Source of the DNA: Methanotrichaceae archaeon
GTDB lineage: Archaea; Halobacteriota; Methanosarcinia; Methanotrichales; Methanotrichaceae
DNA length: 64,000 nt
NCBI GenBank assembly: GCA_963748825.1
Contig: CAVVKN010000007.1
Span: 9,488 to 73,487 of the forward strand
Direction of reading: 5' to 3'
Shown here: positions 1-64,000 of the stretch, piece after piece
How the letters are laid out: the number at the start of each line of letters is the position of its first letter
How positions within the stretch are numbered: position 1 is the stretch's first letter
Made by a program: the position numbers and the translations under genes
The notes under the pieces: model-generated
Database searches by the model: none
The model's input: only the letters and a program-made list of their open reading frames with translations
What the model was told of the DNA's origin: nothing

Positions 1-1
1 G

Positions 2-100
2 GAAGTGCCCAAAGGACTCTTGCGCAAAATAATCAGAGAAGATTTGGAGATGAGTCAGGAGGATTTTTTAGAGCTGTATTCAAACTTCAAGGGAAAATAA
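2..100 (+). CDS. 3' end of a HicA-family toxin (partial, runs off the left edge)
   Basis: Hand translation from position 2 gives EVPKGLLRKIIREDLEMSQEDFLELYSNFKGK*, matching the HicA C-terminal pattern (E.pkG.L..Ii....ls.eeFl.L); not in the ORF track. Confidence 0.65.
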   Translation, partial: EVPKGLLRKIIREDLEMSQEDFLELYSNFKGK

Positions 101-257
101 GACATTAGATTGGATCTTACACATATTTCCGGCGCTCGCAGGCCCCCCGAGCGGCCACGCGCCCGCCTGCCCGCGCGCGGGAAGCCCTGTGCTGGCGTTC
201 CTGGCCAGCAGAAGATGTTGCCTAACTTATTGTCCACCCGGAGGGGTTCATTCCGTT

Positions 258-977
258 TCAGCTCTCCTCGTAAATCGGCTTTTCCGGCACCAGATAGATC
301 GTCCAGAAGACCAGTATGGTAACGATTGCTTTAACGATGATGTTGGTCCAGATCATCTGCTGCAAGCCTTCCGCACCCACAACCCCGGCAAAAGCGATGA
401 TGGGAAAGATCAGGCTATCCACGGGAATGGAGACGGAATTGGAAGCAAACACCCGCGTCCATTGCGGCCATTTTTCCCTGCCGCCACGAGTCCAGAGTTG
501 ATAGACTTTCGTGTCAATCAGCTCTGCAATGAGCGCCGTCAGGATGGATGCCAATACAATCCTCATCTGCAGGGAAAAAAGAAATTCCCAGGCAATCTGC
601 CCTCCGCTATTCGCCCAATCGGTCTGCGCCGGCAGCAGGACAACCAGCTGAAAATAAAGAGCCGCGAGCAGGTTGACGGCTGCCGACAGCCAGATAGTGG
701 TGACTGCCGCCTTCTGGCCGAGCTGCTTGTGGATCAGGTCGCGCCAGGTGAAGGTTAAAGAGTAAATGAAGCCGGCGTCCATGACCAGGCCGCCGAAGTA
801 GGTGACCTTGGTGGCGGCAATGTTGCCTGCCAGGGCGAAGAAGAGGTAAAGACCGGAGAGAATTATGGTGGCCTGAGTCCGATCAATCCCTAATTTGCCG
901 CCCTTAATCCGGTTCTCATCCGCTCTCTTCGTCCTCTGGCCCTCACATTCGCCCTGGCCCTCTGCCTTTATCTGCAT
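258..977 (-). CDS. yhhQ: Queuosine-precursor transporter (YhhQ/COG1738, VUT family)
   Basis: Multi-TM protein with GNIAATK, FTWRDLIHKQLG, RIVLASILTALIAELIDTKVY and SNSVSIPVDSLIF motifs; starts 1 nt after the tgt stop. Confidence 0.85.
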   Translation of the reverse strand: MQIKAEGQGECEGQRTKRADENRIKGGKLGIDRTQATIILSGLYLFFALAGNIAATKVTYFGGLVMDAGFIYSLTFTWRDLIHKQLGQKAAVTTIWLSAAVNLLAALYFQLVVLLPAQTDWANSGGQIAWEFLFSLQMRIVLASILTALIAELIDTKVYQLWTRGGREKWPQWTRVFASNSVSIPVDSLIFPIIAFAGVVGAEGLQQMIWTNIIVKAIVTILVFWTIYLVPEKPIYEES

Positions 978-978
978 T

Positions 979-2343
979 CTAAATCTTTCTCAGCCATTTT
1001 TCTTTCAGTTCCGCAAATGTACCTGTTCGTATGCTTTCCCTGACCTCTTCCATGAAGCGGAGCATGAAATGGAGATTATGAAGCGTTGCCAGCCGGAAAT
1101 AGGACAGCTCCCTGGAGACATAAAGATGGCGAAGGTATGCTCGCGTGTAGGTGCGGCAGGTCGAGCAGGAGCAGTTGGGATCAACGGGCTGCTCGTCCTC
1201 TTTGAATTTAGCTGTTTTGATATTTATGTGGAACTTGTTCTCTTGCGATCCGCCTGCCTGAGGCGAGAGCAAGAGGCTTCCCCGGCGAGCGATTCTGGTG
1301 GGCGAGACGCAGTCGAAGGTATCGATTCCTCGCGCCACGCATTCAAATATGTCGTCGATCTCGCCTATGCCTAAGAGATGGCGCGGCCGGTCGTCATCCA
1401 GTCGGGGAATGGTCCAGTCCAGGACCTGATGCATATCCTGCTTACTGTTTCCCAGCGAGCCCCCAATGGCGATGCCGTCAAAAGGCTGGGCTGAGATGGC
1501 CTCTGTGCTTTCCCGCCTCAAGTCATCAAACCATCCCCCCTGAATTATGCCATAGAGAGCTTGATTCTTATCGTGGTATCGAATAGACTCTTCCGCCCAA
1601 TCATGGGTCCTTAGCATGGCTTTTCTGGTGTAATCGTAATCTGAGAGGGGTGAAGTGCATTCGTCAAATGCCATGATGATATCCGTTCCAAGATTGGACT
1701 GAATCTTCATCGACTTTTCCGCATTCAAAAAATGCCAGGCTCCGTCGGCAAGGGACTTGAAGGAGATGCCCTCATCAGTAATCCGAGTCAAATTCTCCTT
1801 CTTCACCGCCTTCTGCCTTTCTTTTTCATTTACCCTGTATCCTATGCCACTCGAACTCCCATTCTCCCCTTCCGCGCAATTATCATCATATTTTTTCCTG
1901 TAATCTTTAAAAATCTCCGCTTGATCGCAATCGTTGTGAAGACATTCTTCAGGCTCAGGGCATTTGCCACCTGATCCCAGCTCTTGCGGGAAGATGTTGC
2001 CGATCTTGCTGATGTTATGCTCTCTGGCAAAGCCTAACGAGAAGGCCTGAAAGCCACCGGAATCGGAGAACAGGGGCCGTTCAAATCCCATGAACCGGTG
2101 CAGCCCACCCAGTCGCTTTATCAGCTCATCGCCCGGCTTCAAGTGAAGATGGTAGGTATTGGCAAGGGTGCACTGCACGCCTAAACTGAGCAGGTCGTCG
2201 GAGCCCAGAGCTCTCACGCTGCCCATTGTTGCCACCGGAACCAGGTAGGGCGTCTGTATATCTCCCCGCCTGGTTTTTATCAGCCCCAGCCTGGCTTTCG
2301 TTTCTTTATCCTGCTTTAAGATCTCAAAAGATAGTGCGCTCAT
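979..2343 (-). CDS. tgt: Bacterial-type tRNA-guanine transglycosylase (queuine tRNA-ribosyltransferase) with a large insertion
   Basis: Motifs NTYHL, DSGGFQ, MAFDEC, GIIQGG, AIGG, HLLGIG, FDCVSPTR and the Zn site CSCSTC...H; no C-terminal PUA extension of archaeosine TGT. Confidence 0.93.
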   Translation of the reverse strand: MSALSFEILKQDKETKARLGLIKTRRGDIQTPYLVPVATMGSVRALGSDDLLSLGVQCTLANTYHLHLKPGDELIKRLGGLHRFMGFERPLFSDSGGFQAFSLGFAREHNISKIGNIFPQELGSGGKCPEPEECLHNDCDQAEIFKDYRKKYDDNCAEGENGSSSGIGYRVNEKERQKAVKKENLTRITDEGISFKSLADGAWHFLNAEKSMKIQSNLGTDIIMAFDECTSPLSDYDYTRKAMLRTHDWAEESIRYHDKNQALYGIIQGGWFDDLRRESTEAISAQPFDGIAIGGSLGNSKQDMHQVLDWTIPRLDDDRPRHLLGIGEIDDIFECVARGIDTFDCVSPTRIARRGSLLLSPQAGGSQENKFHINIKTAKFKEDEQPVDPNCSCSTCRTYTRAYLRHLYVSRELSYFRLATLHNLHFMLRFMEEVRESIRTGTFAELKEKWLRKI

Positions 2344-2496
2344 TTCCTATTACCTGAATGCAATCATTACTGCTATCGTGCCCAGGCCTCCTGCGGTTAG
2401 CAGGCGGAAAAAGCTTTTGCATGACTTGCGCATAACAAGGCATCAGAAAAAACATTGATATACTCCTCAAGGATGTAATAAGGTCGAGGTTTATCG

Positions 2497-2991
2497 ATGA
2501 GCGTGCACAGCGGCGGAATTCTCTTATTCAGGTTTAAAGACAGCAAAATGGAAGTGCTGCTTGTCCATCCTGGTGGCCCTTTCTGGTTTGGGAAGGATGT
2601 TGGTGCCTGGTCGATACCCAAAGGGGTGTTTGAAGAGCAGGAGAGCCCGCTAGAGGCCGCAAAAAGGGAATTCAAAGAGGAAACCGGCTCTGAGGTTACA
2701 GGGCGGTTCACAAACCTTGGCACGATAAGGCAGCCCAGCAAAAAGATTGTGCACGTGTGGGCACTTCAATCGGATTTAGATGCAACTTTAGCCACGAGCA
2801 ATAAATTCACCATGGAATGGCCGAAAAAATCAGGAATCATGAGAGAATTTCCAGAGGCCGATAAAGCCGAATGGTTTGATATTGAGAAAGCCAGGAAAAA
2901 GATCCTGAAAGGGCAAGCCGGTTTTATTGATAGACTCCTGGAAGCTGTCAATCATGAGCCAAAAAAAGAAGCTATTGCAGAGCTTTCTTAA
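2497..2991 (+). CDS. NUDIX hydrolase
   Basis: Nudix box GVFEEQESPLEAAKREFKEETG preceded by WSIPKG. Confidence 0.85.
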   Translation: MSVHSGGILLFRFKDSKMEVLLVHPGGPFWFGKDVGAWSIPKGVFEEQESPLEAAKREFKEETGSEVTGRFTNLGTIRQPSKKIVHVWALQSDLDATLATSNKFTMEWPKKSGIMREFPEADKAEWFDIEKARKKILKGQAGFIDRLLEAVNHEPKKEAIAELS

Positions 2992-3673
2992 CCTTTTCCA
3001 CCAGCTCCGCCTGGATGGCGCTCCTGCGATCTCCACCGCAAACGATGCCCCTTACGCCGATGATGTCCGGCTGCAACCGTCTGAGAAGCTCCAGGTGGGC
3101 GAAACTGATGCTTCCGGCAATTGCCACCTCCAGACCGACGGCATGACCCAGAGCAATGAAATCCAGCAGATCCTGCTCGCTCATGAAATCAAAGGTCGAC
3201 TTTCCGTCTTTGACGGCCGTGTCCACCATGACCAGGTCTGCGCCGGCTTTGGCGGCAGCTGCGGGCAGGAGCCGGGGCGAGATGGATCCGACTCGGGCGT
3301 AGTCGGAGTAGCCTGATGCAACTACCTTCTTCCCGGCATCGAAGTCCTTGACCGCTCGCACAATGCCCACCAGCATCTCTTCCGCCTGGGAAGGAGTTTT
3401 CACTCCCAAAAGGCCCGCCTTTACGTACTCGGCGCCGGAGACAGCTGCGCCTAAAGCCGCCAGGCTCGCTGTGCCCGGTTTGAATTCCAGGTCGCCGATG
3501 GTGGCGGAAACCGGCACCTTGCCTCTGGCCAGGTCTGCCACGGCCCGGATGGCCCAGGGAAAGTTCGCGCCAAGTGACCCCTCTTTGGGGTTCTTCACGT
3601 CTAAAATGTCTGCACCGCCGGCCAGGGCCGCTTGTGCTTCAACAATATTCATAGGGCTAACCAACAATCTCAT
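2972..3673 (-). CDS. mfnB: (5-formylfuran-3-yl)methyl phosphate synthase MfnB (methanofuran biosynthesis)
   Basis: MRLLVSPMNIVEA...GGADILDVKNPKEGSLGANFPW...SATIGD...MVDTAVKDG. Start moved to ATG 3673 (or 3679); the ORF-track extension to 3835 overlaps the divergent gene. Confidence 0.9.
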   Translation of the reverse strand: MRLLVSPMNIVEAQAALAGGADILDVKNPKEGSLGANFPWAIRAVADLARGKVPVSATIGDLEFKPGTASLAALGAAVSGAEYVKAGLLGVKTPSQAEEMLVGIVRAVKDFDAGKKVVASGYSDYARVGSISPRLLPAAAAKAGADLVMVDTAVKDGKSTFDFMSEQDLLDFIALGHAVGLEVAIAGSISFAHLELLRRLQPDIIGVRGIVCGGDRRSAIQAELVEKVKKALQ

Positions 3674-3700
3674 ATTCATCCAATCCCGAAAGGAGCAGTC

Positions 3701-4390
3701 GTGCGATGCATCTTCGTCCTCGATATACTTAATGGTGCTGTTGTCCATGCCGTGCGAGGAGAGAGAAGCCGTTATGAGCCTGTAACTGGCTTTTCCCATA
3801 TCGTGTCCACATCGGAGCCGCTGGGCATTCTGCAAGAGCTTCGCCCCAGGGAGGTTTACATCGCCGACCTTAACCTGCTGACAGGCCGGGGCGATAATCT
3901 GGCGGTCATAGAAAAGATATCAACCGTGGCCAGGACCATGGCCGATACGGGGATTTCGAAGGCTGGCGATCTGGATCGTCTGCCTGCATCAATCTCACCG
4001 GTACTGGGCACGGAGACGGCCTCGCTTCAGCTCATCGAAGAGGCGGCAAGAGAATGCAAGATAGTAGTAAGCGTCGATATGATGAAAAGGAAGGTGCTGG
4101 CCCGCGATCCCGAACTGGCCGGGCAGACGCCTTTGCAGCTCTTGCAGATGTTAAATGGCCTGAAGCTGGAGGGCGTTATCCTTCTGGAGCTGGATAGAGT
4201 GGGCACATCTGTTGGACTAGATGAACAGTTTTTGGTGGAGGCAGCAGCAGCCACTAAGCATCCCCTCATACTGGGAGGCGGCGTGAAGGGGGAAGAAGAC
4301 CTGATGGCTTTGGAAGAGATGGGCTTTTCGGGAGCACTGCTGGCCACAGCACTGCACAATGGCAGAATACCTGTAGCGCGAGTGCAGTGA
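3701..4390 (+). CDS. HisA/HisF-related TIM-barrel protein of methanogens
   Basis: GTG at 3701 after AGGAG; CIFVLDILNGAVVHAVRGERSRYEP, YIADLN, LELDRVGT, LILGGGV and ALLATALHNG motifs. Confidence 0.8.
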   Translation: MRCIFVLDILNGAVVHAVRGERSRYEPVTGFSHIVSTSEPLGILQELRPREVYIADLNLLTGRGDNLAVIEKISTVARTMADTGISKAGDLDRLPASISPVLGTETASLQLIEEAARECKIVVSVDMMKRKVLARDPELAGQTPLQLLQMLNGLKLEGVILLELDRVGTSVGLDEQFLVEAAAATKHPLILGGGVKGEEDLMALEEMGFSGALLATALHNGRIPVARVQ

Positions 4391-4708
4391 TCTGGCAATC
4401 CCTATTCTTGCAAGAAAACACGATTAATTTTACAAAAGAACTGGTTTATTGCATCATCCAGGCAGGGCAAGGTTCATCGCATGTTTCAACAGAAATGCAC
4501 GGTAGCCCACGTAGTGCACTTTTGAGCCTGAGATGGTAATCTGAGCTTCATTAATGGTGACATGTACTCTCTGGCTAGAAAAGGATTTAGGTCTGGGGAT
4601 AGTTGCCCGGATGATTGGAAGGAAAAAGAGATGACTCTATCCATCTTATCCAGGCGTGGCATGGTTGGATAGATAAGTACATAAAAATATATAAAATTAT
4701 TGGTTATT

Positions 4709-5446
4709 TTACAGCTTGCGATGGCAGAACCACCAGTCTTCGCAGACCATATCTCCACTCGTCTTCCTGGTAGCCGCGGTCTTTTCATCGCCGGGAGGCG
4801 GAATGATCACCTGATCGCCTATCAGCTCGTTGTTAGGCCAGTTAGCGGGAGCTGCTACCTTGTTCTTGTCCACAACCTGCAAAGCCTTTACTGCCCTCAC
4901 GATCTCATCCATATTTCTGCCCACTTCCTGGGGATAGAAGAGGATCAGCCGGACGGTTGCCTCCGGGTCAATGACGAACACCGCCCGAACGGTATTGCTG
5001 GCTTTTCCAGGATGGATCATGCCCATTCTCTGTGCAATCTTTCCCTGATCGTCGGCAATGATGGGGAACTTGATCTCTACATTCAGATTTTCCTTGATCC
5101 ACTGTGTCCACTTCATGTGGGAGAAGACCTGATCAATGGAAAGGCCGATGAGCTCGCAATTGAGCTTCTCAAACTCCCCTCGCCTCTTTTCAAAGGCCAC
5201 AAATTCCGTTGTGCAGACAGGCGTAAAGTCTGCAGGATGGCTGAAGAACACAAACCATTTTCCTGCGAAGGCATCGGGCAATGTCATCATGCCATGAGTG
5301 GTCTTCACCTCCATCCTGGGCATCTTGTCCCCAATAAGCGGAAAGCCACCCTCGCATCCACACATATTATGCATCATTCCCATATGCTTCATTCCCATTC
5401 CGCCCATTTCCATATGTTTTCCCATCGGCATTTCCATCTGACACAT
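4709..5446 (-). CDS. Peroxiredoxin (archaeal Prx6 type) with a Met/His-rich N-terminal extension
   Basis: [13 protein letters not shown] peroxidatic motif, GRNMDEI, C-terminal CEDWWFC; GAGGT RBS upstream of ATG 5446. Confidence 0.95.
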
Positions 5447-5711
5447 GTATTTTACCTCATTTCTGATTAGATTATGATGTTATTACAACTATGATATTTA
5501 CGGTCAACCCACTAATTAAGGGTTACTATCATCAGGTGAGCAAAAATGATCCTATACAGACTTTAGGGTCGGTTTTCATGCAGCACCAGAGGAGAAATAT
5601 GAAAAATGCGCGAAAAAATTGACGGTCCTTTGATTCTATTCATGAATACGGCTTGAGCCAATTTTATTTGCCGCAATTCATCGAGATTAAGATAAGATGC
5701 AAGCGTAGGGC

Positions 5712-6026
5712 TCACGCTTTTACAGGAATCGTCCCCTTTCCCGGCTCATAACCTCTAGAGTTTGCCGAAAATCTATCCGGAGCCATGGACCCAGGATAAA
5801 CGACAGCTCTTTTAGCCAGAGCATTCCAGCATCCTCGGCAGTCTAGCTTTTTCTCCAGTTCTTCAGCTACCCAGGCGGGTGCATTAGACTGCCTTATCTC
5901 GGCTAGGATTAAATGCTTCATGATACTGCAATCTCGTTCATCCTCTGCATCACAGGTGTGTTCAAAAAAAATGCCCATTAGATCGATGCTCGGCTTTTTG
6001 GATCCTTCCTCAGCGGATTTGCCCAT
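5712..6026 (-). CDS. Hypothetical protein (104 aa, four Cys including CRGC)
   Basis: Only long ORF in this intergenic space, divergent from the permeases; no recognised family. Confidence 0.55.
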   Translation of the reverse strand: MGKSAEEGSKKPSIDLMGIFFEHTCDAEDERDCSIMKHLILAEIRQSNAPAWVAEELEKKLDCRGCWNALAKRAVVYPGSMAPDRFSANSRGYEPGKGTIPVKA

Positions 6027-6150
6027 ATCTTTTAACCCCAGCAGTTTTCACTTGGCCTGTGTGTAACTATTAAGCGTTATAAAACTATATAATCCTTGCC
6101 ACCAATCCACTAACTTGATAACCCATAAAGCGGCATAAAGGCTCGCAAAG

Positions 6151-7332
6151 GTGCCGGCCCTGTCCAACATCATTCCCAACTTTGAGCTCTCTGTGGTCAT
6201 GAGGCATATCGCCTACCGAAAGAGAGGCACTTTCCTCTCAGTGGCTGCTATTGCTTTAGCTGTCGCCATATCTCTGATATCCGTCTCCATGCAGGATGGA
6301 TTTCAGGGTATGCTTTTTGACATAATCGTCGAGGATCTTCCTCACGTCACAGTCACACCCAGGGAAGGGGATGACTACATCTACCTTTACAAGAGCCTCA
6401 TGGACAGGATATGGTCCATTCCAGGTGTGATTGCCGTCTCGCCCAGCCTCGGCAGTGAGGTGACATTCACCTACAAGGATAACGTGGAAAGCGTTGCCCT
6501 TTCGGGCGTAAATCCGGCTGATGTAGACAAAATATACCACATAGGAAAGTATGTCTTCAAGGGAGACCTCTCTTCCATCCAGAATGGCAAGAAGGTGGTC
6601 CTGGGGGAAAAACTGGCAGATAGGCTGAAGGTCAAATTGGGACAGACGATCTTTGCCGGCATTCCCGATGAAGGAGGCAGCAGCCTTGTGGTCTCCGGGA
6701 TCTTCAGACTGCCCACGGGATGGCCCGAGAATATCGCCTTCGTATCCCTTTCCACAGCCAGAGACTTCTCCGACAAAGGAGATGTGGTCTCATCCGTAGA
6801 CATAAAGCTGGAGGATGTCTATTTGGCGGATGGCGTTGCCGCAAATCTGCAGGGGTACGGATACAAGGCAGAGAGTTGGCAGACGCTTTACCCTGAGATC
6901 TTGAAGACACTGGCCATAGAACAGTTTCAGAACCGGTTGATTATGCTATTGATAATGATAATAGCCGCCTTTGGAATTGGCAGCGTAATGTACATGCTGG
7001 TCAACGAGAAGACCAGCGAGATTGGCATGTTCATGGCCATGGGGGCAAGCGGCAAAAACATCAGAAATATATTCCTGATGGAGAGCGGAATCTTGGGCTT
7101 GATGGGCGGAGTGCTGGGAGGCATCTTAGGCCTTCTCGTCGCCCTTTATCTGAAGAGCCTGGAGATCAAAATGGAAGCACCCGGTGGACAGGAGATTACT
7201 CTTCCCGTGGTGATCAATGCAGGCAGCTTTCTGGCTATAGTGCTGGTGGCGGCAGCGCTCAGTGTGATTGCGGGTTTGTATCCAGCCTGGAAGGCATCCC
7301 GGCTTGATCCTGCTCTGGCTATTAACGGATGA
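6151..7332 (+). CDS. ABC transporter permease, MacB/LolE (FtsX-like) family
   Basis: N-terminal TM, large extracellular domain, EKTSEIGMFMAMGA motif, C-terminal YPAWKASRLDP. Confidence 0.9.
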   Translation: MPALSNIIPNFELSVVMRHIAYRKRGTFLSVAAIALAVAISLISVSMQDGFQGMLFDIIVEDLPHVTVTPREGDDYIYLYKSLMDRIWSIPGVIAVSPSLGSEVTFTYKDNVESVALSGVNPADVDKIYHIGKYVFKGDLSSIQNGKKVVLGEKLADRLKVKLGQTIFAGIPDEGGSSLVVSGIFRLPTGWPENIAFVSLSTARDFSDKGDVVSSVDIKLEDVYLADGVAANLQGYGYKAESWQTLYPEILKTLAIEQFQNRLIMLLIMIIAAFGIGSVMYMLVNEKTSEIGMFMAMGASGKNIRNIFLMESGILGLMGGVLGGILGLLVALYLKSLEIKMEAPGGQEITLPVVINAGSFLAIVLVAAALSVIAGLYPAWKASRLDPALAING

Positions 7333-7346
7333 GTGAAGAGGATTAA

Positions 7347-8507
7347 ATGTATGAGTTTACAGTAGCCAGGAGTCATATCCTCAGAAATCCCAAGCTGGCA
7401 TTCTTCACAATAGCCGCAGTGACGCTGGCCGTGGCAGTAATCGTTGTCTTCATGGGCCTTTTGGGCGGTTTTGAGGAGGAGATCATCACCACAACTGTAG
7501 AGAACAATCCTCACATTTATGTCCAGCCCAAGTCAGACGAGAAGTACATCTACCTTTACAAGACAGTCTCCGCCCGTTTGTGGGATTATCCGGGAGTGGA
7601 AGCGGTCTCGGCAAGGCTGATTGGAAAAGCTGCAGCCAAGTACAAGGATAAAGTGAGAGGAGTCGAATTCCTGGGCGTCAATCCGGCTGATGAAGACCGG
7701 CTGATGAAGGTTCAGAAGGATATTGTCATCGGCAACTTTCAGGATCTGCAGAGCAGAAAGCTTTCCGCTTTTATGGGGACCAAGCTGGCCGAAGAGCTGA
7801 AGCTGCAGCCTGAAGATGATTTTATCCTCGCCAGAGGAAACATGTCCATGCGGCTGAGAGTTGCCGGCCTCTTTGAGACAGGCTCAGCTAAAGACAAGTC
7901 TCTGGTCTACATCCCTCTAGCGACTGCCCAGGATCTGGTGGGAAAAGGAGATGTGGTCTCCGAGGTTGACGTTCGGATAAAAGACATCTACCAGGCGCCT
8001 TACATCGTCTCCGATCTCAACTCTAGATTTCGCTACCAATCCAAATCCTGGCAGGATATGAATGCCGACATCCTCAAACTGATCCAGACCCAGTCTTTTT
8101 TCTCCTGGATATTTTACCTACTGATTTTCATCATAGCTGGCTTTGGCATAGCCAACACCATGATAATGATAATAAGCAGGAGGACAAAGGAGATAGGCAT
8201 TCTCATGGCTATGGGAGCCACTCGCTGGTCAATTCTCAAGATATTCATGCTGGAGAGCCTGATCCTGGCCCCGCCCGCTGCACTGCTGGGCAGCATCCTG
8301 GCCTTTTTGGCTGCCCGGCTCATCATGTCCTACGACATTCAGCTTCCCTCTGAGATCTACATGGTATCAAGGATGAACATAACCATGAAGCCGGAGTTCT
8401 TCATTTATGCCATTGTCTTCGCCCTGACTGTGAACTTCGTGGCCGGGCTGTATCCTGCCTGGAAGGCCTCCCGCATGGACCCTGTGGAGGCGATTGGAAG
8501 CATATGA
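7347..8507 (+). CDS. Second MacB/LolE-family ABC permease (paralogue of the upstream gene)
   Basis: RRTKEIGILMAMGA and YPAWKASRMDP motifs; shares DNA stretches such as tacatctacctttacaag with 6151..7332. Confidence 0.9.
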   Translation: MYEFTVARSHILRNPKLAFFTIAAVTLAVAVIVVFMGLLGGFEEEIITTTVENNPHIYVQPKSDEKYIYLYKTVSARLWDYPGVEAVSARLIGKAAAKYKDKVRGVEFLGVNPADEDRLMKVQKDIVIGNFQDLQSRKLSAFMGTKLAEELKLQPEDDFILARGNMSMRLRVAGLFETGSAKDKSLVYIPLATAQDLVGKGDVVSEVDVRIKDIYQAPYIVSDLNSRFRYQSKSWQDMNADILKLIQTQSFFSWIFYLLIFIIAGFGIANTMIMIISRRTKEIGILMAMGATRWSILKIFMLESLILAPPAALLGSILAFLAARLIMSYDIQLPSEIYMVSRMNITMKPEFFIYAIVFALTVNFVAGLYPAWKASRMDPVEAIGSI

Positions 8508-8735
8508 GATATAAGATACTATTAGGATTATACACTAAAATTGATAATTCAAGTGAGGACATAGGTAAAATACTTAAATGATAACTGGGTTTTATGATTA
8601 TTAGTGATATTTGGCCCTTTGGCTGCAAAGGGAGTGGACTATTGCCGTGTTCTAAGAAGGCAGACCTTATCTTGATGGGATCGAGGCGGAGAAGCGCAAG
8701 TCCGCTGGTTAGCTCTATTTACGCTAATTGAGGAG

Positions 8736-9923
8736 ATGTCTGGAATGAATAATTACAGGAACTATGGATTGGCAATGCTATCGTTGTTCTTTTTGACCTT
8801 GAGCATTTCTTCCTCCATGGGGCAAGATGCATCGGAGAATAACTATCCGGGAGGAGCAACAATGATTCAGCCCGGTCAGGCAATACAGGACAGTATAAGC
8901 AAAGCCGGAGAGATCGATTATTTCGTGCTTCCCGTAGATACGTCAGGCATTGTTTCCATATCATTAGACGGTGTACCCGCAGATATGAGAGCGCGCCTGG
9001 TCCTCACCAACGAGTATACTGGCCTATGGACCGGCTCTGCGGCGGTGGCCGATAAGACTGCCACCAATGCGGGTGATTCCCTCGTCCTGGAGAAGGATTT
9101 GCTCGGACCCAGCGGTTACTGGATCGCTGTTTTTGATGCAGATGGCAAAGCCCACAATACGCCCTACTCTTTGACAGCAGACTTCCGCCCGGCACCTGAT
9201 ACCAACGAGCCAAATAACCTCATTGGAGATGCCACGATTGTAAAGCCCAACCAGGTAACTAAAGCCTACATCTGCCCAAGCAATGACGTGGATTACTATC
9301 GCCTGGATGTAAACTCATCTGGAATCCTGGCCCTGAAGGTTGATGACGTTCCAGAGAATTTAAGACCGCGCGTAGCCGTCACCAACGAATACACGGGACT
9401 ATGGACCGGCTCTGCGGCGGTGGCCGATAAGACTGCCACCAATGCGGGTGATTCCCTCGTCCTGGAGAAGGATTTGCTTGGACCCAGTGGCTACTGGATT
9501 GCCGTTTCAGATGCGGACGGCAAGGCCCAATCCGATCCACATACTCTGACTTTTGCATTCGAGCCGGCACCAGACGGCTACGAGCCCAACAATGATGTGG
9601 GCGATGCTGCCGAGGTCAAGCTGGAGCAGAGCCTTACTGCCTATGTCTGTCCCGGCAATGATATGGACTTCTACAAGCTTTTTATGAATACCCCAGGCGT
9701 TGTAACCTTCAAAATAGATGGCGTTCCTGAAGATATGAGGCCGTATCTCTCGATCCGGGATAAGAACAACCGCCAGATTGCTGATAAGGCTGCCACCAAT
9801 CCCGGAGACTCTCTGACTCTGGAAAAGGACTTGGGAGCGGGATGGAGCTATATCGCCGTATCGGATGCGGATAGTAAGGCACATAGCAAGCAATATGCTC
9901 TGACTTTAACTACGGTGTCTTAG
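8736..9923 (+). CDS. Secreted protein with three PPC-like (pre-peptidase C-terminal) beta-sandwich repeats
   Basis: Signal peptide; repeats with D.(N/Y)EPN and D.D(Y/F)Y motifs; no catalytic domain seen. Confidence 0.75.
   Translation: MSGMNNYRNYGLAMLSLFFLTLSISSSMGQDASENNYPGGATMIQPGQAIQDSISKAGEIDYFVLPVDTSGIVSISLDGVPADMRARLVLTNEYTGLWTGSAAVADKTATNAGDSLVLEKDLLGPSGYWIAVFDADGKAHNTPYSLTADFRPAPDTNEPNNLIGDATIVKPNQVTKAYICPSNDVDYYRLDVNSSGILALKVDDVPENLRPRVAVTNEYTGLWTGSAAVADKTATNAGDSLVLEKDLLGPSGYWIAVSDADGKAQSDPHTLTFAFEPAPDGYEPNNDVGDAAEVKLEQSLTAYVCPGNDMDFYKLFMNTPGVVTFKIDGVPEDMRPYLSIRDKNNRQIADKAATNPGDSLTLEKDLGAGWSYIAVSDADSKAHSKQYALTLTTVS
9024..9478 (+). repeat. Exact 80-bp intragenic direct repeat (9024-9103 and 9399-9478)
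   Basis: ctatggaccggctctgcggcgg...ggagaaggatttgct is identical in both copies, offset 375 bp (125 codons). Confidence 0.95.
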
Positions 9924-9971
9924 ACAGATGTGATTAGAGGATGCTATTGATATTAGGGATGGGGAGGATCT

Positions 9972-12900
9972 ATGAGATGCATTTTGGTTATTAGCTTGGC
10001 AGTTGTTTTTGCTTCAATATTTCTGCCAATTTCGGCAGCAAAACTCCCATTACAGTCTTGTGACTGTAATGGGACTTATGAAGTAAATCAGTATTATACG
10101 ACGGAGGAAGGCAAACGAGTAGATGGGCCTAAATTTTACCTTCAGTTAGAGGATAATTCTGCAGGTGGACGATTATCCCCTCATATGGTAAAAGGAAAGT
10201 CCAATGGAGTAAGCTTTGAGGGATATGCTGTGAATGCCTATGAAGGCTATTATAATAGAGTTCAGACGTTTCTTAATGGCACTTTTTGGCCAGCCGTATA
10301 TCCTACCACTATTAAAACCAGGATTGAGCTCAATTTGTATGACAGCGATTGCACAACTATCAATGGATATTGGACAAATATCTACTCAGGGAATACTTAT
10401 GTTAATCTAGAAGGCAAACGAGCATCTAGCGGAACCACTACAGAAGAAACTATCAGTCCCTCTAATACTGAATTAGCCGTGGACAGGGTAAAAGATTCTG
10501 CGGGAAATGACGATGTATCTAATCCGCTAGCTATTATTATCAGCTTGAAAGAGAATGAAAACCTGGTTCCTAATGCCAAGCTGAAGGTTCATGCCTTCAA
10601 TCTGCCTGGAAACGATGAAAAGCTGGCTGATTACTTTACAGTTAGCAGTTGCACCAATTGTTTCTGGGGCTCCAAGGGAGACAAAAAGATCGCCTTGATT
10701 TGCGATGGCTTCAAGCCGATAAGTCCGGACAGCGGAGGGCCTTTACTGGGGCCAACTTCGAACCCAGGCAGTTCTGGATCATTTGAACCTAACTGCCCGC
10801 TTAAGCAGACCCCATTGGAGGTGGTCACGGATGGAAATGGAATGGCGAAATTGGAATTCTTCCTTGATCTTGCGCAATTAGGTGATCAAGCTCCACGAAA
10901 GGGCCAGCCACTCTCAATTCCCGTAAAGGTTGAATATTGGGGCAAGGACGGCGCAAAGAAGATCGCTGAAAAAGAGATAGATCTTAATCTGGATTATGTA
11001 GGAGTAGTGGAAGGAATTACCTATGAGGCGCCGCCCGAATTGGATCGATTAACTGGAGATACCGTAATAGATTCGATAACTGGTAAACCCAAGGAGCAGA
11101 AAACAGGCAATCTAGTTGATTATTCAGGTGATCCGGGCACGAGTGCAGGATTAAACAGGTCCGATAGGGTCAGGATATCTGAAGAAGCCAAGCTGCTTCC
11201 GGAGGGAGTACCCACTGGAAGGCCGCTCAAAGTCAAAGATAAATTGTATGTAGATGATAAGATATTAATTAATGCTGAGAACCTCAAAGTGACAAGAGGA
11301 AACATGGTAATGTCTGGGGGCCTCTGGGTTAGAATGCGGTTCTTTGACGGATTTGTGGGGAAAGTGGGAGTGAGCGGCAATGTGCCCTCGCATGTGGTTG
11401 TCATAGGGCCAACCCCGGAGAAGACTGGTTTCACCAGTTGGACATCAAGTTTCATCCATTGGGGCTCAATGATTGGCTCTGAAATAGATTCAAGGGCAAA
11501 TCCAAAGTCATACATGATAAAAGCAGGCATGAAACAAATAGCTCCCGAGCTTGTTCCCTATTATTCAGCCTATTCGAAGGGAAAGAAGATAAAAGAAGTT
11601 GTCGAATTGATCTATGAGATGAAGCCCGTATACATCAGTGTAGAATCAGCAATAGCGGTTGATTACAATGATCAGGGGCAGATGCTGGTCACAACCCGTG
11701 AAGGAAATGCGACCATATACACAGAGGCTACTGGTGAGGAAGGCTTTGCAGTCCCTGCTGGCAAGACCGCGGTCATCCCGTCTGATTTAATGCCAATCCT
11801 GAATGATACCGATGTCAAGACCGCCCAGGATGCCGATGATCTCCTAGCAGACCTAGAAGATCCTTTCGCTTCCTCTCCTGTATTTACCGGATCAGGAGCA
11901 TCTGCCTTGGGAGGTGCATCGGAAGGTGCATCGAGCACCAATGGCACTGCTCCTGGATCGGACGGTGCAGGAATGCCTGGCGCAGGCAACGCCACTGGTG
12001 AAAATGCCACAGCAAGCTCAGGAGGCGGCGTAACCACTGCAGGTGGCTCAAATACCCCTGGTGTTTCAGGCGCAGGAACCTCAACAACAACGACAAGCCC
12101 TAGCAACAACAATCAGATTGGAGATGCTTCCGAGATCATGCTCTCTCAGCCTGTTGGCCAGGTCATCAATCCGGCCGGCTCCAGCAACTTCTATCGGTTC
12201 CATGCTGAAACTTCAGGAATCCTGGAGCTTAAGCTGGAGAGCATTCCCAAGGATATGAGGCCTGAAATCCATTTGCGCGATAAAAACTTTGGAGAGATTG
12301 CTTATAAATCCGCCTCCAATCCGGGAGATTCTCTCAGATTGGAGAGGGATATACTCGGGCCGGGCTGGTTTTATATCGAGGTCAGAGACCAGGATGGAAA
12401 AGCTCACAGTGAGTCCTATGCATTGAAGACGTCTTTCCAGCCCGCCCCTGACCGGTACGAGCCCAATCCTAACTTCTTCCGGTCTGCTGAGGTTAAATCT
12501 GCCCAGACGGTCGATGCTTACATCTGCCCAGGCGGAGATGAGGACTACTACAGGATCTATGCAGATACCTCAGGAATCATCGAGCTGAAGCTGGAGGCAG
12601 TCCCCAAGGATATGAAATCAGAGATATCGATCCGTGATATGAGCTCTACCCAGACAGCCTATGCTTCGGCCTCCAATGCAGGAGATAAGGTCCGCCTTGA
12701 GAAGGATGTGCAGGGGCCGGGTTGGTTCTACATCATGGTCAGAGATCTAAACGGAAAGGCATATAGTGAGCCGTATTCTCTGGCGGTCTCGTTCAAACCA
12801 GCTGCAGATCAGTATGAGCCCAACCCCAACTTTTTTAGGGCTACGGAGATTGCCCTGGGCCAATCGATCAACGCTTACATCTGCCCTGGTGGAGACGAGG

Positions 12901-13166
12901 ACTACTATAAGCTTCGGGTGGACGGCCAAAAGATACTGAACATCAAGCTAGAAAACGTCCCTGCGGATATGAAATCAGAGATATCCATCCGCGATAAGAG
13001 TTCCAGCCAGATAGCCTTTGCTTCGGCTTCCAATCCCGGAGACAAGGTTCGTCTGGAGAAGGATGTGCAGGGGCCAGGTTGGTTCTACATTATGGTCCGA
13101 GACCTAAATGGAAAGGCCTACAGTGAGCCGTACACCATTGCCATCAATGCAGGAGCAAGCGCATAG
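9972..13166 (+). CDS. Large secreted modular protein (1064 aa): unique N-terminus, Gly/Ser/Thr linker, three C-terminal PPC-like repeats
   Basis: Signal peptide; low-complexity GSGASALGG...STTTTSPS linker; repeats with D.YEPNPN and CPGGDEDYY resembling those of the upstream gene. Confidence 0.75.
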   Translation: MRCILVISLAVVFASIFLPISAAKLPLQSCDCNGTYEVNQYYTTEEGKRVDGPKFYLQLEDNSAGGRLSPHMVKGKSNGVSFEGYAVNAYEGYYNRVQTFLNGTFWPAVYPTTIKTRIELNLYDSDCTTINGYWTNIYSGNTYVNLEGKRASSGTTTEETISPSNTELAVDRVKDSAGNDDVSNPLAIIISLKENENLVPNAKLKVHAFNLPGNDEKLADYFTVSSCTNCFWGSKGDKKIALICDGFKPISPDSGGPLLGPTSNPGSSGSFEPNCPLKQTPLEVVTDGNGMAKLEFFLDLAQLGDQAPRKGQPLSIPVKVEYWGKDGAKKIAEKEIDLNLDYVGVVEGITYEAPPELDRLTGDTVIDSITGKPKEQKTGNLVDYSGDPGTSAGLNRSDRVRISEEAKLLPEGVPTGRPLKVKDKLYVDDKILINAENLKVTRGNMVMSGGLWVRMRFFDGFVGKVGVSGNVPSHVVVIGPTPEKTGFTSWTSSFIHWGSMIGSEIDSRANPKSYMIKAGMKQIAPELVPYYSAYSKGKKIKEVVELIYEMKPVYISVESAIAVDYNDQGQMLVTTREGNATIYTEATGEEGFAVPAGKTAVIPSDLMPILNDTDVKTAQDADDLLADLEDPFASSPVFTGSGASALGGASEGASSTNGTAPGSDGAGMPGAGNATGENATASSGGGVTTAGGSNTPGVSGAGTSTTTTSPSNNNQIGDASEIMLSQPVGQVINPAGSSNFYRFHAETSGILELKLESIPKDMRPEIHLRDKNFGEIAYKSASNPGDSLRLERDILGPGWFYIEVRDQDGKAHSESYALKTSFQPAPDRYEPNPNFFRSAEVKSAQTVDAYICPGGDEDYYRIYADTSGIIELKLEAVPKDMKSEISIRDMSSTQTAYASASNAGDKVRLEKDVQGPGWFYIMVRDLNGKAYSEPYSLAVSFKPAADQYEPNPNFFRATEIALGQSINAYICPGGDEDYYKLRVDGQKILNIKLENVPADMKSEISIRDKSSSQIAFASASNPGDKVRLEKDVQGPGWFYIMVRDLNGKAYSEPYTIAINAGASA

Positions 13167-13308
13167 AGACAATTTTGGATCGAGGACGTGATCATCCTCC
13201 TGGCGAGGATTCACGCCTCAACCATTTTTCGCCTGGAAAAAGAGATTGTTGTGCTGATCGGCAAATCGTGACATGTGTAATTATTAAGCTAAAGTGTGCA
13301 AAAGATGC

Positions 13309-13749
13309 CTATTCTCTATCTGCATTATCTGGTTTTATCCCCTCTCGTTCTAATGCCTTTAGCCATTTTCTATCTTCATTGCTCAGCCGTCTCTCATACA
13401 GAGTTCCGATAGCCAGAAATTTGCTGCTCAGTCCGTCCCAAGATCGATCCAAAGACCGGGGCAAAAGAGTTCGTCGTCCTTTGCCCTTGCTTGAATTGCA
13501 TACAACGCAACAGGCAACAAGATTATCCAGAGTGTCGAATCCGCCTTCATCTTCCGATTTTATATGATCAACGGTTGCACCACTACTTTTCAGAGGTTCC
13601 TCTTTCCAGTGGGCATCCCACTGATTATTGCCTGGTTCATGCATGTCAAGTACCTTAATGGCCTGGGCCAAGAATAATCGAGCACCACAATATCGACATA
13701 TAAAGCCGTCACGAACGAGCACGTTAGCTTTTGTGTTTATATTCGGCAT
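13309..13749 (-). CDS. Stand-alone HNH endonuclease
   Basis: RDGFICRYCG...TVDHI...GG...DNLVACCVVCNSSKG. Start moved to ATG 13749 because the ORF-track extension overlaps ubiA. Confidence 0.85.
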   Translation of the reverse strand: MPNINTKANVLVRDGFICRYCGARLFLAQAIKVLDMHEPGNNQWDAHWKEEPLKSSGATVDHIKSEDEGGFDTLDNLVACCVVCNSSKGKGRRTLLPRSLDRSWDGLSSKFLAIGTLYERRLSNEDRKWLKALEREGIKPDNADRE

Positions 13750-13814
13750 CGAATCCTCCTGGTTCCCAATTGTGGCCACCCTGTTCTCAATTTGCGTCCT
13801 ACTCTTGGGCACTT

Positions 13815-14738
13815 TCAGAGCCCTCCCCCCAGAGACAGCCCCGCTTGCAGCAGCACATCGGCAATTATGGCCGCAAAAAGCACAGCACGGTAGTTGGCTG
13901 ACTGGTAGAACAGCTGCTCCCCCCTCTGGGCCGTCGGGTGGCGCACGAAGTCCAGATTCTGTAGCAGAAGCCAGCCACCTGCTGCAGACGCAGCGGCCAG
14001 GTAGAGCCATCCCAGATTCGCAGCAAGGCCCAGGGCTAGAGAGAGAATGATCCCGATGATCCAAAAGCCAGCCACCATCTTGGCCGTGGCCGCAATTCCA
14101 AAGGTAGCGGGGGTTGTAGGAATGCCTTTCTCTTTATCGCCAGCCACATCTCTTGAGGCATCGCAGTTTGTAAAGCCCCAATCGGTGATGACGATCATGG
14201 CCGCCAGGATCAGGGCTGCAGGATGCAGGCCCGGTCCGGATTTGAGAAGACCGGCCGGTTCCAGTGCCAGCCAGACGCCCAGGGGCACCAGGCCGAAGGA
14301 CAGCCCCACAAAGATCCAGGAGAAGGGCGTATTTCTCTTGGCCCAGGCGGAATAAATGGTGATGAGCAGCGTAGCGGCCAGGAGGATCGCAAAGCTCTCC
14401 GGGTTGAGGTATAGGGCCACAGCTGCAGCTACAAGAAAAAGAAATAGCGACCAGAGCGAAGCCTCGCGCTTGCTCAGCATGGCCGAAGGCAGGGGACGAC
14501 TCGGCATAGCGATGCTGTCCACGTCGATGTCGCAGCAATCGTTGTAGACATAGGAGCTGGTGATGGCACAGTAGGCTCCAATGGCGGCTATGATAAATGG
14601 CAGCAAAGCTGGCAGGGCCCCCTCCACGGCGTAAACGGCTAGTAGGGCAGCGGCTGCGGGCATGGCCAGATCCATTGCCGCGAGGGGCGGGCGTAGCAGC
14701 TCGATATGTGCCCTGAATCTGGAAAGGCTTTGATGCAT
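13815..14738 (-). CDS. UbiA-family prenyltransferase
   Basis: YVYNDCCDIDVD...PSRPLPS first Asp-rich motif, DASRDVAGD second motif, multiple TM segments; ATG abuts the pgi TGA. Confidence 0.9.
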   Translation of the reverse strand: MHQSLSRFRAHIELLRPPLAAMDLAMPAAAALLAVYAVEGALPALLPFIIAAIGAYCAITSSYVYNDCCDIDVDSIAMPSRPLPSAMLSKREASLWSLFLFLVAAAVALYLNPESFAILLAATLLITIYSAWAKRNTPFSWIFVGLSFGLVPLGVWLALEPAGLLKSGPGLHPAALILAAMIVITDWGFTNCDASRDVAGDKEKGIPTTPATFGIAATAKMVAGFWIIGIILSLALGLAANLGWLYLAAASAAGGWLLLQNLDFVRHPTAQRGEQLFYQSANYRAVLFAAIIADVLLQAGLSLGGGL

Positions 14739-15473
14739 TCAGATGAGCCCCGCGAAGAGCTCCAGATGCTCCTCGGGCTTTGTCAGGTAATCCAGAAGAC
14801 CTGGCTCCCTTAGCGATGGATACATCTCCCGGCCCTTGGCCAGCCCGAGTTTGCGAAGGCTCGAGCTGTCGGGCGCTTGCACCCGGCGCAGCTGTGCCGC
14901 CTCAGGGCATCGATCGTTCTTTGTCCAGCCCTCCCTGGTGAAAAAGTAAGCTCCCCCAGCCTTCTCCTTGTAGGGATCGTAAAGCGATGAGAAGTTCCTG
15001 GCCACGAAGTTGGCCATCTTCAGCGTCTTATTGGAGCGGTTTATGGTGATGTGGCCGTAACCGGGCGGCACGAGGACCTTGTCACTCGCTGAGGCGTAGA
15101 CCGCTACCACATCGCTGAGGTCCTGGTTTTGCAGAAGGTAAAGTGCTTCACCTTCTATTACCTCGTAAAGCTCCGGGTAGGTGACGCTGCCACCGGGCAC
15201 AAGCGGATGGTAATGGCCGGCCGTCTTGATGTATTCGCGACCGAGCATGTTTGGTGGAATAATAGTGATATCATAACGTAGATCCTGCTGTAGGAGCTTC
15301 TCTTTATCTGCCCGGCTCAAGGAAAGGTCGCGATACATGTAATAAAGCTCAAAGTCCTCTGCTCCGGCAAGCCAGCTTTGATCAAAGATCACTCCCTTCA
15401 TATCGATTAGCCGACGAACGTCGCCATCTAGTCCCTTGCCACCAAATTCAAGTTGCATCTTTTCTGTCACCAA
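14739..15473 (-). CDS. pgi: Glucose-6-phosphate isomerase, archaeal cupin type
   Basis: YYMYRD, LRYDITIIP, KTAGHYH, YPELYEV and PPGYGHITIN cupin motifs. Confidence 0.88.
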   Translation of the reverse strand: MVTEKMQLEFGGKGLDGDVRRLIDMKGVIFDQSWLAGAEDFELYYMYRDLSLSRADKEKLLQQDLRYDITIIPPNMLGREYIKTAGHYHPLVPGGSVTYPELYEVIEGEALYLLQNQDLSDVVAVYASASDKVLVPPGYGHITINRSNKTLKMANFVARNFSSLYDPYKEKAGGAYFFTREGWTKNDRCPEAAQLRRVQAPDSSSLRKLGLAKGREMYPSLREPGLLDYLTKPEEHLELFAGLI

Positions 15474-15629
15474 ATGATAATGAGGATTTTCAGGATTAAA
15501 TACGATCGCATTTTCGGCCGATCTTCTCTTTCCAGTAAAAGAGTAAAAGCACAGCTAAGGTCGGCCAATTCAAAGGCGATATTTAGTCCTTCATCCGGAT
15601 CTACCGGATATCTTCAGTTGTCCTGGTTT

Positions 15630-16079
15630 TTAGCAGGCCTGTGGGCTGGTGATGGTAAAGTACTCTGTGAGCACCTTCCTGTAGTCCACAATCACATCCA
15701 CCTTCCAGGTTCCCGGCAGGCGGGCGACGTCTGTTCCCTTGATCTTAAGGCAGCTCCAGACTGGTGCGGCCCACATTCCCGTAAATCCATCGATGGGCGG
15801 TATGGTGCTGAAAGACCGGGCATATGTCCTGCCCTCCGGCCAGTACCATCTCCACTCTACGCTGTGTACCTTGGCGTCCCGCCAGATGAGCAGCCAGGAG
15901 GCGACCTGCTCGTCATTGGAGGTATATGTATACGTCCTGTAAAGCGGCATACCGTTCGGGCTGATCTCTTTGGCGATGGTATGTTCGGAAAGCGGAAAGA
16001 ACATGGGATGGGATGCTTGACCTACCCCGCCCATGAGCAAAACCGCCAGAACGACTATTGCTAGAACTCTTTCTCTCAT
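15630..16079 (-). CDS. Hypothetical secreted protein (Ig-like, inferred)
   Basis: Signal peptide MRERVLAIVVLAVLLMGGVGQA; Trp-rich beta pattern ending PGTWKVDV...LTEYFTI. Confidence 0.65.
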   Translation of the reverse strand: MRERVLAIVVLAVLLMGGVGQASHPMFFPLSEHTIAKEISPNGMPLYRTYTYTSNDEQVASWLLIWRDAKVHSVEWRWYWPEGRTYARSFSTIPPIDGFTGMWAAPVWSCLKIKGTDVARLPGTWKVDVIVDYRKVLTEYFTITSPQAC

Positions 16080-16285
16080 TGCTCCTCACCCATTACTCCG
16101 TAAGTTTATTGCGACCCTAATAGTATAATAATTAACTGTACCATAAAAAGATGACGATTGATAGGTGGGCGAAAATGTCTGAAGCCTTACTGGGCAGCAG
16201 CTGCAGCCCTTAAGAAATATGCTCCCGGATTTTTTAATAGACAATCCTCGCGAAGGCATTTTTTTACAGATATCTCTAGAAACTA

Positions 16286-16888
16286 TTAAACCAATAACGT
16301 GCTTATGCCCCGTTCTCTGGCAATTTCTCCAGGAAGATCTATCACGCTCGATGCGGCATCGATCACATTTCCGTCACTGGTGGCAACTATGGATCCGCAT
16401 ACCTTGAGCTGATGGTCGACATCCCTGGCGCACCTGGCCTCTCCTGGCAGATCCCGCTCTGCGATCAGTCCCCGCACCTCTTTGGCCAGTTCTCCGCTGC
16501 GGCTAATTTGCTGATCCAAGAGCACCTCTACGCGAGCAGGCCTGGCCTCAACCAGCAGATCCAAAATCTCGGAGAACGCGCAAACGGTAATCTTCGATGC
16601 TTTATAGCTTCTGAAAAATCCTCGCGTATCTCTCAGAAAGCCGTCGTCGCAGAGATAGACGGGATATCCGCCCAAGAGGCTCTCCGTGGTGATGAGGGTG
16701 TTGTATCCGTCTACGAACACCGCCCTGCCGCAGAGAGTATGCAGCCGCAGAGCTTTGGCCATTCTGCTTAGCGCCGTATCTGCAGAAACGATCGCCCTCA
16801 GGAGCACAAACCTCTGCTCCTCCGGCAGGCGGTGGTGATCGGAGACATAGCGAACTGCAGAGTCACTGGGATAGCCGCGATCTACCAA
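16286..16888 (-). CDS. DUF434-family protein (PIN/NYN-like C-terminal part)
   Basis: L.DRGY...AVRYVSDHHRL...R; VDGYNTLIT...L; FLRDTRG motifs. True start may be further upstream (see findings). Confidence 0.8.
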   Translation of the reverse strand: MVDRGYPSDSAVRYVSDHHRLPEEQRFVLLRAIVSADTALSRMAKALRLHTLCGRAVFVDGYNTLITTESLLGGYPVYLCDDGFLRDTRGFFRSYKASKITVCAFSEILDLLVEARPARVEVLLDQQISRSGELAKEVRGLIAERDLPGEARCARDVDHQLKVCGSIVATSDGNVIDAASSVIDLPGEIARERGISTLLV

Positions 16889-16914
16889 GTACCTGGCCTC
16901 CTGGGCAGCACGTT

Positions 16915-17448
16915 TCAGCTCAGCTCCCGTCTTTGCGCCGACCTTCTCACCTCCTGATAGAGATCCTTTCCATGGGCGTCTACGGCCACGATCATGGGGC
17001 CGAATTCTTTGGCCTCAAACTCCCAGAGGGACTCGGCCATGCCCAGTTCCGGCAGGTGCACGCCTCTTACCTGAAGCTGCTGGGCAGCGGCAGCGCCGCA
17101 GCCACCCGGATAGGCCAGATAGACGGCGCGGTTTTGGAAGGGCTCGCCGGGCAGGCCGCCCTTGCCAATGATGGCCCGTACTCCCAGGTCCAGGATCTCA
17201 TCCGTGTAGCGGGCCATGCGACCGCTGGTGGTCGGCCCGGCGGAAAGAACCCGGTTGTCCAAGATGAGTGGACCGCAGTGATAGAGGGCGGCCCCCTCGA
17301 GGGAGACGGGGCATCCCACCCGGCGCATAAGGGCGTGGGCTTTGTCGCGAGCGGTGAAGAGCGGCCCGCTCAGAAATACCACATCTCCGGCCACGAGCTT
17401 TTCCACATCCGCGTCCGAAAGAGGCGTATGGAGATGGTACTCGGTCAT
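16915..17448 (-). CDS. Fe-S fumarate hydratase/tartrate dehydratase, beta subunit
   Basis: LSGPLFTARDKAH, YHCGP, AGPTTSGRM, IIGKGG, ELGMAE, FGPMIVAVDAHG; ATG 17448 overlaps the alpha stop (ATGA). Confidence 0.9.
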   Translation of the reverse strand: MTEYHLHTPLSDADVEKLVAGDVVFLSGPLFTARDKAHALMRRVGCPVSLEGAALYHCGPLILDNRVLSAGPTTSGRMARYTDEILDLGVRAIIGKGGLPGEPFQNRAVYLAYPGGCGAAAAQQLQVRGVHLPELGMAESLWEFEAKEFGPMIVAVDAHGKDLYQEVRRSAQRRELS

Positions 17449-18251
17449 TGGATCACCTCCGTTGCAGAGCGGTTGGCCCAGCACTGAAAGTTTATGGCCA
17501 CGGGCAAAGAGGCGGTGTGGCAAAAGGCCTTCTCGATTTTTATGCCAAGAGCTGTCGTTTCCCCGCCCAGACCCATGGGACCGATGCCGAGTGAATTGAT
17601 CCTCTCCAAAAGCTGCAGCTCCTCCTGGGATTCGCCGGGCATGTTGAGCAGAGCCCGCTTGGCCAGGCGCGCTGCCAGGTCGAAGCTGCCGCCCAGGCCA
17701 ATGCCCAGGAAGAGGGGCGGACAGGCATTGGCGGCGCGCTCGGCGACGCTCCTCACAATGAAATCAAAGGGATCGTCGGCGGGATTGAGCATGCCAACCA
17801 GGCTCATGTTCTCCGAACCTGCCCCTTTGGGAAAGGCGGTGAGCTGCAGGCCCCTGCCATCTACATAATCCAGAATAATGTCGGGCATGCCGGGGCCGGT
17901 GTTATCCCCGCTGTTCTGGCGGGTCTGAGGATGGACGGCGTTGGGGCGAAGCGGGATCTTTTTTGTGGCGATTCTTACGCCCTCAGCTATTGCTTCAGAA
18001 AGGCTGAAGTCCAAAATCAGGTCGCGGCCCATCTGCACATGAAAGACTGCAAGGCCCGTGTCCTGGCAGAGGGGCAACCCCCTTTCCCCGGCGATCAACA
18101 CATTCTCCAGCATGAACTGCAGATGGTGCCTGGCGAGGGGATGGCTCTCCCTGGCAGCTGCCTTTTCGATTCTCTGCAGGACCCAGTCGGGCAGAGACGT
18201 CTCCGCTCTTTGCAGGGCACGCACCGTGGCCTCTACCACCTTCTCTCTCAT
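17445..18251 (-). CDS. Fe-S fumarate hydratase/tartrate dehydratase, alpha subunit
   Basis: PLCQDTG, LRPNAV, PKGAGSEN, ACPP..LGIGLGG, GIGPMGLGG, CHTASLPVA and CWANR motifs. Confidence 0.92.
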   Translation of the reverse strand: MREKVVEATVRALQRAETSLPDWVLQRIEKAAARESHPLARHHLQFMLENVLIAGERGLPLCQDTGLAVFHVQMGRDLILDFSLSEAIAEGVRIATKKIPLRPNAVHPQTRQNSGDNTGPGMPDIILDYVDGRGLQLTAFPKGAGSENMSLVGMLNPADDPFDFIVRSVAERAANACPPLFLGIGLGGSFDLAARLAKRALLNMPGESQEELQLLERINSLGIGPMGLGGETTALGIKIEKAFCHTASLPVAINFQCWANRSATEVIQ

Positions 18252-18982
18252 GCCCTCTGCCCCTTCTTGCCCGGCTCAATCTTGATGGGCTTGGACTGCT
18301 CGGGCAGCTTGAGGTTGGTCAGCTTGCCCAGAGCTCTTTCCATGGCATCTTTGTGCAGGTCTCCTGAGGTGTGGATGCCTCCAGGAGTTCCGCGCACAGC
18401 GCGGCAGGGATACTGCTGGCAGAAGAGGCCGGTCATGGAAGCCGCCTCATCCACGGTCTTTCCCACTATGCCCGCCGCTGCATGCCAGGTGGCTCCGCAG
18501 GGCGAACCGCGCACCACTTTTACCTGGCTGATGCGCCCGTCCTTCGTCTCCACATCCAGCTCGGGCTTGCCAAGTTTCTGGGCAAACTCGTCGATGACTG
18601 GAACGCCGCACTCTTCCAGGGTGCAGCAGATCTCATCAACCTCGATATGTATGCCGTACTTCTCTGCGATCCTCTCCAGCTCGCCGATGGAGCCGGCCCG
18701 GCCGATGCCTCCGGGAATTATGGCAGCTTTGACTCCGCCGATCCCAGCCAGGCGCACGATCTCCGGAGTCAGGTCGGGATGGAAGGTATAGAGAATGAGC
18801 AGATCCGCCTGGAAGATCCTGGGATCAAGGTTTAGCTCTTTGACAAACTCTACCGGGTCCTCGATGAAGCCGGGCAGCACCTGGGGAACCTCGACGGATA
18901 CGACTGCAAAGTCCGTCCTGGTCTTGATGGTCTCTAAAAGGCGCTCGCCGTACTTTCCTCTCTTAACTACGCCAACCAGCAT
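18248..18982 (-). CDS. DUF166-family protein
   Basis: GKYGERLLETI, HPDL, EICCTL, VVRGSPCGATW and YPCRA motifs; first gene of an overlapping operon with the fumarase. Confidence 0.72.
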   Translation of the reverse strand: MLVGVVKRGKYGERLLETIKTRTDFAVVSVEVPQVLPGFIEDPVEFVKELNLDPRIFQADLLILYTFHPDLTPEIVRLAGIGGVKAAIIPGGIGRAGSIGELERIAEKYGIHIEVDEICCTLEECGVPVIDEFAQKLGKPELDVETKDGRISQVKVVRGSPCGATWHAAAGIVGKTVDEAASMTGLFCQQYPCRAVRGTPGGIHTSGDLHKDAMERALGKLTNLKLPEQSKPIKIEPGKKGQRA

Positions 18983-19033
18983 GCTAGAACATCCGCCAGG
19001 CGTGTTAATATCCTTGCCGGATAAAGGATAATT

Positions 19034-20377
19034 ATGAACCCATCAGATACAAAATCCATGATTCCGGCTTTCCTCATCGCGGGCACCCACAGCGGCGTGG
19101 GCAAGACCACGGTTACCCTGGGCCTCATGGCCGCACTTCGCGCCCGCGGCCTGAATGTACAGCCCTTCAAGGTCGGCCCGGACTTCATCGACCCGTCCCA
19201 TCATACCGCCGTATGCGGGCGGCCATCGCGCAATCTCGATCCTTTCATGATGGGCGAGGATGGCGTGCGACGCTCTTTCTGCTCAGCTCTCGCCGGAGCA
19301 GACGTAGCCGTGGTGGAGGGTGTCATGGGCCTTTACGACGGCATGGACGGAACCCAGGTCGCCAGCTCCGCAGAGGTAGCCAAGATCCTGGACCTTCCGG
19401 TTCTGTTAGTCATAAATGTGCATGGCATGTCGCGCAGCGCTGCAGCCATGGAGAAGGGCTTTGCGGAATTTGACCGAGGCGTGCACCTGGCCGGCACGGT
19501 TCTCAATCAGGTGGGAAGCGAGCGGCACCTGGCCATGCTGAAAAGCTGCATGGACAAGCCCGTCTTCGCCGCTCTGCCGCGGGAGAGGGAGATGGAGATG
19601 AAGAGCCGTCACCTGGGGTTGGTGATGGGCTTTGAAAAGGAGCACGATGTGCAAGCGTTGGCCGCGTTGCTGGAACGCCATGCCGCCATCGACGAAATAC
19701 TGAAGCTATGCGCACCGCCTTGTCCGGCTCTGGAGGAGAAAGCAGATGCCGAGAAATCCGTGCGCATAGGCATTGCCCAGGATGAAGCCTTCTGCTTTTA
19801 TTACTACGAGAACCTGCGCGAGCTGGAAAGACGCGGGGCAGAGCTGGTCTTCTTCAGCCCGCTAGAGGACGATCTGCCCGACGTGGACGGCCTTTACATC
19901 GGAGGAGGTTACCCGGAGCTACATGCCGCCCGGCTGGAGAACGCTCCCGCGAGACGACAGATCAAGCGGGCCTCGGAAGAGGGCATGCCCATCTATGGAG
20001 AGTGCGGCGGCCTGATGTACCTGGGCCATGCCATTGAGCAGGAGACTGGCACTTTTAGAATGGTGGGGGCACTGCCCGGCTCTACTATTATGACGAAACG
20101 ACTTGCAGCTCTGGGGTATGTCAAGGCAGAGGCAGTAGGACAAAATCCTGTTGCAGGGCTTGGCAAGACCCTTCGCGGGCACGAGTTTCATTACTCGCGC
20201 TTTGACTGCGACAGGGACGCTCGCTTCGCCTACCGGCTATGCAGAGGCAAAGGCATCAAGGACGGCTGGGACGGGCTGGTGGAGCATAACACCTTGGGCG
20301 GGTACCTGCATGCTCATTTCTATTCCTTTTCCGTTGACAGGTTCATAGAGAGCTGCAGGAACTACAGAAAAACATAG
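19034..20377 (+). CDS. cbiA: Cobyrinate a,c-diamide synthase
   Basis: IAGTHSGVGKTT, FKVGPDFIDP, VEGVMGLYDG, AFCFYY, GGGYPEL, GECGGLMYL, GHEFHYS and YLHAHF. Confidence 0.9.
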   Translation: MNPSDTKSMIPAFLIAGTHSGVGKTTVTLGLMAALRARGLNVQPFKVGPDFIDPSHHTAVCGRPSRNLDPFMMGEDGVRRSFCSALAGADVAVVEGVMGLYDGMDGTQVASSAEVAKILDLPVLLVINVHGMSRSAAAMEKGFAEFDRGVHLAGTVLNQVGSERHLAMLKSCMDKPVFAALPREREMEMKSRHLGLVMGFEKEHDVQALAALLERHAAIDEILKLCAPPCPALEEKADAEKSVRIGIAQDEAFCFYYYENLRELERRGAELVFFSPLEDDLPDVDGLYIGGGYPELHAARLENAPARRQIKRASEEGMPIYGECGGLMYLGHAIEQETGTFRMVGALPGSTIMTKRLAALGYVKAEAVGQNPVAGLGKTLRGHEFHYSRFDCDRDARFAYRLCRGKGIKDGWDGLVEHNTLGGYLHAHFYSFSVDRFIESCRNYRKT

Positions 20378-20705
20378 CTGGCAAAAAAGGACGTTATAAC
20401 AGTATGGAGAATGCCTCAAAGTGGATCACAAATAAGTATCTTCGTGAAGAAATCATTCGCGATTGGCTCATCGAAATCCGTTTTCTGAGAAATAGCCATT
20501 ATTCCAATTTAAAGAATAATTTTATTGAATATTTATATCCAAATGACGTGCAATTAAATGTGAAATACTATGTCTCATCGTTTTCTATTTAGTGAAAATA
20601 CTTTGATAATTGGTAAATACTCCTTGCATTCTAAGATATATAGATTCATTATGGAGAAAAGCTTAAATGCATATCCATGTGCACATAGGCCCATAAGCAA
20701 ATGGA

Positions 20706-20966
20706 GTGTTAACTATGAGCAAAATAACAAGCGGAATTGTGCTCTTCTCTCTCCTGATGGCCCTCTCTCTGGGAGTCGCCTTCGCTGAGTCTGAAGTTGC
20801 TGCAACTGAGAATGTAACTGAGAACGCCACGAACGTAACCAATATGACCAACGCCACAAATGTCACCATCATCACCAACGTCACCAATGTGATCAACGCT
20901 ACCAATGTCACCATCATCACCAACGAAACAAATGTGACCGTTGAAGCAAGCGAAGTAGCAAAGTAA
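20706..20966 (+). CDS. Small secreted protein made almost entirely of N-x-T tripeptides
   Basis: Signal peptide (LFSLLMALSLGVAFA) then 11 N-x-T sequons in about 45 residues; gaaaagcttaaat promoter-like element upstream. Confidence 0.75.
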   Translation: MLTMSKITSGIVLFSLLMALSLGVAFAESEVAATENVTENATNVTNMTNATNVTIITNVTNVINATNVTIITNETNVTVEASEVAK

Positions 20967-21003
20967 GCTATTATCGTAATCCGTCCCGTTGGGCGGAAAG
21001 CTG

Positions 21004-21035
21004 GGCAGGTTCTCCCTGCCGGTCATTTTTCTTTT
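21004..21035 (+). terminator. Hairpin plus T-rich tract downstream of the N-x-T gene
   Basis: ggcagg/cctgcc stem followed by tttttctttt. Confidence 0.45.
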
Positions 21036-21137
21036 GGCTTGCAGATTCACATTAATAGGTCCTATAAGTATAATTGAAGAATGCGAAGAAATTTTTAGAA
21101 AGGCTTATATTTTTCTGAGAATAGGATTGTTTGAGGT

Positions 21138-21845
21138 ATGAATATGAGAAGCATAAATGCGTTGATATTATTAACCGTACTGCTGACATTTTCGGCAGGC
21201 TCCGTCCTGGCACAGGATGCCATGAATGCCACAAATGCCATGAATGTCACAAATGACACTGTTGTCGCAGATGTCGCGCCCGTAGAAGAAGCTGCAGCTC
21301 CTCTGACGGAAACCGTGGAAGCGATTGAAGCTGCGCCACAAGAGACCGCATCAAGGTTCAAGCAGCTCTCCACCTTTGTTAAGGGAGCAACTACGGTCCT
21401 GGGAAAGAACACAGCTCAGGAATACATGGATGTGTCTAAGACCGCTAACCGAGATACAGTATTCACCCGTGATGCGGGCGCTTCCACTCCTGCCGTGAAG
21501 GTTGGCATCACCAAGGTAAACACGGCAGAAGACAAATATGTCCAGATAACCAACCAGGCAGTTGGATCCTGGGACTTGACTGGATGGACCCTGGCCTCGG
21601 CCGGAAACACCACCTTTACCTTCCCGGCGCTGACCCTGGAAGAGGAAAGCTCTGTGCGCGTTCATGAGGGTGAGGGAGTGGGCAGCAAGAGCAATATCTA
21701 CACCAACAGCTCTGCCCCCCTCTGGATCGATAACCTGGTATCCCTGCAGGATGCCGATGGAAGTATCATATCAACTTATGATGTCTCCACAGCTCCTGCA
21801 GTAGGCGCGTGGTTCGATCCACTGGCCAGGCAGATCCAATACTAG
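21138..21845 (+). CDS. Secreted lamin-tail-domain (LTD) protein
   Basis: Signal peptide; YVQITNQ...WDLTGWTL...FTFPA.TL...VRVH.G.G LTD pattern. Confidence 0.8.
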   Translation: MNMRSINALILLTVLLTFSAGSVLAQDAMNATNAMNVTNDTVVADVAPVEEAAAPLTETVEAIEAAPQETASRFKQLSTFVKGATTVLGKNTAQEYMDVSKTANRDTVFTRDAGASTPAVKVGITKVNTAEDKYVQITNQAVGSWDLTGWTLASAGNTTFTFPALTLEEESSVRVHEGEGVGSKSNIYTNSSAPLWIDNLVSLQDADGSIISTYDVSTAPAVGAWFDPLARQIQY

Positions 21846-21854
21846 ATTCCGTTG

Positions 21855-21886
21855 GCCGCAATTCTAGGGCGGCATATACCTTTTTT
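21855..21886 (+). terminator. Hairpin plus T6 between convergent genes
   Basis: gccgc/gcggc stem followed by tttttt. Confidence 0.4.
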
Positions 21887-21936
21887 AAACATTAGTTCAG
21901 AGCAACCGTTACAATGACAGTTGAACAAGCTGGCAT

Positions 21937-22674
21937 CTAGATGTAGACCGCCGTTCCTGGCTCTACGTTGATTATCTTTGTGCCACCCCTTTCAAAGAAC
22001 ATTGTCTTCGGGTAGTTGAACTGACCATCGTAGACCCGAATATCATGGTTCTGGTTGCCAACCACACTAAAGCTGAACCTTCCATCAAGCGGATCTCCAC
22101 CAGTTCCTTCGGTGCCTATGTAATTGCCATCCAGGAATATCTGATATCCTCTCATGCCTTGGGATACTATTGTGGCTGTGGAATCACCTGTGGTTGCAGC
22201 GGGAGACTGCGTGATTGTATATTTGGGTGCAGGAATTTGTGCGACTGGATAGGTAGCCGTTGGTCTTGGATAGACTCTTACGGAAGATTTTGTTTTTGCA
22301 TAATCCATAGTTTCTGCCCAGTTCTTTTGGAATGGCTCCCAATTCATTCCGGCTAAAGAATTCAATCTAAAGTCGGAATAATAAGGTGATGAATAAAATG
22401 GGTATACTCCATAAGGTCCTGGGTATGTGCCGTTCCTAAATTGATAAGGATAGGCATAATCTCTGAAAAACTCCGCGCCAAAGTAGGGATAGTATATCAT
22501 CTCAGAACTCTGGCGTTGGTTTGGGGAAAATATCGGATCTGTGAAGTATTGGGCGACATCACCGCTATAAGGTCCGACGTATCCTCCACCAAGCCATTCC
22601 TGTCCACAAGCAATACTAATCAGCAAGCATAAGGTTAACACTGCTATATACGGCAAAAATTTTCTATATATCAT
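21937..22674 (-). CDS. Secreted Tyr/Pro-rich protein with a C-terminal PEGA-like domain
   Basis: Signal peptide ending ISIACG; Y/P-rich middle; GYQIFLDGNYIG...HDIRV C-terminal pattern. Confidence 0.7.
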   Translation of the reverse strand: MIYRKFLPYIAVLTLCLLISIACGQEWLGGGYVGPYSGDVAQYFTDPIFSPNQRQSSEMIYYPYFGAEFFRDYAYPYQFRNGTYPGPYGVYPFYSSPYYSDFRLNSLAGMNWEPFQKNWAETMDYAKTKSSVRVYPRPTATYPVAQIPAPKYTITQSPAATTGDSTATIVSQGMRGYQIFLDGNYIGTEGTGGDPLDGRFSFSVVGNQNHDIRVYDGQFNYPKTMFFERGGTKIINVEPGTAVYI

Positions 22675-23031
22675 ACGATTTCACAAGATACCGTTATCAC
22701 TAATGGAATTTAACACTGCCTATATTCAGAAAAATTTTATCTGTTCATGGGCATCGTTATCCGAAAGAATATTATGAACGCAACAGGCTTGAGACAAGAA
22801 TTAGGCGATGTCGAGGCACTGGGAGGGACCCTTCATGCCTCGACTATCGCCCGGCTTTAGTTCGACGTTCAACGATATAAAGAATGTGCTTGACCCGAAT
22901 TTCGCTACAATTGATTTGTCCTGATACAGTGTTGCTGCACGGGGAAGGATGCATAAGAAGATGAGATTGCTGCAAGCCTGCGAATCCGAATGCAAATAGC
23001 GATTCCCATCAATCTAAATGCCATTGTTCTT

Positions 23032-23262
23032 TTACCATCTCGGTCCCGCCAAAGCCCGCTTCCCCAGATTTGTTAGTCCGGCCGCACATATGCCGTTGGG
23101 GAGGCTAGAATCCACCATATTCGTTTCGCTTTGGGTCTTGACATATCCCTGCATCTCCAAGACCCCAAGGCGTGCTCCAAGTTCTTCTGGATCAAGTTTT
23201 ACCAAAGAATTAATCCTATCCGCTTTTGGGTAGGGAACCTTGAGGTCAGCTATTGCTTTCAT
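23032..23262 (-). CDS. Small winged-helix-like protein (76 aa)
   Basis: LDPEELGARLGVLEMQGYVK helix-wing pattern and GLTNLGKRAL; gaggt RBS upstream. Confidence 0.6.
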   Translation of the reverse strand: MKAIADLKVPYPKADRINSLVKLDPEELGARLGVLEMQGYVKTQSETNMVDSSLPNGICAAGLTNLGKRALAGPRW

Positions 23263-23418
23263 GATCTCAAAATCGATAGTGTCCGTTGTTTATCACCTCG
23301 AGTTAATCATAGTGTAGCCCTGTTATAGTTATCGTTTCTTGTAAGTGTCCCGAATCTTCATTTGGGGTGGCGATTTTTGGTCGAAACGGTTTTATTGGAA
23401 GATGACCTCTTTTAATAC

Positions 23419-23574
23419 ATGGCTATCGAGAGAAGTATTAAGAACTTGATTTTGTTGGTTCTTGCAATCGTAATCGTTGCTTTCCTTTGGAGGACCATGT
23501 GGTTCCTGGGCGGATTGGCCTTATTCGCAATTGTGGTCTATTTCGTTTACCAGTTGCTCAAAGGCAACCTCTAG
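23419..23574 (+). CDS. Small two-TM membrane protein (51 aa), below the ORF-track cutoff
   Basis: Hand translation MAIERSIKNLILLVLAIVIVAFLWRTMWFLGGLALFAIVVYFVYQLLKGNL*. Confidence 0.65.
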   Translation: MAIERSIKNLILLVLAIVIVAFLWRTMWFLGGLALFAIVVYFVYQLLKGNL

Positions 23575-23845
23575 TTCGTCCACTTTTTATCGCAAAACAA
23601 AACGCGTTACCGACAGACAGATTGATCAGAATGAAAATCCCTAGGCGCGGTCTAGCTGATGAAGGACAAAAATAATCAGGATCTAGCGAGCAATTGCGGG
23701 ACTCAAAAAAGCGTAACATCCGGGTGTTATGGATAATTATGAACTTTTCTTTAGCAAATTTAAATAAAAAATATACCAAATATATATTAAGAGTCAATTC
23801 TTATTGTGGATTCAGGTTGATTGCATCTCTTAAAAAAATCCACAC

Positions 23846-23937
23846 GTGCTTTGTTTCCAAATAGGACTCCAGGCCATCGTGTCCCAGTTCTCGCCAGAGA
23901 CTGCTCTCCTTGCACCTGCCAAAGAGCGCTTGCAGGT
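23846..23937 (-). pseudogene. Degenerate copy of the 3' end of the aldehyde dehydrogenase gene
   Basis: 79/92 nt identical by hand alignment to 25921-26012; encodes LQALFGRCKESSLWRELGHDGLESYLETKH versus LQAPFGGWKESGLGRELGHYGLEAYLETKH. Confidence 0.9.
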
Positions 23938-23951
23938 GATTTGAATTCAAA

Positions 23952-24731
23952 TCAGGTCGAGCAAGGACACCATCTCTCCAGGCCAAGCAGATATGCGGCA
24001 CCTGCTGCGGTGGTCCCATAGAATACAACTCTTTTGTCTTGGCCGATGGCCGTTTCCATTAGATCAACAATGGTGCCGTTGGCAAGTGTCGATCCGGTTA
24101 TCAAGATGAGCGAGCAGCTCTCCAGCATCTCTCCTGCCTGCATTCCGTCCAGAACCCTCACATGGCAACGGACTGTTCCGGCCTCAGCCAGATCCGAGAC
24201 CATAACCCTTTCCGGACCGAGGGCCTGTACCAGGGCTTCGAGAAGCGCGGGCTGCAAACCTACCAGCCCCACCTTCCCCACGTCCTGTTCAATTATCCAT
24301 TTCGCCAATGAGGCTGCGCATCTCCTGGGTCCATCATCTCTGCAGTGAACCGTTTCTTCGATCTTTCCCAGATATCTGAGCACGGCATTCATGGTTGCGA
24401 TCAGCACAGCCCGCTCGAAGCTACCGCTAAGCGGCAGCTCCAACACATCACCTAGAGACCCGTGAAAGCCTCCCGTTGCTGCGGTGAACGCCTGCCCAAC
24501 AGCGCCTCTGTAGACGGCCTGCATGAGCACCTCTTTCCCCCTGATGATGGGAAAGTCCTTCCTGCCTGTATCTCCGATGGCCTCGGCGACGCTGAGAGGA
24601 CGGCTTACCACCAGTTCATCTCGCAGATTCACAGATTCGCAAACATTGCTTTGTGACTCAAGCTCTGCAATGAAGCGGCTCTTAGCCTCCTGCAGCAGAT
24701 CTTCTTTCAACATCTTAGCCTCAAGTTTCAT
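23952..24731 (-). CDS. DUF364-like Rossmann-fold protein (putative metal-chelation family)
   Basis: KEVLMQAVYRGAVGQAFT, RAVLIATMNAV, VGLVGLQPAL and LILITGSTLANGT motifs; ATG overlaps the modA stop. Confidence 0.75.
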   Translation of the reverse strand: MKLEAKMLKEDLLQEAKSRFIAELESQSNVCESVNLRDELVVSRPLSVAEAIGDTGRKDFPIIRGKEVLMQAVYRGAVGQAFTAATGGFHGSLGDVLELPLSGSFERAVLIATMNAVLRYLGKIEETVHCRDDGPRRCAASLAKWIIEQDVGKVGLVGLQPALLEALVQALGPERVMVSDLAEAGTVRCHVRVLDGMQAGEMLESCSLILITGSTLANGTIVDLMETAIGQDKRVVFYGTTAAGAAYLLGLERWCPCST

Positions 24732-25531
24732 CTCACCGGAATGAATCCGTATTTATCCAGGATGGCCTGACCCTCATTGGACATTATCAGATCGATGAAC
24801 GCCTGCGCCTCCTTTGCATATTTTGACTGCGAGAGCGCGCCCACCGGGAAATCTCCTATCACATTATATTTGTCGGGAATGAGAATCTTAGTGACCTTGC
24901 CCACCATCTGCGGGCTGACATCGGATATGAAGGCAAATCCCGCATCTGCTTCACCCAGGGCGACTTTGGAGACGACGCGGTTTACAGTGGTCTCCTGGGA
25001 GACGACATTGGCCAGGACCGACTCTTTGAAGACAGGGCCATATTCCGGGTCCGCGGCGAGCTTTTCCAGAACCTGAAGGGCATAATCCCCAGCAGGAAGC
25101 TCTTTGGTCCCCATTAAGATCTTGACACCAGGGACGGCCAGATCCTTCAGACCTGTGATGTTGGCTGGATTGCCATTGGGCACTATTATGGCAACTTTGT
25201 TCCGGACGAAGATCTCAACGGTTTTATTTTCGATGAAGCCTTCCGACTTCAAGGCATTCATGTGCTTGAGGTTTGCTGACACCAGAACGTCGGCATAGGC
25301 TCCCTGCTCAATCTGGGCGCGCAGAGCAGGCACACCGTCGAAGTTGAATCTTACGCTCATATTACTGTGGTTCTCGTAGATCTCGCCAATCTCATTCAAC
25401 GCCCCTGTAAGCCCGGCACCGCAAAAAACGGTAAGCTCTCGTTGCTCCTCGGCCAGACCCGCAGATGCATCCAGTAACAGGGCTGCAAGCAATGCAATAG
25501 ATATTAGATATGATATTCGATTATTGGTCAA
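24728..25531 (-). CDS. modA: Molybdate ABC transporter substrate-binding protein
   Basis: Signal peptide; TVFCGAGL, ADVLVSAN, LPAGDYA, V..VVSKVALGEADAGF..SD motifs. Confidence 0.9.
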   Translation of the reverse strand: MTNNRISYLISIALLAALLLDASAGLAEEQRELTVFCGAGLTGALNEIGEIYENHSNMSVRFNFDGVPALRAQIEQGAYADVLVSANLKHMNALKSEGFIENKTVEIFVRNKVAIIVPNGNPANITGLKDLAVPGVKILMGTKELPAGDYALQVLEKLAADPEYGPVFKESVLANVVSQETTVNRVVSKVALGEADAGFAFISDVSPQMVGKVTKILIPDKYNVIGDFPVGALSQSKYAKEAQAFIDLIMSNEGQAILDKYGFIPVR

Positions 25532-25902
25532 TGGTCATTCCCCCCGAACCACTTACTTTAATTTTTATGAAACCGCTTGCCGATTATGGCAGCCGCCATT
25601 TCAGATTATTATATTACAATCTCTTCCGGTCCTGGATCATCCAGACCCTCGGTTCCTGCCAGGTGGTATAGGCCGGGGACGTTCAATTTGCCTCCGGCCT
25701 TCGGTCATGCCAAAAGTTGGTGGACACAACTTTAAAATATGGCTCCATGAAGTGAAGTGCTTAATCTGTTCCATCGTCTTGACCTCGACTCACCTCCGTA
25801 AGCCAAAATGCCTGCTGATTATAAGGAATTATTTGAGAAGAAGGCGGCAAATTTCGGAATCATGCAGATGGATTATGAAAAGGTGTGAGCAGATAGGTGC
25901 GC

Positions 25903-27336
25903 TCACATCCCCAGGCGGATGTGCTTCGTTTCCAAATAGGCCTCCAGGCCATAGTGTCCCAGCTCTCGCCCAAGGCCGCTCTCCTTCCACCCACCAAAGG
26001 GCGCCTGCAGGTCCACCACGTTGTTCACATTGATCCCGATGCCTCCCGCCTCCAGACCCTCTGCGGCGCATAGCGCCATCTTGAGATCGTTGGTAAAGAT
26101 GTAAGCTGCGAGGCCGTACTCGCTGTCGTTAGCCAGGGCAATGGCCCCCTCAAGCGTCTTGAACTTCATAATCGGTGCCACCGGCCCGAAGGTCTCCTCT
26201 CGCATGACTCTCATGCTGTGGTCGGCCCCACCCAACACAGTGGGTCGGAAGAAGTAGCCCTTCTCATAAGCCTCGCCTTCCGGCTCCCGTCCGCCCGTGA
26301 GAAGCTCTGCCCCTTTTTCAATCGCATCGGCCACATGCCCCTGCGTCCTATCCCGCTGCGCCCGGCTGAACATGGGACCCAGGTCCACATCAGGCTCAAG
26401 GCCATTGCCGATCTTCAGCCGCTCGGCACGCTTCACAAGCTCCTCAGTGAACTGCTCGGCCACCTCCTGCGCCACATAAATTCTATTGACGCTGATGCAG
26501 ATCTGGCCCATGTTGGAGAAGGCACGCTGGGCGGCGGCAGCAGCCGCTGCCTCTAAATCGGCGTCCGGGCAAACGATAAAGGGCGACTGGCCACCCAGCT
26601 CCAGGGATACGCGCTTGATATGGGCTGCAGCGTGGGACATGATCCAACGACCGGTCCCTGTCTCACCGGTAAACGCAATCTTTCGGGAGATGGGATTTTC
26701 CACCAACTCTGCCCCCACCTCGCCGCCCGGCCCGTGAACCACATTGGCTGCGCCAGCCGGCAGTCCGGCATCGCAGACCGCCCTAACGAATTCAGTGGCG
26801 GCGAGAGGAGCGAGGCTGGGCGGCTTGGCCACGAAGGTGCAGCCCGCGGCAAGGCAGGGCGCGACCTTCCAGGCTAAAAGATCCACGGGAAAGTTCCAGG
26901 GGGTGATGAGAGCGGCGACGCCCACTGGCTGCCTCAGCACGATGCTTCTGCTGTGCGGAGAAGAAATCCATTCGCCAAAGTTTCGCTTGCCCTCTTCAGC
27001 GTAGTAGTCCAGGACATCCGCCGAGGAGAGGATTTCCATCCTGGCGTTCTTGAGGGGCTTGCCCTGCTCCAGAGTAAGCAGGCGTGCTATCTGTTCGGCT
27101 CGCTGCCGTACTAGGTCAGCAGCAGCGTGCAAGATCTTTGCTCGCTCCTGGCAGGAGGTTGCAGACCAGATGGGAAAAGCCCTCTTGGCCGCCTCCAGGG
27201 CCAGGCAAGCATCCTGGCGCGAGCCTACGGCGACTTCTGCCACAGGTTCCTGGTTAGCTGGATTATAGATGATCTCGACTTTGCCGGACAGGGAGATAAC
27301 CTGCTCTCCGTTGATAAGCATATGAGATTGGTGCAT
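25903..27336 (-). CDS. NAD(P)-dependent aldehyde dehydrogenase (succinate-semialdehyde dehydrogenase-like)
   Basis: ITPWNFP, AFTGETGTG, LELGGQSP, GQICISVN, EETFGPV and PFGGWKESGLGRE; start set at ATG 27336 after GAGGT. Confidence 0.93.
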   Translation of the reverse strand: MHQSHMLINGEQVISLSGKVEIIYNPANQEPVAEVAVGSRQDACLALEAAKRAFPIWSATSCQERAKILHAAADLVRQRAEQIARLLTLEQGKPLKNARMEILSSADVLDYYAEEGKRNFGEWISSPHSRSIVLRQPVGVAALITPWNFPVDLLAWKVAPCLAAGCTFVAKPPSLAPLAATEFVRAVCDAGLPAGAANVVHGPGGEVGAELVENPISRKIAFTGETGTGRWIMSHAAAHIKRVSLELGGQSPFIVCPDADLEAAAAAAAQRAFSNMGQICISVNRIYVAQEVAEQFTEELVKRAERLKIGNGLEPDVDLGPMFSRAQRDRTQGHVADAIEKGAELLTGGREPEGEAYEKGYFFRPTVLGGADHSMRVMREETFGPVAPIMKFKTLEGAIALANDSEYGLAAYIFTNDLKMALCAAEGLEAGGIGINVNNVVDLQAPFGGWKESGLGRELGHYGLEAYLETKHIRLGM

Positions 27337-27697
27337 AATGACCTCTTGGTAGTCATCGTCTAGCCACTTAAAGACTGTTATCTTAGATTTCGACAATATT
27401 ACCGTTTATCAATAGTTTGAGATCCAGGGAATGCAGAAATTAAGAAGGAATTACAGGACCCCAGCATAGAACTCAATTAATCTTCATTGGCATGGCCTTG
27501 GATTTGCTTGAAAAAAAGATGTCTTGCAGAACAAAATACTTATATCTCTTAAAAGGACTGATGTAATAAAGTAATTACATATGTTAAGGATCTGGATAGT
27601 ACGTCATCAGTATATTTCGAAAGAAGCTTGCAAGGAAATGGATGCAGCTTACAAGGCGAATCCGCGATGATGCAGTACTTATTGATGGATTGGTGGA

Positions 27698-30694
27698 ATG
27701 AGCATTTGCTTTGACAACAGGCGAAGCTACTTTCGCAGCGCTCTGATGCTGGCTGCCACCATTGTGATTGGGTATCTGGCCCTTTTAATTTTATTAAGAA
27801 ATGATCCGGTGTTTCGTCTCACGCTCAATGATTTGCTCTTTCCTGTATTTAATGGACTGGCAGCAGTCGGTTTGCTCTACGCGGCCTTTCGCTCTGATAT
27901 CTTTGGACGGCGTGCACGCATTGCATGGACCTTTCTGTTTCTGGGCCAGATTTCTTTTACGCTGGGAGACATAACCTGGGCTGTCCTGGAGCTGGGCTTC
28001 CATCAGGAACCAATAGCTTCAGTATCCGACGCTTTTTATCTAATGTTTTATCCATTCCTTGCCATAGGCATTCTTCTCTTACCCGCAGTGCCATTAACTC
28101 GCAAGGAGAAACTCAAGTTATTGTTGGACACCGGAATCGTAATGATCTCGGCAGTTCTGGTCTTCTGGGCTTTTTTAATTGAGCCAACTATCGCGGCCAA
28201 CAGAGAAGATACAATGGTTTTGGCAATCTCCCTGGCATACCCAGTAATGGATTTGATTTTATTTTTTGCCTTGCTGCAATTGCTGTTTAGGAGGCTACGG
28301 TCGGCGGAACAAAGGCCATTATTACTGCTGTCTGTCGGTATTGCCACGGGGATCATCACCGATGTTGTTTATCTCATGCAAACTCTCCAGGAAACATATG
28401 CAACAGGCAACTTTTTGGATATGGGATGGCTGGTCAGCTACGCCTTTATCGGGCTGGCTGGAGTATTGCAGGCAGATATCAGTAAGCTTGACCCATCTAG
28501 TCGTTCTCATGAAATTGAACCGCGTCGCGAACAATTCGCCTGGCTTACCTATTTACCCTACATTTGCGCTGTAGCTGCCTACCTTATGCTCATCTGGAGC
28601 CATTACAATCTACTAGATTCTTTTTCAGTGTTTTCCTTGGGCATAGGCGCCATCATAGGACTCGTGATCCTTCGCCAGGTCGTGGCACTTGATGAGAATG
28701 TGAATCTGTTTAAGGCTGCCCAGATGGAGATCGATGAGCGCAAGCGAGCAGAAGTGCGACTTCGGCAAAGCGAAGAACGTTACCGCGACGTCTTCGAGGC
28801 CGCACCGGATGTGATCTTCACTATCTCGTCAAAGGATGCAACGTTCACATCTCTCAATCCAGCCTTTGAGAAGTTTTCCGGATGGCCTGCAGCAGAGTGG
28901 CTCGACAAACCATTTATAAAAATCATTCATCCGGAAGACATTCCTATCGCCCGAGAAATGTTTAGCGATAGCCTGGAAGGAAAAAATGCACGATCCCATG
29001 AACTGAGGTGCTTAATCAAATCCGGCGAGTATCTAACTGCTGAGATCATAGGCGTTCCCCTGATTGAAAGCGGAAAGATTGTAGGAGAGCTTGGATTTGC
29101 TCGAAACATCACCGAGCGCAAGCAGGCGGAGGCGGAATTACAGAGGGCCAAGGAAGCTGCGGAGGCGTCAACCGAAGCCAAGTCTGAATTCCTGGCCAAT
29201 ATGAGTCATGAGATACGCACGCCAATGAATGCAGTTATCGGCATGACAGGACTGCTACTGGAGGCGGATTTAGCGCAGGAACAGCGAGATTATTTGGAGA
29301 CTATTCGAAGCAGCGGAAATACATTGCTGTCCCTCATCAATGACATCCTGGACTTCTCAAAGATCGAAAGCGGCAAACTGGAGATGGAATGTCAGCCTTT
29401 CGACCTGAGAGACTGCGTGGAGGACTCTTTGGATCTGGTGGCCGCCAAAGCTGCTGAGAAAAGGCTGGAAGTCATATACATTTTTGAGAATAATGTACCG
29501 GAGATAGTAATTGGGGATGTTACCAGGCTCCGCCAGATCTTGGCCAACCTCTTGGGTAATGCAGTGAAGTTTACCGAAAAGGGAGAGGTGGTGCTGGCAA
29601 TTAGCTCTTTGCCTCAAGAGCCTGGAAAAATCGAGCTGAATTTCGCAGTTAGGGACACGGGTATTGGGATATCCAAGGATCGAATGGACAGGCTGTTCCG
29701 GTCCTTCAGTCAGGTCGATTCTTCTACTACCAGACATTATGGAGGGACCGGGCTAGGCCTGGCCATAAGCAAACGCCTCGTAGAAATGATGGGTGGAAGG
29801 ATCTGGGTAAAGAGCGAACCGGGAAAGGGCAGCACTTTCCAGTTCACCATAATCGCACAGTCACCTGCACCCAAAGAGGCAGTCTCTACGAATTCCAGCC
29901 TGACAGGGAAGCGAATCCTTGTGGTCTATGGAAATGACATTTCCCGAAGCATGCTGGCAGAAGCCGCGCGTTCTTGGGGAATGATTCCGGCAGTGGCTGC
30001 TAGCGGAAAAGCCGCCCTGGAAATGCTCGCTGCAGAGACCTTTGATTTTGTGATTCTGGATGCAGTATTGCCTGATGTAGACGGCCAGTCCCTATCCAGA
30101 AAAGTTAAAAGAGGCAAGAATGCGGATATTATATCTGTGATATTCACACCAATCGGCCGCAGCCTCCTCCGTGAGACACAGGTCGACGGCTGGCTGACCA
30201 AGCCCATCAAGCCCATCCAGCTTCGCAATCTTTTGATAGAATTTCTATTGCCAGAAAAAGATTTGCTGCCGAACATTGCCGGCTCCAAGCCCTCTCCCAG
30301 CGAGATTAAGGATCGCAGTCTACGTATTCTCATGGCAGAAGACAATCCCGTAAACCAGAAGGTGGCCCTTAGCATGCTAAAACGCATCGGATATCAGGCT
30401 GATGTAGCTGCTAATGGCTTCGAAGTTTTGCAGGCATTGGAGCGGCAGCCCTATGATGTTGTGCTGATGGATGTGCAGATGCCGGAGATGGACGGCTTTG
30501 AAGCAACGCGCCGCATTCGCAGCTTGGGATCCAAGATTTGCATAATAGCAATGACTGCCCACGCGCTTAATGGCGATAAGAGAGCCTGTCTAGATGTGGG
30601 CATGGACGAGTACGTCAGCAAGCCGATCAGGATGGAAGAGCTGCAAAAGGTTCTGGAAAGATGCGTCGCAACCAGGGACTGCAGCGGCTCATAA
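27698..30694 (+). CDS. Hybrid sensor histidine kinase: multi-TM sensor, PAS, HisKA, HATPase, two REC domains
   Basis: [15 protein letters not shown]-box, DTGIGI and GGTGLGL G-boxes, [11 protein letters not shown] and [11 protein letters not shown] receiver motifs. Confidence 0.95.
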
Positions 30695-31041
30695 AAGCTC
30701 GTTCTCGACGCAATTCATCTCGTCATCGGGACGAAAGACTTGGGATGAATGCCCTGCTCATGGAGCGATCTAAGCCAGGAGGCTTGCCACCCCAACGCCT
30801 CAGCGACTACGCATATCTTGAATTCTCGGTCGTTGTGCCGTCTCATTTTCATCTACATTGATGTTGCTTAACTCATTGTCCACTCGTATGGGTTCACTAC
30901 AATCTATAATTTCGCTTTTTCATCGGTCAATGTATTATTAACATTATGAGAATGGTATTATAGTTAAAGATAAGAAGCTGGATCACCATCTGAGAAATGA
31001 AAAGGAGAAATGAAAAATCTTGGAAATTTGGAGGCTTGGAT

Positions 31042-31587
31042 ATGGATGCTTTTGTCGAATCTATTGATTCCTGGCGAGATTTCTATATGCTGACCGGTTC
31101 TGCATCTGCAACTCTCGTTGGGCTGATCTTTGTTGCAGTCACATTGCATATTGATGTCATAGCCGAGGAAAAAAAGTCAAGCGACATTCGCATGCTCGCA
31201 GAAGAAATATTTATAAATTTCTTGATGATTTTATCCTTTGCCTTCATTTTCTTGATACCGTCAGATACACCCACTGGAGTCGGCTATCCGCTTCTCATTC
31301 TGGGCACGATACAAATAGTGCATACAGCCATTCTGTGGCTGAGATTCTTAAGAAGCAGGGGCGAGCATAGGGTCTTCGCATCAAGCATGATCTTAAGCGG
31401 ACTATTGATTCCCAATACGATCTGTTACTTGACTTTGATTGTTATCGGCGCAGACGTCCTGCAGGGCGGGACTCACTACCTGGGTTGGATGGTGATGGTA
31501 ATAGTATGGTTGACCATCTCAGCAGTCAAGAATACCTGGCATTTGATGATGAGAGTTGCCGAACTGAAGCGAAACCGCCAGGATTAA
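31042..31587 (+). CDS. Hypothetical integral membrane protein
   Basis: WRDFYMLTGSASATLVGLIFVAVT and about five TM segments; GGAGG RBS before ATG 31042. Confidence 0.75.
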   Translation: MDAFVESIDSWRDFYMLTGSASATLVGLIFVAVTLHIDVIAEEKKSSDIRMLAEEIFINFLMILSFAFIFLIPSDTPTGVGYPLLILGTIQIVHTAILWLRFLRSRGEHRVFASSMILSGLLIPNTICYLTLIVIGADVLQGGTHYLGWMVMVIVWLTISAVKNTWHLMMRVAELKRNRQD

Positions 31588-31636
31588 GGAATCATGCATA
31601 GAAAAATCTCTGGGCCGAAAAAGTATTTAGGCTTGA

Positions 31637-32872
31637 ATGGCTAGCATTGTCTCCGATGCAGCCGCCAAGAGAAAGGGGATGTGCCCTCTGAACGACGATC
31701 TCTGGGTCATCTCATTCCTGGGCAAAGACCGGCCGGGACTGATTCGCGATATCCTGGAGCAGCCTGCCCAGCAGAACGTGAATATCGTAGATATGGATCA
31801 GCGAGTGATGCAGGGCATATTCGTCATGTCTGTGGTAGCAGATTTTGCCAATGCACGCGTCACAGCTCGCGAGCTTGAGGCATGGCTGTCAAAGAAAGCA
31901 GGGAACCTTGGCATTCAGTTCGGCTTCCTGCCCCTCGGCCAGTACCGGGGCCGGAGGCGGTCGAAGAAGAGCCTGCACGTCGTCACCATTCTGGCCAAAG
32001 ACCGGGCAGGCATCATCCGCGATGTGGCAAACGTGGCTGCTGGAAATAAGATCAATATCGAACGGGCATCGGTCACGGCACGTGGCGATCTCATCTCCAT
32101 TGAATTTCTCATGGACTTTTCCGATTGCGATGAGGATGATTGCAAAGCCAAGCTCAAAAAGGAATGCGAGCTGCTCGGCCTGGACGTGGTGATTCAGGAG
32201 CTGGGCCGCTCCCGCAAAGAGAAGCGGCTCATCGTCTTTGACATGGACATGACCATTGTCGATTTCGAGATCATCAACAAGCTGGCCGGCTTTGCCGGAG
32301 TGGACGAGCAGGTAAAAGCGATAACTGAGAAGGCCATGAACGGAGAGATGGACTTCAAGGAGTCGCTGCGCCAGAGGGTGCTCCTCCTCAAGGGAATGCC
32401 GCAGAGCACATTGCAGGAGATTGCATCCGACCTGCAGCTTACCCCCGGATCGGAGGAGCTTCTGCATCATCTAAAGCACGTGGGCTACAAGATCGCCCTC
32501 ATCAGCGGCGGCTTTACCTATTTTACCGATGTGCTCAAAGAGCAGCTGGGCTTTGACTACACCTTTGCCAATGAGCTGGAGATTGAGGACGGCGTTCTCA
32601 CCGGCAAGATCAAAGGGGATATCATCGATGCCGAGGCCAAGGGTGGCATCATCTACCGGCTGGCGGAGCTGGAGAAAATCAGCCCGGACAGCATCGTGGC
32701 CGTGGGAGATGGAGCCAACGACTGCCTCATGATCAAGAACGCAGGCCTCGGTGTGGCCTTCAATGCCAAAGAGGTTTTAAAGAAGGTATCCGACGGATCA
32801 CTGTCCCGGGAGAACCTGCTGGGGCTGCTCAATGTCCTGGGCCTGGCAGAGAAGGAAAAAGAGATGCTTTAA
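31637..32872 (+). CDS. serB: Phosphoserine phosphatase with two ACT domains
   Basis: GKDRPG and AKDRAG ACT starts, FDMDMT HAD motif I, ISGGF, AVGDGAND; start may be ATG 31679. Confidence 0.93.
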   Translation: MASIVSDAAAKRKGMCPLNDDLWVISFLGKDRPGLIRDILEQPAQQNVNIVDMDQRVMQGIFVMSVVADFANARVTARELEAWLSKKAGNLGIQFGFLPLGQYRGRRRSKKSLHVVTILAKDRAGIIRDVANVAAGNKINIERASVTARGDLISIEFLMDFSDCDEDDCKAKLKKECELLGLDVVIQELGRSRKEKRLIVFDMDMTIVDFEIINKLAGFAGVDEQVKAITEKAMNGEMDFKESLRQRVLLLKGMPQSTLQEIASDLQLTPGSEELLHHLKHVGYKIALISGGFTYFTDVLKEQLGFDYTFANELEIEDGVLTGKIKGDIIDAEAKGGIIYRLAELEKISPDSIVAVGDGANDCLMIKNAGLGVAFNAKEVLKKVSDGSLSRENLLGLLNVLGLAEKEKEML

Positions 32873-32921
32873 TTTTTATTAAAAAATATTGAAATATTTA
32901 GATCAAAGGCCGCTCTGGGCC

Positions 32922-33302
32922 TCACATTAATTCTTTAGGATTAGGATATTTTACGTCGAAGGTGTACCAGCTGTAGCCATTTATCCCTTCCTCATAGACC
33001 GAGGAATAGTTCAGATCCATGCTGAGGCGGAAGAAGCCATTCGGCCGGTTATTGGGTGCACCCCAGGAGTTTAGCAGTATCCAGTAGCGGTTATTGGGAT
33101 CGGTATCGTTGTAGCCCAGGCAAAGGACGGTATGAGCACCGTTATCGGGACCATCGGAGTATGAACTGCCCCTTCTGGGCGTCCAGACTGCTTCCTCTGG
33201 CTCAGAGTTCCAGAACTCCATGAAGGGAGACCAGTCGTCCAATGCGTAATTGAAGATCACTGCCTTATTGGAGGCAAGGACTTGCCATGCTCTGCGCCTC
33301 TT
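32922..33302 (-). pseudogene. C-terminal fragment of a papain-like (C1A) cysteine peptidase
   Basis: GAHTVLCLGYND...YWILLNSWG carries the catalytic His and Asn; the catalytic-Cys N-terminal half is absent. Confidence 0.8.
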
Positions 33303-33665
33303 CTAGCGCTCCAGCAGTTCCAGAAACTCCTTCTTGCTCATCCTCACATCGCTCATTATCTCCATCAGAATTCCCTGCCAAAGTTCTTCTCCTAGATACA
33401 CGGGGATTACTGTGCTCCTGCCATCGGGATGCTTCATGATAAGGTAGCTGCCTCTTTGCCTTACTGGATGAAAGCCAATTTTTCTCAGGGTTTTGACGAC
33501 AACCTCGGCTTCAACAGGTCTCAACTCAACAACTTGCACACCCACAAAGCTTCCCATAGTGCTGCTTCCTTCTGTCTCCAGATAGAGCAAAATGGCCTCC
33601 TTGATTCTGCTCATTAAATCGTCAGGGCTTTTTGGCCTGTGTGTGACAGCCGGGTGGTGATTCAA
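33303..33665 (-). pseudogene. Decayed, fused hicB-hicA toxin-antitoxin relic
   Basis: PGCHTQAK[+1 in A5]SPDDLMSRIKEAILLYLE...FVGVQVVE (HicB) runs in frame into LRPV...KTLRKIGF...RQRGSY...TVIPVY (HicA with His to Tyr changes). Confidence 0.8.
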
Positions 33666-33718
33666 CTATAGGTTGTTATAAATAGACATATACTGCATAT
33701 GCACATGGGTGTAGCAAA

Positions 33719-34165
33719 ATGGGAAAAAGAGGTCCAAAACCACGATTCTTGGATGTGGCATGTCCAAATGAGAAGTGTACTCTATTTGGAGTTGCTGGAA
33801 AAGGAAACGTTACTGTCTATGGCACCTATGAGAGAAGTTCCGGCAAGGGCAGGAAATTTGTCTGCCATACATGCGAAACTACGTTCTGTGATAGAACTAA
33901 CACGCCATTTTATGACCTGCGAACAGATGAAAAGAAAGTCGAGATGGCTTTAAAAATGGCAATGCACGGAATGAGCGTCTTAGGGATCGCAGAGACCCTA
34001 GAGGTAAAACCGTCTACCGCAAGCACTTGGGTCTCCAGAGCGGGGATTCATTGCGAAAAAGTTAATGAAATTGTTTTAAACGACGTCGAGACGCCAAAAG
34101 TTGAGATGGACGAACTCTGGACATTCGTGGGAAAAAAACGTTGCCCCGGAAAGGGCACAATCTAG
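33719..34165 (+). mobile_element. IS1-family transposase, N-terminal (InsA-like) part; truncated
   Basis: CPNEKC...CHTC Zn finger, HTH, EMDELWTFVGKK ending at an A7 slippery site (34132-34138); no InsB frame follows. Confidence 0.85.
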
Positions 34166-34250
34166 AAATCCAGTGATATAGTGAAGGCAGGATACATCCA
34201 CCCGAAAATATTTTAATCTTCAAGCGAAATGTACCCTGTGTGACCCTTCA

Positions 34251-34815
34251 ATGACACAAATACAGCTTACCATGAAAAACTTTCCCTTCGTCGAACAGTT
34301 GAAAGCGATTTTCGAGGGATATTCGGACGATTACGAGTACACTTCGAATGGAATCTTCCGCAAAATTAAACCACAATTATGTACTGATTGCGGGACTCCC
34401 ATGAACCATAATGGCTTCAATAATCATACCAAGAGGCTACTCGGAGATGTTAAGATAGGCAAATATCTGTGTCCCAATTGCAGCAAAAATATTGAGGAAG
34501 AACATGGGTTTTGGGAGAACGCGACGAGCGCATTTTTCGGATTATTTGGCGGTCTTTGTCAGCTCCTGAGGGTTAATCATGTCTCCCTGGAGGTAATCGA
34601 GAAAGTATCAAACTACATCTATCCGCGCAGCAAGGACACCATTTGCACGATGATCAAATCTGCGACAGACAATATGGTGGTTCCCAATATCGGAGATGTT
34701 CAATTTGTTCACTATGATGAGCAACATCCCAAGACAGGTAGAAGTCAGAAATACCGACTAACTCTCCTCGATTATAGGACGAAACAAGTGATTGCAGATG
34801 AGTTATTCGACTCCG
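34251..34815 (+). mobile_element. Truncated transposase (ISH6/ISNCY-like, Methanosarcinales type)
   Basis: CTDCG...CPNC Zn ribbon, HYDEQHPK...KYRLTLLD...IADELFD; the recognisable pattern stops near 34815. Confidence 0.6.
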
Positions 34816-35165
34816 ATCTGCTGTCCCGGCCGGTGAAGTTATGGCCCCGGAAGAGGTTTTTGGTATCGTTAGCCCGCAGACCCCTATATAGCCCGGATGC
34901 AGGAGTTGTGTGGAAGTGTGGACTATTGCGGTCTGCTCCACTCAATCAAACCGGATCGTAATCCTTGCGAGGCTTAAAACCCCCAACTGCTCAGCGTCCT
35001 GCACATTCATTATGGCAACTGCTTTCCACCCGCTTCCAACCCTAAGAACGCCGCTCTAAGCATCATTTCCAGCATATATCTTCTGCGAAAAGAACAAAAT
35101 ATCAATAGACGGGAGCAAATTTAGATCTTTCTAATACCTGAAGAAATTGCTGAAAAAAAAGAGCG

Positions 35166-36842
35166 TCAAAGGAAGTCTTCTGACCCTTCCTCATCTCGAA
35201 CGCCTTCATCCTGATGAGGCGGGTTGATAAGATCCGGCAAATTCAAGGCAGAGGCAGGTATGCCCATCGATATGGATGTCTTTCGCAGCTCCCTGATGAT
35301 GGACCCGATTCTCTCGAAGGAAAAGAGTATCTCGGAGACCATCTCACCTGAAGTGCTTTTTGCGGCCAGCCTGATGAGGTATGTCTTGTAATGCCAGTTT
35401 AACACCTGGCGCAGCAGTTCATCATTAGCGCGCATTTTTCTATCGACATCTTCCGGCATTTCCGGGAATGCTGCCATAAGATATTCGATATTCTCCCGAC
35501 AAGGGCTCGCCATCTCCAGCATTTCAATGTAGGAATCCTGAGATAGTGTCATCTTCTTCTCACTCATCAGCTCAAATTTTTTTGCCATGGATACCATCTG
35601 CTGCGCCATCAAACCGCCAAGGTCGGCAACTCGTGCTAGAATAGCAATGTGGGCGGCATCTTCCACTGATATCTCTCGATTGGAAAGAGAGACGATGGCT
35701 GATATGATCTGAGAATGCAGATAATCGACATAGTCCCTCAAATGCACAATTCTTGAACACATGTCTGCACTGCCGGATGCGACCTGCAGAGTACTCTCAA
35801 ATATATCTTTGCAGATCCTCAGCATGTGCACAATCTCCTTCTCCACCAGAGCTATGGCTGCTGAGACATCATCGGGCAGCTTTGGGGAGATATGCTCGGT
35901 CACGAATACTATCTCTCCATCCTTTTGCGGCAATATCCTCATGATGAAGCTGGAAAACGGCCTTATAGCCAGCAGAAATATAATCGCAGAGGTAGAATTA
36001 AAGATGAGATGAGCATTTGCTACCTGCTGAGCGGCAGTGCCTCCCATGTTTTCAACAAAGAACGAAAAGTCCTCAATTAACGGCAGGAAGAGAAGCACAC
36101 CCAGGAAATTGAAGAGAAACTGAGCAAATGCTGTGCGCTTTGCCGCGGTATTCATGGAGAGGGAGACGACAAGCCCGGTTGTTGTTGTTCCGATATTGGC
36201 TCCCAGTATCACCGGAATGGCCTGGGCTGCCGTGATCAGGCCGCTTTGGGCCATGACGACGATCAGGCCAGCTGTGACAGAGCTTGACTGGAATATATTT
36301 GTTATGACAAAGCCGATGACAATTGCCGTCAGGACATTATCGGCCATGGAGAGCAGAGCTAGAACATCGGCATTTCCCTGCAATGGGGATACTATCGATG
36401 AGATCAGATTCAGGCTGTAGAAGACCAGCCCGAAGTAAAATACCGGCTTGCCATAGGCTCGATAGGGGCCGCGAATCAGGCTGGCGGCAAATCCCAGGAT
36501 CACAAATAGCGGGGCGAATGCCGTCAGTTTAAAAGCAACAAGCTGCGCAGTGAGGGTTGTGCCTATGTTTGCCCCAATAATTAGTCCGAGGGAACCCAGG
36601 AAAGAAATTGCTCCCGCATTTACGAGCCCTACGGCGATGATGGTGGTGGCAGTGCTGGACTGAAGGATGGCCGTGACCGCCGCCCCGGCAAGAGCGCCGC
36701 GAAGAGGGGTCCTTGTCGCCTTTTGCAGCAAGGCTCGGAAGCGTTCGCCTGCCACATGCCGCACTTCCTCTGAAAAATTCTCGATGCCGTAGAGGAATAA
36801 TATGACCGCGGGAATTACGGCATATAATAAATCCCATATCAT
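35166..36842 (-). CDS. Na+/phosphate cotransporter family protein with PhoU-like C-terminus
   Basis: Duplicated QSS(T/S).(T/V)T and GANIGTT motifs, AQQVANAHLIFN. Confidence 0.9.
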   Translation of the reverse strand: MIWDLLYAVIPAVILFLYGIENFSEEVRHVAGERFRALLQKATRTPLRGALAGAAVTAILQSSTATTIIAVGLVNAGAISFLGSLGLIIGANIGTTLTAQLVAFKLTAFAPLFVILGFAASLIRGPYRAYGKPVFYFGLVFYSLNLISSIVSPLQGNADVLALLSMADNVLTAIVIGFVITNIFQSSSVTAGLIVVMAQSGLITAAQAIPVILGANIGTTTTGLVVSLSMNTAAKRTAFAQFLFNFLGVLLFLPLIEDFSFFVENMGGTAAQQVANAHLIFNSTSAIIFLLAIRPFSSFIMRILPQKDGEIVFVTEHISPKLPDDVSAAIALVEKEIVHMLRICKDIFESTLQVASGSADMCSRIVHLRDYVDYLHSQIISAIVSLSNREISVEDAAHIAILARVADLGGLMAQQMVSMAKKFELMSEKKMTLSQDSYIEMLEMASPCRENIEYLMAAFPEMPEDVDRKMRANDELLRQVLNWHYKTYLIRLAAKSTSGEMVSEILFSFERIGSIIRELRKTSISMGIPASALNLPDLINPPHQDEGVRDEEGSEDFL

Positions 36843-36897
36843 TCAAATTCCTCAAGCATGCGGCAACAAATGATAATAACTAGCATCTCTCTTAGTA

Positions 36898-38934
36898 TCA
36901 TTCCGCCTTTATTATCTTAGACGCAGAAACCTTCAGCTCAGGGGTTCCTGACAATGGGTCCACTGCCCAGCCGGTGAGGATATTGGCAGGTGCCTGGCTG
37001 AAATGAAACGGGATGAATATCGTTCCCTGCTGCACATTATCCGTTATAATGGCTTCGATCGCTATCTGACCCCGTCTTGTCTTCACGATGACCATCTCCC
37101 CATTACTTATCCCTAATCTCTCTGCATCTTCATGATTGACCTCTACCGCCGGACCGGGCATAGCCATCTCCGGCAGATTTGTACGTCTGGTCATGGTATC
37201 AGTATGAAACCTGTGGCCGCTTCGCCCCGTAATCAGCAGCAACGGGAATTCGCTGTCTGCAGTCTCATAGGCTTCCTGATACTCGGCCGGCCTGAATTTG
37301 GCTTTGCCCCTTGGAAATCTATGGACGTGCATGATGGCAGTTCCAGGATGGCCAGGGTGAGGACACGGCCATTGAAGGCCGCCCATAGTATCCAGCCGGG
37401 AATAGCTGATTCCGCCGTATGTAGGCGTAAGGGAGGCTATCTCCTCCATTATCTGAGACGGGGAGCTGTATTCTCCGAAGAGGCCTGACAAACGCAGCAT
37501 TCGTGAGAGGACCTTCCACTCCGGCTGAGCCTCTCCAGGGGGCGCTACGGCCTGTCTGATCCTTTGCACCCTGCGTTCCATGGATGTAAAAGTGCCGTCC
37601 TTCTCAACAAATGATGCTGCAGGGAGGACGACATCGGCCATCACGGAGGTCTCGGTGGGAAATATGTCCCAGACCAGCAGGAACTCCAGCGACTCCAGGG
37701 CCTTTTTGATCATAGTGCTGTTTGGATAGCTGAGCATGGGATTCTCCCCTACTATGATCAGCCCCTTTAGCTGCCCGGCCTCTGCAGCTTGCATCATCTG
37801 CAGTGCCGTCATCCCCGGCGTATCGGGCAGAGAAAGTCCCCAGGCGCTCTCGAACTTCTCCCTGGCCACGGTCACCTGCTGGTATCCAGTGTATACCCCG
37901 GGCAGCGCCCCCATATCACATGCTCCCTGCACATTCTGATGGCCTCTCAGAGGATAAAGCCCAGTCCCTTCACGTCCTATATTTCCGGTGGCCAGGGCCA
38001 TGTTGGCCAGACCCTGGACGTTATTCGTTCCGGATTTATGCTGGGTTATGCCCATGGCATAGGCGATAGCTCCCCGGTCTGCGGACCCATAGGCAATAGC
38101 TGCCTCCCTGATCTTTGCAGCAGGAATGCCGGTGATAGCCTCGGCCTTACCGGGCGAAAACCTCTCCACAACCTGCATCAGCTCCTGCAGCCCTTCGGTT
38201 CTACTGGATATGAACTCTTTATCCTCCAGCCCTTCTTTGAAGATGACGTGGAGAAAGGCATTGATCCAGGCGAGGTCAGTTCCTGGGTTTGGGGCCAGGT
38301 GAATGTCGGCCATGCGGGCCATGCTTGTGCGACGTGGATCAACCACGATCATCTTCGCCCCCTGCTTTCTGGCCAGCCTGACATAAGGGACAAACATGGT
38401 GTGGTGATCGGTGGTGTTGGATCCGACCATAAGAATGCATTGAGCATCAGCGATACTCCGGATGGAGTTGGTCATTGCCCCGCAGCCAAGAGCCCTGGTG
38501 AGGCCCACCACCGTAGGGGCGTGACAGAGACGCGCCACATTGTCTACATTGTTGGTCTGAAGGGCAGAGCGTGCCAGCTTCATCAACAAGTAGTTCTCCT
38601 CATTGGTGCCCTTGGCCGAGGTGAGTACGCCCAGGGAGACGGGATCGGCTTTCTTGATCTCATTGAGTTTGCCAAGGGAAAGGGACAGGGCCTCTCTCCA
38701 TGAGGATCTAACCAGAGCCCCGCCCTTCCTGACCAGAGGGAAACGCAGGCGGTCTTCATGACCAGGGAACTCCCAGGCATGGCGGCCCTTGATGCATAAC
38801 CGACCCTTGGACACCGGATGTGAAACCTCCGGTGAGGCCTTAAAGATCTGTCCTTCATTCACATGCAGGACCAGACCGCAACCGCAGCCGCAAAAAACGC
38901 ATGTTGTATGAATGTCTTGGGTTGTTCCCATCAT
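36898..38934 (-). CDS. fdhA: Formate dehydrogenase alpha subunit (Cys type, molybdopterin)
   Basis: CVFCGCGC...LCIKG [4Fe-4S] site, ARLCHAPT active-site Cys-His, PLRGHQNVQGACDMG, C-terminal GTPELK. Confidence 0.9.
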   Translation of the reverse strand: MMGTTQDIHTTCVFCGCGCGLVLHVNEGQIFKASPEVSHPVSKGRLCIKGRHAWEFPGHEDRLRFPLVRKGGALVRSSWREALSLSLGKLNEIKKADPVSLGVLTSAKGTNEENYLLMKLARSALQTNNVDNVARLCHAPTVVGLTRALGCGAMTNSIRSIADAQCILMVGSNTTDHHTMFVPYVRLARKQGAKMIVVDPRRTSMARMADIHLAPNPGTDLAWINAFLHVIFKEGLEDKEFISSRTEGLQELMQVVERFSPGKAEAITGIPAAKIREAAIAYGSADRGAIAYAMGITQHKSGTNNVQGLANMALATGNIGREGTGLYPLRGHQNVQGACDMGALPGVYTGYQQVTVAREKFESAWGLSLPDTPGMTALQMMQAAEAGQLKGLIIVGENPMLSYPNSTMIKKALESLEFLLVWDIFPTETSVMADVVLPAASFVEKDGTFTSMERRVQRIRQAVAPPGEAQPEWKVLSRMLRLSGLFGEYSSPSQIMEEIASLTPTYGGISYSRLDTMGGLQWPCPHPGHPGTAIMHVHRFPRGKAKFRPAEYQEAYETADSEFPLLLITGRSGHRFHTDTMTRRTNLPEMAMPGPAVEVNHEDAERLGISNGEMVIVKTRRGQIAIEAIITDNVQQGTIFIPFHFSQAPANILTGWAVDPLSGTPELKVSASKIIKAE

Positions 38935-39317
38935 ATCTGTATTCTGAAGAACTCAGTGATATGGTTTTTGGTGAGTATTACCGGTGGACTTCAGGGATTC
39001 TCCTTGAGCTTTACCTGGAACTCAAGCTCCCTCCTGCTTGGATATAGATCTCTCTGCCAAAGGTTTATGCAATTGGTTTTCGCCATATGGACGGGCATTC
39101 TCCTGGTTGAGATCGAGAGTCCTCCTTCGGGCATAAAAAAGAAAACTCTAGGCGAGATGGTTGATCAAGTCAGATCGGAATCTATTGTCGACTTGATGGC
39201 TATTGGACTAAAAGTTGGGAAGTAGAGTTATAATTTGAATGATGCGCAGGTATGTAACAGGAACATATTTATAAATATAAATAGAAACTAGAAACTTATT
39301 ATAAGGAGATAATACTA

Positions 39318-42050
39318 ATGGCGTCTGAGTCTGAAAATAAGTGGCATGCCCTGAATACTGACCAGGTTCTGCAAAAATTGGATAGCAACTCACGGGGTTT
39401 GAGTTCGGATGAGGCTGTCAGACGCTACAAGTCTTTCGGCCCCAATGAGCTGGAGGAAGGCAAGAAACTGAGCAAGCTCGCTCTGGCAATCGAGCAGGTG
39501 AAAAATCCTCTTATCGCCGTCCTCGGCCTGGCTGCCGTCATCTCCTTTCTGGCTGACAAGATGATAGATGCAGCCGTTATAATTGCCGTAATTTGCATCA
39601 ACACTGCTCTGGGTTTTTTTAAAGAGTATAAAGCGGAAGAGGCCATTTTGGCGCTCAGATCCCAGGCTTCGGCCGAAGCCAGGGTCTTGCGGGATTGCCC
39701 GGAGGCGGGAATCTGCCAGGAGATGCGCATCAAATCCCAGGAGGTAGTTCCTGGCGACATCATTCTTCTGGAGGCAGGTGCAAAGGTCCCGGCCGACTCG
39801 CGCATCATCGAGCAGGCGAATTTAGAGGTGGATGGATCCATGCTCACCGGCGAATCGGTGCCTGCGAGAAAAACGGCCGACACTCTGGAAGGAGGCCTGG
39901 TCATTGCGGAAAGGGACAATATCATTTTTGCAGGAACGGTGGTCACATCCGGAAGGTGCAAAGCCGCTGTATTTGCCACGGGAATGAATAGCGAGATGGG
40001 AAAGATTGCCCGGCAGATAACCAAAACACAGAAGGCCAAGACTCCCCTCAAGAGGCGCACTCTGGATCTCTCCAAGAAACTGATGATTCTGGCACTCTTC
40101 GCCAGCAGCCTGACAATGGTGGTGGGTTTTTGGCGAGGATTTGAACTCATCGAGCTGTTTCTCTTTACACTGGCCATGGCAGTCTCAGCCATCCCCGAGG
40201 GCCTTCCCGCAGCCATAACCGTCACCTTAGCGGTGGGAGTCAGCCGCATGGCAGGCCGCCACGCCATCATCCGCAGACTTGATGCTGTGGAGACGCTGGG
40301 GTCGGTCACCGCGGTTTGCACTGATAAGACCGGAACTCTGACCACCAATCAGATGACGGTTCAAAAGATTTTCCTGGCGGGCCGCATGGTTGATGTCTCA
40401 GGGATAGGATTTCAGCCCGAGGGCGGCTTTGAGCTGGATAAAGTGCCGCTGAAGGCATTGGAGGACGAGAGCCTGGCCATGTTTCTTAAGATCGCGGCCC
40501 TGTGCAATGATGCATCTCTTAAAACCCATAAAGAAGAGAAAGATAGATGGGAAATTCTGGGAGACCCGACAGAGGGCGCTTTGGTGGTGGCTTCGGCCAA
40601 AGCCGGTCTGCATAAGAGCGAGCTTGATGAAAGCTATCCCCGCATCGACGAGATACCCTTTGATCCAAAGAACAGGTACATGTCAACCATTCACCGCACT
40701 GCTTCGGGAGAGGTGCTGGCATTGCTCAAAGGAGCGCCGGAGACGATCCTCGATATGTGCTCCCGGGTTTTGGAGAATGGAAAACTTGCGGACCTCACCA
40801 GGGAGAAAAAGGATGATTATCTTGTGGCCGGCTCCCAGATGGCTGGAGAGGCCCTGAGGGTCCTGGCCATGGCCTATGTCGCTATTGCCCCTGAAGAGAT
40901 TGAAAATTTTAAAAAGAACGGCCCTGGCAATCTGATTTTTTCCGGTTTTTCAGGTATGATCGATCCACCCAGGCCTGAGGCCATCAGGTCTGTAAAGCTT
41001 TGCAAGAGAGCGGGAATAAAGGTTACCATGGCCACGGGAGATCATAAGGTAACCGCACAGGCCATAGCCAGGGAGATTGGAATCTATGAGGAAGGGTCGA
41101 AGGTTCTGACCGGCCTGGACCTGGACAGCCTGAGCGATAAAGAGCTGGACGATTTAATTCAGGATACCACCGTCTTCGCCCGCGTCTCTCCCAAGCATAA
41201 GCATCGCATAGTGCAATCGCTGCAGAGAAGAGGTCACATCGTAGCCATGACCGGAGACGGAGTCAATGACGCTCCTGCCCTCAAGGCGGCAGAGATCGGC
41301 ATCGCCATGGGCATAACAGGAACCGATGTCACCAAAGAGACTGCGGACATGATTCTGACGGATGACAACTTTCAGAGCATAGTGAACGCGGTGGAAGAGG
41401 GCAGGGTTATCTTCGAGAATATCAGAAAGGTGGTGAAATATCTCATCAGCACAAATGCGGGAGAGATCCTCACCATCCTGGTGGCCCTGGTATTCCTGGC
41501 TATAAATGTGCTGATCTTCACTCCGGTGCAGATCCTGTGGGTCAATTTGGTGACCGACGGGCTGCTGGTAATAAATCTGGCCATGGAGCCCAAAGAAGAG
41601 GATGTGATGGACCAGCCACCCAGAAACCCCAAGGCAAACATCATCAATATGGATGTCCTGAAAAATGTGTTGTTTGTTGCTGTTTTCATGGCCGCAGGAA
41701 CGCTCTTTGTGTTCATTAGGGAGCTGAATGGCGGAGACATCTACAGGGCTCAGACTTTAGGCTTTACCACCCTGGCCATGTTCCAGATATTCAATGCACT
41801 CAACTGCAGGTCCAGAGACAAGTCCGTCTTTCAGATCGGACTGTTCAGCAACAAATATCTGATAGCGGCCATAGCCGTATCCTTAACCCTGCAGCTGTTG
41901 GCGACAACGTTGCCATTCTTTCAGATGGCACTGGGAACGGTTGCGCTCTCGCTTAATGATTGGGCTACCATCTTTGCCGTCTCAAGTACGGTATTCGTGG
42001 CCGATGAGCTGAGGAAGCTGGTAAAAAGAAAAAGGATGCAAAGTGACTGA
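39318..42050 (+). CDS. P-type cation-transporting ATPase (P2A, Ca2+-type)
   Basis: TGES, IPEGLP, DKTGTLT, KGAPE, DPPR, TGD, GDGVNDAPALK and LWVNLVTDG. Confidence 0.96.
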   Translation: MASESENKWHALNTDQVLQKLDSNSRGLSSDEAVRRYKSFGPNELEEGKKLSKLALAIEQVKNPLIAVLGLAAVISFLADKMIDAAVIIAVICINTALGFFKEYKAEEAILALRSQASAEARVLRDCPEAGICQEMRIKSQEVVPGDIILLEAGAKVPADSRIIEQANLEVDGSMLTGESVPARKTADTLEGGLVIAERDNIIFAGTVVTSGRCKAAVFATGMNSEMGKIARQITKTQKAKTPLKRRTLDLSKKLMILALFASSLTMVVGFWRGFELIELFLFTLAMAVSAIPEGLPAAITVTLAVGVSRMAGRHAIIRRLDAVETLGSVTAVCTDKTGTLTTNQMTVQKIFLAGRMVDVSGIGFQPEGGFELDKVPLKALEDESLAMFLKIAALCNDASLKTHKEEKDRWEILGDPTEGALVVASAKAGLHKSELDESYPRIDEIPFDPKNRYMSTIHRTASGEVLALLKGAPETILDMCSRVLENGKLADLTREKKDDYLVAGSQMAGEALRVLAMAYVAIAPEEIENFKKNGPGNLIFSGFSGMIDPPRPEAIRSVKLCKRAGIKVTMATGDHKVTAQAIAREIGIYEEGSKVLTGLDLDSLSDKELDDLIQDTTVFARVSPKHKHRIVQSLQRRGHIVAMTGDGVNDAPALKAAEIGIAMGITGTDVTKETADMILTDDNFQSIVNAVEEGRVIFENIRKVVKYLISTNAGEILTILVALVFLAINVLIFTPVQILWVNLVTDGLLVINLAMEPKEEDVMDQPPRNPKANIINMDVLKNVLFVAVFMAAGTLFVFIRELNGGDIYRAQTLGFTTLAMFQIFNALNCRSRDKSVFQIGLFSNKYLIAAIAVSLTLQLLATTLPFFQMALGTVALSLNDWATIFAVSSTVFVADELRKLVKRKRMQSD

Positions 42051-42065
42051 AAAAGTACCATCGAG

Positions 42066-42230
42066 GTCTTCATCAAAGATACCAAAAACCTTCTCGTGGA
42101 TTGGGTGGAAGACGGCTGGCTTGAGGTGACAAACCCCTCTCGCCGCGCTCGTGCCTATAAATTATCGGCAAAATATCGGCAATACGTCGGCAGCTTATCG
42201 GTAATGCCTCGGGAAGAAGAGAAGAACGAA
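42066..42230 (+). pseudogene. C-terminal remnant resembling the wHTH tail of Fic-family proteins
   Basis: LLVDWVEDGWLEVTNPSRRARAYKLSAKYRQYVGSLS with no upstream Fic domain; family recognised from memory. Confidence 0.5.
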
Positions 42231-42768
42231 CGCGGATTGAGTACAAGCGCATTTCTATCACTTCATGCAAAAGCTTTTTCCCGTTTGCCGCCGCTAAGCC
42301 GTCATCGGGAGGATAATTGCATTTGACCCTGAGCCTCAAGTTCCATAATCTCATTTTGAAGTCCTGCCTCGCTTTTCCGATCGCCCTCGTCAGCCCCGGC
42401 CCGGAGCCCTGTCTTCATGCCCGATCCCGTCCGCTGGGGTCCGGACAATCCCCATCCTCTCTCCCAGATGAGGACATAGCCCGGTCTGGGATGGCAAGTA
42501 CGACGAGTACGGCCGCCGTCGCAACGTGGGACGAAGGCCGGGGCGCCTGCCCCGGGCAGAAGATCGAGACGGTGGACGAAGCCCCGGGAGCGAGGCCCTG
42601 GCATCCGGCCAGACCACTTTTGGGGAGCTGTCCACTACCTTGCAGGAGGACTTTCGAAACCGGCTCATCGGGGGCGAGAACAGCAGGTAATGGCCTCGCT
42701 GCTTAAGGAGTTCCGGGGTAAGACCTGCATCAGAGGCCAGAACCTACGCAGATGATGGGATGTAATAA

Positions 42769-43560
42769 ATGGTGAAATCCAGCAAGGCGATCTACTCTAG
42801 CAAAATACTAAAAGCAGGATCGATCCTAGCAGAGACAAAGATACTGCTAGCTGACTGGGACAACTCAGTTTCTGTGAATCAAAATCTTGATCGTTTTCGT
42901 CAGAGTAACATTCTTGGAAAGGCATCCCGTTCCAGGGTAGAAGACATCTTGCAAGTATTTAGGCAGCGCTACTTGGTTGAGGAGCAAGTTAGAAAAGCGC
43001 TTGTTAGCCTAATGAAGGCAAGATTCTCAGCAGATAGCCTACATCTGATTTTGTACTTTCATGCGGCAAGATCCGATCCGCTCATTCACGACTTCGTAAT
43101 TGAAGTTCTATGGCCGAGGTATCAGATTGGAAGGCAGGATATTCTAGTAAAAGACGCTGAAAACTGGATACGAGAGAAAATCTCCAAAGGAGTAACGACT
43201 AGACCCTGGTCAGACAACACTATAGAGAAATCTGCTCAGGGATTGATGAGCACATTAAGAGACTTCGGCGTTCTACAAGGACTAAAGAATAAACGTCTTG
43301 CTCCGGCTTATTTGCCTGTGGATGCCTTCTCTTACGTCGCCTTTTTCCTGAGCAGACTTCAGCCATCCGGCAAACGTCTTCTGGAAAGCAAAGAGTGGCA
43401 ATTATTCTTCCTGAGAACAGAGGCCGCAGAGCACCTCTTTATGGAAGCCCACCAGCAGCATTTACTGGATTATCATGCCGCTGGTTCCGTAGTCAGGATT
43501 GTATTCCCGTCTGATTCCATCGAGGAGTATGTTCATGTTATCCTTAAAAGAACGTATTGA
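42769..43560 (+). CDS. brxA: BREX protein BrxA (DUF1819-like)
   Basis: NILGKASRSR; LILYFHAARSDPLIHDFV; WSDNTIEK..QGLMSTLRDFGVL; first gene of the brxABC block. Confidence 0.8.
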   Translation: MVKSSKAIYSSKILKAGSILAETKILLADWDNSVSVNQNLDRFRQSNILGKASRSRVEDILQVFRQRYLVEEQVRKALVSLMKARFSADSLHLILYFHAARSDPLIHDFVIEVLWPRYQIGRQDILVKDAENWIREKISKGVTTRPWSDNTIEKSAQGLMSTLRDFGVLQGLKNKRLAPAYLPVDAFSYVAFFLSRLQPSGKRLLESKEWQLFFLRTEAAEHLFMEAHQQHLLDYHAAGSVVRIVFPSDSIEEYVHVILKRTY

Positions 43561-44113
43561 GCTTTTGGAAAATGACCTAAAGGCAAAGCCGCCGCGGGTA
43601 AGCGTTTACCATGATATGCCGTTTGCCATATTAAGGTATGAGCCTCAAGAGGAGTGGACGCTGCGTAAAGAGCTAAGCTTGCTGAACACCAGATTGAACG
43701 CTATGGGAAAGGATGTAGTGCTGATATCTTTGGCTGAATTGCTTTGGGAAGCCATAGAAAAATCCGAGGGGTTGGAAGAAATAACAAACCTCGAAAAGGA
43801 TATGGGATTTGAAAAGGCGCAGGAGCAAGTTACCATCTACCTTTCCGATTCTGATTATCGACCACTTAGGGAAATGCTGGCTGAGCGCTTGGAGTTGCTT
43901 GATCCAGATAAACATATTGCTTTTTTGATAAGATCCGCTTGCATGGCTCCGGCGATATATCCTATGTCCAGGCTTCTTGACGAAATGCATGGCTACACCA
44001 GGGTAACAACAATACTCTTCTATCCGGGGACAATAGAGGGAACAACTGGCCTTCGTTTTATGGATTTAGATGACAGAGAAGTTCAGGGAAATTATAGAGT
44101 GAAGATTTACTGA
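43535..44113 (+). CDS. brxB: BREX protein BrxB (DUF1788-like)
   Basis: PFAILRYEPQEEW...ILFYPGT...GLRFM...NYR; overlaps the brxA end; GAGGAG RBS. Confidence 0.82.
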   Translation: MLSLKERIELLENDLKAKPPRVSVYHDMPFAILRYEPQEEWTLRKELSLLNTRLNAMGKDVVLISLAELLWEAIEKSEGLEEITNLEKDMGFEKAQEQVTIYLSDSDYRPLREMLAERLELLDPDKHIAFLIRSACMAPAIYPMSRLLDEMHGYTRVTTILFYPGTIEGTTGLRFMDLDDREVQGNYRVKIY

Positions 44114-44122
44114 TATTTACTG

Positions 44123-47100
44123 ATGTTAGTGGGAGATTCAGGAATGGAATTAATCGGGGATCTACTCTCCAGGGATCTAAACCAGGTCATTGAAGAGATA
44201 ATACAGGTGGATCAGCTGGATGAGCAGACAGTCTACTCGGAGATTACTGAGTATGTGGCAACGAGCCGGATTAAGGATCACTACAGGTCGCTCCTGAAGG
44301 CAATCGCAGAAGCTCCATCTGAGCCTCATGAAGGTGTAGGGATCTGGATCTCTGGTTTCTTTGGCTCCGGTAAATCTTCCTTCGCCAAGAATCTGGGCTA
44401 CGTATTGGCCAATCCCACGATACTGAGAAACAGTTACAGCGACCTCTTCAAAAATCAGCTTAAAGACAGAAGGATCAGCGAATTGGTGGATTTCATCAAC
44501 AAGGGATTTCCCACCGAGGTGATCATGTTTGACATCTCCAAGGCCAAGGAGGTCAAAAGAGGAGATGAGAAGATTGCGGAGGTCATCTACCGGCGATTGC
44601 TCTCCCATTTGGACTATGCTGAGGATTACGATATTGCCGAACTGGAGATCGAGCTGGAAGGCGATGGACGGCTCAATGAGTTCTTAGGGTTTTCCAGAGA
44701 GGTCAACGGCAAGGAGTGGAGCGCGGCCAGAAAAGGAGCTATGAAGATCAATTACGCCTCTGCAATCCTTCATAAAATGAATCCAGAGACATTTCCAGAA
44801 GCCGATTCCTGGGCCAAATCTCTCCAGGGAAAGCATCCTACTCTTACTATCGAACTGGTTGTTGATCGGGCCTTTGAGCTTACGGCAAGGAGGCGCCCCG
44901 GAAAAGCTCTTTTCTTCATAATCGACGAGGTCGGACAGTACGTTGCTCGCAGTGTGGACAGGATTGAAGATCTCCGTGCCTTAGTGGAACAGTTCGGCAA
45001 GGTCAGCAAGAATCGCTTGAAGGCAAAGAAGGCTATCGCTCCCTCATGGATCGCCGTTACATCTCAAGAAAAGCTGGAAGAAGTTGTGGCCGCTCTGGAT
45101 TCAAAAAGAGTAGAGCTGGCAAAACTCCAGGACAGGTTCAAGTACAGGGTGGATCTTGCTCCCGCTGATATTCGAGAGGTAGCAAGCCGCAGAGTGCTGG
45201 CCAAAAAGGATGATGCGATAGCGGTCTTGAAGAGCTTATTTGATAGAGCCCAGGGACAGCTGAACCTCAGCTGCCGGCTGGAGAGGACATCACGAAGGAG
45301 CGAGGTCCTGGAAGAGGAGTTCATCCAGAGTTACCCATATCTTCCTCATTTTATCGATATGTCCATCGACATAATGTCTGGCATCCGATTGCAGCCGGGC
45401 GCAGACAAGCATCTGGGCGGAAGCAACCGGACAATAATCAAGCAGGCCCATGAGATGCTGGTCAATGAAAGGACGGCTTTGAAGGACAAACCAGTAGGTG
45501 CCCTGGTGACTCTCGATAAGATCTTCGACCTTGTGGAGGGGAATATCTCCACGGAAAAAAGAAAAGATATCGATGACATCAGACGAGGTTTTAAAACTGA
45601 GTCGGAATGGGCCTTGCGGGTGGCAAAGGCGATATGCCTGCTGGAGTTCATCAGGGACCTTCCCAGGACCGAGGCTAATATTTCAGCCTGTCTGGTAAAT
45701 GAAGTCAGCAGGCCCGCGCCCTTAGCCGATGTGAAAACGGCTTTGGATCTCCTCTTGGAGGCAAAGTTCGTTCGAAACTCGGAGGATGGGTGGAAGCTGC
45801 AGACTGCGGAGGAGAAGAGCTGGGAGACGGAGAGAAGAAGCCTGGAGCCGAAAGCGAGGGAGAGGAGAGATATTCTCAACGAAGCCGTATCCGGCATGTT
45901 TGGCGAGCTGGGGCTTAAAAGCTATCGTTTCCAGAAGCTGAAGACCTTTAAAGTGGGAGTCAGCTATAACGGTGACAAGGTAGAGGATGGACAGATATCG
46001 CTTTCCATCATGAGTTCGGACGATATCTCGGCTTTCCAGGCCAGAAAAGAGGAGATCAGGGCGGAGAGCAGGCAGGAAGGCCGCAAGAACGAGATATATT
46101 TTGTGTTTCCGCTAAACGCTGAGATCGATGCAACGGTTTCAGATCTGCATTCCTCCAGGGAGATGGTCAAGAAGTATGATCATCTGCGGGCACAAAACAA
46201 GATCGCAGGGGAGCAGGCTGCACTGCTGGAAGGCGAGAAGAAGGAAATTAGCAGGAAGAAGTCCAGGCTGCAGGAAAAGGTATCTGAGGCTTTTATGAGC
46301 GGGGCCTCCATGTTCCGGGGCAGCTCCAAGGACGGATCGGATCTGGGAAAGAGCCTTGAGAATGCAATCAAGAATCTTTTGGATGATGTCGTCCTGGACC
46401 TTTATCCCAGGCTGCCCATGTGGGCCCGCCCGCTCAAAGGAAATGAGGCGGAGGAGCTGCTGAAGGCTGCCAATCTGAGCGGGCTTCCTGCTATCTTTTG
46501 CAACAGCGAGCTGGGGATGAATCTGGTTGTGAGAGACAGCCAGAAATTTGTGATCAATTGCGAAGCTGAGGTGGCAAAGGAGGTTCTCGACCACTTAATC
46601 CGGGAGCACGGCTTTGGAAACCGGGAGACTCGGACCGGCAAGGCTCTTGAGGCTCACTTCGGGGGGCTGGGCTACGGAGGAGACCAGGATATGCTCAGGC
46701 TGGTTCTGGCGGTGCTTTTCCGGGGTGGGGCGATTGAAACATCCTTCGGAGGTCAGCGTTTTGATTCCTATCAGGACACGGCCAGCCATGAGGCTTTCAA
46801 TAACAGCCGAACATTCAGGTCAGCTCTCTTTACTCCTGCAACGGTCATTCCCATCCAGAATCTCACCCGAGCGGTAGAGAGATTCGAAGAGATAACCGGC
46901 GGGACTGTGGATGTGGACAAAAATGCCATCGCATCCGCCTTCAAGCAGTTCGCTGAGAAGGAGATGCGAGGGCTGCTCCCTATCGAGGAGAGGATCAGGG
47001 CAAACGGCCTGCCTGGGCAGGATAGGTTCGAGAAGGTCAAAGAGATCCTTCAGCAGGCAAGAAAAGGGACAGCAGAAGAGGTTGTGGGCATTCTGGCAGG

Positions 47101-47791
47101 GGAGGGCAAGTCGCTGAAGGAATCTCTGGACAGCGTTCACAGAATCAGGGATTCCATGAACGATGAGGCCCTTAAGTCCGTCAAAAACGCGCGCTCGGCT
47201 CTGAAAGAAATGTGGCCAGTCCTAAAGGTTTGTCTCGAAGATGATGACGAGATCAAGGAGATGGCTGCGGACCTTGATGCGCTTCTGCTGTCTGCGGATT
47301 TGTATGATAAGCTCAGCGAGATGAAGAGAGCTTCAGCGGAAATATCAGGGCGCTACTTCAAGATTTACACCAGTACGCATGACTCAAGGAGGGATGCCTT
47401 CCAGGCAGTCATCGATGAGATCAAGCTAACTTCTGATTGGGGGACGATCAAAGAGAGCATGAGAGAGTCGATCTTGCGAGAGCTGACGGCAAAGGGATGC
47501 GAGGATCAAGAAATTGGGCAAAACAGCGTTTATTGCTCCAATTGTAGGGCAAGCATCCCGCAGATGGAGTCCGACAGCCGGGCCCTGGCAGAGATCAAGA
47601 CCAGTGCACTGCAAAGGATGGCGGAGCTTATGCAGACGGCAGGCGGGCCAAAGCGAGTGGAGAGGGTGCGCCTTTCCAAAATATACAAAGGCAAGGTCGA
47701 CTCCAAGGAATCAGTGGATAGAGCTGTAGAAGCACTGCGAGAGCACCTGATGAAGCTTCTTTTGGAAAACGCAAGCATAATCCTGGAGTGA
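44123..47791 (+). CDS. brxC: BREX P-loop ATPase BrxC
   Basis: IWISGFFGSGKS Walker A, IIDEVGQY Walker B, TSQE, LQDRF and YP.LPH motifs; 1222 aa. Confidence 0.92.
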   Translation: MLVGDSGMELIGDLLSRDLNQVIEEIIQVDQLDEQTVYSEITEYVATSRIKDHYRSLLKAIAEAPSEPHEGVGIWISGFFGSGKSSFAKNLGYVLANPTILRNSYSDLFKNQLKDRRISELVDFINKGFPTEVIMFDISKAKEVKRGDEKIAEVIYRRLLSHLDYAEDYDIAELEIELEGDGRLNEFLGFSREVNGKEWSAARKGAMKINYASAILHKMNPETFPEADSWAKSLQGKHPTLTIELVVDRAFELTARRRPGKALFFIIDEVGQYVARSVDRIEDLRALVEQFGKVSKNRLKAKKAIAPSWIAVTSQEKLEEVVAALDSKRVELAKLQDRFKYRVDLAPADIREVASRRVLAKKDDAIAVLKSLFDRAQGQLNLSCRLERTSRRSEVLEEEFIQSYPYLPHFIDMSIDIMSGIRLQPGADKHLGGSNRTIIKQAHEMLVNERTALKDKPVGALVTLDKIFDLVEGNISTEKRKDIDDIRRGFKTESEWALRVAKAICLLEFIRDLPRTEANISACLVNEVSRPAPLADVKTALDLLLEAKFVRNSEDGWKLQTAEEKSWETERRSLEPKARERRDILNEAVSGMFGELGLKSYRFQKLKTFKVGVSYNGDKVEDGQISLSIMSSDDISAFQARKEEIRAESRQEGRKNEIYFVFPLNAEIDATVSDLHSSREMVKKYDHLRAQNKIAGEQAALLEGEKKEISRKKSRLQEKVSEAFMSGASMFRGSSKDGSDLGKSLENAIKNLLDDVVLDLYPRLPMWARPLKGNEAEELLKAANLSGLPAIFCNSELGMNLVVRDSQKFVINCEAEVAKEVLDHLIREHGFGNRETRTGKALEAHFGGLGYGGDQDMLRLVLAVLFRGGAIETSFGGQRFDSYQDTASHEAFNNSRTFRSALFTPATVIPIQNLTRAVERFEEITGGTVDVDKNAIASAFKQFAEKEMRGLLPIEERIRANGLPGQDRFEKVKEILQQARKGTAEEVVGILAGEGKSLKESLDSVHRIRDSMNDEALKSVKNARSALKEMWPVLKVCLEDDDEIKEMAADLDALLLSADLYDKLSEMKRASAEISGRYFKIYTSTHDSRRDAFQAVIDEIKLTSDWGTIKESMRESILRELTAKGCEDQEIGQNSVYCSNCRASIPQMESDSRALAEIKTSALQRMAELMQTAGGPKRVERVRLSKIYKGKVDSKESVDRAVEALREHLMKLLLENASIILE

Positions 47792-47818
47792 TGAAGATGA
47801 AGGAAAAGATGGGCAATT

Positions 47819-48298
47819 CTATTCTTGGCGGAGGAAATCGCCCATATCATCTTTTTCTGATATCATCCATCTTCCTTTTCCCAAAATTTTATCCAATTTA
47901 ACTTTCTTGGCTTTCTCCAGAGGAGAGGAGCCGTGGCATCTTATGTAGCATTTGAAAAGGAGATCTTCATGAATAGCCCTCTTGTGAGGATCGCTCCTGA
48001 AGCTCTCGATCAGGATATCTCTCGTCTTGAGAATCTGCTCAATGGCATCGCCTAAATCGCCTTTCTTGAGCTCCACCAGGCAGAGCACTTTTTGGCCGCC
48101 TCTGGTGAAGAAGACCGCAAGATCGCACAGCTTGCCATCATATCCCATGTCCTTACGAAATGGTCCATTTGGACCTTCGTCAATTCTGAAAAACAAGACG
48201 ACTTCATCAGTGGCACGTCGCACACTCACAGTGACTTTATTCTCCGTGAAGCTGTTGCCTTGCCACAGGCATCTCGATAGCAGAGTATTAAAAGGCAT
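47819..48298 (-). CDS. Small putative PD-(D/E)xK nuclease (159 aa)
   Basis: CDLAVF...LCLVELKK...AIEQI pattern; AGGTGA RBS overlapping the ATPase stop, 10 nt gap. Confidence 0.65.
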   Translation of the reverse strand: MPFNTLLSRCLWQGNSFTENKVTVSVRRATDEVVLFFRIDEGPNGPFRKDMGYDGKLCDLAVFFTRGGQKVLCLVELKKGDLGDAIEQILKTRDILIESFRSDPHKRAIHEDLLFKCYIRCHGSSPLEKAKKVKLDKILGKGRWMISEKDDMGDFLRQE

Positions 48299-48308
48299 CC
48301 TGCTTCAC

Positions 48309-49694
48309 CTAAATCTGGAAATAAATATTGGATACCTGCTCTGACACATCCCCGAAGGTTCCCCAGTCAATCATCCCGTCCTCAGAAAGCACATTTTTGG
48401 CCGTGCCGTCTTCAAAGAGGTAAACCGACACCTTATCCTTGGAGAGGAATGCCTCCGACGTCTTCAGGTAAAACTTCTCCGCTGCCTCATCCGGCCGCTC
48501 CTTTTTTGCGCCCTCCATGATATTGACCAGATGATCGACGATGTAAGGGCTGTGGGTGGTGACGATTATCCTGATCCCCGAGTTCACGAGGATGGCAAGC
48601 AGCTCTATGATCTTGGCCTGGGCCTCTGGATGAAGGTTCATTTCCGGCTCGTCTATGACCAGAAGATCTCCTGGCATGGCTACGTAGGTCAGATAGAGAT
48701 ACAATGGCGAGAGTGACTTTACCAGGGAGGCAGTGGCAGGGATCTCTACAGTCTTTCCGTCTGCGCCCGATGGCTTGAATAGAACTCTGTTGGCCTTGAG
48801 CACAGGGTCCGATTGGATGAGTTGCAGATCTCCTTTTAGAAGCTCTGTGCGAAGGAGGTTCGCCAATTCCAGGTACCGTCTCACATGAAGATCATTGTCG
48901 GCGGTCTCTTCTCTGTCTTTGAGATTGCCTCTATCCCTGATATCGGCGATCATGCTCATTAGATTGTCTATTGGATATGATTGATTGAATGAACCGGAAT
49001 CAATCCGGTTCCTCAGATCCCCAATTTTTGGAGGCGAAAGAGCCAGGGAGGAATAAGCGATCCTTTCCGGTGGGAAAAAGAAGATTCTGGGATAAATGGA
49101 ACGAATCAGGGGGGTTAATACTGCAGAATGAGAAAATTCATCAATTCCCGTGGATAGTGGTTTTGAATCATCCTCGCTGCCTGCTACATAGAATTTTATT
49201 GATCGTTCCCCTTTAATTTTCTGGATATGAAGTGTCTCTAACCTCCTAAGTCCTAACGGTATCTTCCATGAAGAAGCATAATTCATGATACCCTCGGACC
49301 ATTCGTTCGTCATATCACTGGGATCGAGACTAAGCTCAAGTTCTTCAAAAATTGAGTCATCAGTTCCCAGGTATTTTCCCAACGAGCGAGACGCTGTTCT
49401 TGCAAGATCATTCAGGAATTGGGACCCTCGGATTTGCTGAAATTCAATGAGGTCTATTAGCGCAGTGCCGTTCTCGGCAAACGAAGAGTTTGCCTCGTCT
49501 ACTTCAGAATAATTGATGGATCCAAGCCTAAATCGCTCCAGTAACTCGAATATACATAAGGATGAAAAAGCAGATGCGATCAGATAAGCCGTCCAGGTCT
49601 TGCCGGTATTATTTTGGCCGATAAAGACGGTCAGAGGTTTAATATTAATATTTGCCTCCCTTACTGGCCCCAGATTTCTGATAACTGCATGCAT
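48309..49694 (-). CDS. ABC-type (AAA_15/AAA_21-like) ATPase
   Basis: IRNLGPVREA..I.IKPLTVFIGQNNTGKT Walker A, LLVIDEPEMNLHP Walker B/D-loop, TTHSPY H-loop; start at 49694 or 49748. Confidence 0.88.
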   Translation of the reverse strand: MHAVIRNLGPVREANINIKPLTVFIGQNNTGKTWTAYLIASAFSSLCIFELLERFRLGSINYSEVDEANSSFAENGTALIDLIEFQQIRGSQFLNDLARTASRSLGKYLGTDDSIFEELELSLDPSDMTNEWSEGIMNYASSWKIPLGLRRLETLHIQKIKGERSIKFYVAGSEDDSKPLSTGIDEFSHSAVLTPLIRSIYPRIFFFPPERIAYSSLALSPPKIGDLRNRIDSGSFNQSYPIDNLMSMIADIRDRGNLKDREETADNDLHVRRYLELANLLRTELLKGDLQLIQSDPVLKANRVLFKPSGADGKTVEIPATASLVKSLSPLYLYLTYVAMPGDLLVIDEPEMNLHPEAQAKIIELLAILVNSGIRIIVTTHSPYIVDHLVNIMEGAKKERPDEAAEKFYLKTSEAFLSKDKVSVYLFEDGTAKNVLSEDGMIDWGTFGDVSEQVSNIYFQI

Positions 49695-49785
49695 TCGCAA
49701 TTCTATTGGCAAAGCATTGGTTAAATTAATATCGCTTCCACTCCTCATCGAAATCATTTTAGACTCTGAAGATGTGTGATTCCTC

Positions 49786-52700
49786 ATGGACCGATCAGCG
49801 ATACACGACATGACTTTGCGGGCGCGAGAGCTTCTCATGGGCGAGACGCAAGACTTGCTGCAGGGCATTTACGGCCTGGACAGCAAGGGCAATTTTGAAG
49901 ATGTGAAAAGGCTGCCCGCGGCCTTGTCCCTGCCGGAGATCGGAGCGACCAGAAAGCGCCTGGAAAAGTTTCTCAAAGACGAAGAGCAGGCGGGCCTCCC
50001 GCGCCGGGAGGCTGTGGCAAAGCTGGTCAAAGAGGCGGCCTTCACCCACCTCAACCGATTAGTTGCCTTCAAGATGATGGAAGCCCGAAAGCTCATCCGC
50101 GGAACTGTGGATCGCTATCAAGAGTCCAATGCCTTCAAGTTTTATTTAGCCGAGCACGATGATGAACTCCGGCTCTACGAGCAGGGAAGCCAGCCCCAAA
50201 GCGAGGTAGGCGAGGGGCCGAGGGACCTGGCATACAGGCATTTCCTGCTCTGGCAGTGCGAGCAACTTTGCAAAGAGATCAAGGTGCTCTTTGATCCTGA
50301 GAACCTGGCCAGCCAGCTCTTTCCCCGGCCCAGGGCCCTGAAGTCGCTCCTGGAGATGCTCAATGACCCGGCGCTACAAGAAGCCTGGAGAGAGGAGGAG
50401 ACGGTAGGCTGGATCTACCAGTACTTCAGCGAAGAAGAGAAGAAAGACGTCTTCGACCGGCTCTACAAGAAGAAGCAGAAGATCCGGCCCGAGGACATTC
50501 CCGCAGCCACGCAGCTCTTCACGCCCCGCTGGATTGTCAAGTTCCTGGTGCAAAACACCCTTGGCAGACAATGGATGCAGATGCACCCGGACTCCTGCCT
50601 TGCGGCCGCCCTGGATTATCTCGTCCCCCTGGCAGGAGAGATCCCGGCAGAAAAGATGAAGCCCGTGAGAGAAATCGAGGTGCTCGATCCGGCCTGCGGC
50701 ACCATGCACTTTGGTCTGGTGGCCTTCGACCTTCTGGCAGAGATGTACCGGGAGGAGATGGAGCGGGCCGGGAGCCCCGGTTGGCCGGAAAAGCCCTCCG
50801 TCGCCTCAGCGGAGACCATACCGGCAGCCATCATCGCCAACAACATCTTCGGCATCGATATCGATCTGCGGGCGGTGCAGCTCTCCGCCCTGGCGCTCTA
50901 CCTGAAAGCCAAGAGCCTCAATCCCAAAGCACAGATCACAGACAGCCACCTGGCCTGTGCTGAGCTGCAACTGCCCGACGACGCCAAGCTGGAGGTGTTT
51001 CTCCAGTCTTGCAAGTTCACCCTGCCCGTTTACGAGAGAATCATCCGCAAGCTGTGGAGCACCATGCGGGGCGGATCGGGCATCGGCGCCGGATCGCTGC
51101 TGCCCCTGGAGAGCGCCATAACTCTGGAGGTGGAGCGGGAGCGCCGCTCTCATCTCACCAGCTTGCAGAGGTTCGAAGACCTGGCCGATGCCCCAGAGGA
51201 TGTGGCCCGCACGGCAGTGTGGGGGCCGGAGTTCTGGGACGTTTTGGGCGACCAGATCGTGATGGCCTTCAACAGCTTCGCAGACGAGCAGGCGGCAGCG
51301 GGCGGGGATGAGAGCTACTTTGTGGGCGAGGCGAGCAAAGGGATGCGGCTGCTGGACATCATGCGCCGCAAGTACGACTGCGTTTTCACCAATCCGCCCT
51401 ACATGACACGAAAGAACATGCAAGAGCCGCTATCAGACTTTTTGGAAGCCAACTATTCTGAAGCCAAGGGCGACTTTTACACAGCCTTCATCAAGCGATG
51501 TCTGGAGCTGACCAAGGATTTTGGGCGCTTCGGACTCTTGACAGTCCATTCCTTCATGTTCGTCAGCTCTTACGAGAAGCTCAGGGAGAAGATATCAGCA
51601 CTCAGGCGGCCATTGAATCGGGCTGCCACCTCGGGCCGAGGTCGGAGTTTGAGATCTCCAATCCCAATGCGCAAGGGTTTGTGGCCTTCACCTGTCGCAA
51701 GGGCTCGGATGAGGTCCGGCTCTTCAATCCGGACGACAGCTGGTACGGAACCTGGTACAGGCTCATAAAAGCGGAGGGCGAGGAGAAGAGAACGCTCTTC
51801 GAAAAGCAGCTTGCTGGGCAGGCGGAGGGCGTTTACGTCTATCAGCAGGCGGCCTTCAACTCCATTCCCGGCAGCCCCTGGGTCTACTGGATCACGCCCG
51901 GGCTGCGGCGGTTGTTCGTGGAGCTGCCCAAGCTGGGGGAGATAGCGCAACCGTATGCATAGGAATGAGAACGGGAGATAATTTTCGCTTTCTGCGATTC
52001 TGGTGGGAAGTGGGCGTTGATCAAATAGGTATTCGGTATGAAGAGCAGAGATGAGGCGCATAGAGTCAGGAAGAAAATGGTTTCCGTATATGAAAGGGGG
52101 AAGTTTCCAACGCTGGTATGGGAATCAAGAATTTGTTGTTGAATGGGACAATGATGGACAAATAATTAAAGAGAACACAAAGCAGAATTATCCTGGACTA
52201 GGGAATAATTTAGGTTGGAAGATCTGAATGCAGAATCACTATTTCCAGCGTGGTGTAACCTGGACTGAACTGACTTCAGCACGTTTCAGCGCCAGGCTTT
52301 CTCCGGGCGGTTTCATCTTTGATGTTGCAGGATCGTCATTATTTCCCGACGGATGTCTCTTTAATTCTGGGAATTATGAACTCGACATTCTCTCAATTGC
52401 GCTCAATATTATTAATCCTACTAGTTCATGTTCAAGTCGGCGACTTGGCCCGCCTGCCTATACCCACCGAGTCCAGCAAGCAGCTTGAGAATCTCGTCGA
52501 TCGTGCCATCTCCCTGGCCATGAAGGAATCCGCCGAAGACGAGACCACCTTCGACTTCATCGCCCCGCCCTGGACCGTCTCCCTGGACGACACCCTCACC
52601 GAGATCTGGCTGCGAGACGAGATCCTAGGCGATGTGGAGAAGGCCATCGACGAGGAGGTCTACCGGCTCTACGCCATCTCCGACCAGGATCGAAAGGCCA

Positions 52701-53642
52701 TCGAGTCCGAGCTGGCCCAGCCCGTCGCCGAGGGCGAAGAGGCAAGAGGAGAAGCCGGATTACATCGATGATGAGGAGCTGGCCCGCCGCTGGATCTCCT
52801 ACGCCGTGGGCATCGTCATGGGCCGCTTTTCGCCTGACATCTCTGGTGCCCTGGGCCAGGGCCGTTTTTCTTCGCCGGTGGCAGCACAGCTTCGCTCCCT
52901 GGCCGACAACGACGGCGTGGCCACCCTGGATGAAGGCCATCAGGACGATCTGGCCCGCAACGTCTGGAATACCCTGGAGACCGCTCTGGGCGAGTCCGGG
53001 GCCTCGGAGATCGTGGAGACCGTATTGGGCGATGGCCACCCCGAGTCACTGCTGCGCCGCTACCTGGAGCGGGACTTCTGGAAGCGACACCTCCAGCAAT
53101 ACCGGAAAAGGCCTGTCTACTGGCTGCTGCAGTCTCCGGCCAAGAGCTTCAGCGTCTACGTCTTCCACGAGCGGGCCACCAGGGACACCCTGCCGCTCAT
53201 CATGGGCACGCGCTACGTCACCGGCAAGATCAACCAGCTCAAGAACCGCATGGACGAAGTCCAGATGGAGAAGAAGACAGCGGAAGGCCGGGCTAAGAAG
53301 ATGCTGGAAAAGGATCTGGAGGACCTGGAGACAAAGCTTCTGGACCTGGAAGCCTTCCAGGCTGCCATCCGGCGTGTACTGGGGCAGAAAGACGAACGGG
53401 GCGAGACGGTGGGCTGGGCACCGGAGATCGACGACGGCGTCATCCTGAACCTGGCTCCTCTGCATGGGCTGATGCCCTCCTGGAAGGAACCGGAGAAGTT
53501 CTGGAAAGAGCTGGAGGAGGGCAAGTACGACTGGTCCTACACGGCCATGCGCTACTGGCCGGACAGAGTGGGGGAGAAGTGCAAAAAGAACAAATCCTAT
53601 GCGATAGCGCACGGAAGGATGGACGTGTACGAAGGCGGATGA
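49786..53642 (+). pseudogene. pglX: BREX N6-adenine methyltransferase PglX, broken in this sequence by about eight frameshifts and one TGA (51590-52745)
   Basis: LDPACG motif I, TNPPY motif IV, then TGDN.RFLRFWWEV, KWFPYMKGG..RWYGN, RPVYW and IDDGVILNLAPL spread over shifting frames. Confidence 0.88.
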
Positions 53643-53702
53643 CTGCTTGCTTATCTTGCGCAATCTATTTACGGACTTTGGACTTAGAGGAAAATTAGAA
53701 GG

Positions 53703-54152
53703 ATGGATAAAATGAGCGGTTCCGATGATTGGATCCATGCCGGTTTCAGCCAGTTTAAGAAAGCTTTCAGGGACCACTGGGAAAACGGATCAAAAAGAGA
53801 AGATCCGTCGCACTATCTGCTGAGATTTTATTCTGTAGAATGCGGATTAAAATCCATGTACATTTATAGTAAAGATTAAACATATAAAATGAATAGCAAG
53901 AATATGCCCAATCATGGGCATAGACTCGATTGGTGGCTTGAGGAACTCATGATCTCTGCAAGCGACATCAATCCTCCTCCAAAATTCACATTAAATAGTA
54001 GCATAAACATAAACTCACCCAGAGAAATCTATAGATCACACGAAGCCTGGCGGTATGGAGTAAAAATGGACCCGACAAAAGAGAAGCTCCTGCTTGAGTG
54101 GTTTGATAAAGCTGAAAAATATATTAAGGATTACTTACAGGAGGCAATGTGA
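53703..54152 (+). pseudogene. HEPN-like protein (about 149 codons) split by one in-frame TAA at 53877-53879
   Basis: Same frame on both sides: ...HYLLRFYSVECGLKS...SKD*TYKM...GHRLDWWL...REIYRSHEAWRYG...; stop overlaps the next start (TGATG). Confidence 0.55.
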
Positions 54153-56773
54153 TGATCCCGGATAATATTAGCCTCTTTACCTGGCTTGACGTTGAAGAGG
54201 TCCTTGTAAGATTGAGTCAAACAGGAGACTGGCCAAAATGGTTGCACTATGCTCGGACATATTGGGACCAGCTTTCGCTAAGCATACACCCGGGCAAAAC
54301 TGAGGATGCAAAGAAATGGCTTGCTGGTGAATTTACACCCAGATTTAATGAAGAAAAAATGGAAATTGAACTGGAACGAGATATCGATAACGAACCCAGA
54401 GTACTTCCCGTCTATCTGGAAGAGACTGAGGAGGAACTTGGGAGACTTCGAGTCAAGCCATCATTTACTAGGCCGGTTGCAATTCGACAAACGGTGCTGG
54501 AAGATCAACCTTTTGGTGAGATCAAGCCGCACGTAATAGCTTTTCATTCGTTTAAGGGCGGCGTGGGTAGGACGGTCCAGGCATTGGCATTGGCCATGGC
54601 TTTAGTAGAGAAAAGAAAATTCAAGGTTCTTCTAATTGACGGAGACCTGGAAGCTCCGGGCATTTCCTGGCATTTCATCGAAAGAATGCGCCCGCCTATT
54701 TCATACGTTGATTTTCTCTCGTTGATACATGGTGATCCAGATCCAGAGGCATCAAAGAGCATTAAATTAGTGGCAAACCGCTTAAGAGACGCCTTGGTGA
54801 ATGGCATTTATATCATGCCGGCCTTTCGTTCCATGGATAAATTCATCTCCCTTGATATCAAACCCGAGCATCTTGTCCAGGGATCAAAAGATAAATACAT
54901 CCTGACTCGCTTTTTATCCAAGCTGGGAGAAAAACTGGGAGTGGATTTTGTAATTGTTGATCTTAGAGCCGGCCTCTCTGAGATTTCAGCGTCCCTTCTT
55001 CTCGATCCGAGAGTATACCGTATTTTGGTAACAACACTAAGTGCTCAATCCATTAATGGTATGAAATTACTGCTACAGTTACTGGCAAGAGATGCTCCAT
55101 CAAGAAGATCTGATCAGCCCTTGCCATCCTTGATTCTCTCGCAAGTGCCCGGAGATTATCCTTCTGGAGAATTGGACAAGCACAAGAAGGAGATTCTAAG
55201 TGCTTTGGAAAACATGTGGGTGCCATCGGATGATAATTCCAATGATGAACCTACTGCGATTTGCACCGTTACCGCCTTCGATAAAGATCTGGCAGTTCTT
55301 CCCGAGTCATGGGATAAAGCCGTAGGGCTTATTAAGAAATCCAGATTCTCAGACGACCTGGCCGAGATCTTGGATTGGCTTCCTAATGTTACACAATCTG
55401 TTTTTGGATTGGAAGAAAAACGGATATCTCTCTCGGAATATGCTAATAGCATTATCTACGCAGAAGCCGGAAATGTAACTGACTACCTGAGGATACGTCC
55501 TTTGAACAGGCTTGTATCCGAATTCAGCACAAGGGTTCCAATAGCCGTTGTTATCGGTGCAAAAGGCTCAGGAAAAACACTAACTTATCTTCAATTGGCC
55601 CGTTCAAAGGAATGGAGTCGTTTTGGATCGGATGGATCTAGAGATATTCAGGTGAATGCGGTTGTCGTTCCAGTTCTTAAGCCCGCAATTTTAGAACCGG
55701 AAGCTATGGCCATCGTAAATGAAGCAAAGAATAATTCGGCCAAAAACCTTCGCCTATCCACACCATATAGCTGGGAAGACGTATATGATGATATCCGAGA
55801 TCGCATTCAAGAGGATGTCCATGAGAGCAAATGGCGGGACTACTGGCTTGATTATATCGCTTGGAGCTCAGGATTCGAGGTAAAGAAACAAGGAGCTGGA
55901 CGTAGATTCCCAGATTACCTTCGTGAAAAGAAATTAAACGTAGTCGCAATTATCGACGGCTTGGAAAATTATTTCTTAAAGCTTTCTTCTGACGAAAAAG
56001 AGCAAACCGCGGTGAGGTCTTTGCTTCAAGACGTTCCTAATTGGCTAGAACAGCAGGTTTCGCGTCCCTTGGGCATACTAATCTTCATTCGGAAGGACAT
56101 GGTATTAAATGCTCTTCCCCAAAATTCGTCTCAGTTTATTGCTGTATACCGGAATTACGAATTAAATTGGAGTAGCGTTGAGGCTTTGCGTCTATTCGCA
56201 TGGATCTCAATGAAGGCAAACGCATTGGAAAGTGAAAAAATTAATATGTTGCAGGATCTGGGAAAGGAACAATTAGCTCAGATACTAATTCCTCTATGGG
56301 GGCGAAAACTGGGCCGCGAAAACTCCCGAGAAGCGATCTCAGCTAATTGGGTAATTTATGCCCTATCGGATTATAACGGCCAGCTCCAAGCCAGAGATGT
56401 TGTCAGGTTCCTCAGTCTCGCATCAAATAGATCCAAAGGCTCTTCATTAGATGATCGCGTCCTTGTTCCCCAGGCTATGAAAAAATCATTGCTTCCTTGT
56501 AGTCAGGAAAAGGTCAAGGATGCAGGCTCTGAGAGTAAAGACCTTGCTCGGATATTCGATAAGATAAGAGAAATACCCGACGATAAGAAGCTCATTCCAT
56601 TTAGTCGAAAAGATCTGGAGATTGAGTCGAATGATCTTGAGCTCCTTGAAAATAGCGGAGTAATCCGGAGAGACGGAGAAGAATACTACATTTGTGAGAT
56701 CTTCCGATGGGGTCTTGGCTTTGGACTTCGGAAAAGGGGCCGACCTGGCGTAATCGACGATGCCAAGCGTTAA
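54149..56773 (+). CDS. KGGVGR-type ParA/MinD domain fused to a second P-loop NTPase (874 aa)
   Basis: FHSFKGGVGRT, LIDGDLEAPG, VDLRAG (ParA-like); VIGAKGSGKT and IIDGLE (second NTPase); wHTH-like C-terminus. Confidence 0.85.
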   Translation: MMIPDNISLFTWLDVEEVLVRLSQTGDWPKWLHYARTYWDQLSLSIHPGKTEDAKKWLAGEFTPRFNEEKMEIELERDIDNEPRVLPVYLEETEEELGRLRVKPSFTRPVAIRQTVLEDQPFGEIKPHVIAFHSFKGGVGRTVQALALAMALVEKRKFKVLLIDGDLEAPGISWHFIERMRPPISYVDFLSLIHGDPDPEASKSIKLVANRLRDALVNGIYIMPAFRSMDKFISLDIKPEHLVQGSKDKYILTRFLSKLGEKLGVDFVIVDLRAGLSEISASLLLDPRVYRILVTTLSAQSINGMKLLLQLLARDAPSRRSDQPLPSLILSQVPGDYPSGELDKHKKEILSALENMWVPSDDNSNDEPTAICTVTAFDKDLAVLPESWDKAVGLIKKSRFSDDLAEILDWLPNVTQSVFGLEEKRISLSEYANSIIYAEAGNVTDYLRIRPLNRLVSEFSTRVPIAVVIGAKGSGKTLTYLQLARSKEWSRFGSDGSRDIQVNAVVVPVLKPAILEPEAMAIVNEAKNNSAKNLRLSTPYSWEDVYDDIRDRIQEDVHESKWRDYWLDYIAWSSGFEVKKQGAGRRFPDYLREKKLNVVAIIDGLENYFLKLSSDEKEQTAVRSLLQDVPNWLEQQVSRPLGILIFIRKDMVLNALPQNSSQFIAVYRNYELNWSSVEALRLFAWISMKANALESEKINMLQDLGKEQLAQILIPLWGRKLGRENSREAISANWVIYALSDYNGQLQARDVVRFLSLASNRSKGSSLDDRVLVPQAMKKSLLPCSQEKVKDAGSESKDLARIFDKIREIPDDKKLIPFSRKDLEIESNDLELLENSGVIRRDGEEYYICEIFRWGLGFGLRKRGRPGVIDDAKR

Positions 56774-56838
56774 GCGTGCTTTGCGGCAAGAAGAATCCTA
56801 TTTATTGTTAGATACCCGATTAATTAAAGAGGATCAAC

Positions 56839-57363
56839 ATGTCCAATAAAAAACCAGATTCCGTCCCCTCAATAATGCAGCCCGTCTACGAAGAGATCAC
56901 AAAGCTGACCGATGCCGTATGCGGCAAGCACCTGGATGAAGAGTATGCTGAGCTTGCCCGCAAAATGACGGCAGCTCTGGCGAGAAAAAGGCCCTCGCCG
57001 CTGGAAAGAGGCAGAAAGGATGTCTGGGCGGCGGCAATTGTCTATTCACTGGGCAATGTCAACTTCCTCTTTGATAAAAGCCAGGTGCCCCACATGAAGG
57101 CAGACGAGCTGGCTGACCTTTTTGGAGTTAGTCAGAGGACTGCTGCCAACAAGGCCCGACAGATTAAGGATATCCTCAAAATGAGCCCGATGGATCCCAA
57201 ATGGTGGCGACGCTCTAAAATGGAGTCGAATCCTCTGGCCTGGTGGGTTCTGGTTAACGGTCTGGCGGTCGACGCCCGCACGCTCCCTCTTGAGTTTCAG
57301 GAGGAGCTTGTACGGCGCAAGCTCATACCCTTCGTCCCCGGAAAACGGACCGAGCCAAAATGA
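56839..57363 (+). CDS. DUF6398-like protein
   Basis: LARKMTAALARKRPSPL...WAAAIVYSLGNVNFLFDKSQ.PH...L...FGVSQRT...KA..I; family from memory. Confidence 0.7.
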   Translation: MSNKKPDSVPSIMQPVYEEITKLTDAVCGKHLDEEYAELARKMTAALARKRPSPLERGRKDVWAAAIVYSLGNVNFLFDKSQVPHMKADELADLFGVSQRTAANKARQIKDILKMSPMDPKWWRRSKMESNPLAWWVLVNGLAVDARTLPLEFQEELVRRKLIPFVPGKRTEPK

Positions 57364-57388
57364 GAACAAGCTCGAAGATCTGGGGAAA

Positions 57389-59992
57389 ATGGCAATGATA
57401 GCCAGGGTCTCCGATTATTTAAGAAGCCTGATGAAAAAGCAGGTCGATGATCACGGCATCGTGGTCTGGTACGATCCCGAAGGCCATTACAGGGAGTTCG
57501 TAAAGTCCCTGGACCTGCCCGGCACTCCCCTGGAGAAATACGATGGCAGCTTCTTCGCCCTGCGCCACCGAATCGACCCCTTCCTTTCTCGCTGCGATCC
57601 ACCCCGGCTGATCGTCTACGTTCCTCTGGATCGCTCTCTAACTCACAACGCTCTCGTCGAGGCCGAGGCCGCCGGCGTGGTCATTTTTCCGGGAGCCCAG
57701 CCCCGCCCTCGCAACACCCGGCTCTCGGTCGTCGCCAAGGCCGCGCTGCGGGGAAAAATGGGCGACCAGGATCTGACCCAGATTGAAAAGCAAGTAGAGG
57801 CGGGAAAGCTCAGCCTGGCCGACCTCGACAGGATGGCTGATGGCGGCCCGGGCAGCTCCCGAGGGCTCCTCTCCCTGATCTTCGGCACCAGCAGCTCGCA
57901 TGATGTGGCGCTGAGATTCTTATCCAGCGAGCAATATGATGAAGAGCTCCTAAAGAAGGATGCATTGTCCGAGCTGGCGGCGCTTCTCCAATCGGAGTAT
58001 GAGCTGGCGACGCAGGCGACCCAAGGGACGCAGGAGGGCGAAAATGCAAAGGATCTCAGAGGACGATTGGCCAGGCATATCCTGATCACTGATTTCCTCA
58101 ATGCCCTGCAGGGAATCACTCCACAGCAGCTCTCTTCTCTGAAGATCGCAACTGATCCGGCTGCATGCAAAGCCTGCATCGGCCTGGCTAAAGCCTGGCG
58201 ACTGAGAAGAGACCTGAGAGATAGTTACGTAGCTGCCTCAAACCAGGTCTTTGCAGATCTCAGTCTCTCCAATATACCGCTCAACATGGATCAGATCATA
58301 AACGTCGAGACCTTTCTTGAGACTGAGCAGGCTTTGCAGAGCATGGTCGAAGACGCCCTGGCCAAAGAGACCAGAGCAGACCTGGTGGAAATGGCGCAGC
58401 AGCATCAATCAGGCTTCTGGTCGGAGCAGCCAATGGTCCAGGCCCGCTGGAGCTCGATCACTGTGGCCGGCCAGGTTCTCCTGGAGGCCGATAGGGTGGA
58501 AAAGGAGCTTCGCTCCTGCCAGGAGAGCGCCAAATCTATTTTTGACGCTTATGTCTCTGGACAGCGCCCCTGGCTCCTCCTGGATTCCTCCTACCGCAAC
58601 ATGGAGAAGAGGTTTAACAATCTCGATCTGGAGATAGGAGACGACCTGGAACACCTCATCATAAGAGCCCGGCAGAGATACATGGATGCAACCTCAAAGC
58701 TGCTGGAGTGCTTCCTGCGTTCTTTTCAGCAAGAAGGCTTCCAAATCCCAGGAGCCCTCCGCCAGGCGGAAATATTTGAAAGCCAGGTCAAACCGGCTCT
58801 GGCCGAGGGCAAGACCGCCTATATCTGGGCCGATGCCTTGAGGTTCGAGATGGCCAGGGAATTGCTCCAGTCTCTGAATGCGGAATTCCAGGGGGAGCTG
58901 AAAACCTGCATAGCGTCTGCACCAACCATCACTGAAATTGGCATGGCTTCCTTGCTTCCGGGAGCCTCTGCAAGCCTTGTGATAAAAGCGTCTGAGGGAA
59001 AGCTTGCTCTGCAGATCGACGGGACGATCATCCGGGATCGAGCAGATCGGGTAGATTCCTCAAAGATAAGAACAGGAGCAAAGTTCTTTGAGGGAGACCT
59101 GGATAGCCTGCTTCCAAGGCCTGCAAGGGCCATATCCAAGGCCATTATGGATGCAGATCTAATTCTTATTACCTCTCAAGAGATCGACAACCTCTGCGAG
59201 AGTGACAATATCTCATTTGCCCGAACCTTCATGAACGAGCTTCTCTCCCGCCTGCAAAAAGCCATCCGCAACCTCTCCCGACTGGGCGTGAAGAAGATAA
59301 TAGTAACTGCTGACCATGGCTATCTTTTTGGCGAAGAATTGGGCGTGGATATGAGCATCGATCCTCCGGGAGGAGACACTGCAGACCTGCACCGAAGGGT
59401 TTGGATTGGCCGGGGCGGATCATCAGGCCCGGCATACCTTCGCGCCAGAATGTCCGATCTGGGACAGGGCGGAGATCTGGAGATGGCAACTCCCTGGGGC
59501 CTGGCATGTTTCAGGGCCAAGAGCAAATCCAAGGCATATTTCCACGGCGGTCTCTCTCCTCAAGAGCTGATCATTCCTGTTCTTACTCTGACACCTATTG
59601 CAGCGGAAAAGAAATCGGGAGAAGATATCGTCTGGTCTATGGACTACGGCGGAAGGAAATTGACCACTAGGTATTTCTCAGTGAATATATCCGCCAAGGC
59701 AGGCCATAGCCTATCCAGCATCAAGCCTCACCGAATCAGGCTGGAGCTTAGGGAACAAAGTGCCTGCATATCCAAGGCCATTTCGGCTTCTTACGGTTTC
59801 GAAGATGCCACGGGAGAGATACAAATGAAGAATGCGGAAAAGGAGCCCTGGACAATGGAACCGAACACCATAACCTTGCAGATCACTAAAGACCCCTCTG
59901 AAAAGAAGGTAAGCCTTCATCTACAGGGCGCACTTACTGATATAGAATTAGCGCCACCAAAGACGATCGACGTATCAATGCTAAAATACTGA
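57389..59992 (+). CDS. pglZ: BREX phosphatase PglZ
   Basis: VVWYDPE, IWADALRFE, PTITEIGMASLLP, VTADHGY and YFHGGLSPQELIIP. Confidence 0.92.
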   Translation: MAMIARVSDYLRSLMKKQVDDHGIVVWYDPEGHYREFVKSLDLPGTPLEKYDGSFFALRHRIDPFLSRCDPPRLIVYVPLDRSLTHNALVEAEAAGVVIFPGAQPRPRNTRLSVVAKAALRGKMGDQDLTQIEKQVEAGKLSLADLDRMADGGPGSSRGLLSLIFGTSSSHDVALRFLSSEQYDEELLKKDALSELAALLQSEYELATQATQGTQEGENAKDLRGRLARHILITDFLNALQGITPQQLSSLKIATDPAACKACIGLAKAWRLRRDLRDSYVAASNQVFADLSLSNIPLNMDQIINVETFLETEQALQSMVEDALAKETRADLVEMAQQHQSGFWSEQPMVQARWSSITVAGQVLLEADRVEKELRSCQESAKSIFDAYVSGQRPWLLLDSSYRNMEKRFNNLDLEIGDDLEHLIIRARQRYMDATSKLLECFLRSFQQEGFQIPGALRQAEIFESQVKPALAEGKTAYIWADALRFEMARELLQSLNAEFQGELKTCIASAPTITEIGMASLLPGASASLVIKASEGKLALQIDGTIIRDRADRVDSSKIRTGAKFFEGDLDSLLPRPARAISKAIMDADLILITSQEIDNLCESDNISFARTFMNELLSRLQKAIRNLSRLGVKKIIVTADHGYLFGEELGVDMSIDPPGGDTADLHRRVWIGRGGSSGPAYLRARMSDLGQGGDLEMATPWGLACFRAKSKSKAYFHGGLSPQELIIPVLTLTPIAAEKKSGEDIVWSMDYGGRKLTTRYFSVNISAKAGHSLSSIKPHRIRLELREQSACISKAISASYGFEDATGEIQMKNAEKEPWTMEPNTITLQITKDPSEKKVSLHLQGALTDIELAPPKTIDVSMLKY

Positions 59993-60029
59993 AATTGAAG
60001 TTCTCAAGTCATATATCAAGGAGACAATC

Positions 60030-62057
60030 ATGCCCAAGCTCGATCAAAAGGTCACTTCCGTCTTCGCAGGGAGAGTGGTTCGTAAAGACTTAGTCAGGAA
60101 AGTAAAGGTCGGAGCCAACGTCCCTGTCTTTGTATTAGAGTATCTCCTGGGCAAATACTGCGCTACCGATGATCAGGCAACGATCGAGGCAGGACTCAAG
60201 GTGGTCAATTCTACCCTTGCAGACAACTTTGTCCGTCCCGACGAGGCCAACAAAGCCCAGTCCTTTGTGAAAGAGAAAGGCAAGCATACCATAATCGACA
60301 AAGTCAAAGTCCGATACTTATCTGAAGACGATAAGTATTGGGCAGAGTTCGTGAACTTCGGCCATAAGTACGTCCATATCCCTGAGCTCTATGTCCAGAA
60401 GTACGACAGAATCCTCATGGGCGGCATTTGGGCTCAAGTGGACCTGATCCACAGGTTTGACGAAGAAGCAAGAGGTAAGCGCAGTCCTTTCTGGATAGAG
60501 GATCTCAAGCCCATCCAGCTAGCCAGCTTCGATCTTCCCGAATATCTCGAATCTCGCCGCCAGTTCACCAGTGACGAATGGATAGACCTATTGATCAGAA
60601 GCATTGGCATGGAGCCTTCTCACTTCGACAGAAGGCTCAAGCTTCTTTTCCTGATCAGGCTGGTTCCCCTGTGTGAGCAAAATTACAATCTCATAGAACT
60701 GGGACCCCGTGGAACCGGTAAGTCTTACGCCTATCAGGAGTTCACACCCTACGCCATACTTCTCACCGGCCCAACGACCGTGGCCAACCTATTCTATAAC
60801 ATCGGAACTGGCAAAATGGGCCTAGTGGGCCTATGGGACGCAGTGGCCTTCGATGAGGTAGCAGACCTGCAAAAGATGCCTAAAGAAGTCATAACCACCC
60901 TTAAGACTTACTGCGAGTCGGGCACCTTCGCCCGAGGTAAAGACGCTCTATCCGGAACGGCATCAATTGTCATGTTTGGCAACACTAACCAGCCAGTCGA
61001 GATCATGGTCCGGTCCTCTCACCTCTTCGCGCCCATGCCTGAGGTGATCCGGGAGGATATGGCCTTTTTCGATCGCATTCATTTCTACTTGCCAGGATGG
61101 GAAGTGCCCAAAATGCAGGTGGATTTCTTCACGGACCATTATGGTTTCGTGGTAGACTACCTGGCCGAGGCCTTGAGGGAGCTACGCCGTCATAATTTTG
61201 TGGATAAGGTTGATCATTACTTCTCCTTCGGCTCCCACCTCAATGCCCGTGATGTCAAAGCTGTGCGAAAGACCGTATCCGGCCTCATCAAGCTCATCTA
61301 TCCTCATGGGGAGATCACGAGGGAGGAGATGGCCGAATTATTGGAGCTGGCCATAGAAGGAAGACGCCGCGTCAAGGAACAGCTCAAGAAGATGGGTTCC
61401 TTCGAATACCATCAGACTTCATTCTCATACATCGACAATGAGACCCGAGAGGAGCGCTACGTAGGCGTTCCGGAAGAGGGAGGAAGGGACCTAATCTCGC
61501 AAGATCCTCTCGCGCCGGGCTCGATATATGCGGCATCAGTTGACGACCAGGGCAAGGCAGGCTTATTCCGCCTGGAAGTTGGATCTGCTCCCGGAACAGG
61601 CAAGTTGAAGATGGCTGGTGGAATCGATAGCACCACGAAGGAGTCGATACAGCGAGCTTTCGCTTATCTTAACGGCCATAAAGTGAGCATGGGAATTGCG
61701 CAAACTTTTGAAACTACGGACTTCCATGTTGAGGCCATCAATCTTATGAATAATCATATATCTTGCGATGCAGGCGTGGGATTGGTTGTAGCCATTTACT
61801 CAGTCCTTATGAAACAACCTGTACTCCCTGGACTAATGGTCTTGGGCGATCTCAGCATTCAGGGCAATATTAAAGCAGTACGCTCTCTTGCTGAACCTTT
61901 GCAGGCAGGGATGGATAATGGCGCCAGATGTGCTCTAATCCCCATAGAGAATAAAAGGCACTTTCTCGATGTCTCTGCGGATATTGTGGAGCGTGTTGAT
62001 CCCGTTTTTTACAGTGACCCATTTACAGCCGCAAGGAAAGCGCTGGGACTGAAATAA
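60030..62057 (+). CDS. brxL: BREX Lon-related protein BrxL
   Basis: VPVFVLEYLLGKYC, ELGPRGTGKS, VAFDEV, DMAFFDRIH...GWE, LNARD, Lon-like C-terminus. Confidence 0.93.
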   Translation: MPKLDQKVTSVFAGRVVRKDLVRKVKVGANVPVFVLEYLLGKYCATDDQATIEAGLKVVNSTLADNFVRPDEANKAQSFVKEKGKHTIIDKVKVRYLSEDDKYWAEFVNFGHKYVHIPELYVQKYDRILMGGIWAQVDLIHRFDEEARGKRSPFWIEDLKPIQLASFDLPEYLESRRQFTSDEWIDLLIRSIGMEPSHFDRRLKLLFLIRLVPLCEQNYNLIELGPRGTGKSYAYQEFTPYAILLTGPTTVANLFYNIGTGKMGLVGLWDAVAFDEVADLQKMPKEVITTLKTYCESGTFARGKDALSGTASIVMFGNTNQPVEIMVRSSHLFAPMPEVIREDMAFFDRIHFYLPGWEVPKMQVDFFTDHYGFVVDYLAEALRELRRHNFVDKVDHYFSFGSHLNARDVKAVRKTVSGLIKLIYPHGEITREEMAELLELAIEGRRRVKEQLKKMGSFEYHQTSFSYIDNETREERYVGVPEEGGRDLISQDPLAPGSIYAASVDDQGKAGLFRLEVGSAPGTGKLKMAGGIDSTTKESIQRAFAYLNGHKVSMGIAQTFETTDFHVEAINLMNNHISCDAGVGLVVAIYSVLMKQPVLPGLMVLGDLSIQGNIKAVRSLAEPLQAGMDNGARCALIPIENKRHFLDVSADIVERVDPVFYSDPFTAARKALGLK

Positions 62058-62300
62058 AGGAAAGGGAACGTTTGCAGGGATGCCAGTCGTCTGGCCCACT
62101 ACACCTCGGATTTCCTGATCATGCCGGAAGATGTCAAGAAACGGAAACGCTTCTTCGAGCCTGATCTCGCCGTCCTTCATCCCCGCGACCAGAAGGATGC
62201 TGCGCTCCCCATCATGACCTGTGCGGAGAGTTCTCATTCCGAAGAGCCAAGTTCTTAAGCTAAGAGAGACAAAAGAGGCACTCCAAAATTCGTATCGCTC

Positions 62301-62317
62301 GGAAAAAGCATTTATAC
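62301..62317 (+). promoter_or_regulatory. BRE/TATA promoter of the rps19e operon
   Basis: ggaaaaa followed by tttatac about 50 nt upstream of the TTG start. Confidence 0.55.
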
Positions 62318-62363
62318 TTGTTTCTGCGTAAGGGTTCTGGTTTGTTCCTTATCATTTGGAGGA

Positions 62364-62837
62364 TTGAAGGATTTGACAACTGTTTACGACGTACCTCCCC
62401 ATGACTTAATAGCTGCCGTGGCCCAGGAGCTAAAGGCGGCGGGCAAGGTTCAGCCCCCGGAATGGGCTGAGTTTGCCAAGACTGGGGTAAATAGGGAGAT
62501 GCCGCCCACAAACCCCGATTGGTGGTTTGTGCGGTGCGCATCAGTATTGCGCAGGATATATATCGACGGCCCGGTGGGCGTTTCCCGCCTTAGAAGCTTC
62601 TACGGCGGAAAACACCGCAAGGGTGTAGCTACAGGATTCTTCTGCAAAGGCAGCGGCTCAGTAGCTAGAGAGTCCCTGCAGCAGCTGGAGAAGGCCGGCT
62701 ACGTGAAGAAACTAAAGAAAGGACGCCAAATGACCCCGGCGGGTCAGGCATACCTTGATGGAGTAGCCCATAAGATAAGAAGCCAGATGCAAGGCTCCGC
62801 TGCACCTGCAGCAGAACCTGCTGCGGATTCGGCATAA
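62364..62837 (+). CDS. rps19e: 30S ribosomal protein S19e
   Basis: TTVYDVP...[11 protein letters not shown]...[31 protein letters not shown]. Confidence 0.97.
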
Positions 62838-62860
62838 AGCTTAAGCGAGGACTGAAAAGT

Positions 62861-63202
62861 ATGGCTGATGATGAGCTTGCAGATTTAAGACGAAAGAGGA
62901 TGGACCAGATCCAAAAACAGCAGATGGATTCGCAGATGGCTGCGGCTCAGCAAGAGCAGGTCCAGCAGGAGATGGAGGCCAAAAAGGCATCCTTGATGAG
63001 GACCATCCTCACCCCGGAAGCACGGGAACGGCTCAATGCGATACGCATGACCAAGCCTGAGTTCGTCACTCAGATTGAAGGCCAGCTCATTATGCTTGCT
63101 CAAAGCGGCAGGCTGAGGGGCGCAATCACAGACGAGCAACTCAAGGCGATCCTCAAGCAGGCCCAGCCCACGAAGAGAGACATCACCATAACCAGGAGAT
63201 AA
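62861..63202 (+). CDS. PDCD5-like dsDNA-binding protein
   Basis: [11 protein letters not shown]...[19 protein letters not shown]...ITDEQLK.IL. Confidence 0.92.
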
Positions 63203-63227
63203 AGCGGCTGTAAGCTGTAGGCAGTTC

Positions 63228-63884
63228 ATGAAGGTTGCAGTCTTATTTTCCGGCGGAAAAGATAGCAGCCTGGCGGCTCTTCTTCTCGAACCGTTCTTTG
63301 ACGAGATAGAGCTTGTCACCTTCAGCTTCGGCCATGATGATACCTGGACGAAAGCGGCTGATGCCGCACGAGAGCTTGACCATCCCCATAGGAGGATGGT
63401 CTTTGAAGATAGCGTCCTGGAGCGGGCCCTGGAGATACTGCTTTGCACGGGCTATCCCAATGATGCTCTCAATTATGTTCATCCTATTGCAGTAGAAACA
63501 TTAGCGAAAGAGTGCGAATTTGTGGCGGACGGGACGAGGCGGGATGATCGCGCACCCAAAATGGGCTTCAGCGCTATCCGAAGCCTGGAAGACCGGTTGC
63601 ATATGCAATACTTAAGACCCCTGGCGGGCCTGGGTCAAAAGACCATCCGGGCCATGGCCTCGCGCTATTTGGACTTCGAGGAAGAGCTATCCGAGAGGTA
63701 TCCCGCCTCAGACTTCGAGGTGGGCCTGAGATATGCGCTAAAAGAGAGGTGCGGCCAGGCTAAGGTCGATGAGATCTTCCCCTCTAATCATACGCACACC
63801 AGAGTTATTCGGAGGAAGAGATTTGTCCAAGAAATTAAAGGGCAAGAAGATCAGGCTTGCCAAGGCGTTCAATCAGAATCGTAG
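63228..63884 (+). CDS. PP-loop (N-type ATP pyrophosphatase-like) protein
   Basis: [13 protein letters not shown] and [12 protein letters not shown]; conserved position in this archaeal operon. Confidence 0.85.
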
Positions 63885-63975
63885 GGTGCCCTCCTGGGTC
63901 ATTGTCAAGACCATGAGGAAGGTAGTCACTCATCCCAAGAGACGACATTGGAGAAGAAGCAGCTTAGAGAGATAG
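63823..63975 (+). CDS. rpl39e: 50S ribosomal protein L39e
   Basis: TTG start after GGAGGA; [23 protein letters not shown]...[12 protein letters not shown]. Confidence 0.95.
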
Positions 63976-63977
63976 AC

Positions 63978-64000
63978 ATGGCGGACACAGAAAGAGTTTA
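63978..64000 (+). CDS. rpl31e: Start of 50S ribosomal protein L31e (partial)
   Basis: MADTERV begins 2 nt after rpl39e, the usual position of rpl31e. Confidence 0.7.

Follow-up and report, generated by a model that had tools for sequence, protein, structure and literature searches.

Queuosine has been described as a bacterial and eukaryal modification, with archaeosine as its archaeal counterpart (PMC8204110, PMC5372724). In Chlamydia trachomatis, a tRNA-guanine transglycosylase (TGT) and a transporter of the YhhQ/QPTR family use queuine (q) and not preQ1 or preQ0, a result of Yuan et al. (2019) that is quoted in PMC11130926, PMC11570991 and PMC12301720. Bartonella henselae, with tgt and a QPTR gene, salvages preQ1 and keeps it as the proposed final modification (PMC11570991). 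The QPTR of E. coli carries both preQ0 and preQ1, and the specificity of QPTRs is, according to the literature, not predictable from similarity. In PMC12301720, and in Manna and Harman (2016) as cited there, mitochondrial BL-TGTs are described from Chloropicon, other algae and protists, with or without YhhQ, QueA and QueG. In BL-TGTs, according to PMC12301720, Gly takes the place of Val233 and Leu that of Cys158. For archaeal COG1738 homologs, salvage of preQ0 has been proposed (Zallot et al., 2017; PMC5372724). Castelle et al. (2021) counted 34 archaeal genomes, DPANN and "some Methanosarcinales" among them, with bacterial TGT, QueA and QueH (PMC8204110).

The locus analyzed here lies within a 64,000-nucleotide stretch of DNA from a Methanotrichaceae archaeon, hereafter the window. 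Its tgt and yhhQ genes are proposed to form a two-gene salvage operon, native to the Methanotrichaceae, through which queuine would be imported and placed at G34, a reading that we judge to be evenly balanced between right and wrong. The locus is laid out as follows:

979..2343, minus strand: tgt, bacterial-type tRNA-guanine(34) transglycosylase, 454 aa, short-loop (GGSLG) subfamily
258..977, minus strand: yhhQ/QPTR (COG1738, Vut_1), predicted 7-deazaguanine base transporter, 239 aa, divergent archaeal branch
975..981, minus strand: tgt/yhhQ junction, TAG stop (981-979), 1 nt, ATG (977-975)
2344..2496, no strand: intergenic region 5' of both tgt and a divergent NUDIX gene, no riboswitch detected

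Both open reading frames and the 1-nt gap between them were found exactly where the preliminary description had put them. In the DNA the minus-strand junction reads ...AAG ATT TAG A ATG CAG..., which would be compatible with translational coupling, with the exact 1-nt spacing depending on the ATG at 977 being taken as the start, since public gene callers differ on this point (versions of 211–246 aa). The promoter of the operon presumably sits in 2344..2496, and a search upstream of tgt for a preQ1 or other riboswitch gave no Rfam match even at an E-value of 10. There are no tRNA genes in the window, and 52 loci likewise gave no GUN tRNA genes near the operon. The neighboring NUDIX, MfnB and HisA/F-like genes were considered as parts of the module and rejected, because their synteny is kept in only about one-third of loci whereas tgt and yhhQ travel as a unit.

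By family, the tgt product belongs with the bacterial-type G34 TGTs. It scores 463.3 bits on the NCBIfam equivalog model for G34 Tgt (TIGR00430, EC 2.4.2.29; cut-off 306.75), compared with 123.4 bits on the arcTGT model TIGR00432 (cut-off 350) and 30.6 bits on the DpdA model NF041059 (cut-off 200). An identity as arcTGT, already denied to it in the preliminary description, or as DpdA is thus ruled out by curated HMM cut-offs. The Pfam TGT domain (427.8 bits) reaches residue 453, and the protein ends with it, with no PUA/C2/C3 or other C-terminal extension found by Pfam. The best match in the PDB is the TGT of T. maritima (E 1e-88), and identity to E. coli Tgt is 42%. An AlphaFold model gave Foldseek TM values of 0.84–0.86 against bacterial TGTs; as its pLDDT is <50 over residues 90–179, around the active site, it was used to confirm the fold alone.

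The DSGGFQ, FDEC, AIGGSLG and CxCxxC...H motifs from which the enzyme was first recognized are all present in the DNA and its translation, together with further residues of the active site:

2047..2064, minus strand: DSGGFQ, aa 94-99; Asp94 corresponds to Z. mobilis Asp102 and Phe98 to Tyr106
1657..1668, minus strand: FDEC, aa 226-229; Asp227 corresponds to Asp156 and Cys229 to Cys158 (E. coli Cys145)
1444..1464, minus strand: substrate loop GGSLGNS, aa 294-300, within AIGGSLGNS, aa 292-300, read from the DNA
1306..1317, minus strand: FDCV, aa 343-346; Asp344 corresponds to the nucleophile Asp280, invariant in 35 sequences
1078..1173, minus strand: zinc site Cys391, Cys393 and Cys396 (CSCSTC, aa 391-396) with His422, corresponding to Cys318/320/323/His349

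Conservation of these motifs was assessed in 120 homologs of 65–98% identity, or 121 sequences with the window protein, and since they are invariant or nearly so, they are not due to chance. DSGGFQ is identical in 110 of the 121 and MAFDECTSP in 117, with Cys229 kept in at least 117. In an alignment of 35 sequences the D, S, F and Q of DSGGFQ are invariant, as are C391, C393, C396 and H422 of the zinc site and D94, D344, D227, Q268 and G294/G295, which align to Asp102, Asp280, Asp156, Gln203 and Gly229/230. Arg350 and Arg353, equivalent to Arg286 and Arg289 of Z. mobilis, are conserved in the alignment, with Arg44 in place of Lys52; these are the positions that we take to contact U33 and U35 in the Z. 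mobilis TGT-RNA complex. Conservation of the catalytic, zinc, guanine and U33/U35 residues, the score above the TIGR00430 cut-off and the bacterial TGT fold together point to an enzyme of the G34 type.

The substrate loop departs from this pattern. The GGL(A/S)VGE loop of preQ1 enzymes, with its Glu235, is absent, and GGSLGN(S/C) is found in all 121 clade members. GGSLGNS is one residue shorter than GGLAVGE, with Asn or Ser where Glu235 stood. Where the one-residue deletion should be placed is ambiguous on alignment: HMMER, BLAST and MAFFT set Leu297 opposite Val233 against targets with the wild-type loop, and Gly298 falls opposite position 233 only when the target is a V233G mutant. The published q-salvage pattern GG[LS][AS]G (PMC11570991) is not matched either, as GGSLG has Leu at its fourth residue; the Chlamydiota TGT sequences retrieved likewise miss this pattern, so it may be a simplification as printed. 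On these motifs, the window TGT falls in a "short-loop" superclade marked by a GGSxG loop, loss of Glu235 and an insert after DSGGFQ, in which the Chlamydia-type enzyme is also placed. Where canonical TGTs have LMGVG, LLGIG stands in the clade of the window TGT and in the short-loop relatives of that clade.

The insert of the window protein is 80 aa long, in a clade where the entire region ranges from 26 to 102 aa, and it consists of two parts:

1987..2034, minus strand: conserved insert part GFAREHNISKIGNIFP, aa 104-119, without counterpart in E. coli or Z. mobilis TGT
1801..1986, minus strand: hypervariable low-complexity linker, about aa 120-181, length differing by about 75 aa among homologs

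Within the conserved part the clade shows no variation at R107, E108, H109, K113, G115, F118 and P119, and a related EH(G/N)(V/I)xKIG..FP motif occurs in members from Chloroflexota, Xenobia and unclassified bacteria. We considered whether this Cys-rich insert might bind a second metal or an Fe-S cluster and ruled this out, because the four Cys of the linker are not conserved and the length of the segment differs by about 75 aa. One metatranscriptome contig was also seen to jump 78 nt of the linker (1903–1982) in frame.

The second gene product passes the family models PF02592 (115.8 bits against 27.2) and TIGR00697 (80.4 bits against a cut-off of 50.95), and hydrophobic segments are visible in its sequence. 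It is a divergent member, with scores of only 26 bits against E. coli YhhQ and 37 bits against a Chlamydiota QPTR. Of the 60 informative loci, 55 keep the order tgt then yhhQ amid flanking genes that differ, and 42 of 55 related loci have a candidate yhhQ start at −67 to +4 nt from the tgt stop, with recurrent spacing classes of +1 nt (10 loci and the window) and of a 20-nt overlap (18 loci). Metatranscriptome contigs cross the junction (X25, 738–1175; X26, 877–1085), and in one lineage (L040) a different, Chlamydiota-like QPTR (100 bits) stands behind the same tgt. The kept adjacency, the overlapping or 1-nt-spaced start and stop, the junction-spanning RNA and this exchange of transporters argue for a functional link between the two genes. 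The earlier identification of the transporter as a YhhQ/QPTR protein in an operon with tgt is therefore borne out by family scores, adjacency and RNA contigs.

The same pairing bears on a reading in which YhhQ imports preQ0 for archaeosine at G15 and the TGT acts on another tRNA position, on other RNA or on DNA. The proposal of Zallot et al. (2017) for archaeal COG1738 proteins would fit this, and the conserved, clade-specific insert near the RNA-binding face could alter the target of the enzyme. We nevertheless regard it as very unlikely, as the arcTGT and DpdA scores are far under their cut-offs and the residues matching the U33/U35 and G34 contacts are conserved; in addition, in 55 loci the transporter goes with the bacterial-type TGT and not with arcTGT, and Chlamydiota, which make no archaeosine, have this pairing too.

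The pair was found in 63 archaeal loci, each from a distinct GTDB species and including closed chromosomes of 2.2–3.6 Mb, in which it lies beside PolD, MfnB and purB. It is native to the Methanotrichaceae and inherited through the whole family; the gene was found in wastewater, sediments and wetlands. The assignment of the host to the methanogens, and to the Methanothrix family, agrees with the MfnB and ribosomal protein S19e encoded in the window and with PolD on a syntenic closed chromosome. Every carrier found is a MAG, with no isolate genome among them, which leaves room for an artefact, either contaminating bacterial DNA in a metagenome bin or a transfer relic in decay and without function. 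This is extremely improbable and effectively refuted by the occurrence of the genes on closed chromosomes and long contigs among the archaeal genes PolD, MfnB and S19e, by GC and GC3 that match those of host genes, by strong purifying selection (dN/dS 0.11–0.20), by catalytic residues intact in 120 homologs and by transcription in situ.

Horizontal acquisition, as first suggested, is plausible, but not as a recent event: the transfer is old and fully ameliorated, as judged by GC/GC3 and family-wide inheritance. In a crude tree the nearest outgroups are uncultured archaea, with an Aenigmatarchaeota TGT among them, and CPR-like bacteria, and no clear bacterial donor emerges. Neighborhoods of tgt in the closest relatives outside Methanothrix, which are Aenigmatarchaeota, a bacterium with reverse gyrase, and CPR-like and unclassified contigs, gave neither que genes nor a QPTR, so they say nothing on the substrate.

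The preliminary description had noted that queA, queG and queH are absent from the window, and this agrees with our searches. None of the queA, queG, queH, queF, queK and Qng1 families was found by Pfam among the 55 open reading frames of the window, and tblastn with E. coli QueA, QueG and QueF gave nothing in the 64 kb. In the flanks of the fetched loci, which extend at most 10 kb to either side of tgt and amount to 1.19 Mb from >60 genomes, tblastn with E. coli QueA and QueF was likewise negative. A QueG-like match 8 kb from tgt in one locus (L038) was rejected, being a protein of 247 aa with a Fer4_16 ferredoxin domain only. For queH, the places looked at were the window open reading frames and the gene lists of two loci (L068, L069), with none found by Pfam.

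From these data we infer a three-step route. YhhQ/QPTR in the membrane would take up a free 7-deazaguanine base released by bacterial neighbors. The TGT, acting as a homodimeric zinc enzyme with Asp344 as nucleophile, would then exchange the encoded G34 of the GUN-anticodon tRNAs for Asp, Asn, His and Tyr for this base. The base would be queuine, put in directly without a QueA or QueG/H step as reported for C. trachomatis.

Queuine is slightly favored over preQ1 or preQ0 as the imported base, with preQ1 a close second. It is favored because the short GGSLG loop and the insert site are common to Chlamydiota TGTs, because the TGT and QPTR of C. trachomatis are reported, in the citing articles, to use q, because Gly is said to stand in for Val233 in BL-TGTs, because an overlapping yhhQ-tgt pair occurs in environmental Chlamydiota and because the window holds no queA, queG, queH or queF and the flanks no QueA or QueF and no real QueG. 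The link first drawn between the GGSLG loop and the queuine-inserting Chlamydia enzyme holds, with GGS[LVMI]G present in all 120 relatives of the Chlamydiota-type TGT. Other features of the proteins speak against queuine: Cys229 is conserved here, whereas q users have Val (human) or Leu (Chlamydia type); the loop register is ambiguous and GG[LS][AS]G is mismatched at its fourth residue; and the transporter is only remotely related to both the E. coli and the Chlamydiota QPTRs.

The alternative is that preQ1 (or preQ0) is the base, either as the final modification or matured to Q by QueA with QueH/QueG encoded elsewhere in the genome. The ambiguity that had been seen in the Cys of FDEC is real, since the residue at 158/145 has been found by experiment to tune TGT towards preQ1 (PMC3074131), and the aligners set Leu, not Gly, opposite Val233. 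Genomes with only tgt and QPTR can use preQ1, as in Bartonella; the E. coli QPTR carries preQ0 and preQ1; and archaeosine in Archaea is believed to draw on preQ0 that is made or salvaged (PMC5372724). Later steps are also known alongside comparable enzymes, as BL-TGTs of algae, which share the loop, are found together with QueA and QueG (PMC12301720) and some archaea have QueA and QueH in a "complete and/or partial" pathway, in the words of Castelle et al. (PMC8204110). Set against this, GGL(A/S)VGE is replaced and Glu235 lost in every clade member, the closest characterized loop type, that of Chlamydia, uses q, and the searches for QueA, QueF (1.19 Mb, >60 genomes) and queH (window, L068, L069) were negative. 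We treat preQ1 or preQ0 as a possible but less probable base.

The first proposal of an import-and-insert module acting at archaeal G34 stands as regards the gene families, the operon and the methanogen host, and needs qualifying in the age of the transfer and in its novelty. Novelty is limited because the TGT was already part of the 2021 genomic survey and both genes are correctly named automatically (PGAP labels Tgt(34) and queuosine precursor transporter); that earlier notice of bacterial-type TGT in Archaea consists of genome data only. What a conserved, selected and transcribed operon of a G34-TGT and an importer throughout a family argues is that some Archaea use a wobble base of the queuosine family. 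We consider it slightly on the probable side that the tRNAs with which Methanotrichaceae read NAY codons carry at position 34 a 7-deazaguanine, either queuine or preQ1, that has to be scavenged from bacteria and cannot be self-made by the known bacterial route. If true, Archaea would gain their first demonstrated wobble modification of the queuosine family, the work of an uncharacterized TGT with a hybrid pocket, and methanogenic consortia would contain a cross-domain micronutrient dependency. Methanotrichaceae are the globally dominant acetate-splitting methanogens, and the base would probably come from syntrophic bacteria, adding a micronutrient link to methanogenic food webs. Such a dependency could also bear on the resistance of many Methanothrix lineages to isolation. 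The combination of a Chlamydia-type loop with a preQ1-type Cys offers a natural experiment on the substrate determinants of TGT.

When compared with known systems, the window TGT shares its superfamily, TIM barrel and zinc site with arcTGT/TgtA (G15) and DpdA (DNA), and differs from both in falling under their cut-offs and in having no C-terminal PUA domains. With the preQ1 enzymes of E. coli, Z. mobilis and T. maritima it has in common the fold, the catalytic Asp pair, the zinc site and Cys158; unlike these, it has GGSLGNS in place of GGLAVGE with loss of Glu235, carries the 80-aa insert and is not next to queA. The E. coli preQ0/preQ1 importer belongs to the same transporter family, yet at only 26 bits. 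Bartonella henselae has a similarly minimal import-and-insert pair with no downstream enzymes in view, although its TGT has the canonical GGLAVG loop and the archaeal one a Chlamydia-type loop. The archaeal genes of Castelle et al. probably include this TGT family, in the same group of archaea (PMC8204110). The DPANN loci of that study have co-localized QueA-QueH-TGT with no mention of a YhhQ partner, whereas the window operon includes a QPTR and has no queA or queH nearby.

Mitochondrial BL-TGTs are likewise short-loop enzymes outside Bacteria, sometimes with a bacterial YhhQ, but these are described as descendants of the Chlamydia lineage with Leu at the Cys158 position, and in Chloropicon QueA and QueG are present as well. 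The relatives included a Euglena transcript with DEC and GGSLGA. The Chlamydia type differs from the archaeal system in having (L/F)DEL (108 of 120 Chlamydiota-type relatives) in place of FDEC, in its gene order of yhhQ then tgt as opposed to tgt then yhhQ, in the sequence of its insert, which in the archaeal enzyme is REHNIxKIGNIFP with a hypervariable linker, in a remotely related transporter (37 bits) and in its host, which here is an archaeon. Both have no que genes found nearby, and they share the short GGS[LVMI]G loop without Glu235, an insert directly after DSGGFQxFSL and the pairing of TGT with a QPTR gene, the two genes overlapping in environmental Chlamydiota.

Re-reading of the DNA and of its translation gave the following positions for the two genes:

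979-2343, minus strand: tgt, tRNA-guanine(34) transglycosylase gene, 454 aa
258-977, minus strand: yhhQ, queuosine-precursor transporter gene (QPTR; Vut_1 family, COG1738)

The minus-strand junction reads AAG ATT TAG A ATG CAG, leaving 1 nt between the tgt stop and the yhhQ ATG, and both the positions and the spacing are as put forward in the preliminary description. The motifs named there were found in the DNA and the translation, namely DSGGFQ (aa 94-99), FDEC (aa 226-229), AIGGSLGNS (aa 292-300) and CSCSTC (aa 391-396) with His422 as the CxCxxC...H set; FDCV (aa 343-346) is also present. As the Pfam TGT domain reaches residue 453 of 454, there is no PUA tail. The protein scored 463 bits against the NCBI tRNA guanosine(34) transglycosylase equivalog (cut-off 306.75), compared with 123 for the archaeosine enzyme arcTGT (cut-off 350) and 30.6 for the DNA enzyme DpdA (cut-off 200), which bears out the claim that it is not the archaeosine enzyme. 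Its best solved relatives are the TGTs of T. maritima and Z. mobilis (E ~1e-88), followed by human QTRT1 (1e-67) and arcTGT (1e-14), and it shares 42% identity with E. coli Tgt. Superposition of an AlphaFold model of medium quality (pLDDT 69.7) onto bacterial TGTs gave TM scores of 0.84-0.86. Alignments to solved structures gave this correspondence with Z. mobilis numbering:

D94: Z. mobilis D102
F98: Z. mobilis Y106
D227: Z. mobilis D156
C229: Z. mobilis C158
Q268: Z. mobilis Q203
G294/G295: Z. mobilis G229/G230
D344: Z. mobilis D280
R350, R353: Z. mobilis R286, R289
R44: Z. mobilis K52
C391, C393, C396, H422: zinc ligands in Z. mobilis

All of these residues are invariant among 35 clade members. 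In the Z. mobilis TGT-RNA complex Lys52, Arg286 and Arg289 presumably contact U33 and U35, and the conservation of their equivalents fits an anticodon-loop target that would be unchanged.

Two features set this enzyme apart from canonical TGTs. The first is an insert after DSGGFQAFSL, made up of GF(A/G)REHNIxKIGNIFP, which is strictly conserved, and then a low-complexity linker, the whole measuring 26-102 aa across homologs. The linker (1801-1986) is a hotspot of length polymorphism, an RNA-derived environmental contig (X25) carrying an in-frame deletion of 78 nt there (joint 1903-1982), and the AlphaFold model is disordered across the insert. A metal site formed by the four Cys of the insert was ruled out, since they are not conserved among homologs. 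The second is the substrate loop, GGSLGN(S/C) in 121/121 clade members, which is one residue shorter than GGL(A/S)VGE and is without Glu235. Among the 138 full-length representatives (50% identity) closest to the window TGT, the loop is short (GGxxG) in 44, whose inserts have a median length of 26 aa, and of canonical length in 74, where the median is 4 aa; position 158 of the short-loop representatives is Cys in 34/44 and Leu in 6/44. The joint occurrence of short loop and longer insert in these 44 places the window TGT, as judged from sequence, in a distinct short-loop superclade, the labelled members of which come from Aenigmatarchaeota, Chloroflexota, Xenobia, unclassified bacteria and a Euglena transcript. 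The latter (P0146, Euglena gracilis, 632 aa) has DEC and GGSLGA motifs and a long N-terminal extension, with Cys where TGTs of the BL-TGT group are said to have Leu. A bacterial short-loop tgt lies directly upstream of a gene for a reverse gyrase of 1163 aa (ResIII/DEAD helicase plus Toprim/topoisomerase; L071/L072, 11272-14763), which suggests a thermophilic host.

Conservation of the gene pair was followed across archaeal loci. In 55 of the 60 that reach past tgt, yhhQ lies directly 3' of it, and in 42 of these 55 a candidate yhhQ start falls in the span from 67 nt before the tgt stop to 4 nt after it, a spacing of +1 nt (10 loci and the window) and an overlap of 20 nt (18 loci) being recurrent. 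The NUDIX, MfnB and HisA/F-like neighbours of the window tgt occur in only about one third of loci and were therefore ruled out as members of the conserved unit, which is tgt-yhhQ alone. In one Methanotrichaceae lineage (L040) the usual yhhQ is missing and another Vut_1 gene (11535-12212, plus strand, 225 aa) stands 3' of tgt; its product has 26% identity (40 bits) to the window YhhQ and scores 100 bits against a tgt-adjacent QPTR of Chlamydiota. This independent re-association of tgt with a different transporter argues for a functional link of the pair. After tgt, two loci (L064, L043) lack a transporter altogether and two others (L041, L065) keep remnants of one. Groundwater metatranscriptomes gave contigs covering both genes, most of them 95-99% identical, and two of these, X25 (738-1175) and X26 (877-1085), span the junction, although these are assembled contigs in which DNA carry-over is possible. 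No riboswitch was found upstream of the operon. Just downstream of yhhQ, at a very GC-rich stretch (125-200), contigs from three metatranscriptome runs lose their match (loose ends at 148 and 179), and this looks like a strain-variable junction.

Neighbours of the pair in the window include MfnB (methanofuran synthesis) and, further along, ribosomal protein S19e. TGT relatives of 65-98% identity come from Methanothrix/Methanotrichaceae MAGs, and three of the 63 archaeal species-level loci retrieved belong to chromosomes or contigs 2.2-3.6 Mb long; in one of these three the operon sits among PolD, MfnB, purB and DTD2. Closed Methanothrix chromosomes with the operon include OY821645.1, OY762912.1 and CAWBKV010000001.1. 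Neither gene departs from host genes in GC or GC3, and comparison with seven relatives gave dN/dS values of 0.12-0.18 (tgt) and 0.11-0.20 (yhhQ). Given this placement among archaeal genes, the host-like composition and the low dN/dS, bacterial contamination and gene decay were excluded. Every named carrier among the 67 loci and the cluster members examined is a MAG, with no isolate genome. In a crude neighbour-joining tree the Methanotrichaceae-type TGTs form one clade, which also takes in MAGs labelled Methanospirareceae and Methanobacteriota, and outside it an unlabelled contig of archaeal look and an Aenigmatarchaeota sequence stand closest, ahead of CPR-like bacteria. Tree and composition point to an old acquisition that would then have been inherited vertically. 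The earlier proposal of horizontal acquisition is plausible as an old transfer, for which the tree points to no particular donor lineage.

Elsewhere in the window a number of other features were recorded:

42769-62057, plus strand, with 47819-49868, minus strand: BREX-like phage-defence island with BrxA, BrxB, a ParA/AAA_31-like protein of 874 aa, DUF6398, PglZ and BrxL; the BrxC position holds a 1222-aa ORF without Pfam match, the PglX-like Eco57I/N6_Mtase gene is short (660 aa), and the interval between these two has an opposite-strand insertion of an AAA_15/AAA_21 ATPase and an ORF of 159 aa
4709-5446, minus strand: peroxiredoxin of the 1-Cys type, unusual for the ~35 extra residues at its N terminus, which are rich in Met, His and Gly and might bind metal
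33303-33665 and 32922-33260, minus strand: HicA-toxin-like ORF and papain-family peptidase fragment in an otherwise gene-poor stretch
63228-63884, plus strand: DUF7411 PP-loop ATPase adjoining the S19e gene, with a QueC-like match of 21.4 bits, below the cut-off of 22

The imported and inserted base would tentatively be queuine, a reading to which we give somewhat less than an even chance. It is favoured by the loop type, by the coupling to a QPTR as in Chlamydiota and by the Chlamydiota-like replacement transporter. Also counted for it is the lack of other queuosine genes: Pfam scans of 55 ORFs and tblastn with E. coli QueA, QueG and QueF found none in the 64-kb window, where queA, queG and queH had already been noted as missing, and tblastn found no queA or queF in 1.19 Mb of flanks around tgt. 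No tRNA genes or Rfam matches were found in the window. In one Methanotrichaceae MAG (L038) a 247-aa Fer4_16 protein (9160-9903, plus strand), 8 kb from tgt, has 29% identity to residues 111-261 of E. coli QueG, the remainder of QueG being absent. The precursor preQ1 comes second as the inserted base, with a somewhat lower likelihood, and preQ0 would be a distinctly improbable one. In favour of these two are the invariant Cys at position 158 and the register of the loop, in which HMMER, BLAST and MAFFT set Leu297, not Gly298, against Val233 of wild-type-loop targets, the ungapped register being seen only against a V233G mutant. QueA and QueG also co-occur with algal BL-TGTs (PMC12301720), and QueA and QueH are present in some archaea according to Castelle et al. 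(PMC8204110). The preliminary description had called the Cys of FDEC preQ1-like and the substrate ambiguous, which agrees with mutagenesis work on the E. coli and human enzymes, where this Cys favours preQ1 (PMC3074131). At 26 bits to E. coli YhhQ and 37 bits to a Chlamydiota QPTR, the window YhhQ is too distant to help in choosing the base.

COG1738 was previously noted in Archaea and assumed to serve preQ0 salvage for archaeosine (Zallot et al., 2017; PMC5372724), and the PGAP annotation of these proteins is already Tgt(34) and queuosine precursor transporter. In the literature searched, we found no mention of queuosine together with Methanothrix or Methanosaeta and no account of tgt-yhhQ as an operon, of its conservation across the family or its transcription, or of the hybrid pocket. 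As for the salvage reading overall, the observation stands and the interpretation is partly supported. If true, it would mean a Q-family wobble base obtained from bacteria in a key methanogen, which would surprise many; but it has been foreshadowed in print, and the operon has so far been seen only in uncultured lineages.

The closest parallel is with the BL-TGT group, comprising the Chlamydia lineage and the mitochondrial TGTs of algae and protists, which are said to have Gly in place of Val233 and Leu in place of Cys158 (PMC12301720). Direct import and insertion of queuine is reported for the C. trachomatis TGT together with that organism's YhhQ (PMC12301720, PMC11130926, PMC11570991). Among the 120 closest relatives of P0183, a short-loop TGT of the Leu type, are sequences named Chlamydiales, Parachlamydiales, Chlamydiia and Babeliales; GGS[LVMI]G is present in 120/120 and (L/F)DEL in 108/120. 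Two environmental contigs of Chlamydiota have a Vut_1 gene that runs into the beginning of tgt (L081, 9352-11128; L082, 9349-11122). The GGSLG likeness to Chlamydia TGT put forward in the preliminary description is therefore real, and Chlamydiota have the same two-gene module as the methanogen but in reversed order. The archaeal TGT is a hybrid, with a Chlamydia-type loop but with Cys kept rather than Leu, and tgt-yhhQ is, on sequence grounds, a predicted system of a known kind, QPTR plus TGT salvage, in an unexpected domain.

What the first reader, a model, noticed from the sequence alone, without database searches (positions are those of the whole stretch)
53703..56773. HEPN-like gene coupled to a ParA/MinD + P-loop double NTPase inside BREX
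Seen: a 149-codon frame with YLLRFYSVECGLKS, GHRL and R-x5-H (REIYRSH) followed by WRYG overlaps (TGATG) the start of an 874-aa protein with an unknown 125-aa N-domain, a KGGVGRT ParA-like domain, a second GAKGSGKT NTPase and a wHTH-like tail; both AT-rich, between pglX and pglZ. Established: HEPN domains with Rx4-6H are RNases common in abortive infection, and NTPase-effector pairs typify conflict systems. I know no experimentally described system with this pairing. Inference: a new two-component defence module in which the double NTPase senses infection and gates an RNase.
Basis: partly seen in the sequence, partly recalled or inferred. Interest (0 to 1): 0.75.

Follow-up and report, generated by a model that had tools for sequence, protein, structure and literature searches.

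The report
Broken defence-candidate cassette nested in BREX
A small helical protein gene and a large double-ATPase gene, always found together in over 500 microbial species and related to an untested anti-virus candidate called PDC-M28, sit inside a BREX immunity locus of this archaeon, but this copy is disabled by a stop codon.

Summary
A 149-codon frame (53703-54152) with an in-frame TAA overlaps the start of an 873-aa protein (54152-56773). Both lie between a frameshifted pglX and pglZ and are AT-rich.

The pair is a strictly conserved, translationally coupled operon. At least 502 species genomes encode the large protein. The small gene sits directly upstream in about 75 of 78 evaluable loci, across archaea and ten bacterial phyla.

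It is not unclaimed. The two genes are collinear with the three genes of PADLOC candidate PDC-M28, with B and C fused, although the match to A is weak. PDC-M28 was predicted from embedding in BREX, DISARM and type I restriction loci and has not been tested.

In the Methanothrix-type clade a DUF6398 gene is a third cassette member. The 3.7-kb cassette (53618-57338) moves as a unit.

The invariant residues are E46-x3-K50 in helix 2, H73 in the helix 2-3 insert, and R117 at the end of helix 3. These match the published AF0298/AbiV-type variant HEPN pattern, but no sequence or fold search is significant.

Defence function and RNase activity remain inference. Neighbourhoods outside Methanothrix are mostly not defence-related.

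The parts
53618..57338 (+). Whole mobile cassette: leader, small gene, large gene and DUF6398 gene
   Evidence: Homology between the window and contig L088 is confined to exactly this span, at 88% nt identity. L088 otherwise carries unrelated, bacterial-type flanks. Its cassette GC is 0.45 against 0.60 and 0.53 in the flanks. The same three genes occur outside BREX in L088 and L089-L091.
53703..54152 (+). Small gene (149 codons), HEPN-like variant four-helix-bundle protein and PDC-M28A-like; a pseudogene in this window
   Evidence: The AF2 model of the 93%-identical intact homologue P0001 has pLDDT 92 and pTM 0.87. Family members hit PDC-M28A weakly.
53877..53879 (+). In-frame TAA nonsense codon (Lys59 AAA to TAA)
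   Evidence: Intact homologues have K at this position. A near-identical metagenome contig reads A at 53877.
53838..53852 (+). ECGLK, the E46-x3-K50 motif in helix 2 (position of the conserved HEPN acidic/basic pair)
   Evidence: E46 is invariant and K50 is at least 90% conserved in 116 family representatives. The motif definition comes from PMC3710099.
53916..53927 (+). GHRL, containing invariant H73 in the insert between helices 2 and 3
54039..54059 (+). HEAWRYG: H113 (at least 90% conserved), then invariant R117 and Y118 at the end of helix 3
54152..56773 (+). Large gene (873 aa), intact; a fusion of PDC-M28B-like and PDC-M28C-like parts
54152..54526 (+). N-terminal alpha/beta domain (aa 1-125) of unknown fold family; W11 and D13 invariant
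   Evidence: No Pfam or PDB sequence match.
54527..55156 (+). MinD/ParA-type domain of the KGGVGR variant. The Walker A has Arg in place of the P-loop Lys (54554-54574). DGDLEAPG is at 54638-54661 and VIVDLRAG at 54950-54973.
   Evidence: NCBIfam NF047398 scores 159 bits against a cutoff of 90. PADLOC PDC-M28B scores 3.8e-17. Foldseek top hits are FlhG, FleN, MinD, HypB and ParA.
55469..56116 (+). Second P-loop NTPase, STAND-like and of the Sll1717 family. Walker A GAKGSGKT is at 55556-55579, Walker B IIDGLEN at 55949-55969, and ILIFIRKD at 56075-56098.
   Evidence: NF047389 scores 47 bits, below its cutoff of 75. AAA_22 and nSTAND1 are sub-threshold. Homologues' C-terminal halves hit PDC-M28C in 35 of 38 cases.
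56117..56770 (+). Helical region plus C-terminal winged-helix-like tail (about 56606-56722)
   Evidence: AF2 secondary structure shows H819-822, H826-834, E838-841 and E844-847. No database match was found, so the assignment rests on topology only.
56839..57363 (+). DUF6398 gene (174 aa), a clade-specific third cassette gene with an HTH-like segment
   Evidence: Pfam PF19935 scores 6.8e-43. It follows the pair in every Methanotrichaceae-type locus, including loci outside BREX. It was not found next to the pair in other phyla.
49786..53642 (+). pglX of the host BREX locus, a pseudogene with several frameshifts
   Evidence: tblastn of the intact 1281-aa PglX from L001 maps in frames 1, then 3, then 2, then 3. 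The ORF pieces are listed.
57389..59992 (+). pglZ of the host BREX locus
   Evidence: Pfam PglZ and PADLOC PglZ at 4e-98. The likely ATG is at 57389.

Best explanation
**What it is.** A horizontally mobile cassette of about 3.7 kb that belongs to the same kind as the PADLOC 'phage defence candidate' PDC-M28. It has landed between pglX and pglZ of a type 1 BREX locus in a Methanothrix-like archaeon.

**Components.**
1. A 149-aa four-helix-bundle protein with an invariant constellation of Y43, E46, H73, R117 and Y118, plus K50 and H113. This fits the variant (AF0298/AbiV-type) HEPN active-site layout.
2. An 873-aa protein, translationally coupled to the first. It carries:
   - an unknown N-terminal domain;
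   - a MinD/ParA-type domain whose P-loop Lys is always Arg (KGGVGRT);
   - a STAND-like P-loop NTPase with a helical and winged-helix tail.
3. In this clade only, a DUF6398 protein with an HTH-like segment.

**Proposed mechanism (inferred, not shown).**
- The large protein is a two-stage nucleotide switch. The STAND-like module would oligomerise on a cue. The MinD-like module would dimerise on nucleotide binding.
- This switch would hold the small protein and, on activation, bring copies of it together.
- The small protein would then act as a metal-independent RNase or nucleic-acid-binding effector, causing abortive infection.

**State of this copy.** It is dead or crippled. The small gene has a recent AAA-to-TAA nonsense mutation, and the host BREX has a frameshifted pglX.
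For: **Shown**
- The pair is conserved in at least 502 species genomes. The small gene is immediately upstream in about 75 of 78 evaluable loci.
- In 73 loci the two genes overlap or nearly abut: 33 have a 4-nt overlap and 7 a 1-nt overlap.
- Both genes are under purifying selection.
- Collinear homology to PDC-M28. B matches at 3.8e-17. C matches in 35 of 38 homologues, best 1.6e-20. A matches weakly, in 4 of 44 members at best 0.0055; it is one of only two PADLOC families hit, the other being a single Cas8b match at 0.029.
- PDC-M28 was nominated by embedding in BREX, DISARM and type I restriction loci.
- The cassette is embedded in BREX here and in L001-L004 and L032, beside other cargo: a PD-T4-4-like ATPase, PemK and PIN.
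- The cassette is discrete and mobile, with low GC.

**Suggestive**
- Disruptions fall on the small gene far more often than its length predicts. Eight loci plus the window have only the small gene disrupted, against five with only the large gene disrupted, although the large gene is 6.3 times longer. The binomial p is about 1e-4 to 1e-5. This fits a costly or toxic small protein.
- A metatranscriptome contig spans the gene junction.
Against: - There is no experimental evidence for defence, for this family or for PDC-M28.
- Outside Methanotrichaceae the immediate neighbours are mostly housekeeping genes (UvrB, MFS, AcrB, metabolic enzymes). Only a handful are defence genes: MADS, type I RM, PDC-S17.
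- HEPN membership is not statistically supported. No Pfam hit was found, Foldseek E is at least 0.4, and no PDB sequence hit was found.
- The canonical His four to six residues after the Arg is absent.
- The window's own small protein and C-terminal half do not reach the PDC-M28A or PDC-M28C models.
- No sensor repeats or recognisable effector domain are present.
- The roles of the N-terminal domain and of DUF6398 are unknown.
Confidence: 0.55

Rival explanations
1. The small protein is not an enzyme. It is a regulatory or adaptor partner of the MinD/ParA-like domain, analogous to MinE, ParB or FleQ partners that tune SIMIBI ATPases. Any effector activity would lie in the large protein's unknown N-terminal domain or in its nucleotide turnover.
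For: - MinD/ParA-family ATPases normally work with a small partner protein (established knowledge). FleN-FleQ and MinD-MinE complexes are among the closest structures.
- The canonical HEPN His is absent, and no nuclease family matches.
- The N-terminal domain has invariant W11 and D13 and an unknown function.
Against: - An invariant cluster of Tyr, Glu, His, Arg and Tyr across 116 divergent representatives is more typical of a catalytic or ligand pocket than of an interface.
- The small gene is preferentially inactivated. That is expected for a costly effector, less so for a regulator.
Confidence: 0.2
2. It is a non-defence cellular system, for example nucleotide-switch signalling or positioning machinery typical of filamentous or developmentally complex prokaryotes. 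On this view it was merely trapped in the BREX locus in Methanothrix.
For: - Most neighbours in 43 non-redundant loci are housekeeping genes.
- Hosts are predominantly filamentous or multicellular lineages: Microcoleus, Nostoc, Moorena, Streptomyces, Frankia, Chloroflexota, Polyangiaceae and Methanothrix.
Against: - The distribution is patchy and crosses domains, with about 45% identity between archaea and cyanobacteria.
- Insertion sites vary even between related genomes, and the cassette has discrete boundaries and low GC.
- Pseudogenisation is frequent.
- There is homology to a cassette found repeatedly inside BREX, DISARM and RM loci.
- Kaur et al. 2020 link this same phyletic pattern to conflict systems.
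Confidence: 0.13
3. It is a classical toxin-antitoxin addiction module. The small protein would be a constitutive toxin held in check by the large protein acting as antitoxin, stabilising the mobile cassette rather than sensing phage.
For: - The genes are tightly coupled, and the small gene comes first and is preferentially lost.
- Cargo at the same BREX slot in relatives includes PemK and PIN toxins.
Against: - Five loci keep an intact small gene while the large gene is split by stops or frameshifts: L027, L028, L035, L057 and L064. That should be lethal for a constitutive toxin, although some may be assembly errors.
- An 873-aa double NTPase is far larger than any known antitoxin.
Confidence: 0.1
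4. The frames are chance ORFs or an assembly artefact in an AT-rich spacer.
For: The small frame is interrupted by a stop, and the neighbouring pglX is frameshifted.
Against: - There are hundreds to thousands of homologues.
- dN/dS is 0.10-0.18.
- The AF2 models are high-confidence.
- Synteny is conserved.
Confidence: 0.01

Closest known systems
PDC-M28 (PADLOC-DB v2 'phage defence candidate', three-gene cassette A>>B>>C; Payne et al., bioRxiv 10.1101/2024.01.29.577857)
   Same: - The gene order is collinear and all three parts are homologous. The small protein matches A weakly. The N-terminal domain plus KGGVGR ATPase matches B at 3.8e-17. The second P-loop ATPase matches C in 35 of 38 homologues.
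- Both are found embedded in BREX.
- Neither has been tested experimentally.
   Different: - Here B and C are fused into one polypeptide of about 880 aa.
- The Methanothrix-clade proteins are so divergent that only the B model fires, so PADLOC would not call the system.
- This clade has an extra DUF6398 gene.
- I did not retrieve a split PDC-M28 locus to align directly.
HEPN superfamily, AF0298-like HEPN-T / AbiV variant (Anantharaman et al. 2013, PMC3710099; PDB 2hsb)
   Same: - A four-helix up-down bundle with a long insert between helices 2 and 3.
- E-x3-K in helix 2.
- A conserved Arg at the end of helix 3.
- No His downstream of the Arg; instead a conserved His is supplied by the insert.
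- 2hsb is the best non-cytochrome Foldseek hit.
   Different: - No significant sequence or structure match (Foldseek E 0.73; no Pfam HEPN model).
- An additional near-invariant His lies four residues before the Arg (H-x3-R), and the Arg is followed by Tyr.
- The partner is a double NTPase, not a minimal nucleotidyltransferase.
MinD/ParA/FlhG/FleN (SIMIBI deviant-Walker-A ATPases)
   Same: - The fold matches (Foldseek E about 1e-6, TM 0.6-0.7 on the target).
- The signature Lys, the switch Asp residues and the hhhhD Walker B are all present.
   Different: - The catalytic P-loop Lys is invariably Arg (KGGVGRT).
- The domain is embedded in a multidomain protein.
- No partition or division context was seen next to the pair in the loci surveyed.
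STAND NTPases with fused inactive MinD/ParA-like domains in conflict systems of multicellular prokaryotes (Kaur et al. 2020, PMC7159879); Avs/bNACHT defence STANDs
   Same: - The MinD/ParA-like domain is combined with a STAND-type NTPase.
- The phyletic bias is towards filamentous or multicellular prokaryotes.
- NTPase plus helical plus winged-helix order.
   Different: - No TPR, WD40 or other repeat sensor.
- No fused effector or effector-associated (EAD) domain.
- The STAND assignment here rests on sub-threshold Pfam hits and motifs.
- The putative effector is a separate small protein.
ATPase + small effector defence pairs nested in BREX/RM (PARIS AriA/AriB, PD-T4-4, BrxU, PrrC)
   Same: - The same genomic logic: an NTPase sensor plus a small effector as cargo inside a methylation-based system.
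- A PD-T4-4-like ATPase pair sits in the same BREX locus here.
   Different: The protein families are unrelated (ABC/OLD-type ATPases with Toprim or HEPN-PrrC effectors), and there is no sequence homology.

Membership tests
HEPN superfamily | [quoted passage not shown] | tested here: met
   The AF2 model (pLDDT 92) has helices 15-29, 35-57, 109-118 and 124-144, with a 50-residue insert. The fold description is from PMC3710099.
HEPN superfamily | R-x4-6-H motif at the end of helix 3 / start of the helix 3-4 loop, conserved across the family | tested here: not met
R117 is invariant at the right place, but no His follows within 4-6 residues.
HEPN superfamily | Variant active site (AF0298/AbiV type): Arg kept, and an alternative conserved His from the helix 2-3 insert | tested here: met
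   H73 is invariant and lies in the insert. R117 is invariant.
HEPN superfamily | Conserved acidic residue in helix 2, typically E-x3-[KR] | tested here: met
   E46 is invariant and K50 is at least 90% conserved. Both lie in helix 35-57.
HEPN superfamily | Significant profile or structure match to a recognised HEPN family | tested here: not met
   - Pfam gives no hits for 44 members at E up to 10.
- Foldseek against PDB gives 2hsb at E 0.73 and 1ufb at E 0.91.
- PDB profile searches are empty.
- HHpred-type profile-profile comparison with HEPN families could not be run.
HEPN superfamily | Metal-independent endoRNase activity | not testable with these tools
   This needs biochemistry.
PDC-M28 (PADLOC candidate) | B component: N-terminal region plus KGGVGR-type ATPase | tested here: met
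   PDLC04559 scores 3.8e-17 over aa 124-322 of the window protein.
PDC-M28 (PADLOC candidate) | C component: Sll1717-type P-loop ATPase | tested here: inconclusive
   35 of 38 family C-terminal halves hit PDLC04561 (best 1.6e-20), but the window's own half gives no hit at E up to 1. The window half hits NCBIfam NF047389 below its cutoff.
PDC-M28 (PADLOC candidate) | A component: small upstream protein | tested here: inconclusive
   Only 4 of 44 family members hit PDLC04558 (best 0.0055) and 1 hits PDLC04557 (0.014). Only two PADLOC families matched at all: PDC-M28A and a single Cas8b hit at 0.029. The window protein gives no hit.
PDC-M28 (PADLOC candidate) | Three separate genes in the order A>>B>>C | tested here: not met
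   B and C are one ORF in all 80-plus loci examined. The order is otherwise collinear.
MinD/ParA (SIMIBI) ATPase | Deviant Walker A, KGGxxK[ST], with the catalytic Lys | tested here: not met
   KGGVGRT: the signature Lys is present, but the catalytic Lys is replaced by an invariant Arg in 95 sequences. NCBIfam classifies it as the 'KGGVGR-motif variant'.
MinD/ParA (SIMIBI) ATPase | MinD-like fold with switch and Walker B aspartates | tested here: met
   Foldseek top 50 hits are FlhG, FleN, MinD, HypB, ParA and Soj. D163, D165 and D270 are invariant or nearly so.
STAND NTPase | P-loop NTPase (Walker A GxxGxGKT, Walker B hhhhD, Arg after strand 4) followed by helical and winged-helix domains | tested here: inconclusive
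   - The motifs are present and invariant: G469-T476, D602/E605 and R647.
- The secondary-structure order fits.
- Pfam nSTAND1 (16 bits against 27) and AAA_22 (23.5 against 27) are below cutoff.
- Homologues carry precomputed nSTAND1, NACHT and AAA_16 hits.
- No PDB sequence match was found.
STAND NTPase | C-terminal repeat or sensor domain | tested here: not met
   The protein ends in a short winged-helix-like tail, and no repeats are detected.
BREX type 1 (host locus) | brxA, brxB, brxC, pglX, pglZ and brxL present on one strand | tested here: met
   Pfam and PADLOC hits for all six genes. However, pglX is frameshifted.
Validated anti-phage defence system | Enrichment next to known defence genes across the family | tested here: inconclusive
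   Only the two genes on each side were scanned, in 43 non-redundant loci. A few defence hits appeared (MADS, RM-I, PglZ, PDC-S17) among mostly housekeeping genes. No background comparison was made.
Validated anti-phage defence system | Protection against phage when expressed | not testable with these tools
   No paper was found on KGGVGR, Sll1717 or PDC-M28 function.

The most novel reading that the evidence does not exclude
The small protein founds a new, widespread branch of HEPN-like RNases with an E-x3-K / insert-His / H-x3-R-Y active site. Its activity would be gated by a previously unstudied two-stage nucleotide switch, in which a Lys-to-Arg MinD-type dimeriser is fused to a STAND-type oligomeriser. 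Together they would form a new abortive-infection immune system shared by archaea and bacteria and recently exchanged between the two domains.
Probability: 0.25. Interest if true: 0.75.

Novelty: new variant of a known kind. Interest (0 to 1): 0.5.

Why it matters
**If the module is a working immune system:**
- It would give function to three uncharacterised protein families: the small family (731 representative clusters, no Pfam entry), the KGGVGR ATPases, and the Sll1717-type ATPases.
- These families are present in more than 500 species, including cyanobacteria, actinomycetes and methanogens.
- It would provide the first test of the PDC-M28 prediction.
- It would show how a MinD-type dimerisation switch can be wired to a STAND-type switch to control an effector.

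**Further points of interest:**
- The invariant Lys-to-Arg P-loop is an unusual, testable feature.
- The cassette may be an example of very recent archaeon-bacterium transfer of a conflict module.

**For this particular window,** the practical message is more modest. Both the BREX locus and its cargo are decaying, so this copy should be annotated as a pseudogene.

Tried and rejected
**Small protein**
- Pfam, PADLOC, NCBIfam and PHROGs on the small protein gave nothing. Pfam at E up to 10 on 44 members gave nothing recurrent.
- PDB sequence-profile searches with the small-family profiles gave only noise.
- Foldseek of the small model against PDB and BFVD gave nothing significant.
- I tried to find bona fide HEPN/MNT genes in the fetched loci, to build a HEPN profile for hhalign. 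The regex screens found none, so no profile-profile HEPN test was run.

**Large protein**
- PDB sequence-profile searches with the N-terminal domain and the C-terminal half gave only noise.
- Pfam on 38 N-terminal domains gave nothing.
- Foldseek of the whole large model reported only the MinD-like domain, so the N-terminal domain and C-terminal half could not be searched separately.

**Split PDC-M28 loci and plasmids**
- I searched for split PDC-M28-type loci among the fetched loci and found none.
- tblastn against plasmids found only Ralstonia megaplasmids, one with an IS-like insertion between the two genes.

**Literature**
- Searches for KGGVGR, PDC-M28 and sll1717 found no papers.
- The MADS and MANTIS papers gave no domain information on MAD8.
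- The 2026 STAND and BREX surveys do not mention this architecture.

**Ideas rejected**
- The idea that DUF6398 is a BREX gene was rejected. It travels with the pair outside BREX.
- The idea that the TAA is the normal state was rejected.

Full report
**1. The observation**

The frame 53703-54152 on the plus strand translates to 149 codons with one in-frame TAA at 53877-53879. Its TGA overlaps the ATG at 54152 of a long ORF that ends at 56773. Homologues start MIP..., so the protein is 873 aa from ATG 54152. KGGVGRT is at aa 135-141 and GAKGSGKT at aa 469-476.

GC content is 0.396 for the small gene and 0.445 for the large one, against 0.579 for pglX and 0.544 for pglZ.

The surroundings are a type 1 BREX locus:
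- brxA at 42769-43560
- brxB at 43499-44113
- brxC at 44123-47791
- pglX at 49786-53642
- pglZ at about 57389-59992
- brxL at 60030-62057

A ribosomal protein S19e gene at 62364-62837 marks the host as an archaeon. The nearest relatives of the cassette proteins are from Methanothrix.

**2. The genes are real, but this copy is broken**

- The small protein has 53 word-index relatives and 731 relatives among 50%-identity cluster representatives. All are stand-alone proteins of about 130-210 aa.
- The closest intact homologue, P0001 (93% identity), has Lys at codon 59, so the window carries AAA to TAA.
- A sediment-metagenome contig identical over 53844-54128 differs only by T>A at 53877. The stop is therefore private to this genome, or a sequencing error in it.
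- dN/dS against L001 and L088 is 0.12-0.18 for the small gene and 0.10-0.16 for the large one.
- The large protein is intact and keeps every family-invariant residue.
- pglX is also degraded. The intact 1281-aa PglX of a relative maps onto the window in frames 1, 3, 2 and 3.

**3. A strictly conserved two-gene operon**

The large protein has more than 1500 relatives that are conserved over their full length of about 885 aa. A scan of species-representative genomes found at least 502 encoding genomes, and the best 80 loci were fetched. They come from Methanothrix, Methanogenium, Cyanobacteria, Chloroflexota, Acidobacteriota, Actinomycetota, Bacteroidota, Desulfobacterota, Magnetococcales, Omnitrophota, Verrucomicrobiota and Polyangiaceae.

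- A profile of the small family finds an ORF immediately upstream of the large gene in all but three evaluable loci. This holds even where gene callers missed it.
- In 73 loci the spacing clusters at a 4-nt overlap (33 loci) or a 1-nt overlap (7 loci), and nearly all lie within 11 nt. The genes are therefore translationally coupled.
- Flanking genes are unrelated from locus to locus.

**4. The cassette has a third gene in this clade and is mobile**

In every Methanotrichaceae-type locus a DUF6398 gene follows the pair. This includes loci with no BREX, namely L088 and L089-L091. DUF6398 is not next to the pair in other phyla.

L088 carries bacterial-type genes such as a sigma-54 activator. Its DNA homology to the window is confined to 53618-57338 at 88% identity. 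Cassette GC is 0.45 against 0.60 and 0.53 in the flanks. This defines the cassette and suggests recent inter-domain transfer, unless that metagenome contig is chimeric.

In L089 the cassette lies beside genes that in the window map to 4.7-8.5 kb, which is a different insertion site.

In close relatives L001-L004 the same BREX slot also holds PemK, DUF4325 and PIN genes. In the window a PD-T4-4_A-like ATPase pair sits between brxC and pglX. The BREX locus is therefore a cargo hotspot.

**5. What the large protein is**

- **aa 126-311.** This region matches NCBIfam NF047398, 'KGGVGR-motif variant AAA ATPase', at 159 bits against a cutoff of 90. In the AF2 model (pLDDT 86, pTM 0.75) this part superposes on FlhG, FleN, MinD, HypB and ParA. 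The signature Lys, the DxD switch and the hhhhD Walker B are invariant, but the catalytic P-loop Lys is invariably Arg. That predicts nucleotide binding with altered or no hydrolysis. This prediction is inference.
- **aa about 440-655.** This is a second P-loop NTPase. Its Walker A (GAKGSGKT), Walker B (DGLE) and a strand-4 Arg are all invariant. Matches to the Sll1717 family, AAA_22 and nSTAND1 are sub-threshold. Homologues carry NACHT, nSTAND1 and AAA_16 hits.
- **C-terminal region.** Helical and winged-helix-like elements follow the second NTPase.
- **N-terminal 125 aa.** This is an alpha/beta domain with invariant W11 and D13. It has no relatives in Pfam or among PDB sequences.

**6. What the small protein is**

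The AF2 model of P0001 is confident (pLDDT 92, pTM 0.87). It is a four-helix bundle with helices 15-29, 35-57, 109-118 and 124-144, and a 50-residue insert.

Across 116 representatives, Y43, E46, H73, R117 and Y118 are invariant. F42, C47, G48, K50, H113, W116 and G119 are at least 90% conserved.

Anantharaman et al. 2013 describe the HEPN fold as follows:
- It is a cytochrome-like four-helix up-down bundle with an insert between helices 2 and 3.
- The motif Arg lies at the end of helix 3.
- E-x3-[KR] lies in helix 2.
- AbiV and AF0298-like families lack the motif His and use a conserved His from the insert instead.

The small family fits each of these points through E46-x3-K50, H73 and R117.

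The best non-cytochrome Foldseek hit is AF0298 itself (2hsb), but at E 0.73 and TM 0.45-0.51. No HEPN Pfam model or PDB sequence matches. I therefore rate HEPN superfamily membership as plausible (about 0.5-0.6) but unproven, and RNase activity as inference.

**7. Relation to a named candidate**

The KGGVGR region hits PADLOC PDC-M28B at 3.8e-17. The C-terminal halves of 35 of 38 homologues hit PDC-M28C, best 1.6e-20. They also hit MADS mad8 weakly.

Of the 44 small-family members scanned, four hit one PDC-M28A model (best E 0.0055) and one hits the other (0.014). PDC-M28A is one of only two PADLOC families matched; the other is a single Cas8b hit at 0.029.

PDC-M28 is a three-gene cassette, FAM_01482>>FAM_02546>>FAM_01036, with 121 instances. 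[quoted passage not shown] The window's module is thus the B-C-fused form of that candidate. It is divergent enough that PADLOC would not call it.

Kaur et al. 2020 had already noted predicted-inactive MinD/ParA-like domains fused to STAND ATPases in conflict systems of multicellular prokaryotes. The phyletic spread here shows the same bias.

**8. Is it defence?**

Evidence for:
- Embedding in BREX in several Methanothrix lineages.
- Homology to PDC-M28.
- Mobility, low GC, patchy cross-domain distribution and frequent decay.

Evidence against, or neutral:
- Among 148 immediate neighbours in 43 non-redundant loci, only a few are defence genes: MADS mad3 and mad8, type I RM, PglZ and PDC-S17.
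- Many neighbours are housekeeping genes.
- No experimental paper exists.

**9. A hint about which gene is costly**

Of 83 loci, eight have only the small gene disrupted or missing: L007, L009, L013, L015, L045, L073, L080 and L085. The window adds a ninth case. Five loci have only the large gene disrupted: L027, L028, L035, L057 and L064. The large gene is 6.3 times longer. The binomial p is 8e-5 without the window and 2e-5 with it.

This fits a costly small effector. The five loci with only the large gene broken argue against a constitutive toxin held by an antitoxin. Some of these loci are metagenome-assembled genomes, so assembly errors remain a caveat.

**10. Mechanism proposed**

The large protein would act as a two-stage nucleotide switch that binds the small protein. 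A cue, possibly nucleic acid sensed through the winged-helix tail or the N-terminal domain, would drive STAND-type oligomerisation and MinD-type dimerisation. That would bring small-protein subunits into an active HEPN-like dimer that cleaves RNA and aborts infection. Only the domain identities, the coupling and the conservation are shown here. Every functional step is inferred.

**11. Verdict**

This copy is a pseudogene in a decaying BREX locus. Novelty: a new (fused, three-gene in this clade) variant of a predicted but uncharacterised kind.

Noticed in passing
window 49786-53642: pglX of the BREX locus is a pseudogene. The intact 1281-aa PglX of a relative maps in frames 1, 3, 2 and 3, so there are at least three frameshifts. 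These could be real decay or sequencing errors.
   Followed up: partly
window 47819-49868 (minus strand): A PD-T4-4_A-like AAA_15/AAA_21 ATPase (519 aa, PADLOC 5.7e-52) and a 159-aa partner with no family match lie on the opposite strand between brxC and pglX. This is a second embedded defence-type cargo.
   Followed up: partly
L088 9470-13136 vs window 53618-57338: A contig binned as Chloroflexia carries a sigma-54 activator, cytochrome c and other bacterial-type genes. It also holds the three-gene cassette at 88% nt identity to this archaeal window, with unrelated flanks and a GC dip. This is either a candidate recent archaeon-bacterium transfer or a chimeric contig.
   Followed up: partly
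L032 5403-8670: In another Methanothrix BREX locus, a deletion joins a truncated pglX to the large gene at residue 43 and removes the small gene. brxC there is split into three pieces.
   Followed up: partly
L007-L086 (83 loci): Disruptions hit the 0.42-kb small gene more often than the 2.66-kb large gene: eight loci against five for single-gene disruptions, with a binomial p of about 1e-4.
   Followed up: partly
L087 7343-11739 (Ralstonia pseudosolanacearum megaplasmid): The small and large genes are separated by an insertion of about 0.9 kb that encodes what looks like a transposase ORF, judged from its sequence only.
   Followed up: no
window 54123-54375: A sediment metatranscriptome contig (run X5, about 98% identity) spans the junction between the small and large genes. 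This suggests co-transcription in a relative, although DNA carry-over cannot be excluded.
   Followed up: no
window 53701-56763 vs 57061-59592: Conservation against L001 is mosaic. The pair is 88% identical and brxL 87%, but pglX is 79% and pglZ only about 64%.
   Followed up: no
window 56839-57363 / 57290-57389: The longest pglZ ORF starts at TTG 57290 and overlaps the DUF6398 gene. The likelier pglZ start is the ATG at 57389 (MAMIARV...). DUF6398 contains an HTH-like stretch, ELADLFGVSQRTAANKARQIK; this reading is from the sequence only.
   Followed up: no
L089 13259-21766 vs window 2495-8507: A related genome carries its cassette copy (69% identity) next to genes that are syntenic with the window's 2.5-8.5 kb region. 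That is a different insertion site about 45 kb from the BREX slot.
   Followed up: no
A7 homologues (C-terminal half of the large protein): 26 of 38 C-terminal halves also hit the MADS mad8 model weakly (best 5e-5). This hints that the Sll1717-type ATPase is related to a mandatory MADS component.
   Followed up: no
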